Of a stretch of DNA of 64,000 bases, positions 1-64,000 are shown in pieces. The stretch's first letter is position 1. Each line of letters opens with the position of its first letter. Where the stretch lies: the NCBI GenBank assembly GCA_963832165.1, contig CAWHTE010000004.1, positions 32,001 to 96,000 of the forward strand. The letters are read 5' to 3'. Made by a program: the position numbers and the translations under genes. The stretch comes from an uncultured delta proteobacterium (GTDB taxonomy: Bacteria; Myxococcota_A; UBA9160; SMWR01). The notes beneath the pieces were generated by a model. That model was given only the letters and a program-made list of their open reading frames with translations. It had not been told where the DNA came from and made no database searches.

Positions 1-462
1 TCCGGTGTTGGTCGGGGTCGTCGGGGTGATCGTGGGCATCGGTTGGATCACGGGGTCCGTGATCACCGTGGTCGGCATCGAGACCGTGGTCGAGATCGGG
101 CGGTAGACCGAGAGCGTCGAGCTCGAGAGGCTCGTCAGGCGCGACGATTCCATGAGCTGGAACGTGGTGGTCGACTCGATCCCGCGCGTGGCGATCGGCG
201 CGCGTGCCTGCGGAAGGGCTCCGGGCTTCGCGGGTTGCAGCCCGGCCGCAGCCGCATCCCCGAGATTTGGCCACGACTCCGCATTGTCGGTGCCGCCGCG
301 CGTCGCGACGAACTGGCGCGCGAAGCCGATCGGCTCGGGCGTCACGGCGATCGCGCCCGGCTGTGCCTGCGAAGAGGGCGTCAGCGCGGAGCCGAGCAAC
401 AGCGCGAGCCCTGCGGCGCCGATGCGTCCGAATCGAAGAGTCCGACGGCGCAGCAAACTCAT
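1..462 (-). CDS. Secreted Thr/Pro-rich hypothetical protein, 5' part (runs off the left edge)
   Basis: Translated by hand (not in ORF track). ATG at 462 after GGAGG; MSLLRRRTLRFGRIGAAGLALLLGSALTPSSQA signal peptide; open to position 1; two ATRG motifs; TPTTPT-rich. Confidence 0.7.
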   Translation of the reverse strand, partial: MSLLRRRTLRFGRIGAAGLALLLGSALTPSSQAQPGAIAVTPEPIGFARQFVATRGGTDNAESWPNLGDAAAAGLQPAKPGALPQARAPIATRGIESTTTFQLMESSRLTSLSSSTLSVYRPISTTVSMPTTVITDPVIQPMPTITPTTPTNTG

Positions 463-505
463 CCCTCCGGACGTCTCGCGGCGGGGGCTTCGACGGGCGC
501 TCAGT

Positions 506-2848
506 CTAATGCCCTTTGCCAGGAGTTCGCCCTCCATTCGGCGGTGAGCTCGGATGCGTCGGCTCGGCGAGTCGCGCGAAGAACGAGTCGATCGCGGGCA
601 TCGCGCGAATCACTTCCGCGAACGCGGAGCTGATATTGATCGTGAGATGGACGGGGCGGCCGCCCTGGAAGGAGGGATTGGTTCCGCGCAGCTTGCACTG
701 CACGTCGGCGCGCTCGTCCAGCCAACCCGTCGCCGTCACATCGAGCACTTCGTAGCGGAAATCCCTCAACGCGTCGCGCAGCATGCCGCTCACGTCGGTC
801 GGTGCTGCCGGAGCGCCACTGCCTTCCGAGGGTCGATACCGGATCCGTCCGCCTTCGATGGCGCGGATCAGCCCGCCGCGCAGCACGGGCCGACCCGCCT
901 CGACGGCGAGGGTCAGCTGGCCGCCGAGCTTGCCGCTGACCTCGAGCCCCTCGACCGGCGCGAGTGCGAGCAGCGCGGGCGCCTGCAGGTCGACGAACTG
1001 GAACTCGAGGCGCTGCGCGGGGCCGCCGTCGAGATCGAGCCCGCCGCGCACTTCGACGTGGCCGCCCGCAAACTCGATCTCGGCGCGCTCGATCCGGAGC
1101 AGATGCCCCGCGTCGATCGCATAGCGGATCTGCCCGGAGCCGAGCGGAATGCCCGCATCGGCGCGCCGGAAGCGGAGCTCCTGGACGCCGCGCGTCGCGG
1201 GCGGAAAGACCTCGGTGAGCGCGACCGCGCCTGCGAGCCCTTCGATGCGGTTGCGCGAGGCGACGACCAGCGCGTCGTCGCTCTCGATCTGCGCGGTGGT
1301 CGCGAGCCCGGCCTCACCCCAGCGCAGCACGGCATCGATGCCGATCGCTCCGCCGTCGATCCGGAGTGCCTCGCCGATCCAGGGCTCGACGACGCGCATC
1401 GTGGCCTTCTGCGCGCCGAAGGAGAGCGGATCGAAGCGGAGCTGCGCGCGGCCGACTCCCGAGGACAACTTGTGCTCGCCGCGGACCTGCGCCGCGAGCG
1501 AACCGGTCTCGTCGCGTGCACGCGCGTCGAAGCGCACCTGCCGCGCGTCGAGCTCGAGCTTCCCCGTGCCCCGGAGCGGCGGGAAGCGCGGGCGCGCCGC
1601 GGCGTCGATGAGCTGACCGAGCTCGAAACGACCCGCGAGTACGGGATCGGCCGCGCGTCGCCACTCTCCCTGCACGACCGGGGCGCGCAGCGCGATGCCC
1701 GCATCGAGCACGTCGAAGCGGTCGCCCGTGAGACGCAGCGCGCCGCGCGATCCGTCCGCATCCGGGTCGGCCGAGACGTGCAGCACGACACCGCGCCCGC
1801 GCACGCGCCGGTCCCGCGCGCCGAAGCGCACCGAGAGATCGCTCGACTTCGCGACGAGCTTCCCGCCGCGCAGCCGTGCGGTCTCGCCATCGATGCTCAC
1901 GCGGATCGGCTCGGCCGCGTCGCTCTCGATGCAGATCGCGCCTGCGCGCTCGAGCGCGAAGCCCGGTACGAGGGCCCCGGCGGGCAGCGAGAGCGCCATG
2001 CACGGCAAGAGGCTCACGAGCAGAGCGTCTTGCTGCCAGCGCACCCGGATCGGCCCGTTCGCGCGCCGGAGCTGATCGGAGCCCGCCGCGTCGGCGAGCT
2101 GCGCGTCGAGCGCGAGCTCGAAATCGATGGCGTCCGGCGTCTGTGCGCCGGTCCCTTCGAGCTTCACCTGAACACGGTGCGGCCATCGCTGCGCGAGCTC
2201 GGGATCGAGCTGTGCCACGAAAGCTCTATCGGCCGCGAGCTCGGCGCGCGCCTGGATCGCTCCCGATGCGTCGATCTGCGCGCGCGCGCTGCCGGGCGTC
2301 GCATCGGAAAGCTGCCAGTCGAGTGCGATGTGGCCGGAGACCTGCGGCCGCAGGACGAGGTCCGCGTCGATGCGCGCCTGCACGGGCCCGGCTGGCGTGT
2401 CGATCGAGAGCGAACCCGCTTCGACGACGAGGCGCCGCAGCGGCGCGCCGCCGCCGCGCGAGTCGGAGCCGGTGAGCTCGGCGAGCCACGGGTCGAGCGC
2501 GCCGAGCGAAAAGCCGCGCTCGCCGCTGCGCGCGCGAACAGCGAGGCCGTGCAGGGAAGCCGAGTCGACGCGGCGCGCCAGGAGATCGTCCCAGCTCCAG
2601 TCGAGGTCGATGCGCTGTGCGGCGAGCTCCCCTGAATCGAGATGGATTTCGTGAAGTTGGAGCCGACCCCACGAAAGTGCGTCGATCCGGAACGCGAACG
2701 GCGGAAGACCCGCGCCGCGCAGCGCGCCGTCGATCACCCATGTCACGAGCGAGGGCGCGGCCCACCACCAGAGAGTCAGTGCCAGGACCAGGAGCGCCGC
2801 GAGAGAGCCGGAAAAGAAAGCCAGGAACCTCTTCACAGCCTGGCTCAT
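506..2848 (-). CDS. YdbH-like (AsmA-related) intermembrane lipid transport protein
   Basis: N-terminal TM anchor, long beta-rich body, C-terminal G.L.G.L...GG.IRY...ALRDFRYEVL...LRG.NP.FQGGRPVHL.INI typical of the YdbH C-terminal domain; start set at MSQAVKR. Confidence 0.75.
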   Translation of the reverse strand: MSQAVKRFLAFFSGSLAALLVLALTLWWWAAPSLVTWVIDGALRGAGLPPFAFRIDALSWGRLQLHEIHLDSGELAAQRIDLDWSWDDLLARRVDSASLHGLAVRARSGERGFSLGALDPWLAELTGSDSRGGGAPLRRLVVEAGSLSIDTPAGPVQARIDADLVLRPQVSGHIALDWQLSDATPGSARAQIDASGAIQARAELAADRAFVAQLDPELAQRWPHRVQVKLEGTGAQTPDAIDFELALDAQLADAAGSDQLRRANGPIRVRWQQDALLVSLLPCMALSLPAGALVPGFALERAGAICIESDAAEPIRVSIDGETARLRGGKLVAKSSDLSVRFGARDRRVRGRGVVLHVSADPDADGSRGALRLTGDRFDVLDAGIALRAPVVQGEWRRAADPVLAGRFELGQLIDAAARPRFPPLRGTGKLELDARQVRFDARARDETGSLAAQVRGEHKLSSGVGRAQLRFDPLSFGAQKATMRVVEPWIGEALRIDGGAIGIDAVLRWGEAGLATTAQIESDDALVVASRNRIEGLAGAVALTEVFPPATRGVQELRFRRADAGIPLGSGQIRYAIDAGHLLRIERAEIEFAGGHVEVRGGLDLDGGPAQRLEFQFVDLQAPALLALAPVEGLEVSGKLGGQLTLAVEAGRPVLRGGLIRAIEGGRIRYRPSEGSGAPAAPTDVSGMLRDALRDFRYEVLDVTATGWLDERADVQCKLRGTNPSFQGGRPVHLTINISSAFAEVIRAMPAIDSFFARLAEPTHPSSPPNGGRTPGKGH

Positions 2849-2895
2849 TCGTAGGATGCTACAGCCCCGAGCGACCCCAGCAACGAGCAGGTGAT

Positions 2896-5109
2896 ATGCA
2901 CAGGGTGTGTTCGAGGCGGCTCCTGCTGCCGTTCCTCTCGATCCTGCCGGCGTTGGTGCTCGACTCCGCACCGAGCCATGCCGCGTCGCGCGCGCTGCTG
3001 ATCGGCATCAACGACTACGTCGCGGTTCCCAAGCTGCGCGGCGCGCTCAACGACGTGGAGTTCCTGCGCGAGGTCCTCGTCTCGCGCTTCGCGTTCCAGC
3101 CGCAGGACATCGAGTCCGTGACCGAGCTGCAGGCGAGCCGCGAGGGCATCCTCGCCGCGTTCGATCGGCTCGCGGCCCGGACCCAGAAGGGAGACGTCGT
3201 CTACGTCCATTTCTCCGGACACGGGTCGCAGGTGGGCGATCGAAACGGGGACGAAGAGGACGGGCAGGACGAGACGATCGTTCCGCAGAACGGCCGCACC
3301 CAGGGCGTCACCGACATCACCGACGACGAGATCGCCGAGAAGCTCGCGAAGATTCCCGCGAAGTCGGTCATCGTGGTGCTCGATTCGTGTCACGCGGGTA
3401 CGGCGACGCGGAGTCTCGGCTCGATGAGCGGTGCCGACGCGCTGCTGGGCGGGCTCGTGCCTCGCAACGTGCCGCCCGACGACCGCACCGAGCTCTATCG
3501 CGCGCAGGACGAGAGCGCACCGCGCTCCCGGGCGGTGGTGCCGCTCGTGTCGAGCGGCCACGTGCTGTTCACGGGCGCGGCGGTCAACGAGGAGGCGCTC
3601 GACGGTCCGGTCGATCGCAAGCCGCACGGACTGTTCAGCTATTCGCTGGGCAAGAGCCTGTCGCGTGCGGCGCCGACCGCCACGCCGCGCGAAGTGTTCG
3701 CGGGCGTCGCGCAGGAGTTCGAGCGGATCCGCGGGCAGCTGAACCTGCGCAAGATGCCCGATCCGCAGCTCGAGGCCGTCTCCGCGGATCTCGATCGGCC
3801 GCTGCTCGCGGCGGCGGTGGAGAGCCCGGGCGCGGCACCCGTCTCTCCTGCGGCGGGCTCTCCGGGCGCGCCCGCGCGGCTGGCCTGGATCGAGGTCGCG
3901 CCGCTCGGTGATGGCGTGGTCCGGCTCGCGCGCGGAGCGTCGATGGGCGCGGGGCGCGGGTCGCTCTGGGCGGTGTACCCGCCCGGCGAGCTGCGCTTCC
4001 CGCCGGGCAAGGCACTCGCCGAGGCCGAGATCACCGAGATCAAGGGAGGCGATGCGATCGCCAAGCTCTCGCCCGCGAAAGCCGCGGTGCCGGCCGGCGC
4101 ACGCGCGGTCGCGCTGGCGCCGCCGCCCGCGTCGTCCGAGCTTCCGGTGGCGCTCGTCGACACCGACGCGGCGCGTGCGAAAGCGCTGCGCGCTGCACTG
4201 CCGAAGCGACTGTCGGGCATCCGCTTCGTGGGCGCGGGAGAGTTCGCGCGCTTCGTCGTGCGCTGCAACGCGAGCCGGTGTCGGGTGAACGGCGCGGACG
4301 GGCTGTTCGCGGTCGCCGATCTGGACGCGAGCGACGTCGACTCGCTCGCCGAACAGCTCACCAATCTGTTCTCGCGCTCGCTCACTGCCGCGGAGCTGCT
4401 CGCGCTCGACAATCCGGCTGCGGAGGTGTCGGTGAAGCTGGCGGTGGTCGCGAAGGCGTCGCCGGGGCTCGCGCACGGCGACGAGCGCGGCATGGTGCTG
4501 GTCTCGTCGGGCGAGAGCCCGAGCTTCCGCGTGCGGCGCGAAGGCGCGCCGCGCACGCGCGAGAACAGTCTTCAGCTCCGCGTCGAGGCGAGCGCGGACT
4601 GCCGCGTCACGGTCGTCGACGTCGATTCCGCGGGCACGGTCCAGGTGCTCTTCCCGAACGCGGCGTCGGAGAAGAAGGGCTATTACGCCGATGGAGCCGT
4701 GCGCGCGGGGGAGGCGCTCTTGATTCCCGATTCGCTCGAGCCGGGCAACCGCGCGGGCTTCTTCGTCGATTACTCGCCGCCGGCCGGGACCGACACGTTG
4801 CGCGCGTTCTGCACGCGCGATCCGCGCGCGGCGAGCGCGCTGCGCGCGGCCGTGCGCGCGCTGGACCCGAATGCGCAGGGCACGCGCAGCACGCGGTCGC
4901 GCGGGCTCGGCGCGCTGCGCCATCAGCTGGCCGGGCTCGCCTCGCGCGGTCTCAAGCTCGTCGAAGACGAGGGGCCGCTGCCCGCGCCCGCGGCGACGCC
5001 CTCACCGACACCGGCTCCGGCGCCCGCGGAATCCCCGACTGCGCCCGCGGCCGAGCCGTGGCGTGCCGACTGGGCGGCCGCATCCGTCACGATCCAGGTG
5101 CAGGAGTGA
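2896..5109 (+). CDS. Secreted caspase-family (peptidase C14) protein with C-terminal DUF4384-like domain
   Basis: Signal peptide; RALLIGINDY, LRGALND, FSGHG (His) and LDSCH (Cys) dyad; C-terminal LQLRVEASADCRVTVVDVDSAGTVQVLFPN resembles DUF4384. Confidence 0.85.
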   Translation: MHRVCSRRLLLPFLSILPALVLDSAPSHAASRALLIGINDYVAVPKLRGALNDVEFLREVLVSRFAFQPQDIESVTELQASREGILAAFDRLAARTQKGDVVYVHFSGHGSQVGDRNGDEEDGQDETIVPQNGRTQGVTDITDDEIAEKLAKIPAKSVIVVLDSCHAGTATRSLGSMSGADALLGGLVPRNVPPDDRTELYRAQDESAPRSRAVVPLVSSGHVLFTGAAVNEEALDGPVDRKPHGLFSYSLGKSLSRAAPTATPREVFAGVAQEFERIRGQLNLRKMPDPQLEAVSADLDRPLLAAAVESPGAAPVSPAAGSPGAPARLAWIEVAPLGDGVVRLARGASMGAGRGSLWAVYPPGELRFPPGKALAEAEITEIKGGDAIAKLSPAKAAVPAGARAVALAPPPASSELPVALVDTDAARAKALRAALPKRLSGIRFVGAGEFARFVVRCNASRCRVNGADGLFAVADLDASDVDSLAEQLTNLFSRSLTAAELLALDNPAAEVSVKLAVVAKASPGLAHGDERGMVLVSSGESPSFRVRREGAPRTRENSLQLRVEASADCRVTVVDVDSAGTVQVLFPNAASEKKGYYADGAVRAGEALLIPDSLEPGNRAGFFVDYSPPAGTDTLRAFCTRDPRAASALRAAVRALDPNAQGTRSTRSRGLGALRHQLAGLASRGLKLVEDEGPLPAPAATPSPTPAPAPAESPTAPAAEPWRADWAAASVTIQVQE

Positions 5110-5120
5110 GGTGGAGCGCC

Positions 5121-5612
5121 ATGGGGATCCGGAGCCGGCGTAGATCGGGACCGGCGCTCGCGGCCCTGGTCGCCGCAGGCGTGGCGCTGCTCCAGGTCGC
5201 GTGTGCGTCGAAGGGAACGGTTGCGAGTCAGCTCCGCTTCGTGGACTCCGAGATCTTCGAGAAGGATCTGCAGGCGTCGATGGAAGCCGAGCAGCCGTCG
5301 ATCACTGTGGCGTTCGCGGGCACCGACGCCACGATGAGCAACATGCCCGACCGGCTCGAGAAGTGGCTCTACGTGATCAACGAGCGCGACGAGACCGAAG
5401 TCAAGTTCGAGCCCGACCCGAGCTTCCTGATGCCGAAGAACCCGATCCCGTTCGGTCTCGCGTTCTCGATCGGAATGGCCGGGTGGAACATGTACAAGAA
5501 CTGGGCGCACTACGCGCCCTCACGCGAGTACAACGCGATCGTTCTCTACCACCCCTCCGATGCGTACCTGACGCGCGTGATCTTCGTGCGCAGGAAAGAA
5601 CCCGAGTCCTAG
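5121..5612 (+). CDS. Putative lipoprotein, hypothetical
   Basis: ATG after GGAG; hydrophobic stretch ending QVAC; typical codon usage; abuts next gene. Confidence 0.7.
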   Translation: MGIRSRRRSGPALAALVAAGVALLQVACASKGTVASQLRFVDSEIFEKDLQASMEAEQPSITVAFAGTDATMSNMPDRLEKWLYVINERDETEVKFEPDPSFLMPKNPIPFGLAFSIGMAGWNMYKNWAHYAPSREYNAIVLYHPSDAYLTRVIFVRRKEPES

Positions 5613-7067
5613 ATGGAGCGAGCGACGATGAGGCATGGCAGCGATCGATCGCGGCGCGGGCCGTGGAGAAAACGCGCGCGGATCGGTGTCGTCGTGCTCG
5701 TGGCGTCGGTTCAGCTCTCGTGTGAGACGATCGAGAAGACGCTTCCGTATCTGATCGTCGCGGGCGGCGCGATCGCAGCGGTCGTCGCGTTCAACTACCT
5801 CTCCGATTGCGGAAACGAGTACTCGGTGTGCACCGAGATGCCCGACGGCTCGATGGAACGCGACATGGGCTACACGGAGCAGGTGCTGCTCATGATCGGC
5901 ACGATCACGACGGTAGGCGGCGCTGCGGCCGACTACTGGTCGGAGCACCGCGAGAAGGAGCGCGAGCTCGCGAAACTCGAGGAAGCGGAGCAGAAGGTCG
6001 AGGCCGACTATCAACAGCTCCAGGCGGGCGGCGCGGGAGGCGCGCCGCCGCCCGCGTGGGGTACCGCGTACGGCTCGGCAGCGCCGCCGCCGCCGCCGGC
6101 GCGCTGGGGAGCTGCGCCCTCGGCGGGGGGATGGACGCAGGCGGCACCCCCGCCCACGTACGACGGGAGCGGCGGACAGCCGCCGCAGGCCTATCCACCG
6201 CCGCAGGGCTATCCACCGCAACAGCCCTATCCACAACAGCCACAGCAGGGCTATCCGCCTCAACAGCCCTATCCGCCGCAACAGCCGCAACCGCCCTATC
6301 CGTACCCGCCGCAGGGGTACCCGCAGCAGCCCTATCCGTATCCGCCGCAGGGCGGCTATCCCCAAGGTGGCTATCCGCCGCAGGGCTATCCGCCGGCGCA
6401 GGGCGCGTATCCGCCGCAACAGCCGAGTCCGTGGGGCGACTACGTCCAGCCCCGTTCGGGCGAGTCGCCCCTGGCGATCGAGACCGCGGTTCTGAAGAAG
6501 GTGGGTGCGCGCGCCGCGGTCGTGCCCGACAGCGACATCCTGTTCGACGGCATCGGCGAATCGATCAAGGACGAGTTCCGCGTGTTGTTCCGCCCCAACC
6601 AGCAGTCGCACGTATATGTGATCGGCGTCGATGCGGTGGGGCGCGTGCAGCCGCTGTACCCGCCGAGATTCCCCGACCAGACCAATCCCGTGCTTCCCGG
6701 TGAGACCATCCTGCTTCCGGGCAGCGACACCTGGTATCAGCTCGACCAGTACACGGGTCTCCAGCACATCTACTTCTACGTGAGCCCGACGCGCAACGAG
6801 TGGCTCGAGAAGCAGATGGCCGTGTTTGCGTGGAAGGGCGGGCCGCCGCCCAAGGGTGCGAACGGTGAGATCCACTACGTGAGCGTCCCGACGGTCCTGC
6901 AGTACAGCGGGGGAGGGGGAACCCAGGCGCGCGGAATCCTCAAGCCCGAGACGGGTGAGATCGCGCGGATCCCGGGCGATCTCGGCATGGAGATTCCGAC
7001 GATGCGCGTGACCGGGTCCGCTTCGGGAGAGCCCCTCGTGGTGACGCGAGTCTTCCAGCACGAATAG
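5613..7067 (+). CDS. Putative lipoprotein with Pro/Gln/Tyr-rich linker and DUF4384-like C-terminal domain
   Basis: QLSC lipobox-like; GYPPQQPY repeats; FRVLFRPNQQSHVYVIGVDAVGRVQPLYP...LPGSDTWYQLD...G.QHIYF is DUF4384-like. Confidence 0.75.
   Translation: MERATMRHGSDRSRRGPWRKRARIGVVVLVASVQLSCETIEKTLPYLIVAGGAIAAVVAFNYLSDCGNEYSVCTEMPDGSMERDMGYTEQVLLMIGTITTVGGAAADYWSEHREKERELAKLEEAEQKVEADYQQLQAGGAGGAPPPAWGTAYGSAAPPPPPARWGAAPSAGGWTQAAPPPTYDGSGGQPPQAYPPPQGYPPQQPYPQQPQQGYPPQQPYPPQQPQPPYPYPPQGYPQQPYPYPPQGGYPQGGYPPQGYPPAQGAYPPQQPSPWGDYVQPRSGESPLAIETAVLKKVGARAAVVPDSDILFDGIGESIKDEFRVLFRPNQQSHVYVIGVDAVGRVQPLYPPRFPDQTNPVLPGETILLPGSDTWYQLDQYTGLQHIYFYVSPTRNEWLEKQMAVFAWKGGPPPKGANGEIHYVSVPTVLQYSGGGGTQARGILKPETGEIARIPGDLGMEIPTMRVTGSASGEPLVVTRVFQHE
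6170..6430 (+). repeat. Imperfect coding tandem repeat (GYPPQ/QPYP)
   Basis: Repeated ctatccgccgca(g/a) units. Confidence 0.8.
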
Positions 7068-7082
7068 ACCGGGGAGGGCGCG

Positions 7083-8273
7083 ATGTCGCGTTGGTGGGTT
7101 CGGCTCGGCTGGTGTGTCTGGCTGTGCAGCGCGTCGATCCATCCGGCGTTCGGCGAGGAGTGCACGGCCGTCGCTGCGGGCGAGGGCGAGGAGATCCAGA
7201 AGTACGCGAACGAGTGCTTCAAGAAGCTCGGCATCGATCCGGCCGAGTTCGCGAAGACGTTCAACTGCGTGGATCCCGACGTCGCCAAGCACCTGAAGGT
7301 CGAGGTCGACGGGGCCGAGGTGAAGACATGCCTCGATACGCGCGAGGGCGAATGCCAGTGGGCGAAGGACAAGGCCGAGCTCGAGGCGACGTTCAAGACA
7401 TGCGACTACCCGGCCTGGCTCGACGACCGCTGCTACGGCGACAGCTACATCCAGGTGCTCACGACCAGCAAGCCCGAGGTGAAGGGCGCGCTGCTTTGCC
7501 GGCACAAGTCGAGGTTCACGGGGCTGTTCGACGACTTCGACGACGTCGCGATGATCGTTCACAACCGCGCGAGCGGAGAGACGTGCTGGTTCCAGTCGAA
7601 CAACGCGGACGGCGATCCGGACATCAAGATGCACGGCCAACAGGTCCCGGGTCCGGCCTGCGAGGGCTCCGAGAGCTTCTGGTACTCGCCCGAAGCCTCG
7701 AGGAATGTCTACTGCATCCACTGCCACGACAGCGGCCCGTGGATGAACAGCCGCTGGATGCGGCGCGCGACGGAATCGCTCGGCAGCGCGTATGAGGAGG
7801 AGACCTCGCCCTATCTCAACAGCACGCCGCCGTTCGATGCGTGGCCCGTGCCGATATTCGTGAAGTACAACAAGCATCTGAAGGAGAAGGACGGCACCGA
7901 GTTCGAGGGCTGCACGGACTGCCACAAGATCGCCGCAGCGCGAACTCTTCCCGGGGCGGCGGTGGACGGGTCGGACATCGAGTACAAGACCTGCGACACC
8001 TGGATCAACCGCACGACCGGCAAGCCGGATGACCCGCTGAAGGCTTTGCTCACCGAGGAAGCCAAGAAGGATCACGTCCAGTACTGGATGCCGGATGGCG
8101 TCGACTTGAGCAAGGCCGATTGGGAGAAGAAATACCGCAAGCACGTCGACGGGCTGATCGCGTGCTGCAAGGCCGTGGGCAAAGGGCCCAATCGGTTGCC
8201 GGACGGTTGCAAGGCCTACTGCCCCGATCAAGCGGACGGCAAGTGCCCGGCCGACCGCTGGCCGTCGTCCTGA
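7083..8273 (+). CDS. Secreted Cys-rich diheme c-type cytochrome (paralog A)
   Basis: Signal peptide; two CxxCH motifs (CIHCH, CTDCH); many additional Cys; paralogous to 10626..11750. Confidence 0.75.
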   Translation: MSRWWVRLGWCVWLCSASIHPAFGEECTAVAAGEGEEIQKYANECFKKLGIDPAEFAKTFNCVDPDVAKHLKVEVDGAEVKTCLDTREGECQWAKDKAELEATFKTCDYPAWLDDRCYGDSYIQVLTTSKPEVKGALLCRHKSRFTGLFDDFDDVAMIVHNRASGETCWFQSNNADGDPDIKMHGQQVPGPACEGSESFWYSPEASRNVYCIHCHDSGPWMNSRWMRRATESLGSAYEEETSPYLNSTPPFDAWPVPIFVKYNKHLKEKDGTEFEGCTDCHKIAAARTLPGAAVDGSDIEYKTCDTWINRTTGKPDDPLKALLTEEAKKDHVQYWMPDGVDLSKADWEKKYRKHVDGLIACCKAVGKGPNRLPDGCKAYCPDQADGKCPADRWPSS

Positions 8274-8277
8274 CTCG

Positions 8278-10629
8278 CTATTCGGTGTCCGGCAGCTCGT
8301 CCACGAACAGGATCGATTCGTTGCTCTTGGTGCGCGGCGCGGAGACGGTCTTGTTGCCGCGCAGGCGCCACGAGACGTCGTAGAAGTAGTCGTACTGCCC
8401 ATCGGGCAGCATGAACGGAATGCGCGTGGAGAGCTCGCCGCGCGACGTGTTGAGTGTCACCTGCTCGACCTGCTCCTTGCCCGCCAGGTCGTAGTACAGG
8501 CGCACGGTCGTCGCGCGGACGTCCTTCACGTTCTCGGGGTCGGCCTCGAGGCTCACGCTGCGGATCTGGTAGGGCGGCACTGCGCGGATTCCGCTCGCAT
8601 TGGTGCGCTGCCACGGCTCCTCGACGTCTTGTCCGCCGAAGAAGCTCCAGACCGCGCGCCACTCGTACTCGAGCCACTCGTTGCGGTCGTCGTCGCCCTT
8701 CCAGCCGTAGAGCATGCGGAAGCGGTTGCCCTCCGCGTTGAAGTTCTTCCGGTCGATCCGGACCTCGTCCACCGTGATCTCGCCGTTCTGGTGCGTCTTG
8801 CGCATCTGCACGCTGACGAAGTTGACGAACTTGCCGAAGTCGTCGCCGTTCATGCCGTCGACGTACACGGCGATCTCGCGCTGCTTGTAGAGCGGATCGT
8901 CGAGGTTGGCCTTGCGGAAGTACTGCGGGTCCTCGAGATATTGCTGGAGGTCGCCGATGTTCTCGTCGAAACGGACGGGTAGCTCGCCGTTCGAGTATTT
9001 CTCGAGGTTGTAGCGGAACTCGCCCGAGCGCTTGACCTTCTTGAGCTCGTAGCTCGCGAACCCGACGATCGCGGGCCGCTCTTCGGTTCCCGCGGTCGCC
9101 ACCTCGGAGTTGCCCGCGGCCTTGCGGCCGGCATCGGCCGCGTTCTTGGCCTTCGTGGCCTCCTCGCGCGCGCCCTTCAGCTGGGCTTCGAGGTCCTTGA
9201 TTTCCTTTTCCTTCGCAGCGATCTCGGGGTTCGCGTTCGGCGCGGTGGGCTTCTCCGCGGGCTTCTCCGGGGTGGGCTTGACCGCAGTGGGTTTCTCCGC
9301 GGGCTTTTCCGCGGGCTTCACCGGGGTGGGCTTCTCCGCGGGTTTCTCCGCAGGCTTCTCTGCAGGCTTTTCCGCGGGCTTCTCTGCGGGTTTCTCCGCC
9401 GTCTCCGCAGGTTTTTCCGCGGGCTTCTCCGGCGCGGGTTTTTTCACTACCGCTGCGCGCGACGCGGTCTGCTTCGACTTGAGCTCAACGAGTTCCTTCT
9501 CCGCCTTGCGCAGCTTCTCTTCGAGCTCGGTCACACGCGCATTCGCCTTGTCCGACTCCTTCTCCAGTCGCGCGACCTCGGCCTTGTCCACCTCCGCGCG
9601 TTTCCCCTTCTCGCGCGCGGCGAGATTCTCCTTGCGGATCGCCTCCGCCTTCTGCTGGAGGGATTCGTTTCCGCCCGCGGCACCGTCCTTCTTCGCGTCG
9701 GCGAGCGGATCGGGGATGCCCTTGTTCTTGTCGAAGAGCAGATTCATGAACAGGTCATGGGTCTGACCGACCAGCCTGTTGAACTGCTCGTCGCCGCCGC
9801 CCCCGATGATCTGGATGTCGATCACCTTCTTCTCGATCAGCTCATCCATCGCCGAGCTGAGCTTGAACTCGAACTGGGGCGTGGCGACCGCGGCCTTGAT
9901 CGCCTCGTGTTCGTAGACCTGGTCCAGGTTCGCGACGATCGTGGCCTTCGCGGGCGACCAGTATCCGGGCAGCTTCATGTCGAACGAGAAGCTGATGTCG
10001 GGCGTCGCCATCTGGAACGACTGCCACAGGATCTGCGCACCCATCTTCGTGAGCTGGAGCGACACCGCCGCCTTGCCGCCTTCGAGCACCGGGGCGTTTC
10101 CGAGACCCACGACGCGCTTCACGAGCTCGCCATTGTCCTGCTGGAACGCGGAGACGAGCGCGAACGTGCCGCTGCGGTAGATCGCGGGGCCGACGATCTT
10201 CGCGCCCGGGGTCTGCGCGTCGAGCGCGTGCTGAGCGCGCTCGATCTGCGCCTGTGGGACGTCGAGCGAGACCACCGCGTGCAGGATCCCGCCGCCGATC
10301 CCCTCCTTCGGTGCGTCGTCCGATCCAGTTCCCTCGACGTTCTGCACGTAGCGCAGGAACGAGAACTGCGGGCGGCCCTGCGGATCGCGTCCGAGCCGCG
10401 GCGTCATCGGGGCATAGAGATACGACTTGGGATCGCCGACCACCGGGAAGAGCATCAGGCCAGCGGCCTTCACGGGCTGGTCGAGCACGATCCGGCCGCC
10501 GCCTTCGCCGGACGGAGCAGCGGCGGTCGCATTCGGAGCGCGCGGACGTACCGACTCGGCCAGCGCCGGGCTCGCTGCGGCGGACGCGATCGCGATCGCC
10601 AACCAGAACGCGAGCACGGCGGACCTCAC
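8278..10629 (-). CDS. Large secreted hypothetical protein with coiled-coil and EKPA-repeat insertion
   Basis: GTG start overlapping the upstream TGA; signal peptide MRSAVLAFWLAIAIASAAASPALA; globular N- and C-terminal regions around a charged helical/EKPA segment. Confidence 0.8.
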   Translation of the reverse strand: MRSAVLAFWLAIAIASAAASPALAESVRPRAPNATAAAPSGEGGGRIVLDQPVKAAGLMLFPVVGDPKSYLYAPMTPRLGRDPQGRPQFSFLRYVQNVEGTGSDDAPKEGIGGGILHAVVSLDVPQAQIERAQHALDAQTPGAKIVGPAIYRSGTFALVSAFQQDNGELVKRVVGLGNAPVLEGGKAAVSLQLTKMGAQILWQSFQMATPDISFSFDMKLPGYWSPAKATIVANLDQVYEHEAIKAAVATPQFEFKLSSAMDELIEKKVIDIQIIGGGGDEQFNRLVGQTHDLFMNLLFDKNKGIPDPLADAKKDGAAGGNESLQQKAEAIRKENLAAREKGKRAEVDKAEVARLEKESDKANARVTELEEKLRKAEKELVELKSKQTASRAAVVKKPAPEKPAEKPAETAEKPAEKPAEKPAEKPAEKPAEKPTPVKPAEKPAEKPTAVKPTPEKPAEKPTAPNANPEIAAKEKEIKDLEAQLKGAREEATKAKNAADAGRKAAGNSEVATAGTEERPAIVGFASYELKKVKRSGEFRYNLEKYSNGELPVRFDENIGDLQQYLEDPQYFRKANLDDPLYKQREIAVYVDGMNGDDFGKFVNFVSVQMRKTHQNGEITVDEVRIDRKNFNAEGNRFRMLYGWKGDDDRNEWLEYEWRAVWSFFGGQDVEEPWQRTNASGIRAVPPYQIRSVSLEADPENVKDVRATTVRLYYDLAGKEQVEQVTLNTSRGELSTRIPFMLPDGQYDYFYDVSWRLRGNKTVSAPRTKSNESILFVDELPDTE
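9247..9431 (-). repeat. 12-bp coding tandem repeat (EKPA)n
   Basis: Repeated gggcttctccgc variants on the + strand. Confidence 0.85.
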
Positions 10630-11750
10630 GGGGTCACCGGGCAGTTGCCGTCGGCGTCCTCGGCCATCGGGCAGGAGGCCGTCACGGATTCCACCTGACA
10701 TCCATTCGGCCATTGGCTCTCGGGCTTTCCACTGCCGACCGCTTTGCAGCACGCGACGATCCTCTCGACCTTGTCGTGATAGGTCTTGTTCCATTCGCCT
10801 TCGCTCGTCAGGCCGTGCCCATCGGGCATCCAATGGGTCACTTCGAAGCTCTGCCCCATGGTGCTGGCTCTCGCGTGGACCTTGCCGGTCGCGAGTCGGA
10901 TCCAGGCGTCGCAGGTGCGGAAGTCGGGCCCGCCGATCGAGTTGGCGCGGTCGACGCTCGCGCGCGCGGCCGCGATGTGGTGGCACATCGTGCAGGTGTC
11001 GTCGCCGTCGATCTCGACGAACTTGGGCTCGGGCCACGTGTCGAACGGCGGCTCGCTGTTCTTGTAGGGGCCGTTGTCACCCGCGAGATCGCTTCCAATC
11101 GTGTTGTTCATCCAGCGGCTGTTCATCCACGGTCCGCTGTCGTGGCACTTGATGCACATGACATCGCGGGTGTCGGACGGCTTCATCCAGAAGTCGTGAC
11201 CGCTCACCGTGGCCGGACCCGGCACGATCGTGCCATCGAGATGCTGCGATTTCCCATCCTCGGTCTGAAACCAGCACGTCTCGCCATTGCCGCGGTTGTG
11301 CACGATCATCGCGATGTCGTCGAAGCCGGTGACGAGGTTCCCCTCCAGATCGAGCAGAGGAGCCGGCCCGAGGCCCCAGCGCGTCTTGTGCCGACACAAG
11401 AGCGCCGCCTTGACCTGCGGGTTCGACGGCGTCGGCACGACCTGGATGTAGCTGTGCCCGTAGCACTTGTTGTCGAGCCACGTCCCGTAGTCGCAGGCGT
11501 CGGGAATCTCCTTGGCACAGCCCGCGTCCTTGCACAGGTCCAGGTCCTGGACGACGCCCTCGACCGTCGAGACGAGCCGTTTGCCCTTCGTGCAGTCGAA
11601 CGAGCCCTTCAGGTCGTCTGCATCGAGGTGCAGGCGTTCGAAGCAGCTCTTGGCGTACTCCCAGACGTCGGGGTCGCTGTCCGCCGCAGCCGGCCCGGAC
11701 CCGGCGAGGAGTAGAACGACGGCGGCGGTCGCGATGCGTCCCACCTTCAC
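10626..11750 (-). CDS. Secreted Cys-rich diheme c-type cytochrome (paralog B)
   Basis: GTG start coupled to the upstream stop; signal peptide; CIKCH and CTMCH; shares CDY.. WLD..CYG.SYIQV, ALLCRHK, FDD.AMIVHNR..GETCWFQ and CHDSGPWMNSRWM with paralog A. Confidence 0.75.
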   Translation of the reverse strand: MKVGRIATAAVVLLLAGSGPAAADSDPDVWEYAKSCFERLHLDADDLKGSFDCTKGKRLVSTVEGVVQDLDLCKDAGCAKEIPDACDYGTWLDNKCYGHSYIQVVPTPSNPQVKAALLCRHKTRWGLGPAPLLDLEGNLVTGFDDIAMIVHNRGNGETCWFQTEDGKSQHLDGTIVPGPATVSGHDFWMKPSDTRDVMCIKCHDSGPWMNSRWMNNTIGSDLAGDNGPYKNSEPPFDTWPEPKFVEIDGDDTCTMCHHIAAARASVDRANSIGGPDFRTCDAWIRLATGKVHARASTMGQSFEVTHWMPDGHGLTSEGEWNKTYHDKVERIVACCKAVGSGKPESQWPNGCQVESVTASCPMAEDADGNCPVTP

Positions 11751-12499
11751 TCCTCTGTCAGATCCGCCTTGTCCGGCGTCGAACCCGAGAGACAGTGCAT
11801 GAAGTGCGCCCACCCGTCTGCCGCGTAGAAGTTTCCGCACCGGATCTCGCAGTCGAACAGCCCGCAGTAGCTTTCCTCACCGCTCTCTTCGCGAACGCCC
11901 ACGAGGTGCGCGCTCTCGTGAATGAGCGTGCGGATCCGCTGCTCGGGCGAGCTCTTCTCCTTGGCGAAGAATCCCGGACAGAGCTGGATCGGCGGCGACG
12001 TACCCAGGACGTAGGCGGCGCGTCCGGTGCAGTTCGTATCCTCGGCGGACGCGCACGCTGTGGGCAGGTCCGCGTTCGAGACACGGTTGCGGATCTTCTC
12101 CGAGATCTCGACGACCTGCTCGAAGTCGAGGTCGTCGTCGATCAGCTTCGCGGCCAGGCTCTCCGCCTCGCGCTGATCGTTCGTTCCCGTCGACGGATGC
12201 AGCCCGCGCGCGCGATCGGTTGCGGTCTGGGTCCGGATCGCCGCGGCCTTGCGCGCGGTCTCGATCTGCTCCTCCTGGGCGGGCGTGCACCCCTCTGCCG
12301 CCACGCGGCTCTGTACGGTCGGATTCGGCTTCTTGACGATCTTGCTCGGATCCGGCTTGGCCGCTGAGCGCGTCCGGGCTTTTTCCGACTTCTGCTTGAT
12401 CACGGGTTTCGCGGCGGGCTCTTCGGCAAGCAGCGCGGACGGGCATGCGAGCACCATCCACATCACGACGGATCCAGCGATCAACCGGTTTCGCTTCAT
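11747..12499 (-). CDS. Secreted HExxH zinc metallopeptidase (M35/lysine-specific metallo-endopeptidase-like)
   Basis: Signal peptide; C...C...AAYV......I.LCPGFF and TLIHESAH. Confidence 0.7.
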   Translation of the reverse strand: MKRNRLIAGSVVMWMVLACPSALLAEEPAAKPVIKQKSEKARTRSAAKPDPSKIVKKPNPTVQSRVAAEGCTPAQEEQIETARKAAAIRTQTATDRARGLHPSTGTNDQREAESLAAKLIDDDLDFEQVVEISEKIRNRVSNADLPTACASAEDTNCTGRAAYVLGTSPPIQLCPGFFAKEKSSPEQRIRTLIHESAHLVGVREESGEESYCGLFDCEIRCGNFYAADGWAHFMHCLSGSTPDKADLTEE

Positions 12500-12552
12500 C
12501 TCGACGTCGACCTCCCTGCTCGAGACCGCCGCATCTTATCGCGTCGGGGGGA

Positions 12553-14409
12553 TTAACTCCGCGGCACGAAGAAGAAATCGCCGCTTTCGTGGCCGGCGAA
12601 CTTGATCGGTGCGTACTGCGGCAGCTGCTCGAACTGCTGCGCCTCGGCGGCCCAGGCCACGCGCGCCGAGATCTCCTGGAACAGCCGCTGCCCTTCGATC
12701 GCCTCCTGGGCTTCCCCGAGCACGGTGAGCAGCGCCTTGGCGAAGATCGAGTGATCGCCGCCGCCCGAGTCGAGCACGGGAGCGATGCCACCCGAGGTCA
12801 GCGCGGTGCGCGACTTCTTGCCGGCCATCCCGCGCATCCAGGCCATGCGCGCCTCCTTCGTCATGCCGGCTTCGAGGCGCGCGAGTGACGAGCGCGTGAG
12901 GGCGCCCGAATAGCACGAGTCGGCCACGACGATGATGTGTTTCGCCGACATCGCGTTGAGCAGATCGGTCAGATCCACGTTCGAGATCCAGTTGGCCGTG
13001 CTCGCGGGCTCGGCGTCGGTCGGGAGCCAGTGGCCGCGGCTGTTCGCGCGGTCGAGCTCGCCGTGACCGGCGTAGAAGATCAGCAGGTTGTCCTTCTCGG
13101 TGAGCTTGCCGCGCAGCGTGTTGAGCGCGGACAGGATGTCGTAGCGGGTCGCGTCGAGCAGCGTCGTGACCTCGAAGCCGAACTTCTTCTCGAGCAGCTT
13201 GCCGAGCTCGCGCGCGTCGGCGCGCGCGGTGGCGAGGTCGTGCACCTCGGGATTCTTGTAGCTGTCGTTGCCGATCACGAGCGCGTAGTAGCGGCCGAAG
13301 TCGATCGCGGGCTCGGACGGGCGCACGGGCTCCCCGGCGGCCTCGCGCGTTCCGGGCTCGAGCACGAACACGCGATCCGCACGGCCGCCCTGGCGATCCG
13401 TGGCCACGATCGTGATCTTGGTCCCCTGCGCTCCCACGATCACCTCCGAGCGGAACATTCCCTTGTCGGTGACGGGAAGTGACGCGTCGTTGAGCGTGAG
13501 GCTCATGAGGCCGGCCGGCGCCTCGACGTGGCCGACCAACACGCGCCGGGTATCCGCGACGATCGTCTGCACGAGAGTCACGCCGCGCGTGATCGGCACC
13601 TTGGGATCGAGGATCTGGATCGTCGGAGCCGGCAGCTTCACACCGGGCGGCGGCTTCGCGGCGATCTGCACGCGCAGCGCGTCCGCTTCGTTGCGCAGCC
13701 GATCGACCTCGACCTCGAGCTGCGAGACGCGCACCGCGCCATCCGCGCTCGCGTTCGAGCGGTCGCGGCGCAGCTCGTCGAGCTCCTGTCGCAGGCGCTC
13801 GACCTCCTGCTCGCGGCGGCGGAGATCCTGCTTGAGCTGGTCGAGCTCGCCGCTCGACGGCGCCGAGGGCTGGAAGTTCACCTCGAGATCGGCGAGCCCC
13901 GACGCGCGCCGATACCACGCGAGCGCCTGGGCCGGGTCGCGCGGCACGCCGCGGCCGAGCTCGTAGAGCTGGCCGAGATTGATCTGCGCGGGAGCCCAGC
14001 CCTGGTCGGCCGCGCGCCGATACCACGTGGCCGCGGCCTCGTAGTCGGACGCGAGGCCCATGCCCTTCTCGTAGATCTCGCCGACGTAGGTCTGCGCCTG
14101 CGCGTCGCCCGCTTTGGCGGGCTCGAGCCACACGGCGAGTGCCGTCGCGTAGCTCGCGCGGTCGTAGGCCGTGTACTCCCCGCCGCGGATCGCGCAGTCG
14201 CTGCCCGTGGTCTTGATCGCGCGCCGCGCCGTGAGGTAGGTCATCTGCTGCCCGAGCCGGCGCACCTTGCCCGGCAGCAGGCAGTCCACCACGAGCAGCT
14301 CGCCGGATTCCTGCGCCGTGCTCTCTCCGGGGCGCGGCGCGACGTCGCTCGCGCAGGCGAGCGCGAGCCCGCCTGCGCAGAGCCATGCCTGGGTCCGGAA
14401 CGCGCTCAT
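12553..14409 (-). CDS. Lipoprotein with Sel1-like repeats, coiled coil and C-terminal caspase (C14) domain
   Basis: LALAC lipobox; AQTYVGEIYEKG and AQINLGQLYELGRG Sel1 repeats; YALVIGNDSY, FYAGHG, ADSCY. Confidence 0.85.
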   Translation of the reverse strand: MSAFRTQAWLCAGGLALACASDVAPRPGESTAQESGELLVVDCLLPGKVRRLGQQMTYLTARRAIKTTGSDCAIRGGEYTAYDRASYATALAVWLEPAKAGDAQAQTYVGEIYEKGMGLASDYEAAATWYRRAADQGWAPAQINLGQLYELGRGVPRDPAQALAWYRRASGLADLEVNFQPSAPSSGELDQLKQDLRRREQEVERLRQELDELRRDRSNASADGAVRVSQLEVEVDRLRNEADALRVQIAAKPPPGVKLPAPTIQILDPKVPITRGVTLVQTIVADTRRVLVGHVEAPAGLMSLTLNDASLPVTDKGMFRSEVIVGAQGTKITIVATDRQGGRADRVFVLEPGTREAAGEPVRPSEPAIDFGRYYALVIGNDSYKNPEVHDLATARADARELGKLLEKKFGFEVTTLLDATRYDILSALNTLRGKLTEKDNLLIFYAGHGELDRANSRGHWLPTDAEPASTANWISNVDLTDLLNAMSAKHIIVVADSCYSGALTRSSLARLEAGMTKEARMAWMRGMAGKKSRTALTSGGIAPVLDSGGGDHSIFAKALLTVLGEAQEAIEGQRLFQEISARVAWAAEAQQFEQLPQYAPIKFAGHESGDFFFVPRS

Positions 14410-14453
14410 GGATGGCGGTCCATCGACCCCGCCATCCTATCACCCCGCGCCGA

Positions 14454-15665
14454 TCAGAACTCGATCCGCCCACCCGCTGTGAAGCGGTGATGCTCGACGT
14501 CGCTCAGGGCGAGCACCGTGTCGTAGTCGATGAAGGCGGAGATGCCGTGGGCGAACCCCGCCGATACGCCGGCGCCGAGGCGCCCATAGTCGCGGTCCGG
14601 GGAGTCGGTGCGCGAGATCAACACGTCGTTGACCGGGTTGGAGTTCAAGAACAGGCGCGCGTCGATGTTGCGCGCGTCGTTCTCGAACTCGTGCTCCCAG
14701 GTGGCGCGCAGGTGCGGGACGATCACCCCGAATCCGGTCGAGATCGCATACGAGGCCTCGGCCCCGAGGCTCGACACGAGCGACGTGATGTCCTGGTCGT
14801 CGTATTTGAGCGGGAACGCCTGCACCTGCGATTCGGAATAGCCGTCGATCCAGGTCTGGCGGTAGTCGATTCCCGCGATCGGTCCGACTCCGAGAGCGTC
14901 GAACGCGAACTCGTAGCCGCCGCTCAGGCTGAAGCCGACCTGATTCGCATCCGTGTCGCCCTTGGCCGAGGCGAGGAAGACCGCCTCGTCGAGCAGCACG
15001 ATCGGGCGATCGTACTCGTAGTCGAGATAGGTGTAGGTCACGATTCCATCGACGTGGAACGGACCCGAGAAGAAGCTCGCGTAGAGCGACGGGGTGTACG
15101 AGTCGGATTCGACCTCGCCGCCGCCGGTGTTGAAGCCGGATCCGTTCGCGGCCGCGATCTCGTCGAACTCGCTGTTCTGGCGGTTCCAGCCGAAGCCGAA
15201 GCCGGCCACGAACGAATCGCTCAGGCGATAGTCCACGCCGGCCTGCACGCCGCCGCCCCAGACCTCATACTCATCCGCCTCGCCGCGCGCGTCGACCTCT
15301 CCGAAGCCGCCCGAGCCGTTCAGGAAGGCACCGAGTCGCGACGCGCCATCCTCCTCACGCGCCTGCTCGAGCCGGTCGGCCTCGGCCGACACCTGGGTGT
15401 CGGTCGTCTGGGTCGCCGTGCTGCTGGCCGCGCTCTGCTCGCGCGGAGACACCTGCAATGCGTCCTGGGTCTGCTGCGCGCCGACGCCGAAGGCGACGTC
15501 GCAGCTCTGCGCCGCGAGATTCGGATCGCTGGCCGTACCACACAGACCCGCCATCACGGCGGTCGTGCGCGCGACGAGATCCGCTTGATTCGTCGCAGCC
15601 GCGGGCGCACACCACAACACCAACGCGAAACCAAAGAAGAGGCGGAACACGATGCGATCGGACAT
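14454..15665 (-). CDS. Autotransporter-type outer-membrane beta-barrel protein with minimal passenger
   Basis: Signal peptide; GVDYR, GFGFGW, HLRATWEHEF, C-terminal GRIEF. Confidence 0.8.
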   Translation of the reverse strand: MSDRIVFRLFFGFALVLWCAPAAATNQADLVARTTAVMAGLCGTASDPNLAAQSCDVAFGVGAQQTQDALQVSPREQSAASSTATQTTDTQVSAEADRLEQAREEDGASRLGAFLNGSGGFGEVDARGEADEYEVWGGGVQAGVDYRLSDSFVAGFGFGWNRQNSEFDEIAAANGSGFNTGGGEVESDSYTPSLYASFFSGPFHVDGIVTYTYLDYEYDRPIVLLDEAVFLASAKGDTDANQVGFSLSGGYEFAFDALGVGPIAGIDYRQTWIDGYSESQVQAFPLKYDDQDITSLVSSLGAEASYAISTGFGVIVPHLRATWEHEFENDARNIDARLFLNSNPVNDVLISRTDSPDRDYGRLGAGVSAGFAHGISAFIDYDTVLALSDVEHHRFTAGGRIEF

Positions 15666-15759
15666 GGGTTCTCTCTCTTGGTTAGGGGAGGAGCCGCCAG
15701 ACCATACGGGATTCCGCGCGCGATGAGAACACTGGAGCGCGTAGTGGATCGGACCGCGC

Positions 15760-16725
15760 TCAGCGGGTTCGCTTCATCCAATCCACGGTCAGCGCGACAC
15801 CCTGGGCGACGCTAAAGGGCAGCGGACCGCAGACGGCCTGCAGCGGTGCCATGTCGTAGATCATCGGGGTGAGCAGGTTCTCGAGCCGGAAGCTCGTGAG
15901 CGGCACGTCCTTCCAGCCGAGCATCGCCAGTCCGTCGCCGACGCGCGCGATCCCGCGCAACAGCCCCTGCGGAACGTCGCGGATCGGCCGCACGCCGAAC
16001 GCCTCGCGGATCATCTCACCCCAGGCGCGCACCTCGATCGGCTCGTAGTCCGCGATGTAGAAGAGCTGGCTCCGGATCGCCGCCGCGGGCGCCTGCATGA
16101 GCCGATCCAGCTGGTGAACCGTGTTGCCCACGAAGCCGAACGACTTCTGGATGCGCGCGCCCTTCGGGTGGATGTAGCGGCCATGGCGGACCATGTCGAA
16201 GAAGTCGCGGTAGGGCACGCCGAACCACGGGCCCCAGATCGAAGTCGGGCGCACGATCGTCCATTCGCAGGACATGCCGGCGCTGCGCACGCGCTGCTCG
16301 CCGATCACCTTGCTCTCACCATAGAGCGTGCTGGGCTGATAGTCGGTCGGGGATTTCGGGTGGTAGCCGATCCGGCAGACCAGGCGCGACGAGGCGAACA
16401 CGATCCGCTGCAGCGACGGGCACGACGCCGCCGCCTTGATCATGTTGTCGACGCCGTCCGTATTGGCGCTGTAGTCCGACAGCGTCGTTCCGTGCATGTC
16501 CGTGCGCGCGGCCAGGTGGTGGATGAACTGCGGCTGGAACTCGACGACCGCCGCACAGAGTGCCCCCGCGTCGGTGATGTCCACGTTGCGCCACAGCGGG
16601 CGATGCGCCTCGCAGCCCGGCGCGCGGATGTCGAGGTTGCACAGCTCGTGGCCGGCCCCGCGCAGCGACTCCACGAGATTGGTGCCGATGAAGCCGGACC
16701 CTCCCGTGACGAGGACCCTGCTCAT
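15760..16725 (-). CDS. NAD-dependent epimerase/dehydratase
   Basis: VTGGSGFIG, HLAA, YGESK. Confidence 0.9.
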   Translation of the reverse strand: MSRVLVTGGSGFIGTNLVESLRGAGHELCNLDIRAPGCEAHRPLWRNVDITDAGALCAAVVEFQPQFIHHLAARTDMHGTTLSDYSANTDGVDNMIKAAASCPSLQRIVFASSRLVCRIGYHPKSPTDYQPSTLYGESKVIGEQRVRSAGMSCEWTIVRPTSIWGPWFGVPYRDFFDMVRHGRYIHPKGARIQKSFGFVGNTVHQLDRLMQAPAAAIRSQLFYIADYEPIEVRAWGEMIREAFGVRPIRDVPQGLLRGIARVGDGLAMLGWKDVPLTSFRLENLLTPMIYDMAPLQAVCGPLPFSVAQGVALTVDWMKRTR

Positions 16726-17993
16726 GTCGCGAGGGCTTTCCAGCTCGCTTGCTCGCGTGCCGGCGTTCGGGCGACCGCGCGTTCCAGCACCTTCCCGTAG
16801 ACCTCGAGCAGCTCGCGCACGTGCGCTCCGGGACTCGGCGGGTCGCTCCAGAAGCGCTTGCGCGCCTCCTCTCCCATGCGAGCTGCGAGAGCGGGATCGT
16901 CGTAGAGCCGCCGCAGCGCCGCGGCGAGCTCCGCGACGTCGCCGGTCCGGAACAGCAGCCCGGTTTCGCCGTGCGACACGAAGTCGATCGCCGCGCAGTT
17001 GTCGGACACCACCGCGGGTACGCCCAACGCCGCGGCCTCCGCGACGACGAGTCCCTGCGTCTCGTACCAGAGCGAGGGCAGCACGAGTGCGCGGGCGCGC
17101 CGCATCTCTTCGGTGACACCGTCGCGGGTCAGATGGCCCGTGAAGCGCGCCGCCGGAAAACGCGTCTGCAGCTGCGTGCGGTCGAGCCCTTCACCCACGC
17201 AGACCGCGGGTACGCCGGCGCGCTCGCAGGCCTCCAGGAACACCGCCTGTCCCTTGGGCCGGAACAACCGCGCCACCATCAGGAAGGCCGGGGCGGCCGC
17301 TACGTCCGCGGCCGGACCTCTCGCCACCTCGATCGGATTGCGGACGTAGTGGACGTGCGCGTCGGCCGGCAGTCCGGGTCGCAGGATCCGCTCACTGAAC
17401 CGGGATACGACGATGAACTCGCGCAGACGGCCCGGCAGACCGCCAAACCCGTGCTGCACTCCCTGGCGCGCCACGCGGTAGAGCTTGTGCGAGTAGCTGC
17501 GCGAATCGCAGTGGGTCGAGATGCACGACATCGACATCGGCCGCCGCGTGCAGATCTCGCCGCGCTGGTGGTCGAAGAACATGCCGTTGGGGCACATCGA
17601 GAAGAACTCGTGCAGCGTGCAGACGAGCGGGAAGCCTGCGGAACGAACGGCCTGCACGACGCTGCTCGACAGCGACTTGGTCCAGCTGTGCAGATGCACG
17701 ACCGTGTCGTTCGGATCGCATTCGCGCAGGAGCTTCCGGAGCGCCCGCGCCGCGCGCCGATTCCAGAGGCCCTGTAGCGCCACCGCGGCGCTGTCCTGCC
17801 CGCGCAACAGATCGTCCTGTCCCGTGCACACCAATCGCGCGCGGCGCTCGCTGTGATCGTCCGGCCGCAGCGCATCGGCGACGAACAACGTGACGTCGAC
17901 GCCCTCGGCCGCGAGCGCTTCCGCGGACACGAGCGCTGCCACGTCGGCTCCGCCGTCGGGATACAGATGATCGTTGACGACGATGATCTTCAA
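16722..17993 (-). CDS. Glycosyltransferase family 4
   Basis: TLHEF, PSLWYETQGLVVAEAAALGVP; TTG start. Confidence 0.88.
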   Translation of the reverse strand: MKIIVVNDHLYPDGGADVAALVSAEALAAEGVDVTLFVADALRPDDHSERRARLVCTGQDDLLRGQDSAAVALQGLWNRRAARALRKLLRECDPNDTVVHLHSWTKSLSSSVVQAVRSAGFPLVCTLHEFFSMCPNGMFFDHQRGEICTRRPMSMSCISTHCDSRSYSHKLYRVARQGVQHGFGGLPGRLREFIVVSRFSERILRPGLPADAHVHYVRNPIEVARGPAADVAAAPAFLMVARLFRPKGQAVFLEACERAGVPAVCVGEGLDRTQLQTRFPAARFTGHLTRDGVTEEMRRARALVLPSLWYETQGLVVAEAAALGVPAVVSDNCAAIDFVSHGETGLLFRTGDVAELAAALRRLYDDPALAARMGEEARKRFWSDPPSPGAHVRELLEVYGKVLERAVARTPAREQASWKALAT

Positions 17994-18203
17994 GTCGAAG
18001 CCTCGCGCCGCGACCCGACCCGATGATCAGTGAAACGGATCCATTCCCGGTAATTGGACCGGGTAAGCGGCGGAACAAGTGTTTCACACTCCAAGCGGCA
18101 AGTGCTAGTCCAGCTCGCGAGAATTTCACGTCGAATGGTTCGCCGAGCGAATGGACCCGTTCGCCGGCCGAACCGTCAGGCGATCGACTGCGGGCTAGCG
18201 GCG

Positions 18204-18980
18204 TTAGTCCTGCGTTTCGGACTTCGGAAGCGCGTTGAGCGCCCAGTCGTAGTCGAAGTATTCGAGCCGTGCGCTGGCGGCGTGCGCGCGGAGCCAATCG
18301 CGATCGGCGCCCGGGGCATTATGGGTCACGAACGCGAGCACTCCGCCCAATGCCAAGAAATCTTCTTCGAACCAAGTGAAAATCTTGCTGAGACGGACCG
18401 TGTTCTCTGCCCGGTCTATGCGCATGCCTTTGCCCGTGTCGGCGATCCACTGGCGAACCGCGGCGTCGAGCTGGGCGTCGAGCCGGCCCGCGGCGAGCGG
18501 CTCGCGCGGCAGCGCCGGACACGAGGTGGACGCGCAGATCACGACCGCGTGCGTTCGCGGGTCACCGAGCGGGCGCACGATTTCGTGCTCGATCTCGTCC
18601 AGCGTGACGGCGCGGTCGCCGACCTGGCCGGCGGGTCGCTTCCAGACCGGTCGCAGGAGCGAGCCGATATCGCGGATGCTCTCGATCGGATAGTGGCGGG
18701 CCACGAGATCGATCGCGAGGATGTTGTAGGCGTTCACCCAGAATGCGATCTGCTGCTCGCGCGTGCGCGGCGCGGCGGGGTCGCTGCGGGCCAGGCTCTC
18801 GATCAGTCGCTTCCAGTCCGCGGACGCGCCGATCGCGGGATAGTCGACGCGCACGCGCGCGAGGTCGGCCACGGGTCGCGTGTGGCGCTGCAGCAGCGCC
18901 GCGTAGAGCGCCTCGTCGAACGCCGCCGCGGGCACCGCGAGTGTGAGCGCGAGCAGAGCGGCAGCGATCGGAAGCGGCAT
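18204..18980 (-). CDS. DUF547 domain secreted protein
   Basis: AFWVNAYN, LDEIEHEI, DPRTH...CAS.SCP, YDWALN; start MPLPIAA. Confidence 0.85.
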   Translation of the reverse strand: MPLPIAAALLALTLAVPAAAFDEALYAALLQRHTRPVADLARVRVDYPAIGASADWKRLIESLARSDPAAPRTREQQIAFWVNAYNILAIDLVARHYPIESIRDIGSLLRPVWKRPAGQVGDRAVTLDEIEHEIVRPLGDPRTHAVVICASTSCPALPREPLAAGRLDAQLDAAVRQWIADTGKGMRIDRAENTVRLSKIFTWFEEDFLALGGVLAFVTHNAPGADRDWLRAHAASARLEYFDYDWALNALPKSETQD

Positions 18981-18988
18981 GGTGCTCC

Positions 18989-20125
18989 CTACTTGAGCTG
19001 GCTGTGGTGCTGGAGCGTTTCGATCGCGTGCGCGGCCTGCGCGCGCTCCGCTTCGAGGAAGCGCTCGACCGCGCGCGCGAGCCGCCGATCGGCCAGGTAG
19101 TGGAGGCTGTAGGTCGGCTGCGCGTCGAATCCGCGCAGGAACTTGTAGTCGCCACCCGCGCCGGGCTCGAAGCGCGCGATGCCCGCCTCGATGCAGTGCT
19201 CGATCGCCGCGTAGTAGCAGACGTCGAAGTGGAGATGGCGAATCGGCTCGAGGGCGCCCCAGTAGCGGCCGTAGAGCGCAGTGCCCTTCACGACGTTGGT
19301 GGTGCCCGCCACGATCTCGCCATCGCGCCGAGCGACCACGAAACACAGCCGATGTCGAAAGCGCTCGCGCAGCAGGTCGAAGAACGCGCGGTTCAGGTAG
19401 CGGCGCCCGTAGTAGTGCGCGTCGACCGTGGCGCGGTAGCAGCGGTACATCGGCTCGAACACGGCGTCCGAGATCGCATCGCCGCGCAGCACCTCGGTCT
19501 TCACGCCCTGCTCGAGGACGCCGCGCCGCTCGCGCTTGACCTGATTGCGGCGCTTGTGGCGCAGCCGTCCGAGGTAGTCGTCGAACGTCGCGTAGTCCGC
19601 ATTGTGCCAGTGGTATTGGAGCCCGACGCGCAGCAGGTAATCCGCGCCTGCGAGCGCGTCGCGCTCATCGGGCAGGCAGAAGTTCACGTGCGCGCCCGAG
19701 ATCTCGTGGCGATCGCACAGCTCGCGCAGTCCCGCGCCGAGCTGCGCGATCGCGAGGGCGCGGTCGGTTCCGGGCGCGGTCAGGAAGCGCGCGCCGGTCA
19801 CGGGCGTGAACGGGACCCCGACCAGGAGCTTCGGGTAGTAGGCGATGCCCGCGCGCTGGGCCGCATCGGCCCAGCCCCAATCGAATACGAACTCGCCCTC
19901 GCTGTGGTGTTTCTCGTAGAGCGGGCACGCGGCGATGACCCGACCGCGCTCGCGGATCACGAGCGGCCGCGGCAGCCAGCCCGTGCGCTCCCCGACGCAG
20001 CCGGCCTCCTCGAGCGAGGCGAGCCACTCCCATTCCAGGAATGGGGACTCCTCCGCGACGAGTGCATTCCACTCGTCGCGCGGGACGTGCGCCACGCCCT
20101 CGAGCAACTCGATCTTCGCGCTCAC
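18989..20125 (-). CDS. FemAB-like/GNAT-fold protein (DUF482 family)
   Basis: PFLEWEWL..LE, HSEGEFVFDWGWA, YYPKL.VGVPFTPVTG, LYGRYWG, HF..CYY..IE, FEPGAGG. Confidence 0.85.
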   Translation of the reverse strand: MSAKIELLEGVAHVPRDEWNALVAEESPFLEWEWLASLEEAGCVGERTGWLPRPLVIRERGRVIAACPLYEKHHSEGEFVFDWGWADAAQRAGIAYYPKLLVGVPFTPVTGARFLTAPGTDRALAIAQLGAGLRELCDRHEISGAHVNFCLPDERDALAGADYLLRVGLQYHWHNADYATFDDYLGRLRHKRRNQVKRERRGVLEQGVKTEVLRGDAISDAVFEPMYRCYRATVDAHYYGRRYLNRAFFDLLRERFRHRLCFVVARRDGEIVAGTTNVVKGTALYGRYWGALEPIRHLHFDVCYYAAIEHCIEAGIARFEPGAGGDYKFLRGFDAQPTYSLHYLADRRLARAVERFLEAERAQAAHAIETLQHHSQLK

Positions 20126-20197
20126 GGGCCCATTCTAAGGGAGGGAGCACCCGCGAAGCAGGGAAGGGGCCCGCAGGCCCCGCGCTATGTTGAGGGC

Positions 20198-20562
20198 ATG
20201 CCGAACGATCCGGGACGCCCGGGGGGTCCGCCGGTCGGCCCGCCGGCCGGCCCGCGCCGCGCCGACCCGCGCCGCGAGGGCGAGGTCCTGACCGCGACGC
20301 GCCGCAAGGTGGCGCGTCCGCCAAAGTACAAAGTGCTGCTCTACAACGACGATTACACGCCGATGGAGTTCGTCGTGGCGATTCTCGAGAACCTGTTCGG
20401 GAAAGGACCGACGGAGGCCACGCAGATCATGCTCGCGATCCACCACACCGGGCTCGGCGTCGCGGGCGTCTATGTGCAGGACGTCGCGGAAACCAAGGTA
20501 GCGGCCGTGCACTCGGCGGCCGAACAGCGAGGCTACCCGCTGCGCGCGGGTGCGGAGAAGGA

Positions 20563-20566
<4 letters not shown>
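20198..20566 (+). CDS. clpS: ATP-dependent Clp protease adaptor ClpS
   Basis: YKVLLYNDDYTPMEFVV, IMLAIH..G, AETKV; overlaps clpA start. Confidence 0.95.
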
Positions 20567-22869
<2,303 letters not shown>

Positions 22870-22898
22870 GTACCGGACGCGCTCGAAATCGCGCGCGA

Positions 22899-23513
22899 CT
22901 AGCGCACCAGCGTCCGCAGGAGCCAGCGCTCGAGCGTCTCGTACGGCAGCGCGCCTACGATCGCGAAGTCGTCCTGTGCGCGGCGCAGTGCGGGCACGCC
23001 GGTCGCGCCTTCCTCGTGCGCCCGCTCGTGGTCGGCATGGACGCGCGCGACCAGATCCCCATTGCGCAGTGACGGGAACGAATCGGCTGCGAGTCCGGCC
23101 GCGCTCCAGATCTCGCGCAGCACCGCTTCGCAGCTGATGTCGCGGCTCTCGGCGAAGTAGGCGGAAAACATCCGGCGCTGCAGCGCGCGGTACGCGGCGT
23201 CGCCGAGGTCCAGCGCGGCCTTCGAGGCGACTTGCGCGGGCAGGCTGTGGGACGGCGGAGCGTCGCGACCCGTCCAGGCGTGGAACTCGGGCGCGTCGGG
23301 CTCGGCCGCGATGCGCAGCCAGCCGTGTGTGTAGGCGCGAAACTTCTCGGGATCCCGCGGCTCGCTCGGCGGCTCCGCGCGCAGCAGGTAGCTGCGCCAC
23401 TCGAACTCGACCTCCCCCGGATGCTCCGCCTCGAGCCGCCACAATCGTGCGGAGCCCAGATAGCACCACGGGCAGAGCCAATCCGAATAGACGACGAAGC
23501 GAACCGGGGCCAC
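22899..23513 (-). CDS. DsbA/FrnE-family oxidoreductase
   Basis: YSDWLCPWCY, GVP cis-Pro loop. Confidence 0.85.
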   Translation of the reverse strand: MAPVRFVVYSDWLCPWCYLGSARLWRLEAEHPGEVEFEWRSYLLRAEPPSEPRDPEKFRAYTHGWLRIAAEPDAPEFHAWTGRDAPPSHSLPAQVASKAALDLGDAAYRALQRRMFSAYFAESRDISCEAVLREIWSAAGLAADSFPSLRNGDLVARVHADHERAHEEGATGVPALRRAQDDFAIVGALPYETLERWLLRTLVR

Positions 23514-23525
23514 GGGCGCGATCCG

Positions 23526-23951
23526 CTAGTGGTCTGCGATCGCGCCGCGCGCGACGAGATCGGCGCGGAGCTGCTCGACCCGGGCGCGGTTCACGCCGAA
23601 GTCCGAGTAGCCGATTCGCGACGCCGAGCGCACCGCGACGATCCCGTGCTCGGCCTTCTTCGCGCGCAGGTGCAGCTCGAGATCGTCGACGAAGCCGAAC
23701 AGGGCGCTGTGACACTCGGCGTGGATGTAGTCTTCAGTGCGCCTCACGATGCGGGTGCGCGGCAGCGCCGACACCGCCTCGCGCATCACCTTCCAGGCGT
23801 CGGCGGCCGGTATCGCGAGCGTGAACGGAGCGACGCGATGGTCGTCCTCGGCGGCGTCGCTGCACACGCAGTTGGGGGAGAAGGGGCAATCGACGAGGCG
23901 ACCGCCGACCACTCCGGCCTTGTGCCGCTTTCCTTTCGAAAAGATGACCAT
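23526..23951 (-). CDS. DUF1499 domain protein
   Basis: L..CP.SPNCV.S, FGFVDDLE, VRSASRIGYSDFGVNRARVE. Confidence 0.85.
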   Translation of the reverse strand: MVIFSKGKRHKAGVVGGRLVDCPFSPNCVCSDAAEDDHRVAPFTLAIPAADAWKVMREAVSALPRTRIVRRTEDYIHAECHSALFGFVDDLELHLRAKKAEHGIVAVRSASRIGYSDFGVNRARVEQLRADLVARGAIADH

Positions 23952-24058
23952 CGCTCTGCCTTCTGCGACCCACCCCATTCTACGCCTCGCATGCCGATCC
24001 CCGCAGCGTACGGACCGGCCCTTGAATCCAGCAGCGGGGGCGTGTTGAATGAGATCCG

Positions 24059-25037
24059 ATGCCTTCGCAGGGCGGCGACGACGAGATCCGGCTCGAGATC
24101 CAGCGCCTTCGCAGCGAGATCGCCCAGCTCGAGAGCGCCGAGCGCGCCTACCGCGAGATCGTCAATCGCTCGAACGCGATCGTGCTGCGCTGGGATCCCC
24201 AGGGCCGCATCCTCTTCATGAACGACTTCGGCCAGCGCCTGTTCGGCTACCCGGAGGAGGAGCTCGTCGGCCGCTCGGTGCTCGACCTGATCGTGCCGGA
24301 CACCGAGTCGTCGGGGCGCGACCTCGTCGCGATGATCCACGACATCCTCCTCCATCCCGAGCGCTATGAGCACAACGAGAACGAGAACGTGGCGCGTGAC
24401 GGCAGTCGCCTCTGGATCACGTGGCGCAACACGGCGATCGTCGACTCGAAGGGACGGCTCGTGGAGGATCCTCTCGACCGGCGTCGATACGACCGACCGG
24501 AAGCGCGCCGAAGACGCGCTGCGCGCGAACGAGGAGCGCTTTCGCGAGCTCGCCGTGCACGACGATCTCACCGGTCTCTACAACACCCGCTACCTCTATC
24601 AGGCGCTCCAGGAGCTGATCGCGGCGAGCGCCACGGCGCGCGAGGTGTTCTCGATCCTGTTCATCGACCTCGACCACTTCAAGCGGCTGGTCGATTCGCG
24701 CGGACACTTGAATGGGAGCCGCGCGATCCAGGAGGTGGCCGAGAGCATCCGGAGCTGCCTCGATCGCCCGGCGTGGGCGGTCGCCTATGCCGGCGACGAG
24801 TTCGTCGTCGTGCTTCCGGGCTTCGTGCGCGCCGCGGCGCACGAGAAGGCGCGGCAGATCCAGGTGTGCATCCGCGAGACGCACTACCTCGGCTCGACCG
24901 GACAGCCGGAGCGCCTCGCGGCGAGCTTCGGCGTCGCGACCTATCCCGACGACGCATCCGATCTCGAGAAGCTGCTCGCGCTCGGAGATCAGGCCTTGTT
25001 CTCGGTCAAGAACTCCGGCCGCGACGGCATCGCGTAG
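24059..25037 (+). CDS. PAS-GGDEF diguanylate cyclase-like protein, +1 frameshift near 24467
   Basis: PAS in frame of 24059; D.LTGLYN, DLDHFK, AGDEF in frame of 24366..25037; GTG GAG G ATC CTC has one extra G. Confidence 0.8.
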
Positions 25038-25161
25038 TACGCTCGTTAGGCCGAGACGCGCGGCGCTGCTGGATCGACGGCGAGAGGCCGTTCGGGAGAC
25101 TAACGACCCGCCGATCGAATACCGTTTGCGGAGTCGTCGCGCGGCGGTTCATGATGACGCC

Positions 25162-26772
25162 ATGACGGCAAACCACCGGCGCGTGGTGGGCTTCGTGTGG
25201 CTGGTTGCACTGATCCTGGGATTCGCCGCGTCGCCCGCGTGGGCGGAGCCGACCTGCGGACCGGAGGTGGTCCCCGGTGGAGACTGGCCCGTCCACGGTC
25301 GCGATGCGATGAACAGCCGGCACCAGGAGGCCGAGGATCAGATCGGGCCTCTGCAGGCGATCACGCTGCAACCGGCGTGGACGTATCGCACCGGTGAAGG
25401 TCTCGGCAACCTTCCGATCGGCGACCTGAACGCCACTCCGATCATCGCTCACGGCTGTCTGTACCTCGTCGCCAGCACCGGGGCCGTGATCGCGCTGAAT
25501 GCCGACACCGGGGAGGTCGTGTGGCGGCAGCAGATCGACCTGACGACGCCCGGCCCGGACGGCAACCTGATCAGCTCGCCCGTGGTGACCGATGGCAAGC
25601 TCGTCGCGATCGTGAATCGGCTCGATGCACCCTACCTGGCTGCATTCGACGCGCGCTCGGGCGCGCCGCTCTGGTCGAGCGATCCGCTTCACGAGCAGGT
25701 CGGCTTCTACAGCCACGCCACACCGGTCGTCTACCGGAACGTGATCGTCGCCGGATTCTCGCCGAGAGAAGCCGATCCCGACGGGCGCGGGGGCGTGACG
25801 CTGGTCGACCTCGCCACGGGCGCGATTCTGAAGAAGACCTTCAGCATTCCCGACGAAGACTTCGCGACCGGGTTCGCGGGCGGCGGCGTGTGGACCGCAC
25901 CCGCGATTGACGAGGTCGGCGGTTACGCCTACTACGGCACGAGCAACCCCTACAACAAGACCAACACGGAGCACGAGGGAACCAACGCGATCCTGAAGAT
26001 CGATCTGAACCCGGGACCGGGGTTCGGAGCGATCGTCGGCAGCTTGAAGGGGAACGTCGACCAGGTTCTGGAGGTGGTGCAGACCGTGGCGGGGCCCACC
26101 TGCATGCTGCTCGGCGCCGATCCCGCGCTGCAGTTTCCGGACAGCATCCCGTGCCTGCAGGTCGATCTCGATTTCGGCGCGCCGCCCAACCTATTTCGCG
26201 ACGCCAACGGCGTCCTGCTGATCGGCGACCTGCAGAAATCCGGCGTGTACCACGTGGGAAACGCCGAGACGATGGCGCCGGCCTGGCAGACGTTGGTGGG
26301 CCTCCCGTGCACGTTCTGCAATGCGGCGGCGACCGCGTGGGACCGCAGCGGCAGGCTGTTTTCGGAGAGCACACCCGGCGGGCTGATGGTCGGGCTCAAT
26401 GCGACGGGCGGAGCGGTGTCGTGGGTCTCTCCAGTGCTCGACCTGATCCACTACCAGGCGGTGAGCTCGGCGAATGGAGTCGTCTACACGGTCGACTCGC
26501 TGGGCTTCTTCGACGCGTTCGAAGCCAGCACCGGCCTGCCGCTCGTTCGACGCCTGATGGCGCTCGATACCGGGTTTCCGGCGTTAGGCCTCAGCAGCAG
26601 CGGAGTCGCCATCGCACGGCACACCGTGTATGCGGCGCTCGGAGATGCGGTCGTCGCCTATCGAGCCCCGGAGCCGCAGCCGACGCCAGAGCCCGCCGGC
26701 CCGTTGCCTCCGATCATCGCGGGCCTCGCGGTCGTGCTCCTGCACCGGCGGAGGCGATCGTCGCGGGCCTGA
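25162..26772 (+). CDS. PQQ-like beta-propeller protein (polyvinyl-alcohol dehydrogenase-like) with PEP-CTERM-like tail
   Basis: Signal peptide; DWP..G, ALNA.TG...W repeats, GGGVW, DLDFG; C-terminus TPEP-hydrophobic-RRRR. Confidence 0.75.
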   Translation: MTANHRRVVGFVWLVALILGFAASPAWAEPTCGPEVVPGGDWPVHGRDAMNSRHQEAEDQIGPLQAITLQPAWTYRTGEGLGNLPIGDLNATPIIAHGCLYLVASTGAVIALNADTGEVVWRQQIDLTTPGPDGNLISSPVVTDGKLVAIVNRLDAPYLAAFDARSGAPLWSSDPLHEQVGFYSHATPVVYRNVIVAGFSPREADPDGRGGVTLVDLATGAILKKTFSIPDEDFATGFAGGGVWTAPAIDEVGGYAYYGTSNPYNKTNTEHEGTNAILKIDLNPGPGFGAIVGSLKGNVDQVLEVVQTVAGPTCMLLGADPALQFPDSIPCLQVDLDFGAPPNLFRDANGVLLIGDLQKSGVYHVGNAETMAPAWQTLVGLPCTFCNAAATAWDRSGRLFSESTPGGLMVGLNATGGAVSWVSPVLDLIHYQAVSSANGVVYTVDSLGFFDAFEASTGLPLVRRLMALDTGFPALGLSSSGVAIARHTVYAALGDAVVAYRAPEPQPTPEPAGPLPPIIAGLAVVLLHRRRRSSRA

Positions 26773-26871
26773 CCGTAGCGTGGGACGGCGCTGGCGAGCG
26801 GCACCGATCGGAGTAACGTCGAGCGCAGTCAGCGACCGGGGCATCCGCGGGAGCTCCGAGGAGGTGGTGCG

Positions 26872-27189
26872 GTGAGTTTCTTTGGTCAGAAGTGCGCGCG
26901 CTGCGGCCAGCGCCGAACCCGACGCGAGTACGAGGGCCTGCCTACCTGCGAAACCTGTGAGAAGTCGATCCAGGCCAAGATGCAGGCGGCGAAGGAGCAG
27001 AGCCGCCAGTGTCCGCTCGACGGTGCCGACATGGCCAAGGAGATCGTGCTGAACCTGATCATCGACCGCTGTCCGTCCTGTCGCGGCGTCTGGCTGGACG
27101 GCGGCGAGCTCGAGGAGATGCGCGGAGCGATCGAAGCCGGGCTCGCGCAGCAGATCATGCGCGGCATGACGTTGGCGCCGCACATCTGA
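26872..27189 (+). CDS. Zinc-ribbon (zf-TFIIB-like) protein
   Basis: CARC..CETC and CP.D...IDRCPSCRGVWLDGGEL; GAGGAGG RBS. Confidence 0.75.
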   Translation: MSFFGQKCARCGQRRTRREYEGLPTCETCEKSIQAKMQAAKEQSRQCPLDGADMAKEIVLNLIIDRCPSCRGVWLDGGELEEMRGAIEAGLAQQIMRGMTLAPHI

Positions 27190-27217
27190 CCGCCGCTCGC
27201 GAGAGCCACCGTCACGC

Positions 27218-28714
27218 TCAATCGCGGGGGAGGTGCCTCACCGCCCAGCGCCCGCGTCGGAACGACACCGCGAGCCAGATCGCGCGCGCGATGTGATCGC
27301 CCAGGATCACGAGCCAGATCCAGAGCACGGGCGCGTGGAACACGAGCGCGAACACGAACGCGGGCGGCACGCGCAGCACCCAGTTGCCGACCGCCGCGGC
27401 GACGAATGGAGTGAAGGTGTCGCCCGCGCCGCGATGCGCGCCGCCGAGCGCGAAGTGTGACTGGAGCGCGGGCTGCACGAGCGCGAGGATGATCATGAAC
27501 GGCACGATCTGGTCGATCAGCGCCTCGTCGTGCGTGAACAGGCCCGCGAGGAAGCGCGGCATTGCCGCGCACGCGCCGCCGAGCACGATCGACACCCCGA
27601 TCGCGAGGTTGTTCGCGCGCCAGCCCGACCGGATCGCCGCTTCGCGCCGCCCTGCGCCGAGCGCCTGACCCACGAGCGTCGAGGCCGCGGTGCCGAACGC
27701 GACGCCCGGAATCCACGTGAACGCGAGCAGCCTCACGCCCACTGTGTAGGCGGCGATCGCGACGCTGCCGTATTCCGAGAGCACGCGGAAGTAGGCGAGC
27801 AGCGCGAGGTTGTTCGCGAGGCGCTCTCCGATTCCCGGCACCGTCAACCGCACGACGTCGCGCACGAGCGGCCGCGCGGCCACGAAGTCGCGCAGGCGCA
27901 GCGCGAGCGGCGACCCCTCGCTCGAGCGCACCACCACGGTTGCGAACAAGAGCAGACCGATCACCTGCGACAGCAACGTGGCGAGCCCGGCTCCGACGAG
28001 CTCGAGGCGCGGGAATGGGCCGACCCCGAAGATGAACACCGAGTTGCCTGCGATCTTCACCACCGTGACCACCGAGGCGATCAGCATCGGCGTGCGGGTG
28101 TCGCGGTCGGCGCGAAGCGCGAACTCGAGCGTCATGCCCACCGCGAGCAGGAGCGACGAGCCGACCACGAGCTGCAGGTACGGAATCGCGGCGCTCGCCA
28201 CGGCGGGCTCGGCGCCGAGCATCGAGAGCATCGGCCGCGGGGCGGCGAGCAGCGCGCCCGTCAGCACCGCCGCGGTTCCCACCGAGACCATGAGCGCGGC
28301 TGCGAGCGCATGGCGAGCGCGCACGGGATCGCGCGCGCCGATCGCGTGCGCCATCAGCGCCACGGTCGCGAAGCCGACCGCGTACAGCACCGACTGGGAG
28401 AGGTGGAGAAACTGCGTCGCGTAGCCGACCGCGGCCACCGACTCCGAACCGAGCCGGCCGACCATCGCGATGTCGATCAGCCCGACCGCGGTGAGCAGCA
28501 CCTGCGAGAGCATCACGGGCCACGACAGCGCCCAGATCTCGCGCACGGAATCGCTAGACGCGCGCGATTCGGCGCGCGATACGGCGCGATCGCGCGCGGA
28601 CGGTGCCGCGGCCGAGGCGAGCGAGGCGGACGGATCGGTGCCCTCGAAATCGACCGAGGGGTCGACATCCGAGGCGGTGGCTTCGGGCGCCTCTCCCCGC
28701 GCGGCCCGGCTCAC
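27218..28714 (-). CDS. MATE family efflux transporter
   Basis: LSWPVM, D.AMVGRLG, GQALGA, RGAGDT.TP; multiple TM segments. Confidence 0.9.
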   Translation of the reverse strand: MSRAARGEAPEATASDVDPSVDFEGTDPSASLASAAAPSARDRAVSRAESRASSDSVREIWALSWPVMLSQVLLTAVGLIDIAMVGRLGSESVAAVGYATQFLHLSQSVLYAVGFATVALMAHAIGARDPVRARHALAAALMVSVGTAAVLTGALLAAPRPMLSMLGAEPAVASAAIPYLQLVVGSSLLLAVGMTLEFALRADRDTRTPMLIASVVTVVKIAGNSVFIFGVGPFPRLELVGAGLATLLSQVIGLLLFATVVVRSSEGSPLALRLRDFVAARPLVRDVVRLTVPGIGERLANNLALLAYFRVLSEYGSVAIAAYTVGVRLLAFTWIPGVAFGTAASTLVGQALGAGRREAAIRSGWRANNLAIGVSIVLGGACAAMPRFLAGLFTHDEALIDQIVPFMIILALVQPALQSHFALGGAHRGAGDTFTPFVAAAVGNWVLRVPPAFVFALVFHAPVLWIWLVILGDHIARAIWLAVSFRRGRWAVRHLPRD

Positions 28715-28719
28715 GTGGG

Positions 28720-29646
28720 TCAGCGCAGCTCGGGCGGGATCTGGAACGCGACCCCCTCGTTGACCTTCGGCAGCGAGCTCAACGCGACGTCGCCGTCACC
28801 GAGCGATCGCAGGCGCTCGACCACCTGCTCGACGAGCAGCTCCGGGGTCGAAGCGCTCGCGGTGACGCCGACGCACTCGACGTCCTCGAGCCAGTCCGGA
28901 TCGATCTCGTCGCCGTTCTGCACCATGTACGCGGCGACTCCGGACTTGCGCGCGAGCTCGACGAGCCGGTTCGCATTCGACGACGCGGGAGAGCCCACGA
29001 CCAGGATCAGCTGCGCGCGCTCGAGCAGCTGCTTCACCGCGTTCTGGCGGTTCTGGGTCGCGTAGCAGATGTCGTCCTTGCGCGGCAGGCGGACGTTGGG
29101 GAAGCGGGCTGCCAGGGCCTCGATCACGTCGCGCGTGTCGTCTACCGACAGCGTGGTCTGAGTGACGCAGCCGAGCTTGTCGGGGTTGCGGACGACCAGC
29201 GACGCGACGTCCTCGACGGTCTGGATCAGGTGGATCCGGTCGGGCGCGTGGCCCATCGTGCCCTCGACCTCGACGTGTCCCGCGTGCCCGACCAGCACCA
29301 CGTCGTAGCCGTCGTTCAGCATCCGCATCGTCTCGACGTGCACCTTGGTCACGAGCGGGCAGGTGCCGTCGATCGTGCGCAGCCCGCGCGTGCGCGCGGC
29401 TTCGCGGATCGCCGGTGACACCCCGTGCGCGCTGTAGATCAGCAGCGCGCCCGCAGGCACGTCGGCCGGGTCCTCGATGAACACCGCGCCCTTCGCGCGC
29501 AGATCGTCCACGACGTACTGGTTGTGGACGATCTCGTGGCGCACGTAGATCGGCGCACCGAAGCGGGCCAGGGCGACTTCGACGATCTCGATCGCGCGGT
29601 CGACGCCGGCACAGAACCCGCGCGGATTGGCGAGGACGACCTCCAC
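28720..29646 (-). CDS. ispH: 4-hydroxy-3-methylbut-2-enyl diphosphate reductase
   Basis: PRGFCAGV, HEIVHN, SAHGV, TCPLV.KVH, QTTLS, ICYATQNRQ, SSN. Confidence 0.95.
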   Translation of the reverse strand: MEVVLANPRGFCAGVDRAIEIVEVALARFGAPIYVRHEIVHNQYVVDDLRAKGAVFIEDPADVPAGALLIYSAHGVSPAIREAARTRGLRTIDGTCPLVTKVHVETMRMLNDGYDVVLVGHAGHVEVEGTMGHAPDRIHLIQTVEDVASLVVRNPDKLGCVTQTTLSVDDTRDVIEALAARFPNVRLPRKDDICYATQNRQNAVKQLLERAQLILVVGSPASSNANRLVELARKSGVAAYMVQNGDEIDPDWLEDVECVGVTASASTPELLVEQVVERLRSLGDGDVALSSLPKVNEGVAFQIPPELR

Positions 29647-29742
29647 TGCGCCGAGGGTAGCGAAGCGTGCGGGCCCGGGGCCCCTGGCTATCTTGGACGA
29701 CCCCGCTCGCGGTACCCGGCGCGGGGCAGGAGGATCGCTCCC

Positions 29743-30978
29743 ATGTCCGACGCGGCCGATCTCGAGGGATTCCGACGCGACGTTCGCAGCTGGCTCGAGG
29801 CGAACGCACCTGCCAGCGTGCGGGGCGTGCTGACCTCGATCGAGGGCCAGGGAAACTGGGGCGGCCGCCGGCCCAGTTTCGATCCGCCCGACATGAAGAT
29901 CTGGCTCGAGCGCATGGTCGCGCGCGGCTGGACCGCGCCGACCTGGCCGGTCGAGTACGGGGGCGGCGGGCTCTCCGCGGAGCAGGCGAAGGTGCTCGCA
30001 CAGGAGCTCTCCGCGGCGAAGCTGCCGCCGGCGCTGATGGGATTCGGGCTCGAGATGATCGGGCCGACGCTGCTCAACTTCGGCACGGACGAGCAGAAGC
30101 GCGAGCACCTCACGAAGATCACGCGCGGCGAGATCCGCTGGTGTCAGGGTTATTCGGAGCCCGACTCGGGCTCCGATCTCGCGTCGCTGCAGACGCGCGC
30201 GGTGCGCGACGGCGATCACTTCATCGTGAACGGGCGCAAGGTCTGGACCTCCTACGGCGACGTCGCCGACTGGATCTTCGCGCTCGTGCGCACGGATCCG
30301 AACGCCAAGAAGCAGGAGGGCATCACGTTCCTGCTGATCGACATGGAGACGCCGGGCGTCTCGGTGCGCCCGATCCGGCTGATCAGCGGCAAGTCGCCGT
30401 TCTGCGAGACGATCTTCGACGACGTGCGCGTGCCCGCGAAGAATGTCGTGGGACAGATCAACGGCGGCTGGACGGTCGCGAAGGCGCTGCTCGGCTACGA
30501 GCGCGCGATGATCGCGGATGCCTTCGGCGCGTCGGACAGAGGCGCCAAGAAGAAGAAGGCGACGGGCGAGGGCAGCCGGCTCGTTCAGCTGGCCAGGCTG
30601 TACGGGTACGGCCTTGGCGACACGGGCGAGCTGCAAGACGCCGTGCTGCGCGACGAGATCGCACAGCTCGAGATGGACGAGCGCGCGTTCCACCTCACCG
30701 TGCAGCGCAGCCGCGATGCCGCGAAGGCGGGCCACCGGCCCGGGCCCGAGAGCTCGCTGTTCAAGGTGTACGCGACCGAGCTCAACAAGGACCGCCACGA
30801 GCTCTCGGTGCGGATCGCGGGCGCGCAGGGTCTCGGCTGGGAAGGCCCCGGCTACGACGACGAAGAGATCACGCTCACGCGGCAGTGGCTGCGCTCGCGC
30901 GGCAATTCGATCGAGGGCGGCACCTCGGAGATCCAGCTCAACATCATCGCCAAGCGCGTGCTCGGCCTTCCGGACTGA
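29743..30978 (+). CDS. Acyl-CoA dehydrogenase (large partner, PimC-like)
   Basis: WCQGYSEP.SGSDLASL, NG.KVWTS, IEGGTSEIQ.NIIA. Confidence 0.9.
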   Translation: MSDAADLEGFRRDVRSWLEANAPASVRGVLTSIEGQGNWGGRRPSFDPPDMKIWLERMVARGWTAPTWPVEYGGGGLSAEQAKVLAQELSAAKLPPALMGFGLEMIGPTLLNFGTDEQKREHLTKITRGEIRWCQGYSEPDSGSDLASLQTRAVRDGDHFIVNGRKVWTSYGDVADWIFALVRTDPNAKKQEGITFLLIDMETPGVSVRPIRLISGKSPFCETIFDDVRVPAKNVVGQINGGWTVAKALLGYERAMIADAFGASDRGAKKKKATGEGSRLVQLARLYGYGLGDTGELQDAVLRDEIAQLEMDERAFHLTVQRSRDAAKAGHRPGPESSLFKVYATELNKDRHELSVRIAGAQGLGWEGPGYDDEEITLTRQWLRSRGNSIEGGTSEIQLNIIAKRVLGLPD

Positions 30979-30990
30979 GGAAGCATCGCC

Positions 30991-32133
30991 ATGCAGCTCA
31001 TTCTGACCGAAGACCAGGAACTCCTCGCGAAGACGGCCGCCGACTTCGTCTCGCAGAACTCACCCGTGGCGCGCATGCGCGCGCTGCGCGACTCGAACGA
31101 TCCCGACGGCTTCTCGCGCGCGCTCTGGAAGCAGATGGCCGAGCTCGGCTGGGTCGGGATTCCGTTCCCCGAGTCGCTCGGCGGCGCGGGCATGGGGCTC
31201 GCCGAGCTCGCGGTCGTGCTCGAGGAGCTCGGCAAGAACCTCGCGCCCGAGCCCTTCCTGTCCACGGTGCTGCTCGCTGGCCAGGTGCTGCAGATCGCGG
31301 GCAGCGAGGCGCAGAAGAAGCGCTGGCTCGAGCCGGTCGTGCAAGGCGACGCGTTCCTGGCGCTCGCTCAGCAGGAGCGCACGAGCCGCTTCGACCTGCA
31401 CCGCGTGGCCACGCGCGCCGAGGCGCGCGGCAACGGCTTCCGGCTCAGCGGCGAGAAGATCGCGGTGCTCGACGGCGCCGCGGCCGACGCTTTCATCGTC
31501 GTCGCGCGCAGCGCGGGCGCCGAGGACGATCGCCGCGGGATCAGCCTGTTCGTCGTGGCAAACGGCACCCCGGGCCTGCGCGTCGAGCGCCAGTCGCGCG
31601 TCGACTCGCGCGGCGCCGCGATCGTGCACCTGGACGCGTGCGAGGTCGGCGCCGATGCGCTCGTGGGCGCGCTCGGCGAGGGACTCCCGGCGCTCGAGGC
31701 CGCGGCCGACCGCGCGACCGTGGGCCTGTGCGCCGAGATGCTCGGCTCGATGTCGGAGGCGTTTGCGCGCACGCTCGAATACCTCAAGCACCGGATCCAG
31801 TTCGGCGTGCCGATCGGCAGCTTCCAGGCGCTCAAGCACCGCGCGGCGGAGCTCTTCATCCAGATCGAGCTGTGCCGCTCGGCGGTGATGGCGGCCGCGC
31901 GCGCGATCGACGCGGGTGCCGCCGATGCCGCGTCGCTGGTGTCGCTCGCAAAGGCGCGCTGCTCGGATGCGGCGATCCAGGTCGCGAACGAGGCGGTCCA
32001 GATGCACGGCGGGATCGGGATGACCGACGAGCACGAGATCGGCTTCTACCTGAAGCGGGCACGCGTCGCCGAGCTCACACTCGGCGACAGCGCCTGGCAC
32101 CGCGCTCGCTGGGCGCGCCTCGCCGGCTATTGA
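30991..32133 (+). CDS. Acyl-CoA dehydrogenase (small partner, PimD-like)
   Basis: R.QFG.PIGSFQALKHR, QMHGGIGMT.E. Confidence 0.9.
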   Translation: MQLILTEDQELLAKTAADFVSQNSPVARMRALRDSNDPDGFSRALWKQMAELGWVGIPFPESLGGAGMGLAELAVVLEELGKNLAPEPFLSTVLLAGQVLQIAGSEAQKKRWLEPVVQGDAFLALAQQERTSRFDLHRVATRAEARGNGFRLSGEKIAVLDGAAADAFIVVARSAGAEDDRRGISLFVVANGTPGLRVERQSRVDSRGAAIVHLDACEVGADALVGALGEGLPALEAAADRATVGLCAEMLGSMSEAFARTLEYLKHRIQFGVPIGSFQALKHRAAELFIQIELCRSAVMAAARAIDAGAADAASLVSLAKARCSDAAIQVANEAVQMHGGIGMTDEHEIGFYLKRARVAELTLGDSAWHRARWARLAGY

Positions 32134-32142
32134 TCACGTGCC

Positions 32143-33267
32143 GTGACCGCGCTCTCGCCGACTCAACGTCTGTTGCGCGCGTGCCGCGGCGAGCCGGTCG
32201 ACCGCCCGCCGGTCTGGCTGATGCGGCAGGCGGGCCGCTACCTGCCCGACTACCGGCGCGTGCGCGAGCAGGTGTCGTTCCTCGAGCTGTGCCGCGACGT
32301 CGATCGCGCGGTCGAAGTCTCGCTTCAGCCGATCGATGCGATCGGCTCGGAGGCGGTGATCTTCTTCTCGGACATCTTCACGCCGATCCCGGGCATGGGC
32401 GTCGAGGTCGACTTCCGGCCCGGACCCGTGGTCGCGGCGCCGATCCGCAGCGCTGCCCAGGTGGAGCGTCTGCGCGTGCCCGATCCGCGCGAGAGCGTTC
32501 CGTTCGTGTTCGAGATCCTGCGCACGCTGCGCCGCGAGCTCGCCGCGCGCGAGATCCCGCTGCTCGGATTCGCGGGCGCGCCGTTCACGCTCGCGGCCTA
32601 CCTCGTGGAGGGGGCCGGCTCGCGCCACTTCAGTACCTGGAAGCGCATGCTCTGGCGCGAGCCCGCGCTCGCCCGCGCGCTGCTCGACCGGCTCACCGAT
32701 CTCACGGTCGGCTACCTCGGCGCGCAGATCGAAGCGGGCGCCCAGGTGGTGCAGATCTTCGACACCTGGGCGGGCATGCTCTCGCCCGGGGACTACCGCG
32801 AGTGGGTGCTGCCGACCCACCGCGAGATCGCGGCCAAGCTCGACCGCTCCGCGCCGCTGATCCTCTACGTGAACGATGGCGCCCATGTGCTCGAAGAAAC
32901 AGCGGAAAGCGGGGCAGACGTGATCTCGCTCGACTGGCGCGTCGACCTCGCCGACGCCGCGCGGCGCGTGGGCGCGCGCGTGAGTCTCCAGGGCAACCTC
33001 GATCCGTGCGCGCTCGCGGCCGATCCCGAGACGATCGCGCACAAGGTGCGCGAGCTCGCGCGCGCGGCGGCACCCGCGCGCGGACACATCATGAACCTGG
33101 GACACGGCTGCCTGCCCGACACGCCCGTCGAAGGCGTGCGCGCATTCACGGATGCCGTGCGCTCGCTGAACGCAAGTTTCGCGCAGCGAGTGCAAGTTTC
33201 GCGCAGCGAGCCGGAGGCGAGCGAAGACCAGCAGCTAGCCGAGCGAAGGCAATCTGGGGGGTCATGA
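32143..33267 (+). CDS. hemE: Uroporphyrinogen decarboxylase with repeat-derived C-terminal extension
   Basis: PVWLMRQAGRYLP, FSDI, QIFDTW, QGNLDP, NLGHG. Confidence 0.95.
   Translation: MTALSPTQRLLRACRGEPVDRPPVWLMRQAGRYLPDYRRVREQVSFLELCRDVDRAVEVSLQPIDAIGSEAVIFFSDIFTPIPGMGVEVDFRPGPVVAAPIRSAAQVERLRVPDPRESVPFVFEILRTLRRELAAREIPLLGFAGAPFTLAAYLVEGAGSRHFSTWKRMLWREPALARALLDRLTDLTVGYLGAQIEAGAQVVQIFDTWAGMLSPGDYREWVLPTHREIAAKLDRSAPLILYVNDGAHVLEETAESGADVISLDWRVDLADAARRVGARVSLQGNLDPCALAADPETIAHKVRELARAAAPARGHIMNLGHGCLPDTPVEGVRAFTDAVRSLNASFAQRVQVSRSEPEASEDQQLAERRQSGGS
33173..33254 (+). repeat. 38-bp hairpin repeat, nested copies (left half 33173-33190, full copy 33193-33230, right half ~33237-33254)
   Basis: caagtttcgcgcagcgag tg caagtttcgcgcagcgagccggaggcgagcgaagacca gcagct agccgagcgaaggcaatc. 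Confidence 0.85.
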
Positions 33268-34668
33268 GCGATCCGTTCTCGATCGAGCTCGACCGGATCG
33301 CGGAGCTGCTGCCGCGCTACGCGATCGACGGGCCGCGCTACACGAGCTACCCGACCGCGCCGGTGTGGACCGCGGACTACGGCGCCGACGACTACCGCGC
33401 CGACCTCGCCGACGACGAGATCGAGGCGAGCGATGGCCTCTCGCTCTACGTGCACGTGCCGTACTGCGACTCGCTGTGCCACTTCTGCGCCTGCAACAAG
33501 GTGATCACGACCGATCACACGCGCGCGGCCGGCTACCTCGACACGATCGAGCGCGAGATCGAGGCGGTGCGCGCGGCCACGCGCGTGCCGCGCGCGGCGA
33601 CGCAGCTGCACTGGGGCGGTGGAACGCCCACCTGGCTCGCGCCGGCCGAGGTCCAGCGCCTGTTCCGCTCGCTCGTCGAGGCGTTTCCCATGCGCACGGA
33701 CGCCGAGATCTCGATCGAGGTGGACCCGCGCGTGACCACGCGCGAGCACATCGACGTGCTCGCCGAGTGCGGGTTCAACCGCATCTCGATGGGCGTACAG
33801 GACTTCGACCCGCGCGTGCAGCAGGCGGTGCACCGGATCCAGCCTGCCGCCGAGACGGCGCGCCTGGTCGAGTGGGCGCGCCGCGCCGGGCTTCGAGAGC
33901 GTGAACTTCGACCTGATCTACGGGCTGCCGTACCAGACGCCCGCGAGCTTCGAGCGCACGCTCGACCAGCTGTTCGCGATCGGCCCGGATCGCATCGCGC
34001 TCTACTCCTACGCGCACGTGACGTGGATCGCGAAGCAGCAGCGCGGCTTCGAGCGCAAGGACCTGCCCGATGCCGCGACGAAGCTCCAGATCATGCTCAC
34101 CGCGATCCGGCGCTTCCTGGCCGAGGGCTACCTGTTCATCGGGCTCGACCATTTCGCGCGCGAGGGCGACGAGCTCGCGAAGGCGCTCGCGGATCGCTCG
34201 CTGCGCCGCAATTTCATGGGCCACACGACCCAGGCTGGCGTCGATCTGATCGGCTTCGGCCCTTCCGCGATCAGCGAGCTGCGCGCGAGCTATGCGCAGT
34301 CACAGCGCGAGGTCCCGGCCTGGGAGGCGGCCGTGCGCGAGCACGGCGTGGCCACGATGCGCGGCCATCGCCTGTCGCGCGCCGACATCGAGCGGCGCTG
34401 GATCATCAACCGGATCCTGTGTCACGGCGAGCTGCGCGCACGCGACTACGAAGAGACGTTCGGGCGCGCGTTCGCGGAGGCCTATCGGCCCGAGCTCGCA
34501 TCGCTCGATCAGGCGCGCGCGGACGGCCTGATCGAGTGCGATACGGACGGCAGCCTGCGCGTCACGCCGATCGGGCGCCTGCTCGTGCGCACCATCGCGA
34601 TGGCGTTCGACGCCTATCTGCCCGAGCAGCAGAAGAGCGGGTCGCGGATCTTCAGCAAGACAGTCTGA
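33264..34668 (+). CDS. hemN: Oxygen-independent coproporphyrinogen III oxidase, +1 frameshift near 33889
   Basis: GPRYTSYPTA, CDSLCHFCAC, HWGGGTP; second frame NFDLIYGLPYQT, GLDHFA, RNFMG, FSKTV; extra G in GCC GGG CTT CGA. Confidence 0.9.
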
Positions 34669-34680
34669 CTTCGCTCGGCT

Positions 34681-35067
34681 CTACGACTCCCAGTGCCGAT
34701 CGCCGCGGCGGCGATCGTGCCGGTCGTGCCTCCGGTGATGGCGGCGCTCGTAGCGGTCGTGCTGGCGATCGTGCCGCCGGTCGAGGTAGCGGTGGAAGCC
34801 GCGGTGCTGCCACCGATCGGCGTACGGGCTGTTCCAGTCATGCCACGTGCGGTGTTTGCGGTCGAGATGGCGGTGGCCGCTGCGGTGCTCGCGGCCCTGC
34901 CAGCGATGTCCGCCGCGGTGGTCGTCATCGAAGTCGCGGTAGGACTCGCTGTGTCCACCGCGGTTGTTCCAGTCGACGTACCGATCAGCCGCAGAAGCGT
35001 CACTCGCGATCAGCAGCCCCAGTACGCCGACGGCTCCCGCGAGCGCGGGGCCCAGAGAGATATGCAT
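34681..35067 (-). CDS. Small secreted His/Arg/Asp-rich protein
   Basis: AGGAG RBS; signal peptide ending ASA; low-complexity HR/DR-rich mature part. Confidence 0.65.
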   Translation of the reverse strand: MHISLGPALAGAVGVLGLLIASDASAADRYVDWNNRGGHSESYRDFDDDHRGGHRWQGREHRSGHRHLDRKHRTWHDWNSPYADRWQHRGFHRYLDRRHDRQHDRYERRHHRRHDRHDRRRGDRHWES

Positions 35068-35179
35068 CGGATCTCCTCCTGTTTCCGGCGCGTCCTCTGC
35101 GGCAGCGCCGGGTTGATGAAGCCGACACGCGCACGCTCGCGCGAATTCGATCGCGCTTCTGTGCGAGAGGGTGGGGAGA

Positions 35180-38026
35180 TCACCTGGGGGACGTGCCGTC
35201 TACCGCAGCCTCCAGGTCGGGCAGGGCGACGCCGCGCGCGAGCTGCTCGGAAGCGCGCAGGCCGCGAGCGCACGCCCCGGTGTCCTCTCCATCGGGGGCG
35301 CAGCGCCGCCACACCTCCACGAGCTGCGCGGGATCGAACGGCTCCGCGTGGGCATAGGCGCGCCTGTACAGCCGGGTCCACTCGATCGCCTCGTCCGGCG
35401 GTATGCGACCTGACGGCGCTGGCGCGGATGGATCGGCACCGAGCAGCCGCTGCAAGCGCTCCAGGTATCGGGGCCCGCGCTCGCGCAGCATCTCGGCGAG
35501 CGGCGCGAAGCGCTCGGGATTCGGGTGCGCGTTCGCCCACGCCGCTGCGAGCCCGCCACAGTTGGAAAGCACCGCCCGGCACGCGCGCCACGCGGCGTGG
35601 TCGAGGGCCTCGCGCGCCTCGTCGCCCGACAGCTGCGCGCGGTAGCGGCCCAGCAGCGAGTTGGCCGTCCCGATCTCCGCGGGCGCGCCGTAGCCCGTGA
35701 ACGGCACCGACCCGCGGCCGCCCGTGAAGAAGGCACGTCCGGCCACGAAGCTCAGGCGCGGGTGAATCAGCGAATGGACCGGCCCCCGGAGCGCGGCCGC
35801 GTGGACGACGCCGAGCGGAAGCGTTTCGTGGGCGAGCCAGGTCGCGAGGTCCGTGGCCTCGAGGCGCCGGAGCGCCAAGTGAAAGTCCGGTTGTTGCATG
35901 CGCGCTGCGAGACGCTCGAGGTCGAGCGCCCACATCGGGTCGCGGAAACCCAGAATCAGGGCGTCCGCGTAGTTCACGGTCCAGACGGCGACGTGATCGA
36001 AGACGCTCGCATAGGTCTCGAGCACGAGCTCGATCGTCGCGTCGCTGGTGTCGTAGAAGTGGAACCACTGGGCGAACACACCGCGCGGCGTCAGGTGATC
36101 GCGCGCTGCGGCGAGAAACTCCTGCGAGTAGAGCATCTCGACACCGGTCACCCACGGATTGCTCGGCTCCGAGATGATCACGTCGTATTGGCGCGCGCTC
36201 CGGACGAGCGCGCGGTAGGCGTCGCTGTGGACGAACGTCAACTTGGGATTGCGCGAGACGCCGTAGTTCCCGAAGTCGAACAGTGGCGCCGCGGCGATCA
36301 CGCCCGACGAGATCTCGGCCACCGTGATGCTCTGCGTCTCCGCGAGCTGGGAGAGCTCCCCCGCCGTGATCCCGGTCCCGAAGCCGATCACGAACGCGTT
36401 CTCGGCGCGCTCCGCGAACAGCGCCGGCACCACCGCGAGCATTGCCATCGTCCCGTAGTCGCCGGTCGTGTTCCCGTCCGACTTCCCGTTCACGAACAGG
36501 CTGCGACTCGAGGCGCGCGCACCCTGAGAGAATTCGCGGACCGTCACCGTGGTGTTCGGATCGTCGTCGTGGAACACGATCCGGCTGTTCGGGATGTAGT
36601 GGGCGAGCCCCGAGGGGCCGTCCCAGGTCCAGTCCGTGGACTTCCGCTCGCGGAACACGCCCGACGCGAGATAGGCAGGACGCCACGGCGGCAGCGCAGC
36701 GATCGCGATCAGCGAGGCGATTCCGAGCGCCGCGGTGCCCGCGAGCCCGATGCGCGCGGACTGGCGCCACGTCGCGATCGATGCCGCGAGTACGAGCGCG
36801 CACAGAGCGATCCGGTACACGTGATGCAGATCGAGCCAGACCAGGAGCGCATAGCCGCCGATCAGCGCGCCGAGCAGCGAACCGACCGTGTTCACACTGT
36901 ACAGGCGCCCCGCCTGCGAGCCGAGCTCGCCGACCTCGCGCCGCAGCGCGTGGAACGAGAGCGGCAGCGCCGCGCCCGAGAACACCACCGCGGGCCCGAT
37001 CGCGAGCAGCACGGCGAGGAAGACGCCGCCGTAGAACGGGTAGAACGCCGACTCGGTGTCGCCGAACGCGATGCGGACGAGGTGCGCCCAGTAGGGCGCG
37101 GTCTCGAGTCCGAAGTAGAGCGCGCTGAACAGGATCGCGAGCACCCACAGCGCGGCCGGAAGCGCCAACCGGGGGATCCGTGTGAATGCCGAGACCGCGA
37201 AGCTGCCGACCGCGATGCACACCACGAAGACGGCCACCACGATCGTGAACGTGTACTCCGACGAGCCGAACGAGAGGCCGCTGATCCGGATCACGGTGGT
37301 CTGGAGCACCATCATCGCGAAGCCCACGAGCAGCGCGATGCCGCCGTAGACGGCGAACACGCGCGCGCCGAGCGGTGGTGCTCCCTCCGTTTCGAGCTCG
37401 GCGAGCGGAGCCGCAGAGCGGCTCAGTGCCGCGAACGCGGCCCCGATCGCGAGATTCACGGCCCCCATCGCGTAGAGCGTGCCCTCGAGCCCGAGCCCGT
37501 GGATCAGCACGAAGCCGGTCGCGAGCGTTCCCGCAAACGCGCCCGCGGTGTTGGACGCATAGATCTGCGCGTGAACGCGCGTGGCGTCGGCCAGATTGCG
37601 CGCGAGCGCCTGGGTCAGGATCGGGATCGTCCCACCCATCAGCGTGGCGGGTGGCACGATCAGCGCGGCCGCGAGCGCGACGTCGACCGCAAAGCCGAGT
37701 GCTCCTTCGCCGCCGGGCAGCGTGGCCGACGCGCTGCGCACGAGCGCGAAGGTCCAGGGGAACCCGAGGCACCAGAGCCCGATGCCCGCCTCGACACCGC
37801 CGTAGACGGCGAGCAGGGAGCGTTCGCGCTCGACGAGCCGCCTCGTCAACGCGCCGAACAGCCAGTACCCGAGCGAGAGGCCGCCCAGGAACAGGCCCAA
37901 CACGGCCGCGGTCGCCTCGCTGTGCGCGCCCAGCAGGATCGCGAGGTACTTCTGCCAGGTGACCTCGTAGGCGAGCCCCGTGAACCCGGAGAGCACGGTG
38001 AGCGCGAGGGCGGCGGGTCGCAGCAT
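35180..38026 (-). CDS. Membrane-fused spermidine synthase-like protein
   Basis: SG..GL.YEVTW, many TMs, LY..NT.G repeats, VIGFGTG, YDVIISEPSNPW. Confidence 0.85.
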   Translation of the reverse strand: MLRPAALALTVLSGFTGLAYEVTWQKYLAILLGAHSEATAAVLGLFLGGLSLGYWLFGALTRRLVERERSLLAVYGGVEAGIGLWCLGFPWTFALVRSASATLPGGEGALGFAVDVALAAALIVPPATLMGGTIPILTQALARNLADATRVHAQIYASNTAGAFAGTLATGFVLIHGLGLEGTLYAMGAVNLAIGAAFAALSRSAAPLAELETEGAPPLGARVFAVYGGIALLVGFAMMVLQTTVIRISGLSFGSSEYTFTIVVAVFVVCIAVGSFAVSAFTRIPRLALPAALWVLAILFSALYFGLETAPYWAHLVRIAFGDTESAFYPFYGGVFLAVLLAIGPAVVFSGAALPLSFHALRREVGELGSQAGRLYSVNTVGSLLGALIGGYALLVWLDLHHVYRIALCALVLAASIATWRQSARIGLAGTAALGIASLIAIAALPPWRPAYLASGVFRERKSTDWTWDGPSGLAHYIPNSRIVFHDDDPNTTVTVREFSQGARASSRSLFVNGKSDGNTTGDYGTMAMLAVVPALFAERAENAFVIGFGTGITAGELSQLAETQSITVAEISSGVIAAAPLFDFGNYGVSRNPKLTFVHSDAYRALVRSARQYDVIISEPSNPWVTGVEMLYSQEFLAAARDHLTPRGVFAQWFHFYDTSDATIELVLETYASVFDHVAVWTVNYADALILGFRDPMWALDLERLAARMQQPDFHLALRRLEATDLATWLAHETLPLGVVHAAALRGPVHSLIHPRLSFVAGRAFFTGGRGSVPFTGYGAPAEIGTANSLLGRYRAQLSGDEAREALDHAAWRACRAVLSNCGGLAAAWANAHPNPERFAPLAEMLRERGPRYLERLQRLLGADPSAPAPSGRIPPDEAIEWTRLYRRAYAHAEPFDPAQLVEVWRRCAPDGEDTGACARGLRASEQLARGVALPDLEAAVDGTSPR

Positions 38027-38109
38027 CGCGGCAGTATCACCGAATCGGAGCGGTCCTGTGTCGGGTCGCGGGATGCCAAGTCGCGAATTCTCTTCCAAAG
38101 TCTGGGCCG

Positions 38110-39480
38110 ATGGGAACGACTCAGGTCGAGGCGGTGGTGGTGGGCGCGGGAATCGCCGGGCTCGCGGCGGCGCTCGAGCTCCAGTCGGCGGGCTGCGACG
38201 TGCTCGTGGCGGATCCGTCCGATCGGCCCGGCGGCGTTATGCGGACCGACCACCGCAAGGGCTTCGTCGTCGAGAGCGGGCCCGCCACGGCGATGGTCCG
38301 CAGGCCGATGCTCGACTTCCTCTCGAAGCGCGGGCTGCACGACCAGCTGTTGCGCGCAGCCCCGGCGAGCCGCAAGCGGTTCCTGTACAGCGGCGGTCGG
38401 ATGGTCCGCGTGCCGGACTCGCCGTTGCGGATCGCAGGCACCCCGCTGCTCTCGGGGCGCGCAAAGCTGCGCGCGCTGACCGAGCCGTTCCGCCGCCGCG
38501 GCAAATCGGAAGCCGAGTCGGTCGCCGAGTTCGTGGGGCGGCGGCTCGGGCGCGAGGTGTCGAGCGCGCTCGTGGGGCCGTTCCTGACCGGCGTCTACGC
38601 AGGCGACGAGGAGCAGCTCGGTGCGGCCGCGGTGCTGCCGCGCTGGGTGGATCGCGAGCAGCGCTTCGGCTCGCTCGCGCTGGGCGGGTTCGCGGGTCTC
38701 CTGCGCCGCGATCGCGATCGCGGACTGCGCGGCTCGTACGCGACCGAGCAGGGCTTCGGCCCGTTCGCGCGGCGCCTCGCCGAAGCGCTCGCGGAGCCGC
38801 CCGCGCTCGGCACGCGCGTGGCGTGGATCGCGCGCGACGGCCCGCGCTGGCACGTCGACCTGACGAGTCCGAGCGGAGATCTCGCGCTGTCGGCCGCGCG
38901 CGTCGTCGTCGCGGCGCCCGCCTATGCCGCGGCCGACGTGCTGCGCGGCATCGACGGCGAGATCGCGCTCGCGCTCGAGAGCATCGCCTATGCGCCGATC
39001 GTGGTCGCGCCGGTCGGCATCGAGGCGGGCCGCTCGCGCGAGCCGATCGAGGGCTTCGGATTCCTGGTGCCGCGCGAGGAGTCGATGGGACTGCTCGGCT
39101 GCTTGTTCATGAGCCAGCTGTTTCCGGGCCGCGCGCCCGCTGGCCACGAGCTCCTGCACTGCATGCTCGGCGGCGTGCGCTGGCCCGAAGCCGTGCACCT
39201 GCCCGACTCGGCGCTCGAGGCCCGCCTCGCCGAAGATCTGTCGCGCACGCTCGGGATCGCGGATCCGCCCGCGCCGCTCGGATTCGTGCGCTGGCCGCGC
39301 GCGGTCCCACAGCCCGACCGCGATCACCGCGCGCGCATGCGCTGGCTCTCCGGGCGGCTCGACCAGATGCCCGGCCTCGCGCTCGCGGGATCCTACGTTG
39401 CCGGCGTGAGCGTCTCGGACTCGCTGGCGTCGGGATTGGCAGCGGCTTCTCGAGCACTTACAGCGATTCCCTTCGCGTGA
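38110..39480 (+). CDS. hemY: Protoporphyrinogen/coproporphyrinogen oxidase (HemY type)
   Basis: VVGAGIAGLAAA FAD motif, GVYAGD, GFGFLVP, WPRAVPQ; next to hemH. Confidence 0.9.
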   Translation: MGTTQVEAVVVGAGIAGLAAALELQSAGCDVLVADPSDRPGGVMRTDHRKGFVVESGPATAMVRRPMLDFLSKRGLHDQLLRAAPASRKRFLYSGGRMVRVPDSPLRIAGTPLLSGRAKLRALTEPFRRRGKSEAESVAEFVGRRLGREVSSALVGPFLTGVYAGDEEQLGAAAVLPRWVDREQRFGSLALGGFAGLLRRDRDRGLRGSYATEQGFGPFARRLAEALAEPPALGTRVAWIARDGPRWHVDLTSPSGDLALSAARVVVAAPAYAAADVLRGIDGEIALALESIAYAPIVVAPVGIEAGRSREPIEGFGFLVPREESMGLLGCLFMSQLFPGRAPAGHELLHCMLGGVRWPEAVHLPDSALEARLAEDLSRTLGIADPPAPLGFVRWPRAVPQPDRDHRARMRWLSGRLDQMPGLALAGSYVAGVSVSDSLASGLAAASRALTAIPFA

Positions 39481-40490
39481 AGCACGAGCTGTGCGACCGC
39501 CTCGACCCAGGTCGGGTGCGAGTTCGGGCAGTCGACGAGGAGTAGCTCCTCCCCGCCGAGCTCGCGCCATTGCTCGCGCGCGCGAATCCCGATCTCTTCG
39601 ATCGTCTCCAGGCAATCGGCCGCGAACGAGGGGCACAGGATCGCGAGCCGGCGCACGCCCTTCGCCGCGAGCTCGGGCAGCACGAGATCGGTGTAGGGCC
39701 TGATCCAGGGCCGGCGCCCGAGCCGCGACTGGAACGAAGTCGAGAGGCGCGCCGGATCGAGGCCGAGCGCGCCCGCGAGTGCCGCCGTGGTCGCGGTGCA
39801 CTGCGCGCGGTAGCAGAAGCGGTGCGCGGCATGCGGCGTCGTGCAGCAGCCGGGACCCGCGAGGCAGTGGGATCCGCTGCGGTCGGCGGCGCGGATCTGA
39901 TGCTCGGGCAGTCCGTGATACGAGAACAGCACGTGGTCGGCGCGGAACTCCGCGAGCGCGGGCGCGGCGACGTCGCGCCACGCGCGGACGAAGCCGGGAT
40001 CGTCGAAGAAGGGCTCGATCGCGGTGACGCGGTGCAGGCGCGCCGCCGCGGGTGACGCGAACAGCGCCGCGAGCGCCGAGCCGGTCGCCGCGGACGAGTA
40101 CTGCGGGAACAGCGGCAGCGCGACGACCTCGCGCACGCCGCGCTCCTCGAGCCGGCGCAGCGCCTCTTCGATCGACGGTCGCCCGTAGCGCATGCCGAGC
40201 GCGGCGGCCCAGCCCGCGCCGAGCCGTCGCTCGAGCGCCGCGCGCAGCGCCTCGCCGTGCACGAGCAGCGGTGATCCCGCCTCGCTCCACACCTTCGCGT
40301 AGGCTGCTGCCGTGACGCGCGGGCGCCGGGGCAGGATCACGGCTTCGAGCAGGAGCTTGCGCTGCAGCGTGGGCAGGTCGATCACGCGCGGATCGGAGAG
40401 GAACTCGCGCAGGTAGCGGCGCACCTCGCGCGGGCGCGGCGCATCGGGCGTGCCGAGGTTGATCAGCAGCGCGCCGCGCGGCGCGCTCAC
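39393..40490 (-). CDS. hemH: Ferrochelatase
   Basis: LLINLGTP, YLREFLSDPRVI, PLFPQYS, FSYHGLP, FQSRLG, F.ADCLET.EEI. Confidence 0.95.
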   Translation of the reverse strand: MSAPRGALLINLGTPDAPRPREVRRYLREFLSDPRVIDLPTLQRKLLLEAVILPRRPRVTAAAYAKVWSEAGSPLLVHGEALRAALERRLGAGWAAALGMRYGRPSIEEALRRLEERGVREVVALPLFPQYSSAATGSALAALFASPAAARLHRVTAIEPFFDDPGFVRAWRDVAAPALAEFRADHVLFSYHGLPEHQIRAADRSGSHCLAGPGCCTTPHAAHRFCYRAQCTATTAALAGALGLDPARLSTSFQSRLGRRPWIRPYTDLVLPELAAKGVRRLAILCPSFAADCLETIEEIGIRAREQWRELGGEELLLVDCPNSHPTWVEAVAQLVLHAKGIAVSAREAAANPDASESETLTPAT

Positions 40491-41257
40491 GCGCCATCCC
40501 GGTGGACTTCGCTCGCCCTCGGCTCGCTGCGCGAGTATTGCGTCCAGAGGTTCCACCACTGCCCGAGCCACGCGGAGATCGCGACGTAGTAGGCCGGGTA
40601 CACGAGCGAGACCCACGCCGCGCGCTCGCGCTCGGGGGAGGGCGGCATCCCCGCGATCAGCGCCATCGCGATCATCCAGAGCATTCCGCCGGCTGCACTG
40701 ACGCCGCGCAGGCGCCGCATCTTGCTCGGGTAGATGTACTTGAGCGGTACGAAGGTCAGCGCGGCGAACAGCGCGATCCAGGCAGTGGCCACGGCGGACG
40801 ACATCTCGAGCAGCCAGACATAGAGCGCGACGACGTTCCAGTACGAGGGCCAGCCCAGGAAGAAATCGTCCTCGGTCTTCACGTCGACCTGCGCGAACGC
40901 GTAGGAGGCCGCGAGCACGGGGAGCAGCACGAAGCTCCAGTGCGCGAACGCGCCCAGCGCGAGCAGGAACACCACGGGGACGATCGCGTAGTTCAGGTAG
41001 TCGACGACGTCGTCGAGCGTGCGCCCGTCGATCCGCGGCAGCTGCTCCGCCACCCCGACCCGGCGCGCGAGCGTGCCGTCGACCGAATCGATTACGAGCG
41101 CAGCGAGCATGTAGATCACCGCGCGCGCGAAGCCACCGCGGCCGATCTCCCAGAGCGCGAATACCCCGAGCACGGCACCGCTCGCGGTGAACAGATGCAC
41201 CGACCAAGCCAGCGCTTGGCGGGTGGTGAGGGCTGTCGGCGCACCGTGACGGGCCAT
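40487..41257 (-). CDS. pcs: Phosphatidylcholine synthase-like CDP-alcohol phosphatidyltransferase
   Basis: AWSVHLFTASG, D.VDG.LAR, DG..LD.VVDYL, FLGWPSYWN, KYIYP. Confidence 0.8.
   Translation of the reverse strand: MARHGAPTALTTRQALAWSVHLFTASGAVLGVFALWEIGRGGFARAVIYMLAALVIDSVDGTLARRVGVAEQLPRIDGRTLDDVVDYLNYAIVPVVFLLALGAFAHWSFVLLPVLAASYAFAQVDVKTEDDFFLGWPSYWNVVALYVWLLEMSSAVATAWIALFAALTFVPLKYIYPSKMRRLRGVSAAGGMLWMIAMALIAGMPPSPERERAAWVSLVYPAYYVAISAWLGQWWNLWTQYSRSEPRASEVHRDGA
40503..40540 (-). repeat. 38-bp hairpin repeat copy in the pcs 3' end
   Basis: Reverse complement caatactcgcgcagcgagccgagggcgagcgaagtcca, read as QYSRSEPRASEVH. Confidence 0.8.
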
Positions 41258-41301
41258 CCAGGAGTGCGGACGAACATACCAGAGGCCGCTATCGTTCCCC
41301 G

Positions 41302-41916
41302 ATGCCCGTCGACTCGATGCGCCGAGCCATTCCGAATCCCGTCTCGCGCGAGGACGCGAAGCGCGTGAACGACGCGCGCGCGCTCGAGTTCCTGCGCCAG
41401 GGCGGCGACTCGTTCATGACCACGAACGTGGACGCCGTGCTGAACTGGGCGCGCAAGTACTCGATGTTCCTGTACCCGTTCGTGACCGCGTGCTGCGGCA
41501 TGGAGTTCATGTCGGTGGCGGGCCCGCGCTACGACATCGACCGCTTCGGCTGCGCATTGCCGCGGTTCTCGCCGCGTCAGGCGGACCTCCTGATGGTGGT
41601 GGGCACGATCACCCACCGGCAGGCGCCGATCCTCAAGAAGGTCTACGACCAGATGGCCGAGCCGAAATGGGTGGTCGCGTTCGGCGCGTGCACGTGCTCG
41701 GGCGGCCCGTACAACAACTACGCCACCGTTCAGGGCATCGACACGATCATCCCGGTCGACGTGTACATCCCGGGCTGCCCGCCGCGGCCCGAGGCGGTGA
41801 TCGACGGACTGATCAAGCTCCAGTCGCGCGTCCAACAGGAGCGCGTGCCCGCCGACGGGCGTCACCGCGAGACCGCCGACCTCGCGCTTCCGGTGGTCGA
41901 GAAGCCGATCGCCTGA
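41302..41916 (+). CDS. nuoB: NADH-quinone oxidoreductase subunit B
   Basis: TACCGMEF, SPRQADL, YDQM.EPKWV, VDVYIPGCPPRPE. Confidence 0.93.
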   Translation: MPVDSMRRAIPNPVSREDAKRVNDARALEFLRQGGDSFMTTNVDAVLNWARKYSMFLYPFVTACCGMEFMSVAGPRYDIDRFGCALPRFSPRQADLLMVVGTITHRQAPILKKVYDQMAEPKWVVAFGACTCSGGPYNNYATVQGIDTIIPVDVYIPGCPPRPEAVIDGLIKLQSRVQQERVPADGRHRETADLALPVVEKPIA

Positions 41917-41920
41917 GGGG

Positions 41921-41958
41921 CAAGTTTCGCGCAGCGAGCCGCAGGCGAGCGAAGTCCA
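41921..41958 (+). repeat. 38-bp hairpin repeat copy between nuoB and lipB
   Basis: caagtttcgcgcagcgagccgcaggcgagcgaagtcca. Confidence 0.9.
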
Positions 41959-41970
41959 TAAGGGGGGAGC

Positions 41971-42633
41971 GTGCGGCTCTCCGTCCAGGAGCTCGGACAG
42001 GTCTCCTATCGCGACGCGCTCGCGCTCCAGGACGAGCTGGTGGCGGCGCGGCGCCGCGGTGCGTGTGCGGACACGCTGCTCCTGCTCGAGCATCCGCCGG
42101 TCGTGACGCTCGGGCGCAGCGCGCGCGGTGAGCACCTGCTCGTCGATGCGGAGGGGCTCGCGGCGCGCGGCGTGGCCGTGCACGAGGTCGCGCGCGGCGG
42201 CGACGTCACCTATCACGCGCCGGGTCAGCTCGTGGGCTACCCGATCGTCGACCTCGCCGCGCGCGACGCGTGTGACGTGCACGCGTGGCTGCGCACGCTC
42301 GAAGAGCTGATCGGCGAGGCGCTGATCGAGCTCGGCGTGCCGTGGCGGCGCATGCCCGGCTGGACCGGAGTATTCGTCGATGCTCCGGGCGAAGTGGCGC
42401 GCCCGCGCAAGATCGCGTCGATCGGCGTCGGCATCCGCGGCTGGGTCACCTTCCACGGCTTCGCGCTGAACGTCGATCTCGAGCTGGCCGGCTTCGATGC
42501 GATCGTCCCGTGCGGCCTGCACGCGGTCGAGATGACCTCGCTCGCGCGGGAGCTCGGCGCCGGCGCTCCGCCCGACCTCGCCGTGCGCGCGCGCGACGCC
42601 GTGCGCAGCGCATTCCTGGCGCGGCTCGGTTAG
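41971..42633 (+). CDS. lipB: Octanoyltransferase
   Basis: LEHPPV.TLG, RGGDVTYH.PGQLVGYP, KIASIG, HGFALN, IVPCG. Confidence 0.93.
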   Translation: MRLSVQELGQVSYRDALALQDELVAARRRGACADTLLLLEHPPVVTLGRSARGEHLLVDAEGLAARGVAVHEVARGGDVTYHAPGQLVGYPIVDLAARDACDVHAWLRTLEELIGEALIELGVPWRRMPGWTGVFVDAPGEVARPRKIASIGVGIRGWVTFHGFALNVDLELAGFDAIVPCGLHAVEMTSLARELGAGAPPDLAVRARDAVRSAFLARLG

Positions 42634-42727
42634 CGTCCGTCGGGAAGCGGACGGCGCGGGTTCGAGTTGACCCCAGCCGAGTTTGGGTGCACAAAGAGGT
42701 TCCCCAAGCTGTGCAGGAGCCAGGGCC

Positions 42728-43612
42728 ATGACGAAGCTGCGATTAGCCTTTCTTTACGCGGTCGTGTCGATCGGAATCCTCTGCGGGCTGTCGCTCGGCG
42801 CGAGCGCTCAGGTGGACGACCCCGCGCCCGCGGGCGCCAACGACTGGAATTGCGTGCCGAGCGCCGCGCATCCCAAACCCGTCGTGCTCGTCCACGGTCT
42901 GGGCGCGCGTATGTCCGAGAACTGGCTCTACCTCTCGCCGGCACTGAAGGAAGCGGGCTACTGCGTGTTCGCACTCACGTACGGGCGCAACGCGGCGGCT
43001 CCCCCGCCGCTCGACCAGCGGGGCGGCTTCCTGCCGATGGAGCAGAGCGCCCAGCAGCTCGCGGACTTCGTGGCCGAGGTGCTCGAGGCGACCGGCGCCG
43101 ACCGCGTCGACATCGTGGGGCATTCCGAGGGCAGCCTGATGCCCAACTACTACGTGAAGTTCCTGGGCGGTGCGGCCTTCGTCGATCGCTACGTGGGCAT
43201 CACGCCGCTCTGGGACGGGACCAACCTGGCCGGCTTGGCCACCGCCTACACGCTCCTGGATCCCACGGGTCTCGGCGTGGTCGTGGCGGGTCAGATCGCG
43301 CAGTGGTGCGCGTCGTGCCCGCAGTTCCTGCGCGGCTCGGACTTCCTGAAGAAGATGAATCAGGGCGGGGCCGCGGTTCCCGGCGTCAAGTACACGATGA
43401 TCATGACCATCTACGACGAGCTCGTCGTGCCGTGGTGGAGCGGCTACCTCGTCGCGCCGAACTCGACGAATATCGTGCTCCAGAAGGTCTGTCCGACCGA
43501 CGTCTCGGAGCACGTGCTGGTCGCCTTCGACCCGGTGGTGAAGCAGCTCGTCTTCAACGCGCTCGACCCGGCCCACGCGCAGAAGCCACGCTGCCTCCTC
43601 GGATTGCTCTGA
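42728..43612 (+). CDS. Secreted lipase/esterase (alpha/beta hydrolase)
   Basis: Signal peptide; PVVLVHG, VDIVGHSEG, DELVVP. Confidence 0.85.
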   Translation: MTKLRLAFLYAVVSIGILCGLSLGASAQVDDPAPAGANDWNCVPSAAHPKPVVLVHGLGARMSENWLYLSPALKEAGYCVFALTYGRNAAAPPPLDQRGGFLPMEQSAQQLADFVAEVLEATGADRVDIVGHSEGSLMPNYYVKFLGGAAFVDRYVGITPLWDGTNLAGLATAYTLLDPTGLGVVVAGQIAQWCASCPQFLRGSDFLKKMNQGGAAVPGVKYTMIMTIYDELVVPWWSGYLVAPNSTNIVLQKVCPTDVSEHVLVAFDPVVKQLVFNALDPAHAQKPRCLLGLL

Positions 43613-43623
43613 TTCCGCTCTCC

Positions 43624-44250
43624 ATGATTGCGCGGACCGCGGCGATCGCCGCGCTCTTGCTCGTGTTCGCGGGCGTCGCGCGCGGCGCCGAAGCCGAACG
43701 CGTGATCGTGTGTCTGGGCGATTCGCTCACCGAGGGATACGGCCTCGCTCCCGAACGCGCCTATCCGAGCCTGGTCGAGCGCATGCTGCGCGAGCGGGGT
43801 CACAGCGTTCGCGTGGTGAACGCGGGCATCAGCGGCTCGACATCCGCGAGCGCGGTGTCGCGGCTGCGCTGGCAGCTGCGCAGCCGGCCCGAGATCGTCG
43901 TGATCGCGCTCGGCGGCAACGACGGGCTGCGCGGCGTCGACGTGGCGACGACGCGCGCGAACCTGTCGGCCGCGATCGAGCTCGCGAAGAAGAGTGGCGC
44001 GCGCGTGCTGCTCGCCGGCATGAAGATGCCGCCCAACTACGGACCCGAATACACCGCCGCGTTCGAGGCGATCTTCCCGGCGCTGGCCGCGCAGCACGGC
44101 GTCGCGCTGTTGCCGTTCCTGCTCGAGGGCGTGGCGGCCGATCCGGCGCTGAACCTGCCCGACGGGATCCACCCGAACGAACGCGGCGCCGAGGTCGTCG
44201 CGCGCAACGTGCTCGCGGCTCTGGTCCCGATGCTGGAGCCTCGCCGTTGA
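43624..44250 (+). CDS. GDSL/SGNH arylesterase (TesA-like)
   Basis: GDSLTEG, NAGISG, LGGNDG, PPNYG, DGIHPN. Confidence 0.9.
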   Translation: MIARTAAIAALLLVFAGVARGAEAERVIVCLGDSLTEGYGLAPERAYPSLVERMLRERGHSVRVVNAGISGSTSASAVSRLRWQLRSRPEIVVIALGGNDGLRGVDVATTRANLSAAIELAKKSGARVLLAGMKMPPNYGPEYTAAFEAIFPALAAQHGVALLPFLLEGVAADPALNLPDGIHPNERGAEVVARNVLAALVPMLEPRR

Positions 44251-44909
44251 TCCTCGAGGCGGAGTCGGTCCACAAGACGTTCGCGTCGCCGGCAGGCGCG
44301 ATCGAGGTGCTGCGCGGCGTCGACCTGCGCGTGGCGAGCGGCGAGACGGTCGCGATCGTGGGCGAATCGGGCAGCGGCAAGTCGACGCTGCTCTCGCTGC
44401 TCGCGGGGCTCGACGTCCCCACGCGCGGCAGCGTGCGCCTCGACGGCGCCGATCTCGCCGCGCTCTCCGAGCGCGAGCTCGCGCGCGTCCGCGCGCGCCG
44501 GGTGGGAATCGTGTTCCAGCAGTTCCATCTCGTGAGCGGCTTCACCGCGCTCGAGAACGTGAGCCTGCCGCTCGAGCTGCAGGGCGAAGCCGACGCCGAG
44601 GCGCGCGCGCGCGCGGTGCTCGACCAGGTGGGGCTCGCGCCGCGCGCCGACCATCTGCCACAGCAACTGTCGGGCGGCGAGTGCCAGCGCGTTGCGATCG
44701 CGCGCGCGCTCGTGGTCGAGCCCGCGCTGCTGCTCGCCGACGAGCCGTCGGGCAGCCTCGATGCCGTGACCGGCGATGCCGTCGATCGGCTGCTGTTCGA
44801 TCTCGTCGAGCACCGCGGCACGGCGCTCGTGCTCGTCACGCACAGCGACCGCCTGGCGGCCGCGTGCGATCGCCGCCTCGCGCTCGAGGGCGGCCGGCTG
44901 GTCGGCTGA
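44247..44909 (+). CDS. ABC transporter ATP-binding protein (YbbA-like)
   Basis: GESGSGKST, LSGGE.QR, ADEP; TTG overlapping the upstream stop. Confidence 0.9.
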   Translation: MILEAESVHKTFASPAGAIEVLRGVDLRVASGETVAIVGESGSGKSTLLSLLAGLDVPTRGSVRLDGADLAALSERELARVRARRVGIVFQQFHLVSGFTALENVSLPLELQGEADAEARARAVLDQVGLAPRADHLPQQLSGGECQRVAIARALVVEPALLLADEPSGSLDAVTGDAVDRLLFDLVEHRGTALVLVTHSDRLAAACDRRLALEGGRLVG

Positions 44910-44910
44910 C

Positions 44911-47496
44911 GTGTGGGTGCTGGCGCGGCTCGCGTGGCGCGAGATCCGCAACCACGCGCGCTTCTCGGTGTTCTTCGCCACCAACCTCGCGCTCGGCTTC
45001 GCGGGATTCGTCGCGCTCGACGCGTTCGAATCGTCGGTGACCCGCGCGCTCACGGAGCGCTCGCGCGCCTTTCTCGGCGCGGACGTGGTCGTCTCGTCGC
45101 CGCGCCCGGTCACGGCGGCGGAGGTGCGCGCGCTCGATCAGCCGGCCGGGGAGGGCGCGCGCCTCGCCCACGCGGTCGTGCTGTTCTCGATGGTGGGTAC
45201 GGGCGAGCGAGCGCGTCTGGTCGAGCTGCGCGCGATCGACGCGGCCTATCCGCTGTACGGCGCGATCGAGCTCGAGGCGGGCGGCGGTGCGGCGCACGGC
45301 GGCCACGCGCGCGCGGCGCTGCGCGACGGGCCCGGTGCCTGGATCGACCCACCGCTGCTCGCGCAGCTCGGGGTCGCGGTGGGTGATGGGGTCCAGATCG
45401 GGCGCGCGTCGTTTCGCGTCGAGGGCGTCGTCGCGCGCGACGGGGGGCGCGCGAGCAGCGGATTCGCGATCGCGCCGCGCGTCTACATCGACCTCGGACA
45501 CCTCGACGCGACCCGACTCGTCGCGACGGGGAGCCGCGTGGAGTACCAGCGACTGTATCGGCTGGCGGGCGGTGCAGATCCCGACGCGGTCGCGCGCGCC
45601 ATGCGGCTCGCGATCGACGACCCTCGCATCGCCGCCCGCTCGCACGCCGAGGCCACGCGCGACCTCGCACGCAGCTACGGCGCCGTGACGCGCTACCTCG
45701 GACTCGTCGCGCTCGTGGCGGTGTTCCTCGCCGGGCTCGGCGCGGCGCACCTGTTCCGCGCGCATCTCGCGCGCCGCGTATTCGATCTCGCGATCCTCGT
45801 GAGCCTCGGTGCGACGCGCACGCGCGCGCAGGCGATCTTTGCGCTGCAGCTCGCACTGCTGAGCCTCGGCGCTGCGGCGGGCGCGCTCGTGCTCGGCGCG
45901 CTGCTGTTGCCCGCGCTCACGGCGATCGCCGGCGACGCGGTGCCGCCCGGGTTCGCGCCGCGCGCCGGTGTGCGCACGGCCGCGACGGTGGCGCTGCTCG
46001 CGGTGTTCGGCAGCGCGGCGGCGTGCCTGCCGCTCATCGTCCGGCTGCGCCGGCTGCGCCCGGCGGAGCTGTTCGCCGAGCAGGCGAGGCCACACCTCGC
46101 GAGCGCGCCGCGCGACGCGGTGTGGTGGACGCCCGCCGCGCTGGGGTTCTGGGCGATCGCGTGCTGGCGTGCGGAGAGCTTTGCGACCGGCAGCGTGTTC
46201 ACGGCGCTGTTCGGCGCGGCCGCGCTCGCGCTCTCGGCGGTCGGGCTCGCGCTGACGGTGCTGTTCGCGGCCGCTCCGCGCAGGACGCCGCTGCCCGCTC
46301 GGCTCGCGCTGCGCGAGCTGGCGCGGGGTCGGCTCCGCACGGTGTCGGGATTCGTGTCGCTCGGTCTGTGCGCTCTGCTCGTGAGCCTGGTGCCGCAGCT
46401 GCGCTCGGTGCTCGACCGCGACCTCGAGACCCCGCGCGGCGCTTCGCTGCCGAGCCTGTTCCTGTTCGACATCCAGCCCGACCAACGCGATCCGATCGCC
46501 GAGCACGTGGCCGCGCGCGGTACGTCGCTGCAGCGTCTCTCGCCGCTCGTTCGCGCGCGGCTCGATCGCATCGACGGCGTGTCCGTGGCCACACGCGAGG
46601 ACGACGCCGCGCGGCCTCCCGGGTCGAGGCTCGCGCGCGGCGACGCCGAGGACGCGCGTCGGCTGCGGTCGCGGCGCTACAACCTGACCTGGCGCCCTGA
46701 GCTGAACGATTCCGAGCGCATGCTGTCCGGGCGCGCGTTCTCGGGCACCTGGGATCCGCTCGCGGGGAAGCCAGCCGAGCTGTCGCTCGAGATCGACTTC
46801 GCCGAACGGCTCGGGATCGGGCTCGGCGACACGCTCGCGTTCGACGTGCAGGGAGTCGCGGTCGAAGGCGAGGTCGTGAGCCTGCGCGAGGTGCGCTGGA
46901 ACAGCTTCCAGCCGAACTTCTTCGTCGTGTTCCAGCCCGGTGTGCTCGAGGAGGCGCCCGCGGTCTATCTCGCGTCGATCCCGCAGCTGCCACCCGATCA
47001 GCGCGATGCGCTCCAGGCCTCGCTCGCGACCGCGTTCCCGAACGTCTCGAGCATCGACGTGACGCGGGCGGTCGAGCGTCTGCTCGGCCTGATCGACCAG
47101 CTGCAGTGGGCGCTCGCGGGCTCGGCGGCGCTCTCGCTCGCGGTGGGTTGGCTGCTCGTGACGGCACTCGCGCGCGACGCTGCGCGCGAGCGCCGCTGGG
47201 AGCTCAACCTGCTCAAGGTGCTCGGCGCCGAGCTGCGCGACATCCGGCGCTGCCTCGACATCGAGTTCGCGCTGCTGGGCGGGCTCGCGGCGCTGGCCGG
47301 CACTGCCGCGAGCGTGATGGCCGCGGCCGTCCTCGCGCGCTGGGTGATCGAGGTGCCGTGGGCGCCGGCGGTGGCCCCGCTCGCGGTGCCGCTGTTCGGA
47401 ATCCCCGCGCTATGCGTGGTCTGCGCGCGCATCGCGTCGCGCACCGTGCTGCGCGAGCGCCCGCTCGCGCTGCTCCAGGCCGCTCCTTCGCACTAG
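44911..47496 (+). CDS. ABC transporter permease (YbbP/FtsX-like)
   Basis: LAWRE, LGAD, YPLYG, FLFDIQPDQ, R.V.W.SFQPNFFVVF. Confidence 0.85.
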   Translation: MWVLARLAWREIRNHARFSVFFATNLALGFAGFVALDAFESSVTRALTERSRAFLGADVVVSSPRPVTAAEVRALDQPAGEGARLAHAVVLFSMVGTGERARLVELRAIDAAYPLYGAIELEAGGGAAHGGHARAALRDGPGAWIDPPLLAQLGVAVGDGVQIGRASFRVEGVVARDGGRASSGFAIAPRVYIDLGHLDATRLVATGSRVEYQRLYRLAGGADPDAVARAMRLAIDDPRIAARSHAEATRDLARSYGAVTRYLGLVALVAVFLAGLGAAHLFRAHLARRVFDLAILVSLGATRTRAQAIFALQLALLSLGAAAGALVLGALLLPALTAIAGDAVPPGFAPRAGVRTAATVALLAVFGSAAACLPLIVRLRRLRPAELFAEQARPHLASAPRDAVWWTPAALGFWAIACWRAESFATGSVFTALFGAAALALSAVGLALTVLFAAAPRRTPLPARLALRELARGRLRTVSGFVSLGLCALLVSLVPQLRSVLDRDLETPRGASLPSLFLFDIQPDQRDPIAEHVAARGTSLQRLSPLVRARLDRIDGVSVATREDDAARPPGSRLARGDAEDARRLRSRRYNLTWRPELNDSERMLSGRAFSGTWDPLAGKPAELSLEIDFAERLGIGLGDTLAFDVQGVAVEGEVVSLREVRWNSFQPNFFVVFQPGVLEEAPAVYLASIPQLPPDQRDALQASLATAFPNVSSIDVTRAVERLLGLIDQLQWALAGSAALSLAVGWLLVTALARDAARERRWELNLLKVLGAELRDIRRCLDIEFALLGGLAALAGTAASVMAAAVLARWVIEVPWAPAVAPLAVPLFGIPALCVVCARIASRTVLRERPLALLQAAPSH

Positions 47497-47512
47497 GTGT
47501 GCGCGAGCGTTC

Positions 47513-47815
47513 TCAGCGCGGCAGTGCGCTCGCGATCGCCGCGATGTCCTCGTCCGTGAGCTTGCTCGCCATCGCCTTGTGCTTCTCGCTCGCGCGCAGG
47601 TGCTTCGCGACGTCCTCCGCGGCGAGGGTCTTGCCCGCGAGCGCCGGGACCTTCATCGCCTTGGCCGCAGGGGTCTCGGCCTTGCCGTCGAGACCGTGAC
47701 AGCCGGCGCACTTCTCCTTGTAGAGCGCGGCGCCGTCCGCCGCGAGCGCCTGGCTCGCGCAGAACAGCAGGGGAATCGCGAGCGAAAGCGACGCGAGTCG
47801 GACCAGGGTGTGCAT
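47513..47815 (-). CDS. Periplasmic monoheme class I cytochrome c
   Basis: AAGGAG RBS; signal peptide; G..LY...CAGCHG; distal Met. Confidence 0.9.
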   Translation of the reverse strand: MHTLVRLASLSLAIPLLFCASQALAADGAALYKEKCAGCHGLDGKAETPAAKAMKVPALAGKTLAAEDVAKHLRASEKHKAMASKLTDEDIAAIASALPR

Positions 47816-47825
47816 TCGTTTCTCC

Positions 47826-49961
47826 TTAGAACTCGAACACGGCGCTGAGACTGAACAGATTTGCGTCGTAGTCTTCGAGACCGTTGTGAAGGAAGACGTC
47901 GTTGTTCGTGCCGAGCAGCGGCAGTCCTTCCACGCTGCTGGTCAGGCGAGTCACACCGAGCTCGTCGAACTGCCAGTTTTCCTGATCGTAGTGCTCGAAG
48001 CGGTACCGGGCCACGAAGCTCACGCGCTCGTCGTAGCGATACCAGAGGCTCGCAGTCGGCGCCCAGAGCAGGTCTTCGACGTCGGGATAGTTCACGGCGT
48101 CGACCGGCGCTCCGGAGGTGTGCGTCTTGCCGTTTCCGCTGTGAACGAAGAACCCGGTCGTGAGGATCAGTCGCTCCGGCAGGATCGCGAACGCGACGTC
48201 GATGCCGCCCGTGTGACCCATGTCCTCGTGGCGGCTCTTCCATTCGAGCGTCCCGCCCGACGACGCGCTGCGCTGGTGCAGCTCGATCCAGTCGTACGTG
48301 TAGGAGAGGGAGATCTCGATCCGCTCGAGCGGGCGATAGGAGGTATCGATCCCGACGTCGAAGCCATCGTCCGAGACCAGCCCGAAGTGATCGTCCCAGT
48401 CCGTGACGTGCAGGTTGCTGCTCAACGTGACGTCGGTGTCCTCACGCGTAAAGAGCTGGGACAGCAGGTGGACGGTGTGGCGCTGATTGTCCGCCTCGTC
48501 GTACTTGCGGATCGGCGGAGTCAACGGCGCCCGGACTACCCCGGGCTCGAGCGCGCGGAACGGAGCCAGCTCGTCGTACTTCTCGCTGTCGCGGATCCGG
48601 TACGAGTAGGCCGTGCGGAAGCGCGCCCAGGGCCCGGCTCGCGTGTCGAGGCGCAGCTCGGGCGTGTACTCGTCCATCTGCCGGACCTCGCGCTCGGGCC
48701 CGCGGTCCCAGCGGTCCCAGGCGAATCCGAGGGTCGCCTTCGCGCCGCTCGTGATGCGGTAGGCGGTCTCGAGAGTCGCGTTCTGCGTCGTGTAGCTCGG
48801 CGCGTACGAGCGCTTGGTCTCGACGGCCAGCGCGGCGTCGCTGTTCGACGTCTCCGTGAACAGGATCTCGTCGCTGTGGTTGTCGTAGTCGCGGAGCCGG
48901 TAGCGGCCGCGCACTTCGAGCTTTGCCAGCGGTCTCGCCGTGAGCATGAGATTCGCGAGGAACGGGCGCACGTCGCCGTCGAGGTCGTTCTGGGGCAGCG
49001 GCCCCGGCGTGAGGACGGGATTCACGGTGAGCGGCACGAAGGTCTCGTTCTGGCGGTTCAGGCCGTAGGCGACCGTGCCCGCGACGTGGAACGGGAAGCT
49101 CGTCGGAATCGCGGTCGAGCTCGTGAGCGCCACGACATGCGAAGAATTGTCGGGGTCCGCAGCGATCGCGCCCAGCGCGGAGCCGCCATCGAACGGCGCC
49201 GGGTTCTGTACCTGGATCGAGCGGAACTCGTTCGAGAACAGGCTCGCGGTGTAGTTCAGCCCGATGCTGAACGCGTCGCCCGAGTAGGAGAGGTCCGCGG
49301 TGCCCTCGTGGATCGTGTCGTCCACGGGCTGGGGGATGTGCACGAAGTTGCTGAACCCGTAGAAGAGCGTCTCCGGCCGGCGGCCGTCGCGATCGATCGC
49401 TCGGTAGGCAGCCCGGATCTGCGAGCCAGCGCTCGGCTCGAAGGAGGCACCCACGATCGCCGTGTTGGTGTCGAAGCCGAGCTTCGCGTCGCGGGCCGCG
49501 CCGGTCACGGACGACTCGAAGGTCGCGGCGTCGATCGGCGGTGCGAAGGGAAGGGTCAGCTCACCGCCCGGTACCCCGATGTACGGCGAGAGAGCGCCGT
49601 TGCTGAAGTTGTGCGGGAGCTGCGAGTACGAGCCGAACAGATTCCAGCGCCCCCAGCGTCCTCCCTCGAGGAAGTAGTCGGCGTCGTCCTCGCCGAAATC
49701 GAAGCCACCGAGGCGCAGGTAGTGGCGGCGATCGGGATCCTCGAGAAGCAGGCTGCCGGCGCCGAACAGACCTTCGTGGGGATCGCGGTACTCCTCGAAC
49801 TTCGCCGAGTGCTCCTCGCTGACCAGGCGCCCGCCGCCCTCGACCCAGCCCGACAGGTGGATGGGACCGGCGTCGACGTCCGCACGCGCGGTCGCCGGCG
49901 CGGTCGAGATCCAGCACGCGAGAGCCATGAGCGTTCGAATGCGTCGGTGCAACGGCGTCAC
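47826..49961 (-). CDS. MtrB/PioB family outer-membrane porin
   Basis: SAKFEEYRD, PVD..(T), PDN; C-terminal aromatic residue (FEF); coupled to the decaheme gene. Confidence 0.85.
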   Translation of the reverse strand: MTPLHRRIRTLMALACWISTAPATARADVDAGPIHLSGWVEGGGRLVSEEHSAKFEEYRDPHEGLFGAGSLLLEDPDRRHYLRLGGFDFGEDDADYFLEGGRWGRWNLFGSYSQLPHNFSNGALSPYIGVPGGELTLPFAPPIDAATFESSVTGAARDAKLGFDTNTAIVGASFEPSAGSQIRAAYRAIDRDGRRPETLFYGFSNFVHIPQPVDDTIHEGTADLSYSGDAFSIGLNYTASLFSNEFRSIQVQNPAPFDGGSALGAIAADPDNSSHVVALTSSTAIPTSFPFHVAGTVAYGLNRQNETFVPLTVNPVLTPGPLPQNDLDGDVRPFLANLMLTARPLAKLEVRGRYRLRDYDNHSDEILFTETSNSDAALAVETKRSYAPSYTTQNATLETAYRITSGAKATLGFAWDRWDRGPEREVRQMDEYTPELRLDTRAGPWARFRTAYSYRIRDSEKYDELAPFRALEPGVVRAPLTPPIRKYDEADNQRHTVHLLSQLFTREDTDVTLSSNLHVTDWDDHFGLVSDDGFDVGIDTSYRPLERIEISLSYTYDWIELHQRSASSGGTLEWKSRHEDMGHTGGIDVAFAILPERLILTTGFFVHSGNGKTHTSGAPVDAVNYPDVEDLLWAPTASLWYRYDERVSFVARYRFEHYDQENWQFDELGVTRLTSSVEGLPLLGTNNDVFLHNGLEDYDANLFSLSAVFEF

Positions 49962-50938
49962 CGGGTGAGTGCGAAGCCCGACGGGTGGTTGGAGCCGTGG
50001 ACCTGCGTGTGGCACTGGAGACAAGACGATCCGACCGCGAAGCGATCGGTCGGGTTGCGCGCGCTCGTCGCATGCCCGGTCGAGACGTGACAGGTCTGGC
50101 ACAGCCGGGGCACGTTCATCTTGAGCATTGCTCGCCGCGTGCTGCCGTGGGGATCGTGACAGTTGAGACAGTTCTCGGGGACCGGTGAATGCTCCCAGAG
50201 GAACGGACCGCGCTTCTCGGCGTGACAGGAGAGGCACTGGTCGTTTGCCGAGATGTTCCGGATCAGGCTCTCGGTCACCGTTCCGTGCGGCTGGTGACAG
50301 GAGGTGCAACGCATCTTGCCTTCGCTGGCCGTGCTCGCCTCGAAGGCGCCCGGCCGCAGCGGCATGTGGGCGTTGCTGAAGATGCGCGAGTACTGCAGCT
50401 GGTGGCAGCCCGCACAGGTCTCGACCTCGGTCCGTGCCGAGAGCAGATCGTCGTGCGAGACGCTCTCCATGAGCGTGTGGCAGGTCGTGCAGGCGACTTC
50501 GCTCGACTCGTGCGCGCTGCCGCGCCAGTAGCTCCGCTCGCCTCCCTTGTGACACGAGAGGCACGCCCCGTTGATCCGCGACACGGCATCGGGTGTGTCC
50601 TGCTCGAAGGGCACGAAGTCGCCGACGCCCTTGCCCCCGCCGGCTTCCACGTGCGCGCCGCCCGGGCCGTGGCACGACTCGCAGCCGTGGCCGGCGACCT
50701 CGCCGCGCGCGTTCGCCTCGCTCAGCACGCGCGAGTGCACGGTGTGGCCGTACTTCGCCGTGAAGCCGGGCTTCAGCCCTTCGTGACACGCGAGACAGGT
50801 GGCGTCGCCGACGTAGACCGGAGCCGGGGATGTTTCGGAAGACTCACCCGCGACCGGCTCGACCGGCGGCGCGTGGCAGGCAACCGCCAGCGCGATCCCG
50901 ACTGCCAGGAGCCACCCGAACGCGGCGTAGGTTCGCAT
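49958..50938 (-). CDS. DmsE/MtrA family decaheme cytochrome c
   Basis: Ten CxxCH counted; CESCHGPG..H, KRGPFLWEH.PV, VHGSNHPSG; AVAC lipobox-like. Confidence 0.93.
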   Translation of the reverse strand: MRTYAAFGWLLAVGIALAVACHAPPVEPVAGESSETSPAPVYVGDATCLACHEGLKPGFTAKYGHTVHSRVLSEANARGEVAGHGCESCHGPGGAHVEAGGGKGVGDFVPFEQDTPDAVSRINGACLSCHKGGERSYWRGSAHESSEVACTTCHTLMESVSHDDLLSARTEVETCAGCHQLQYSRIFSNAHMPLRPGAFEASTASEGKMRCTSCHQPHGTVTESLIRNISANDQCLSCHAEKRGPFLWEHSPVPENCLNCHDPHGSTRRAMLKMNVPRLCQTCHVSTGHATSARNPTDRFAVGSSCLQCHTQVHGSNHPSGFALTR

Positions 50939-50943
50939 GGGCC

Positions 50944-51120
50944 TCACTTGGCGGACCTCGCGGCCGCGACCCGCGCGGCGAGATACACCAGCATTCCCGC
51001 GCCCACACAGGGCGTTCCGAAGAAGATCGCCCGCGTCGCGGTCACACCGTTCGGGTCCAACACGACGTGCCCGACCGGAATCATCCCGATCAGGATCAGC
51101 GCACCGGCCAGGCGGATCAT
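50944..51120 (-). CDS. Small two-TM membrane protein (58 aa)
   Basis: ATGA overlap with the upstream stop; MIRLAGALILIGMIP...GAGMLVYLAAR; fills the operon gap. Confidence 0.6.
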   Translation of the reverse strand: MIRLAGALILIGMIPVGHVVLDPNGVTATRAIFFGTPCVGAGMLVYLAARVAAARSAK

Positions 51121-51755
51121 GGCTTCGCCCCCGAGCCATTCAACGCCTCCGGAGGGTGCGCGCTCGGGTGACACGCTCCGGTGCAGGACAGCTCTCGCGA
51201 GGCGAGCAGCTTCTGCGTGTCCGGGTCGGTGTGGAGGGACACCGCCTGGAACTTCGGCGCATGGCGATGGCAGTCGAGGCACGCGTCGATGTCGAACGGG
51301 CGGTTCATCGCGAGCGGATACTCGTAGCTGCCGCGGAGCTCGTGCCACATGTGGCCGATCCCGGCTCGCTTCGCCTGAAATCCGCCGAGAATTCCGTAGC
51401 CGGCGTGGCACGTGTAGCACGCGGTGTCGCCCTTGATGGCGCCGGATTGATAGTGGTTCGAGGCGAGTGAGCCATTGGCCTCGATCACGCTTGCCACGAC
51501 TGGAGCCATCGGCTCGTGACACGAGCCGCAGAACGACATCTCCTGCGAGCGACTCACGGTCTCGAGGTTCGAGAGCAGGAGAGCGACGCCCGGCACGACG
51601 ACGAGACCGGCCAGTCCCAGCTCCGGCGACACGTAGCCGCGGATCAGCGCATAGGCAGCGAGGCCGGCCGCGGCTGTCACCGCGATGAACGCCACGATCC
51701 ACAGCAGGTGGACCTGCGGCTGGTCCATGAACAGCGGACCCAGGTCCGCTTCCAT
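51117..51755 (-). CDS. NapC/NirT-family membrane-anchored multiheme cytochrome c
   Basis: Two N-terminal TMs; FCGSCHEPM, CYTCH, CLDCH plus atypical CTGACH; start uncertain (51755 or 51761). Confidence 0.8.
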   Translation of the reverse strand: MEADLGPLFMDQPQVHLLWIVAFIAVTAAAGLAAYALIRGYVSPELGLAGLVVVPGVALLLSNLETVSRSQEMSFCGSCHEPMAPVVASVIEANGSLASNHYQSGAIKGDTACYTCHAGYGILGGFQAKRAGIGHMWHELRGSYEYPLAMNRPFDIDACLDCHRHAPKFQAVSLHTDPDTQKLLASRELSCTGACHPSAHPPEALNGSGAKP

Positions 51756-51918
51756 CGGCATCCCCCGTTGTCGGCTCATGTTCTCACGACGGATCCGACG
51801 TTCGCAAGAGCGATGCGCGCAACGCCTCCGCGCCAGGAAGGGAATGCGGGCCGGTATGCTCGTGTTGGCGCACCCGGTCGGCGAGGCGATCGGGCGCTCG
51901 CAACAGGGAACACGCCGC

Positions 51919-52473
51919 ATGAAGCAATGCCCGTTCTGCGCCGAGTCCATCCAGGATGACGCGATCAAGTGCCGCTATTGCGGAGAGTTCTTGACGGGTG
52001 GACCGCCCGCGATGCAAGCCGCGATGCGCGCGGCGGGCATGCCGGCGAACGTGCGCTTCGGCTGGGGCTACGAGTACAAGTCCCGCATCACGGTTCTCGG
52101 CCTGCCGCTCGTCCACATCGCGAGCGGTGTGGACGAGCAGACCGGTCGCCCGCGCATCGCGTGCGGGATCCTTGCCATGGGCAACATGGCCGTCGGCCTG
52201 ATTGCCGTGGGAGGGATGGCCGCGGGCGGCCTGACCTTCGGCGGCGTGAGCCTCGGGCTGCTCTGCATCGGAGGCGTCGCGGTCGGCGGCATCGCGCTGG
52301 GCGGCCTGGCGATCGGAGCGCTGTTCGCGGTGGGCGGCATGGCCATCTCGCTCTCGTATGCGGTCGGTGGCGGCGCGCTAGCTCCCTGCGCCTTCGGCGG
52401 CTCGGGCGGCGATCCCTCCTGTTTCGCACCGTTACTGGAGAAGCTCGGCCGGCTCGGGATCCAGATGCGCTGA
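51919..52473 (+). CDS. Zinc-ribbon plus Gly-rich membrane protein
   Basis: CPFCAE.I...A.KCRYCGE; YEYKS....GLPLVHI; repeated G..A.G units. Confidence 0.8.
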   Translation: MKQCPFCAESIQDDAIKCRYCGEFLTGGPPAMQAAMRAAGMPANVRFGWGYEYKSRITVLGLPLVHIASGVDEQTGRPRIACGILAMGNMAVGLIAVGGMAAGGLTFGGVSLGLLCIGGVAVGGIALGGLAIGALFAVGGMAISLSYAVGGGALAPCAFGGSGGDPSCFAPLLEKLGRLGIQMR

Positions 52474-52520
52474 GGATCCGGGTCGCTACATTGCGGCGGC
52501 AAGCGGCCCCCGCCGCACCG

Positions 52521-52558
52521 CAAGTTTCGCGCAGCGAGCCGAAGGCGAGCGAAGACCA
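52521..52558 (+). repeat. 38-bp hairpin repeat copy upstream of nuoI
   Basis: caagtttcgcgcagcgagccgaaggcgagcgaagacca (consensus); a further right-half-like agccgagcggagtcaat follows at ~52571. Confidence 0.9.
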
Positions 52559-52592
52559 GCGGGGGGGCGGAGCCGAGCGGAGTCAATAGGAC

Positions 52593-53165
52593 GTGCCGGG
52601 CAGGGTCATCGTGGTGAAGCGCGCCGAGAAGCTCGGCCTGCTCGAGCGCCTCTACGTGCCGATGATCCTCAAGGGCCTCGCCGTCACGGCCGGCCACTTC
52701 TTCCGCAACCTGCGCGGGTTCGTCTCCGGCAAGAACCGCACCGACTTCGTCGTCCAGTACCCCGAAGAGCTCGTCGACTATCCCGATGCGTTCCGCGGCA
52801 TGCCCGTGCTCGTACAGCTCGACAACGGCCAGCCCAAGTGCGTCGCGTGCGGCCTGTGCGAGTTCGCTTGCCCGACCGACTGCATCAGCATCGTCCCGGG
52901 CGAGCTCGAGGGCTCGCGCATCGAGCGCTACCCCGAGGCGTTCGACATCGACATGTCGCGCTGCATGTTCTGCGGCCTCTGCGAAGAGGCGTGCCCCGAA
53001 GAGGCGATCGTGATGAGCCGCGAAGTCGAGCTCGCGACCTACGATCGCGGCTCGATGCTCTACGACAAAGAGCGCCTGCTCGTGCCCGATGCGCTGCTCG
53101 AGCGCCGGCTCGGCTTCCTGCGCGGGGAGTACGACCGCGAGCACGCGCAGGAGAAGCACCGCTGA
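52593..53165 (+). CDS. nuoI: NADH-quinone oxidoreductase subunit I
   Basis: QYPEE, FRG, CVACGLCEFACP and CMFCGLCEEACP. Confidence 0.92.
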   Translation: MPGRVIVVKRAEKLGLLERLYVPMILKGLAVTAGHFFRNLRGFVSGKNRTDFVVQYPEELVDYPDAFRGMPVLVQLDNGQPKCVACGLCEFACPTDCISIVPGELEGSRIERYPEAFDIDMSRCMFCGLCEEACPEEAIVMSREVELATYDRGSMLYDKERLLVPDALLERRLGFLRGEYDREHAQEKHR

Positions 53166-53695
53166 TGGAGGATCACGGGCAGGTTTCGCGCAGCGAGCCG
53201 AAGGCGAGCGAAGACCATGGGGATACGGTCCTGCGGCGCCTGATCGCCGCGATGCCCGAGGCGGTGACGTCGACACACGCGCATCTCGGCGATGCGACCG
53301 CGGTGGTCGCCGCATCCCGACTGATGGAGGTGATGCGCTACCTGCGCGACGACCGCGAGCTCGCGTTCGAGATGCTGATGGACGTCTGCGCGGTGGACTA
53401 TCTGCCGCGCGTACCGCGCTTCGAGGTGGTCTATCACCTCTACTCGATCGTGAAGAACCACCGACTCCGCGTGAAGGTGCTCGTGGACGGGAAGACGCCC
53501 AGCGTGCCCAGCGTGGTCAAGCTCTGGCTGTCGGCGAACTGGATGGAGCGCGAGGTGTTCGACCTCTACGGGATCCGTTTCGAAGGCCATCCCGACCTGC
53601 GGCGGATTCTGTTGTACGAGGAGTTCGAAGGCCATCCGCTGCGCAAGGACTATCCGAAGGAGCGCCGCCAGCCGCTCGTGGGTCCGAGGAACTGA
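53165..53695 (+). CDS. nuoC: NADH-quinone oxidoreductase subunit C with repeat-derived N-terminal insert
   Basis: VDY, RFEVVYHL.S, ANW.ERE..D..G..F.GHPDLRRIL, GHPLRKDYP; TGATG coupling to nuoI. Confidence 0.92.
   Translation: MEDHGQVSRSEPKASEDHGDTVLRRLIAAMPEAVTSTHAHLGDATAVVAASRLMEVMRYLRDDRELAFEMLMDVCAVDYLPRVPRFEVVYHLYSIVKNHRLRVKVLVDGKTPSVPSVVKLWLSANWMEREVFDLYGIRFEGHPDLRRILLYEEFEGHPLRKDYPKERRQPLVGPRN
53180..53217 (+). repeat. 38-bp hairpin repeat copy in the nuoC 5' end
   Basis: caggtttcgcgcagcgagccgaaggcgagcgaagacca, read as QVSRSEPKASEDH. Confidence 0.9.
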
Positions 53696-54933
53696 TGGCG
53701 CAGCCCTACTTCCCGACTCCGCCGCACAAGGACGAAGGCGACTTCGAGCGCGATCTCCATACCGAGCACCAGCTGCTCAACATGGGGCCGTCGCACCCGG
53801 CGACGCACGGAACCGTGAAGTTCCTCGTCGAGCTCGACGGCGAGAACATCGTCAACATCGACATCCAGGTCGGCTACCTGCACCGCGGCTTCGAGAAGGA
53901 GTGCGAGGCGGGAACCTGGTACCAGGCGATCCCGTACACCGACCGCCTCAACTACAACTCGGCGGTCCTCGCGAACCTGGGCTTCTGCATGGCCGTGGAG
54001 AAGCTGCTCGGGATCGAGACGCCCGAGCGCTGTCAGTGGCTGCGGGTGATGTCGGGCGAGATCAGTCGGATCGGCGATCACCTCACCCGCTGCGGTGCGG
54101 CCTGCCTCGAGCTCGCCGCGATGACGCCGTTCCTGTACGGCATCGAGGCGCGCGAGCTCACCTGGGACCACCTCGAGATGCTGTGCGGCGCGCGCGTCAC
54201 GAGCAACTACATCCGGATCGGTGGCGTGAAGCACGGCATGACGCCCGGCTTCCCCACGAGCTGCCGAGCCTACATCGCGAAGACGCGCGAGCTGCTGCGC
54301 GACTTCGACGACGTGGTCACGAGCAACCGCATCTTCGTCGACCGTCTGAAGGGCACCGGCGTCATCGATCGCGAGACGTGCATCCGCTACGGCGTCACGG
54401 GTCCGATCCTGCGCTCGACGGGCGAGCCGCTCGATCTGCGCAAGCAGCAGCCCTATCTCGTCTACGACCAGATCGACTTCGATGTACCCGTCGGCACTAC
54501 GGGCGACAACTACGATCGCTACCTCGTGTGCGTCGAGGAGATGCACCAGTCCCTTCGAATCGTGGAGCAGTGCCTCGTCAAGCTCGAGCAGCTCGGCCCG
54601 GGCCCCGTGAACGTGTTCGATCCGCGCGTGCGCTGGCCCGCGAAGGGGCGCGTGTTCAACCACATGGAAGAGCTGATCCAGCAGTTCAAGTCGGTCACCG
54701 AGGGGCCGCGCGTGCCTGCGGGCGAGGGCTACTTCGCGATCGAATCCGCCAACGGCGAGCTCGGCTTCTACCTGGTCTCCGACGGCAGCGCAGTGCCCGT
54801 GAAGGTGCGCTGCCGCCCGCCCAGCTTCATCAACCTCGCGCCGATGTCCGAGATGCTCAAGGGAGCAATGCTCGCCGACCTGATCCCGACTTTCGACTTC
54901 ATCAACATGATCGGCGGAGAGTGCGACCGGTGA
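53695..54933 (+). CDS. nuoD: NADH-quinone oxidoreductase subunit D
   Basis: NMGPSHPATHG, GYLHRG.EK, YTDRLNY, GELG.Y, GECDR; no NiFe CxxC motifs. Confidence 0.95.
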   Translation: MAQPYFPTPPHKDEGDFERDLHTEHQLLNMGPSHPATHGTVKFLVELDGENIVNIDIQVGYLHRGFEKECEAGTWYQAIPYTDRLNYNSAVLANLGFCMAVEKLLGIETPERCQWLRVMSGEISRIGDHLTRCGAACLELAAMTPFLYGIEARELTWDHLEMLCGARVTSNYIRIGGVKHGMTPGFPTSCRAYIAKTRELLRDFDDVVTSNRIFVDRLKGTGVIDRETCIRYGVTGPILRSTGEPLDLRKQQPYLVYDQIDFDVPVGTTGDNYDRYLVCVEEMHQSLRIVEQCLVKLEQLGPGPVNVFDPRVRWPAKGRVFNHMEELIQQFKSVTEGPRVPAGEGYFAIESANGELGFYLVSDGSAVPVKVRCRPPSFINLAPMSEMLKGAMLADLIPTFDFINMIGGECDR

Positions 54934-55157
54934 GCAGCCGCGATCGGGTCTGGAAGAAGCTCGGCGCACCGACCGACCAGGTCGGCAGCGTGAACGATCC
55001 GCGCACGCGCGTGGACTTCGGGCACAAGTGGAACGAGAAGTGGGTCTACCTGGACGAGGACGGCTCCCGGGTAGACAAGGTCGTGCTGTGGCTGCGCTAC
55101 GACCTGGTGGGCGCGTTTGCGGCCGACGGATCCCCGATCGCCGTCGGCGAAGACTGA
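54930..55157 (+). CDS. Small hypothetical protein coupled to nuoD
   Basis: GTGA overlap; 75 aa with LGAP and EKWVY; typical codon usage. Confidence 0.65.
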   Translation: MSSRDRVWKKLGAPTDQVGSVNDPRTRVDFGHKWNEKWVYLDEDGSRVDKVVLWLRYDLVGAFAADGSPIAVGED

Positions 55158-55677
55158 CACGGCGGGTCCGGCGCAAGTCTCGCGCAGCGACGCGAAGCCG
55201 AGCGAAGGCCATCGTGCGGGCGGACCGCCGCCGCTGCGCCCGTTCGGGCTCGTGCTGCATCACGACGGCAGCTGGACGCACGAGGGGCACCCGATCCGGC
55301 ACGCGAAGCTGCGCGAGCACTTCGACCGCAGCGTGGTGTACCTGCCCGCGGAGCAGAAGTACGTCGTGACGCTGCGCCACTTCCGCGGCGAGATCACCGT
55401 GGAGGAGGCGGCCTTCTTCGTGCGCGCGTTCGAGCCCGGGACGGCGCGCATCGCGCTCTCCGATCGCAGCGAGGAGACGCTCGATCCCACCACGCTCGCG
55501 ACGTCGCCGATCGACGGTGCGCTCTTGTGCCGCGTGAAGCGCGCGCTCGCGTTCGAGGGACTGCTCGCGCGCTTCACGCACGCGGCTGCGGCCGAGCTGC
55601 TCCACGCGGTGGATGCCGCGCCGTCGGGCATGCGGCTGTGCGTGGCGGGCGTCTGGCACGCGCTGCCCGACCTCTGA
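55117..55677 (+). CDS. DUF1285-like hypothetical protein (start uncertain)
   Basis: DGSW.HEG.PI, I.VEEA.F.V, ARF...A resemble DUF1285. Confidence 0.6.
   Translation: MRPTDPRSPSAKTDTAGPAQVSRSDAKPSEGHRAGGPPPLRPFGLVLHHDGSWTHEGHPIRHAKLREHFDRSVVYLPAEQKYVVTLRHFRGEITVEEAAFFVRAFEPGTARIALSDRSEETLDPTTLATSPIDGALLCRVKRALAFEGLLARFTHAAAAELLHAVDAAPSGMRLCVAGVWHALPDL
55174..55211 (+). repeat. 38-bp hairpin repeat, variant copy
   Basis: caagtctcgcgcagcgacgcgaagccgagcgaaggcca, read as QVSRSDAKPSEGH. Confidence 0.8.
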
Positions 55678-55680
55678 TCG

Positions 55681-56055
55681 TCACACGAGCTGGCGCGTGA
55701 GCTGGACGCCCACGACGACGGCTCCCACACCCGCCACGAGGCTGGCCGACGCGTTCGCGAGCGCGAGCCCTGCGTGGCCGTCCTCGACGAGCGCCCAGGT
55801 TTCGAGTCCGAACGTGGAGAAGGTGGTGAAGCCGCCGAGCACGCCCGTGATGAGCGCGAGCCGCGCGGCGGGCGTGATCCACGCATGCTCGTCCGCGAGC
55901 GTGGCGAGCACGCCGATCAGGAAGCAGCCGGAGACGTTCACCGCGAACGTGCCCCACGGAAAACCCGGCCCCGTGCGCGCCTCGATCCAGAGGCCGACCG
56001 CGTAGCGCAGCATCGAGCCCAGGCCGCCACCCGCGAACAGGAGCCACCACTTCAT
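55681..56055 (-). CDS. crcB: Fluoride channel Fluc/CrcB
   Basis: GG.LG...RY, FPWGT..VN..G, G..GGFTTFSTF. Confidence 0.95.
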   Translation of the reverse strand: MKWWLLFAGGGLGSMLRYAVGLWIEARTGPGFPWGTFAVNVSGCFLIGVLATLADEHAWITPAARLALITGVLGGFTTFSTFGLETWALVEDGHAGLALANASASLVAGVGAVVVGVQLTRQLV

Positions 56056-56084
56056 CGCGCGGAGACGCTACCGTCTCCGGCTCC

Positions 56085-56158
56085 GGCGGCGTAGCCAAGT
56101 GGTAAGGCAAGGGTCTGCAAAACCCTCATCCCCGGTTCAAATCCGGGCGCCGCCTCCA
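56085..56158 (+). tRNA. tRNA-Cys(GCA)
   Basis: GGCGGCG acceptor stem, GCA anticodon, GGTTCAAATCC, CCA end. Confidence 0.95.
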
Positions 56159-56165
56159 ACCGCAC

Positions 56166-56981
56166 TCAACCGTGCGCGAGCTGCGTCGGATGCGCGAGCG
56201 CAGCGCCCTCGCGCGGCGCGTTCGGGTCGAGGCGCCGGCCGTTCGGATCGAAGATCGCGAACTTCGCGAGCCCGTGGCGCTGCGCGAACACCTGCAGCGA
56301 GGTCCAGAGCACGCCGAATCCGTAGCGCACCGAGCGCGAGAAGTTGATCGAGGACGCCTCCTCGAAGTAGGCGGCCGGGCAGCTCACCTCGCCGATCTCG
56401 AATCCCGCCACGAGGATCTGCGCGAGCATCTGGTTGTCGAATACGAAGTCGTCGGAGTTCTCGAGCAGCGCGAGCGATTCGAGCACTTCTCGAGTGAACG
56501 CGCGGTAGCCGGTGTGATACTCGGACAGCTTCGCGCCGCACAGGAGGTTCTGCACCGCAGTGAGGGCGCGGTTCGCGACGTACTTGTACCGCGGCATCCC
56601 CCCGGCGAGCGCGCGTCCGCCGAGCACGCGCGAGCCGAGCACGACGTCGAACGGCCCGTCGCAGACCAGCCCGATCATCGCGGGCAGGAGCTTCGGGGTG
56701 TACTGGTAGTCGGGGTGCAGCATCACCGCGACGTCGGCCCCGAGCCGGAGCGCCTCGGTGTAGCAGGTCTTCTGGTTGCCACCGTAGCCGCGGTTCTGCC
56801 CGTGCACGAGCGTGTGCAGGCCGAGGCGTTTTGCCACCTCGACGGTCTCGTCGCCGCTCGCGTCGTCGGTGACCACCACGGCATCGACCAGATCCATCGG
56901 AATTTCGCGATAGGTCTGCTCGATCGTGCGTGCGGCGTTGTACGCCGGCATCACGACGACGATTTTCTTGCCGTGGAACAC
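56166..56981 (-). CDS. Glycosyltransferase family 2
   Basis: VVMPAYNA, DDAS.D, NRGYGGNQK, HPDYQY, EYHTGYRA. Confidence 0.9.
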   Translation of the reverse strand: MFHGKKIVVVMPAYNAARTIEQTYREIPMDLVDAVVVTDDASGDETVEVAKRLGLHTLVHGQNRGYGGNQKTCYTEALRLGADVAVMLHPDYQYTPKLLPAMIGLVCDGPFDVVLGSRVLGGRALAGGMPRYKYVANRALTAVQNLLCGAKLSEYHTGYRAFTREVLESLALLENSDDFVFDNQMLAQILVAGFEIGEVSCPAAYFEEASSINFSRSVRYGFGVLWTSLQVFAQRHGLAKFAIFDPNGRRLDPNAPREGAALAHPTQLAHG

Positions 56982-57028
56982 GCGCGGCTCCCTGGATTCG
57001 AACGCGGTCGAGTATAGACTCAGCGGCA

Positions 57029-57114
57029 GCCCGGGTGGCGGAATGGCAGACGCGGGCGACTTAAAATCGCCTGGCCTGAGAGCCGTGCAGGTTCGAGTCC
57101 TGCCCCGGGCACCA
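57029..57114 (+). tRNA. tRNA-Leu(TAA)
   Basis: GCCCGGG stem, TAA anticodon, long variable arm, GGTTCGAGTCC, CCA end. Confidence 0.95.
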
Positions 57115-57129
57115 TGCAAAGGTCGCGCG

Positions 57130-57522
57130 CTACGGCGTGACTTCGATCGCGGTCTGGATGTCTTCTCTTTCGAGCAGCGCTTCGAGCGCTTCGCGTCCGA
57201 GCAGGGTCGTGCGCTGGTAGCCCAGGTCGGGGCGCTCCAGCTCGACGCGGAAGATCTCGCGCGGCGCGACGAACACGCGCCGGATGCGCAGCGTCGATCG
57301 CTCGCCGCCGCCGCGGACCTCGTCGCCGATCGAGTCGACGATCCGCTTCGTGCGCCGTTCCGAGTGCGAGACGCGGTGCAGCGCGAGCTCGATCGGATCC
57401 GGGAGCGGTCCGATCACGCGCGGGCCGAACCCGGATTCGGGAACGCGCTGATAGCGGATCTTGTACGAGCCGGACGGCTTCATCGGGTAAACGAGCGTAA
57501 GCCCGTGGCGTGCCGAGTTCAA
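57130..57522 (-). CDS. Hypothetical protein
   Basis: 130-aa ORF with plausible codon usage downstream of the PilZ gene; start uncertain. Confidence 0.55.
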
Positions 57523-57549
57523 GCGATTGCGAATCGAAACCGGCGCAGT

Positions 57550-57957
57550 TCAGTGATCGATCGCGTCGTCCGCGCCGCGCTTCAGGAACTCCTCGAGCGC
57601 GCTGATCTGCTCCGCGGCGCCGCCGAGGAACTCGATGCCCACACCGCAGTCGAGCCCGTTGGATGACGTGCTGCTGCGCATCGTGTACTGCGTCCACGCG
57701 ACGCGCCCGATCGCCTCGACGTGGCCACCGTCCGGCAGCGACAGCTCGACGAGCACGCGGCGTCCCGGGTCGAGCAGCTCGTGCGTGTGCACGAACACGC
57801 CGCCGCGCGAGAGATTTGCGCTGCGCTCCTGCGACGCGCGGAAATAGGTGCGGCCCGTGAGCGGATCGAGGTCCGGCTCGAGCGTGGAGATGCGAACCGG
57901 GATGTCCGCGCGCACGCGCTCGGACTTTCCCCGATGCGAGTCGGAGATTCCGGACAC
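57550..57957 (-). CDS. PilZ domain protein
   Basis: RKSER (RxxxR), NLSRGG (N/DxSxxG), GRVAW, GIEF. Confidence 0.85.
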   Translation of the reverse strand: MSGISDSHRGKSERVRADIPVRISTLEPDLDPLTGRTYFRASQERSANLSRGGVFVHTHELLDPGRRVLVELSLPDGGHVEAIGRVAWTQYTMRSSTSSNGLDCGVGIEFLGGAAEQISALEEFLKRGADDAIDH

Positions 57958-58100
57958 CGATCGCTCCCTCCCATCTTATCCATCGGCAGCAACGCGCGCG
58001 CAACTTGAGCGCAACCAGCCCTGCGGGGCGCTCGTGTCTCAAGCGGCCGCTGTGATTCGCCGACGCAGGAGCGGGGCGGAGCAGCCGCAGGAGGGCAGGG

Positions 58101-59342
58101 ATGCGCGAGCGTTCGCAGGTGCCGGTCGTGATACCGGCCGAGCTCTCGAAGCGTCTGGGGTTCGGAGACCAGGCGACCTCGGTGCGCCCGCTCGCGAACG
58201 GACCGCGCACGGTCCTGCTCGAACGCCTCGATGGCGATGGGGGCGCCGTACCCTGGGATCGAGACCTGGTCCTGTGCGCCGACGTGCGCGCGTTCACGCT
58301 CGCCGACGTGATGCAGCTCGTTCACGCATCGGGCAAATCCGGCTTCCTGCTGTTCGAGCACTCCGACTGCGCGAAGTGCGTCTACCTCCACGCGGGCGAA
58401 GTCGTCTTCGCGAGCTCGAACCAGCGCATCGACCGGCTCGGCGAGTCGCTCGTGCGCGCGGGCGTGATCTCTGCGGAGGACTTCCACTCGGCATCGGCCA
58501 CCTACCGGGGGCCTGGCCAGTTCGGGCGCTACCTGGTCGAGCGCGGCCTGCTCTCGCCACGCGAGCTCTGGGACGGCGTCAAGCGTCAGGTCGAGGACAT
58601 CGTGCGGTCGCTGTTCGCGTTCGGCACCGGACAGGTGCTCTTCTGGGAAGGAGAGGTGAGGCCCGACAACGTCGTGAGGCTCGCGCTCCCGACCGGTCGC
58701 CTGATCGAGGAGGGACTCGAGCACCGCGACGAGCTGCTCTCGTTCCTCGCGCAGCTCGAGGACAATCGCGTGCGGCTCGAGGCCGTGGAAGGGGCGCTGG
58801 GCCAGCTCGATGGGACCGCGGGTGCGATCATCTCGGCGCTCGGCCGCGTCGGCAGCTTCCCCGCAGTCTGCCAGAGCGTCGGGATCGACCCGCTCTCGGC
58901 CGCGCGAACCGTGGCGCTGCTCGATCAGATGGGCGCGCTGCGCGTGGTCCGCGGCGCTGCGGGCTCCGATGCTCCGGGGGCCGAGGCCGCACTGCGCGAA
59001 TGCGTGCTGGCACACGTTCACCTGCTCTCCGAGCTGAGCGCGCCCGTCGTCGCGATGGAGGGTGCCGAGCCCGTGCGGCTGCGCATCTCCGAGGTGGCGC
59101 GCGAAGCGGCCGAGCGGCATCCGCAGCTGCTCGCGGGGCTCCAGTTCGGACCGGGCGGCGCGCTCGACCCCGAAGTGCTGTTCGAGCGCGCGCTTTGCTT
59201 CCCGGGGGACCGCGAGCGCGAGGTGCGCGCGGCGCTCGGCGAGCTCGTCTCCTATACGGAGTTCGAGCTGCTGAACCATCCCAAGGTCAAGAACCCCGAG
59301 GAGTTCCTCGAGGCGCTCGAGTCGCTGCGCGCCGACCTCTGA
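58101..59342 (+). CDS. DUF4388 domain protein
   Basis: LADVMQL.....KSG.L, VYL..GEVVFA.S, RLGE.LV..G.I. Confidence 0.8.
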   Translation: MRERSQVPVVIPAELSKRLGFGDQATSVRPLANGPRTVLLERLDGDGGAVPWDRDLVLCADVRAFTLADVMQLVHASGKSGFLLFEHSDCAKCVYLHAGEVVFASSNQRIDRLGESLVRAGVISAEDFHSASATYRGPGQFGRYLVERGLLSPRELWDGVKRQVEDIVRSLFAFGTGQVLFWEGEVRPDNVVRLALPTGRLIEEGLEHRDELLSFLAQLEDNRVRLEAVEGALGQLDGTAGAIISALGRVGSFPAVCQSVGIDPLSAARTVALLDQMGALRVVRGAAGSDAPGAEAALRECVLAHVHLLSELSAPVVAMEGAEPVRLRISEVAREAAERHPQLLAGLQFGPGGALDPEVLFERALCFPGDREREVRAALGELVSYTEFELLNHPKVKNPEEFLEALESLRADL

Positions 59343-59363
59343 TCCGCGGGTATCTTCGCGGCC

Positions 59364-59400
59364 CAAGTTTCGCGCAGCGAGCGAAGGCGAGCGAAGACCA
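59364..59400 (+). repeat. Hairpin repeat copy (37 bp) just upstream of rlmB
   Basis: caagtttcgcgcagcgagcgaaggcgagcgaagacca. Confidence 0.9.
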
Positions 59401-59404
59401 TAAG

Positions 59405-60199
59405 GTGGCGGGCGAAGAGCGTCGTTCATTCCGAAAGTCCGATCGCGGCGCGCGCGGTGGCCCCGAGCACCTGACCGGGCTCAATCCGATTCGCGAGGCG
59501 CTCGCCGCACGGCGCCGCGAGCTGCGGCGGCTCGATGTCCGCGCGGACGCGACCCATCCGGGGGTGGTCGACCTCGTGACCCGGGCGCGCCAGCTCGGCA
59601 TCCGCGTGCGCGAGCTCGCGGATCGCGAGGCTGGCGGGCTCGCCTCGCCTGGCATCGAGCTGGAGGCGGGGCCGCTGCCCGAGCTCGGACTCGAGGAGCT
59701 GCTCGTCGCGAGCCCGGCGCGGACGGAGCCGCGTACGCTCGTGGCGCTCGACGGAGTGGAAGACCCCCAGAACCTCGGCGCGATCGCGCGCGTCGCCGAG
59801 TCGGCGGGGGCCGAGGGGCTGATCCTCACGTTCCGACACGCGCCGCCGCTCTCGGCCGCGGTCTCGCGCGCGAGCGCAGGTGCGATCGAATGGCTGCCGG
59901 TCGCGCGGGTTCCGAACCTGTCGCGCGCGCTCGAAGTCCTCCAGGGGGAGGGCTTCTGGGTGCTCGGGGCTGACGAGCAGGCGGCCGACTCCCTCTACGA
60001 GCTCCCCGAGAGCCTCGCCCGGGCCGACCGGGTGGTGGTGCTGGGCGCCGAGGGGCGCGGGATTCGGCCCGGTGTAGTGAAGCGACTCGACCAGCATCTG
60101 CGGATTCCCCTCCGGGGAAAGGTCGCTTCGCTCAACGTCTCGACCGCGGCCTCCGTGGTGCTGTTCGAGCTCGGGCGCCGGGCCGGGGTGTCCCGGTAA
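59405..60199 (+). CDS. rlmB: 23S rRNA 2'-O-methyltransferase, TrmH/SpoU family (RlmB-like)
   Basis: LDGVEDPQNLGAI.R, ASAGA, GAEG.G, IP..G...SLNVS.A. Confidence 0.85.
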   Translation: MAGEERRSFRKSDRGARGGPEHLTGLNPIREALAARRRELRRLDVRADATHPGVVDLVTRARQLGIRVRELADREAGGLASPGIELEAGPLPELGLEELLVASPARTEPRTLVALDGVEDPQNLGAIARVAESAGAEGLILTFRHAPPLSAAVSRASAGAIEWLPVARVPNLSRALEVLQGEGFWVLGADEQAADSLYELPESLARADRVVVLGAEGRGIRPGVVKRLDQHLRIPLRGKVASLNVSTAASVVLFELGRRAGVSR

Positions 60200-60298
60200 T
60201 CGAGTGATCCCGCAGCGGGTTTCTCGACGAGCTTCCGGCCCTCGAGCCGTTGCCCCGCTGGGGTGTGGCCCCTATAGTGTCGAACCGATCGTCTCCGC

Positions 60299-60374
60299 GC
60301 TGGCGTAGCTCAACGGGTAGAGCAGCTGATTTGTAATCAGCAGGTTGCGGGTTCGAGTCCCATCGCCAGCTCCA
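60299..60374 (+). tRNA. tRNA-Thr(TGT)
   Basis: Cloverleaf, TGT anticodon, CCA end. Confidence 0.95.
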
Positions 60375-60642
60375 GCGCGGAACGCGAGCCCACATCGGGC
60401 GATCACGATCACTCGAGTCACCTCCCGGATCCACACCGGGTACGAATAACAACAACCAGCGGACGCACCGCGGCGACGCGGGCGGGGTTTTCGAAAACGG
60501 GTCGGCCTAACCGGGCAACGGCCAAACCGGTTTTCCTTCACGATCGCGGGCAGCAGCGATCGCGAGGGCGGGGACTCTTCACTCTTTGCTTCTTTCTTCA
60601 AACACGGTCAGGCGGGACGGCGGGGTTCAGCTGATTTCAGCT

Positions 60643-60727
60643 GGAGAGGTACCGAAGCGGTCAAACGGGGCAGACTGTAAATCTGTTGGCTTTGCCTTCG
60701 GAGGTTCGAATCCTCCCCTCTCCACCA
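60643..60727 (+). tRNA. tRNA-Tyr(GTA)
   Basis: Cloverleaf with long variable arm, GTA anticodon, CCA end. Confidence 0.95.
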
Positions 60728-60767
60728 CTTCGCGCGCCTCCACGATCTCAACAGGACTGATTCGGGT

Positions 60768-60844
60768 GCGGGAATAGCTCAGCTGGCTAGAGCACGAGCC
60801 TTCCAAGCTCGGGGTCGCGGGTTCGAATCCCGTTTCCCGCTCCA
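60768..60844 (+). tRNA. tRNA-Gly(TCC)
   Basis: Cloverleaf, TCC anticodon, CCA end. Confidence 0.95.
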
Positions 60845-60888
60845 CGTCGACGGCGCCCGCTCACACAACACAACACGAGGCTTCGAAC

Positions 60889-60964
60889 GCCCACGTAGCT
60901 CAGGTGGTAGAGCACGTCCTTGGTAAGGACGAGGTCAGCGGTTCAAGCCCGCTCGTGGGCTCCA
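60889..60964 (+). tRNA. tRNA-Thr(GGT)
   Basis: Cloverleaf, GGT anticodon, CCA end; canonical Thr-Tyr-Gly-Thr-tuf order. Confidence 0.95.
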
Positions 60965-61001
60965 CCAGGAACGAAATCCGCGCACCGGAGGAAGACAGGA
61001 G

Positions 61002-62193
<1,192 letters not shown>

Positions 62194-62246
62194 CAACGCG
62201 CGCAGCGAAGTGATCCGCGCGCGCCGACGCGCGCGAGCAGTGTCGA

Positions 62247-62322
62247 AGGCGCGTAGCACAATTGGTAGTGCACCGGTCTCCAAAACCGGGGGTTGGGGGT
62301 TCGAGTCCCTCCGCGCCTGCCA
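62247..62322 (+). tRNA. tRNA-Trp(CCA)
   Basis: AGGCGCG stem, CCA anticodon, CCA end. Confidence 0.95.
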
Positions 62323-62364
62323 GAAATCAAAGAGTCGAGGGAGAGAGTGGGAGGCTTGGGAGCG

Positions 62365-62574
62365 ATGGAGTGGAATCCCATGGTCTGGGTTTCCGATGGC
62401 CGCCAGTTCCTGCTCGAGGTGCGCGCCGAGTTCCGCAAGGTGACCTGGCCGACCCGGCAGGAAGCCATGGCGGGAACGATCGGAGTCCTGGTCGTGGTAG
62501 GCGTGCTCACGGTCGCCCTGTCGATCGTCGATTTCGGTCTCTCCAGAGCGATTCAGTTCGTCATTCCTTCCTGA
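62365..62574 (+). CDS. secE: Preprotein translocase subunit SecE
   Basis: EF.KVTWPTR.E, single TM, precedes nusG. Confidence 0.93.
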   Translation: MEWNPMVWVSDGRQFLLEVRAEFRKVTWPTRQEAMAGTIGVLVVVGVLTVALSIVDFGLSRAIQFVIPS

Positions 62575-62594
62575 TCCGATTCCGCGGAGATTCG

Positions 62595-63125
62595 ATGGCG
62601 AAACAGTGGTACATCGTCCACACCTACTCCGGGCACGAGAACAAGGCCATGCAGGCCCTGCTCGAGCGCGCGAAGGCGATGGGCAAGGCCGACCTGTTCG
62701 ACGAGGTGCTGATTCCCGAGGAGACCGTCGTCGAGATGGTCAAGGGGTCGAAGCGCACCTCGAAGCGCAAGTATTTCCCCGGCTACATCCTCGTGCGCAT
62801 GGAGCTCACCGACGAGACGTGGCACATCGTGCGCGGCACGCCGAAGATCACGGGCTTCGTCGGCGGAGACAAGACGCCGCCGCCGATCTCGGACGACGAA
62901 GTCGCCGCGATGACGCAGCAGATCCGCGACGGCGCCGCGAAGCCGAAGCCCAAGATCCTGTTCGACGCGGGCGACAGCGTGCGCGTGGTGAGCGGACCGT
63001 TCGCGAACTTCTCCGGCTACATCGACGAGGTGATGGAGGACAAGGAGAAGCTCAAGGTGATGGTGCACGTTTTCGGTCGCGCGACCCCGGTGGTGCTCGA
63101 CTACACGAACGTGGAAAAGGCCTAG
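62595..63125 (+). CDS. nusG: Transcription factor NusG
   Basis: [28 protein letters not shown]. Confidence 0.97.
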
Positions 63126-63135
63126 GAGTTCTTCG

Positions 63136-63561
63136 TTGGCAAAGAAAGTCGTTGCGATCGTGAAGCTGCAGTGCCCGGCCGGCGCGGCCAACCCGTCGCC
63201 GCCGGTCGGTCCCGCACTCGGCCAGCACGGCGTGAACATCATGGAGTTCTGCAAGTCGTTCAACGCGCGCACGCAGGACAAGGCGGGCCTGATCATTCCC
63301 GCGGTGATCACGGTGTATTCCGATCGCTCGTTCACGTTCGAGCTGCGGACGCCTCCCGCGGCCGTGCTGCTGAAGCGCGCCGCGAAGATCGCGAAGGGAT
63401 CCGGTCAGCCGAACCGCGACAAGGTCGGGAAGGTCACGCGCAAGCAGTTGGTGGAGATCGCGGAGTTGAAGGCGCCCGATCTGAACGCACACGACGTGAA
63501 CGCGGCGGTGGCGATCATCGCCGGTACCGCCCGATCGATGGGAATCGAGGTCGAGGGTTAG
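63136..63561 (+). CDS. rplK: 50S ribosomal protein L11
   Basis: [33 protein letters not shown] start. Confidence 0.97.
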
Positions 63562-63563
63562 TC

Positions 63564-64000
63564 ATGGCGAAGGACAAGCGATTCAATACCGCCGCGTCGC
63601 TGATCGATCCCGAGCAGTCCTACTCGCTCGTGGACGCGGTGGGGCTGCTCAAGGGCGCGGCGGGACCGAAGTTCGACGAGAGCATCGACCTCGCGATGAA
63701 TCTCGGCGTCGATCCGCGGCACGCCGACCAGATGGTGCGCGGCGCGATCGTGCTGCCCCACGGCATCGGCAAGGACACCCGCGTGGTCGTGTTCGCGAAG
63801 GGGGCCAAGGAGACGGAGGCGCGCAATGCGGGCGCAGACTTCGTCGGCGGCGAGGATCTGGCCAAGAAGATCACCGACGAGGGATGGCTCGATTTCGAGC
63901 GCGTGATCGCCACGCCCGACATGATGAGCGTGGTGGGTCGCCTCGGTAAGGTGCTCGGTCCGCGCGGCCTGATGCCCAACCCGAAGCTCGGCACCGTGAC
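63564..64000 (+). CDS. rplA: 50S ribosomal protein L1 (partial)
   Basis: [33 protein letters not shown]; truncated by the window end. Confidence 0.95.

Follow-up and report, generated by a model that had tools for sequence, protein, structure and literature searches.

We analyzed a window of 64,000 nt (positions 32,001 to 96,000 of contig CAWHTE010000004.1, assembly GCA_963832165.1), in which a cluster of nine genes occupies positions 2896..15665 (coordinates below are those of the window). A re-check of the open reading frames (ORFs) placed all nine where an earlier, sequence-only reading had put them. The plus-strand operon (737, 163, 479, and 396 aa) converges on the minus-strand operon (403, 618, 250, 374, and 783 aa, from 14454-15665 leftward to 8278-10629), and the two meet with a gap of 4 bp (8273/8278). 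From left to right, the intergenic gaps measured 11, 15, 15, 4, -4, -4, 53, and 44 bp. The nine genes make up half of a locus of ∼27 kb that extends beyond the left edge of the window, where the contig carries a further operon (G000:C4:20298-34848; G000 is the genome studied). Neither a promoter scan (0 against 0.6) nor a terminator scan (9 against 5.5 ± 2.5) rose above shuffled sequences, and no plasmid match was found. PADLOC, applied to 17 proteins, returned a generic caspase model only, with no cognate sensor or effector gene of a known caspase defense system.

The earlier domain assignments held up in a profile search, which recovered C14 plus DUF4384, DUF4384, Sel1 plus C14, and an autotransporter barrel, with an M35-like match below the cut-off. 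All nine proteins had also been credited with Sec or lipoprotein signals. This was checked with a charge and hydrophobicity heuristic only, not with SignalP. By that measure, each protein combines a basic n-region with a hydrophobic h-region, cytochrome A having the weakest (1.59), and none has a transmembrane helix further along. The proteins of 163, 479, and 618 aa show a lipobox-like Cys, and the HExxH protein has an ambiguous one.

Caspase A (737 aa; 2896..5109, plus strand) is, from its Pfam and PDB matches, an exported type I metacaspase-like protease with DUF4384, and caspase F (618 aa; 12553..14409, minus strand) is, from Pfam and an alignment of homologues, a lipoprotein with Sel1 repeats, a coiled coil, and a caspase domain. 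Their PF00656 scores were 90.9 and 82.9 bits (cut-off, 21.4), they are the only C14 genes in the whole genome, and both keep the His-Cys dyad reported earlier (H109/C165 in A; H449/C499 in F, invariant in 120/120 homologues). The best PDB match of caspase A was yeast metacaspase (E 1.4e-18), and from D115 it aligns residue for residue with the acidic loop of Yca1, which has a role in calcium dependence in the yeast enzyme. Metacaspases are described as cleaving after Arg or Lys and needing calcium (PMC5756287), and strict cleavage after Arg has been described for one bacterial caspase (10.1101/2024.10.24.620036). From their family and the conserved Arg sites described below, we infer that caspases A and F cleave after Arg or Lys. 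Export of metacaspases as such is not new, because an in silico survey of 2012 (PMC3501461) already noted Sel1 fusions and 46 metacaspases preceded by an N-terminal helix or a signal peptide; unlike here, the part of that report available to us gives no substrates, motif, or partner complex. In the literature searched, we found no substrate or role for exported bacterial caspases.

Beside caspase A lie two lipoproteins. The small one (163 aa; 5121..5612, plus strand; Cys28 by the signal heuristic) belongs to no Pfam family, and its gene adjoins caspase A or the Pro-rich protein in six other genomes or loci (G005, G006, G330, G422, G506, and L026). The Pro-rich one (479 aa; 5628..7067, plus strand; alternative start, 5613) joins DUF4384 to a tether in which Pro, Gln, Gly, and Tyr make up 78% of residues 126 to 262. 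On the minus strand, an exported M35-like metallopeptidase with an HExxH motif (H194; 250 aa; 11747..12499) matched PF14521 below the cut-off (E 3e-6) and had no sequence match in the PDB. The autotransporter-type outer-membrane barrel (403 aa; 14454..15665, minus strand; PF03797, E 9e-59) matches over residues 114 to 382, so that almost no passenger precedes the barrel as one does in a classical autotransporter; its gene adjoins caspase F in five other genomes (G005, G006, G330, G422, and G017). The metallopeptidase is accessory, as are two putative diheme c-type cytochromes: A (396 aa; 7083..8273, plus strand; CxxCH at 211 and 277, Met336, 22 Cys) and B (374 aa; 10626..11750, minus strand; CxxCH at 199 and 253, Met308).

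Divergent from caspase A is the gene for a YdbH-like (AsmA-family) bridge protein (780 aa; 506..2848, minus strand; PF11739, E 6.7e-51), an arrangement that recurs in G005, G006, G330, G422, G504, G506, and L026. This ydbH is the first gene of the left-running operon and is followed by six subunit genes (of a family whose six types we call alpha to zeta), a fused ynbE-ydbL, and a 228-aa lipoprotein with no Pfam match and no similarity to the small lipoprotein. All three families of the Escherichia coli YdbH-YnbE-YdbL bridge are thus in one operon, as they are there (PF07027 above the cut-off, PF13617 just below it). In E. coli, YdbL is reported to bind the C-terminal helix of YnbE, and excess YdbL to inhibit the bridge (10.64898/2026.03.16.712125; PMC11126948). 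The locus departs from E. coli in joining YnbE to YdbL by a linker that contains an Arg and in placing six genes between ydbH and ynbE. The ydbH gene is common (81/193 genomes of the order). The fusion occurs in 8/80 matching genomes, which are exactly the 8 with a subunit operon; two of these keep a split YnbE/YdbL copy elsewhere.

The 783-aa protein (8278..10629, minus strand) belongs with these subunits. In a FastTree phylogeny of 57 rows, the subunit types form separate clades and the protein falls inside the zeta clade, and HHalign matched zeta to delta with a probability of 100%. Together with the paralogues on the same contig, the alignments indicate that it is a displaced zeta whose fellow subunits sit within the ydbH-ynbE-ydbL operon left of the window. 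It carries a coiled-coil, PAEK-repeat insert of ∼200 aa (about residues 321 to 519). The six types, all with export signals, recur in a fixed order (delta is doubled in the genome studied), which is conserved in 58 of the 64 loci that hold at least two of them, across distant bacteria with a G+C content of 0.35 to 0.73; each is kept one for one at 40 to 60% identity. The family is unnamed and unannotated, comprises 1829 clusters at 50% identity, matched only unnamed clusters in the Atlas, and had no match in PHROG; subunit and gamma profiles found no sequence match in the PDB. The locus also offers a way into this large family and its widely conserved six-gene order. Candidate cargo varies: a peptidoglycan amidase lies beside zeta in G506, in G293 a family branch without signals has a Tae4-like amidase and a muramidase as neighbors, and one alpha subunit is fused to a ricin-B lectin.

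A model of the delta subunit (pLDDT 85.7) has a predicted beta-sandwich architecture with two FnIII-like domains. Foldseek searches of the PDB and viral sets with it gave generic Ig/FnIII matches only, and a VIA search reached a best Z of 7.9 (rmsd, 2.9; 105 residues aligned). The fold searches with this model, which was searched whole (613 aa), listed no core of the CDC/MACPF, gasdermin, pilin, or phage-tail type; only its last domain aligned, amid generic sandwiches, with CDC domain 4 (Z 6.0 to 6.1; rmsd, 2.9 to 3.3; 83 residues). Complex prediction for gamma plus delta scored 0.35 against 0.07 for the best control, with runs agreeing in at least 61% of contacts and a partner pLDDT no lower than 67. 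Of solved pairs, 116/157 reached the mark, as did 2/215 mismatched pairs; at 0.60 or under, it was reached by only 18 solved pairs but by both mismatches. This lends weak support to a predicted gamma-delta complex.

The locus genes recur together in other genomes. In this order, the subunit genes are inserted between ydbH and the fused ynbE-ydbL, beside two exported C14 proteases. Across 193 genomes of the order, a caspase A orthologue (E<1e-60) was found in 8 and a subunit operon, counted from 4 matches upward, likewise in 8, with an overlap of 7, in four families; with the 8 fused YnbE-YdbL genes, these mark nearly the same genomes. The linkage has been retained through several rearrangements in the four families. 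Outside the order, only 3/25 long subunit loci (L062, L078, and L081) had clan-CD neighbors, and the alpha of L062 lacks the Arg site described below. Because most subunit operons outside the order have no caspase nearby and this alpha has no site, these proteases are not a general requirement of the complex.

The two caspases probably cut between Arg and Gly or Ser at a site common to several partner proteins. At the YnbE-YdbL junction, Arg (R66 in the fusion) is invariant in 12/12 fusion linkers, while flanking columns reach 3 to 7 of 12. The most conserved candidate within the window is R275 in the linker of caspase F (codon at 13585..13587, minus strand), with Arg in 120/120 homologues and Gly next in 105/120; its mean flank conservation, 0.45, is the lowest of 13 conserved Arg residues. 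R506 is a second candidate in caspase F. Candidate self-cleavage sites in caspase A are R172 and R684 (Arg in 7/8 aligned homologues each), and the Pro-rich lipoprotein and the HExxH protein have R435 (Arg-Gly at or near the column in 8/9 homologues) and R98 (Arg-Gly in 4/4). In subunit alpha, the site is N-terminal and is present in 6/7 sequences of this lineage and 0/23 others, although the preceding strand aligns in most of both sets. No convincing lineage-specific site was found in zeta, beta, the small lipoprotein, or the cytochromes. We arrived at the motif post hoc. In its broad form, [STA]R[GS], it shows hardly any enrichment in the cluster (3.73 per 1000 aa against 2.91), and TRG alone was observed 9 times against about 2.7 expected.

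We give slightly better than even chances to a reading in which the exported metacaspases, cutting specifically after Arg, process a secreted multi-subunit assembly into its mature form, with cytochromes and metallopeptidase as exchangeable cargo. All parts would cross the inner membrane. The caspases would be held at the outer membrane, F by its lipid and perhaps also the passenger-less barrel, A perhaps through the two lipoproteins and DUF4384, and would be switched on by calcium and self-cleavage after Arg. Partner proteins would then be cut at linkers of the form hydrophobic-x-(Thr/Ser)-Arg before Gly or Ser; one cut would free YdbL from YnbE and so license the YdbH-YnbE bridge, and another would remove a pro-segment of subunit alpha. 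The subunits would form one hetero-oligomer, with the variable coiled-coil insert of zeta as a stalk, and genes at the operon junction (cytochromes and metallopeptidase here, wall hydrolases in relatives) would supply the cargo. The weakest step is the use of the assembly: a device for cell-surface contact or attack seems the likeliest, but we hold this tentatively. More doubtful still is the full picture of a bacterial zymogen cascade outside the cytoplasm, in which two caspases sharing one Arg motif would both switch on the bridge, by taking YdbL off YnbE, and set off the assembly of a six-subunit surface machine, its architecture undescribed, that would display or deliver exchangeable cargo against other cells.

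The locus could instead be a composite island, its modules (subunit operon, operon of ydbH, module of caspase A, barrel with caspase F, and cargo) independent, joined once in an ancestor, and co-travelling since, with caspases that cut only themselves or unrelated targets and conserved Arg residues that are structural. Each of these modules is found alone somewhere, as with caspase A and the Pro-rich protein in G038 and the barrel and caspase F in G017. Presence is patchy (3/7 genomes in the genus), motif enrichment is weak overall, and the lineage's subunits form single clades in the tree, so that a single event may account for both the co-occurrence and the alpha site. We nevertheless judge this explanation unlikely: the invariant Arg lies in a linker confined to fused YnbE-YdbL, the fusion occurs only in subunit-operon genomes, and the linkage has survived rearrangement across four families.

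Less probable again is a complement-like, protease-activated pore former that kills neighboring cells in the manner of CDC-like (CDCL) toxins, with the lipoproteins as immunity factors. It would suit a set of paralogous secreted subunits whose C-terminal domains are beta-sandwiches and whose alignments show hairpin-like and Gly-rich segments, as well as the wall hydrolases of relatives, and CDCLs are reported to be switched on when clan-CD C11 proteases cut after Thr-Arg (PMC11169675). However, only 4/246 subunit sequences contain the CDC/CDCL motif YGR at any position, with no conserved column, and one-for-one retention of six subunits at such identity in distant bacteria better fits a fixed machine than a toxin. 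The insertion of the subunit genes within the ydbH-ynbE-ydbL operon and the six-paralogue logic of Mce operons might suggest that the lipid bridge of YdbH and YnbE is lengthened by the subunits into a conduit for import or export of the Mce or TAM type; this is very improbable, since canonical subunit operons of other lineages lack ydbH and ynbE and no MlaD or permease match was found.

The sequence-only reading had paired each caspase with a diheme cytochrome in mirror image and proposed a redox- or heme-controlled proteolytic cascade. Its twin 2xCxxCH proteins are real paralogues (41% identical over 382 columns), and both CxxCH motifs and one Met-Pro are invariant in 41/41 aligned homologues; the cytochrome identity is putative, from CxxCH motifs in exported proteins, and the genome has a c-type maturation system (3 PF01578 matches). 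A cytochrome model (pLDDT 84.9) reached a best Z of 3.6, had no Foldseek match at E 0.001, and matched three cytochrome P460/c'-beta entries no better than unrelated rows (Z 2.6 to 3.0; rmsd, 4.1 to 4.7; 109 to 111 residues aligned; Atlas lead, 0.76); the profile had no sequence match in the PDB. G514, of another family, has two cytochromes beside zeta, and the distant locus L043 has two after its subunit genes, so cytochromes favor this neighborhood. The mirror pairing did not survive comparison with relatives, which hold 0, 1, or 2 cytochromes and, in G330 and G422, have both caspases on one strand. Among the 8 subunit-operon genomes, the one studied has two cytochromes and G005 and G006 have one each; the search returned no cytochrome in the remaining five genomes, and caspase A is retained in four of these. 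G514 had no C14 match, and the cytochrome domain, present in 44/401 genomes of the phylum, is mostly a module of unrelated ∼1100-aa secreted proteins, with only 3 of the 44 genomes also matching the subunit family. The link of redox or heme to proteolysis thus finds no support, we regard the cascade as highly unlikely, and exchangeable cargo is the best reading of the cytochromes and metallopeptidase. An extracytoplasmic proteolytic system is supported, with co-encoded candidate substrates by sequence and genes that co-occur elsewhere, but without the pairing and the redox link.

Arg-gingipain belongs to the caspase clan. The type V pili of Porphyromonas share with our favored reading several related exported subunits per operon and an extracytoplasmic Arg-specific protease that starts assembly (PMC5954841). 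The subunits here differ in that their signal peptides are of the ordinary kind (the 783-aa protein lacks both any Cys and the lipobox of a lipoprotein prepilin), no pilin sequence or fold match was listed, and the proteases are co-encoded C14 enzymes. The two-component CDCL toxins of Bacteroidota, C11-activated secreted paralogues reported to be cut after Thr-Arg in an N-terminal pro-segment (PMC11169675), likewise share a candidate Arg site, whereas here there is no conserved YGR motif, no CDC core was listed among the fold matches, the subunit types are six and fixed, and the proteases are in the same locus. Mce operons, which encode a heterohexamer of paralogues, also have six tandem exported genes kept one for one, which the six genes here resemble, with the homology of alpha hanging on one link (93% to beta; 1 to 5% to gamma, delta, epsilon, and zeta); here, however, there is no MlaD domain (Pfam, NCBIfam) or permease, and the predicted fold is the FnIII-like beta-sandwich. 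By title and abstract, no literature on DUF4384 with a caspase, or on this locus type, described such a system.

Predictions of exported caspases in bacteria go back to 2012 or earlier; what is new here is candidate substrates and exact sites, testable with four purified proteins. The new element is a shared candidate site, Arg before Gly or Ser, at the YnbE-YdbL junction, in the caspase linker, and, in this lineage only, in alpha. The locus suggests that an AsmA-type bridge may be controlled by proteolysis of a natural YnbE-YdbL fusion. In bacterial caspase-effector defense (type IV Thoeris, EACC1, gasdermin, and PCaspase), a C14 protease adjoins its likely substrate, as here, with Arg specificity in at least one case; those systems are cytoplasmic and have phage sensors, whereas every part here carries an export signal. 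The Arg site common to several partner proteins suggests an undescribed protease-activated machine in the cell envelope.

The nine ORFs (positions 2896 to 15665 of the window), their strands, and the 4-bp gap between the two convergent operons all matched the sequence-only reading when the sequence was re-read, and the His-Cys dyads are intact in both caspases. The plus strand encodes caspase A (2896..5109), a 163-aa lipoprotein (5121..5612), a Pro-rich DUF4384 lipoprotein (5628..7067), and putative cytochrome A (7083..8273); the minus strand encodes a 783-aa protein (8278..10629), putative cytochrome B (10626..11750), an HExxH peptidase (11747..12499), the lipoprotein caspase F (12553..14409), and a barrel (14454..15665). 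Pfam searches returned caspase plus DUF4384, DUF4384, Sel1 plus caspase, an autotransporter barrel, and a weak M35 match, with nothing over the cutoff for the two cytochromes, the small lipoprotein, or the 783-aa protein. As previously claimed, export signals were predicted in all nine ORFs, here by a simple heuristic. Caspases A and F are the sole C14 genes of the host genome (G+C content, 69 to 70%). The taxa named for caspase F homologues suggest a host lineage related to Myxococcota. The reported gene cluster is real and bigger than first described, and the locus likely encodes a proteolytic system. By eye, the right-hand neighbors (15760-22869; epimerase, glycosyltransferase, GNAT protein, and clpS-clpA) look housekeeping-like.

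Four clear paralogues of the 783-aa protein lie 11 to 19 kb upstream on the same contig. Gene calling revealed an operon whose first gene, ydbH-like (506-2848), is divergent from caspase A. Past the left edge of the window, this operon goes on to encode six proteins of one family, a lipoprotein in which YnbE and YdbL are fused, and another lipoprotein of 228 aa; the locus exceeds the window. We named the gene types of this exported subunit family alpha, beta, gamma, delta, epsilon, and zeta. The family comprises 1829 clusters at an E value of 0.001 and had no sequence match in Pfam, NCBIfam, PHROG, PADLOC, or the PDB. In 76 metagenome loci (a few of them duplicates), 64 had at least two subunit types, and 58 of these kept the order alpha-beta-gamma-delta-epsilon-zeta; the exceptions were four loci rearranged as in this lineage, a fifth in which alpha has moved, and a sixth with beta uncalled. 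HHalign linked beta, gamma, epsilon, and zeta each to delta (98 to 100%) and alpha to beta alone (93%). In a FastTree phylogeny of 57 rows, where two rows assigned to delta from their top BLAST hits were placed elsewhere, gamma and epsilon each formed a single group, and the 783-aa protein fell among zeta sequences, sister to the zeta of relatives G006 and G514. In this assembly, a frameshift interrupts the host beta gene (G000:C4:29362-30462; L004 about 15230-16462, minus strand), reflecting either an assembly error or a recent break; the orthologues of this gene are intact in G005 and G006 (420 to 423 aa). In canonical operons, zeta is followed by an unannotated exported protein of ∼480 aa (L028:15724-17154 and 14 other loci), sometimes with CARDB proteins; no such protein was seen in the cluster of this lineage. 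One branch of the family (700 to 2200 aa; L121-L124, in G412:C47 and G293:C30) lacks export signals and has extra C-terminal domains; the clusters in which it occurs also encode a muramidase, a Tae4-like amidase, and an S8 peptidase.

In the predicted delta structure (pLDDT, 85.7), the N-terminal domain is rich in beta structure and contains long strands and a helical insert. Two FnIII-like domains are also present, and residues 315-346 form a disordered loop; the zeta insert (∼200 residues) sits at the position of that loop. A fold search with this model gave no informative match. Two-chain prediction gave weak support for a gamma-delta pair (0.35, versus 0.07 for the best control; contact agreement of at least 61% and partner pLDDT of at least 67), a passing score that low having been given by 18/157 solved pairs and 2/215 mismatches.

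At least 8 of 193 genomes from the order encode a caspase A orthologue (E < 1e-60), a floor set by the strict cutoff, with one match truncated by a contig end. The subunit operon was present in 8, and both occurred together in 7, spanning four families. In seven genomes, including the host, and in locus L026, ydbH is divergent from caspase A. The remaining layout varies. In G330, both caspases and both lipoproteins are encoded on one strand and zeta follows ynbE; one strand carries caspase A through caspase F, zeta included, in G422; and the stretch read in G506 yielded two other C14 genes and neither caspase F nor the barrel. The mirrored arrangement of one caspase and one cytochrome per operon, which the sequence-only reading had described, is therefore local. 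Each relative has its own secreted genes at the operon junction (Lnt-like, amidase, and unknowns), which we read as a cargo zone. Of 25 long loci outside the order, 3 had clan-CD genes close to the subunit operon, as judged from Pfam searches with 59 of 108 neighbor proteins and BLAST comparison of all 108 with both caspases, so most subunit operons work without a linked caspase. We also observed a two-partner secretion pair and a WD40-caspase right after the G506 cargo zone (L141:17772-19999 and L142:490-7070), a convergent barrel and Sel1-caspase pair in G017 with the rest of the cluster absent (L173:7110-10340), and a natural fusion of a 243-aa accessory protein to the HExxH peptidase, adjoining zeta and caspase F (L089:1891-3273).

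The host has two cytochromes, and G005 and G006 have one each; none was found in G330, G422, G495, G504, or G506 (89 to 98% complete). In G514, two adjoin zeta, and no C14 match was found. A meaningful mirror layout, like the proposed redox link, is unlikely. The cytochrome domain occurs in 44/401 genomes of the phylum, mostly within secreted proteins of ∼1100 aa, and we regard its bearers as an undescribed cytochrome family. In L101-L110 it is a module of such proteins, with a third CxxCH present, and in L043 it is fused to hemopexin repeats.

Caspase A is nearest to yeast metacaspase. Metacaspases are reported to be calcium dependent and to cleave after Arg or Lys (PMC5756287), and one bacterial caspase strictly after Arg (10.1101/2024.10.24.620036). 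We searched for conserved Arg-Gly/Ser, a motif chosen post hoc. YnbE and YdbL form one ORF in 8 of 80 matching genomes, the very 8 that carry the subunit operon; the remaining full-length matches were listed with internal stops, and two of these were read. In the ordinary operon, ynbE and ydbL are separate in 4/5 genomes read, and the fifth has both elsewhere. The fusion linker has an invariant Arg (12/12) followed by Gly or Ser, with neighboring columns conserved in only 3 to 7 of 12. Further candidate sites are R275, in a variable linker of caspase F (120/120 homologues), and R506, past its catalytic Cys (116/120); R172 and R684 of caspase A (7/8 each); the R435 region of the Pro-rich protein (8/9); R98 of the HExxH peptidase (4/4); and a site near the alpha N terminus, found in 6/7 sequences of this lineage versus 0/23 others (the seventh is a fragment whose true start reads Thr-Arg-Ala). 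Several points weigh against these sites: the broad Arg-site pattern is hardly enriched in the cluster, zeta and the cytochromes are without the site, the genomes bearing the sites share ancestry, and a conserved Arg may be structural.

Read as cleavage sites, the candidate sites enter a mechanism that goes beyond the gene content, order, linkage, dyads, and conserved sites observed here. All parts would be exported, the caspases would be activated by calcium and self-cleavage and would cut YnbE-YdbL and alpha, and the subunits would assemble into one complex. In Escherichia coli, YdbL is reported to bind the C-terminal helix of YnbE, and excess YdbL to block the bridge (10.64898/2026.03.16.712125; PMC11126948); by analogy, freeing a tethered YdbL by cleavage is a plausible switch. 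Related loci carry lectin domains and wall hydrolases, which suggests that the complex may contact or attack other cells.

Searches of the open-access literature found no description of this system. Some elements have precedents: exported metacaspases have been predicted (PMC3501461), and caspase-DUF4384 fusions are known in cyanobacteria (PMC7475262). In type V pili and CDCL toxins, extracytoplasmic Arg-specific proteases reportedly mature secreted subunits (PMC5954841, PMC11169675), as proposed for this locus, but the locus does not show the defining features tested for each. Protease-effector defense modules are described as acting in the cytoplasm (10.1101/2025.11.14.688446), whereas the parts of this locus carry predicted export signals.
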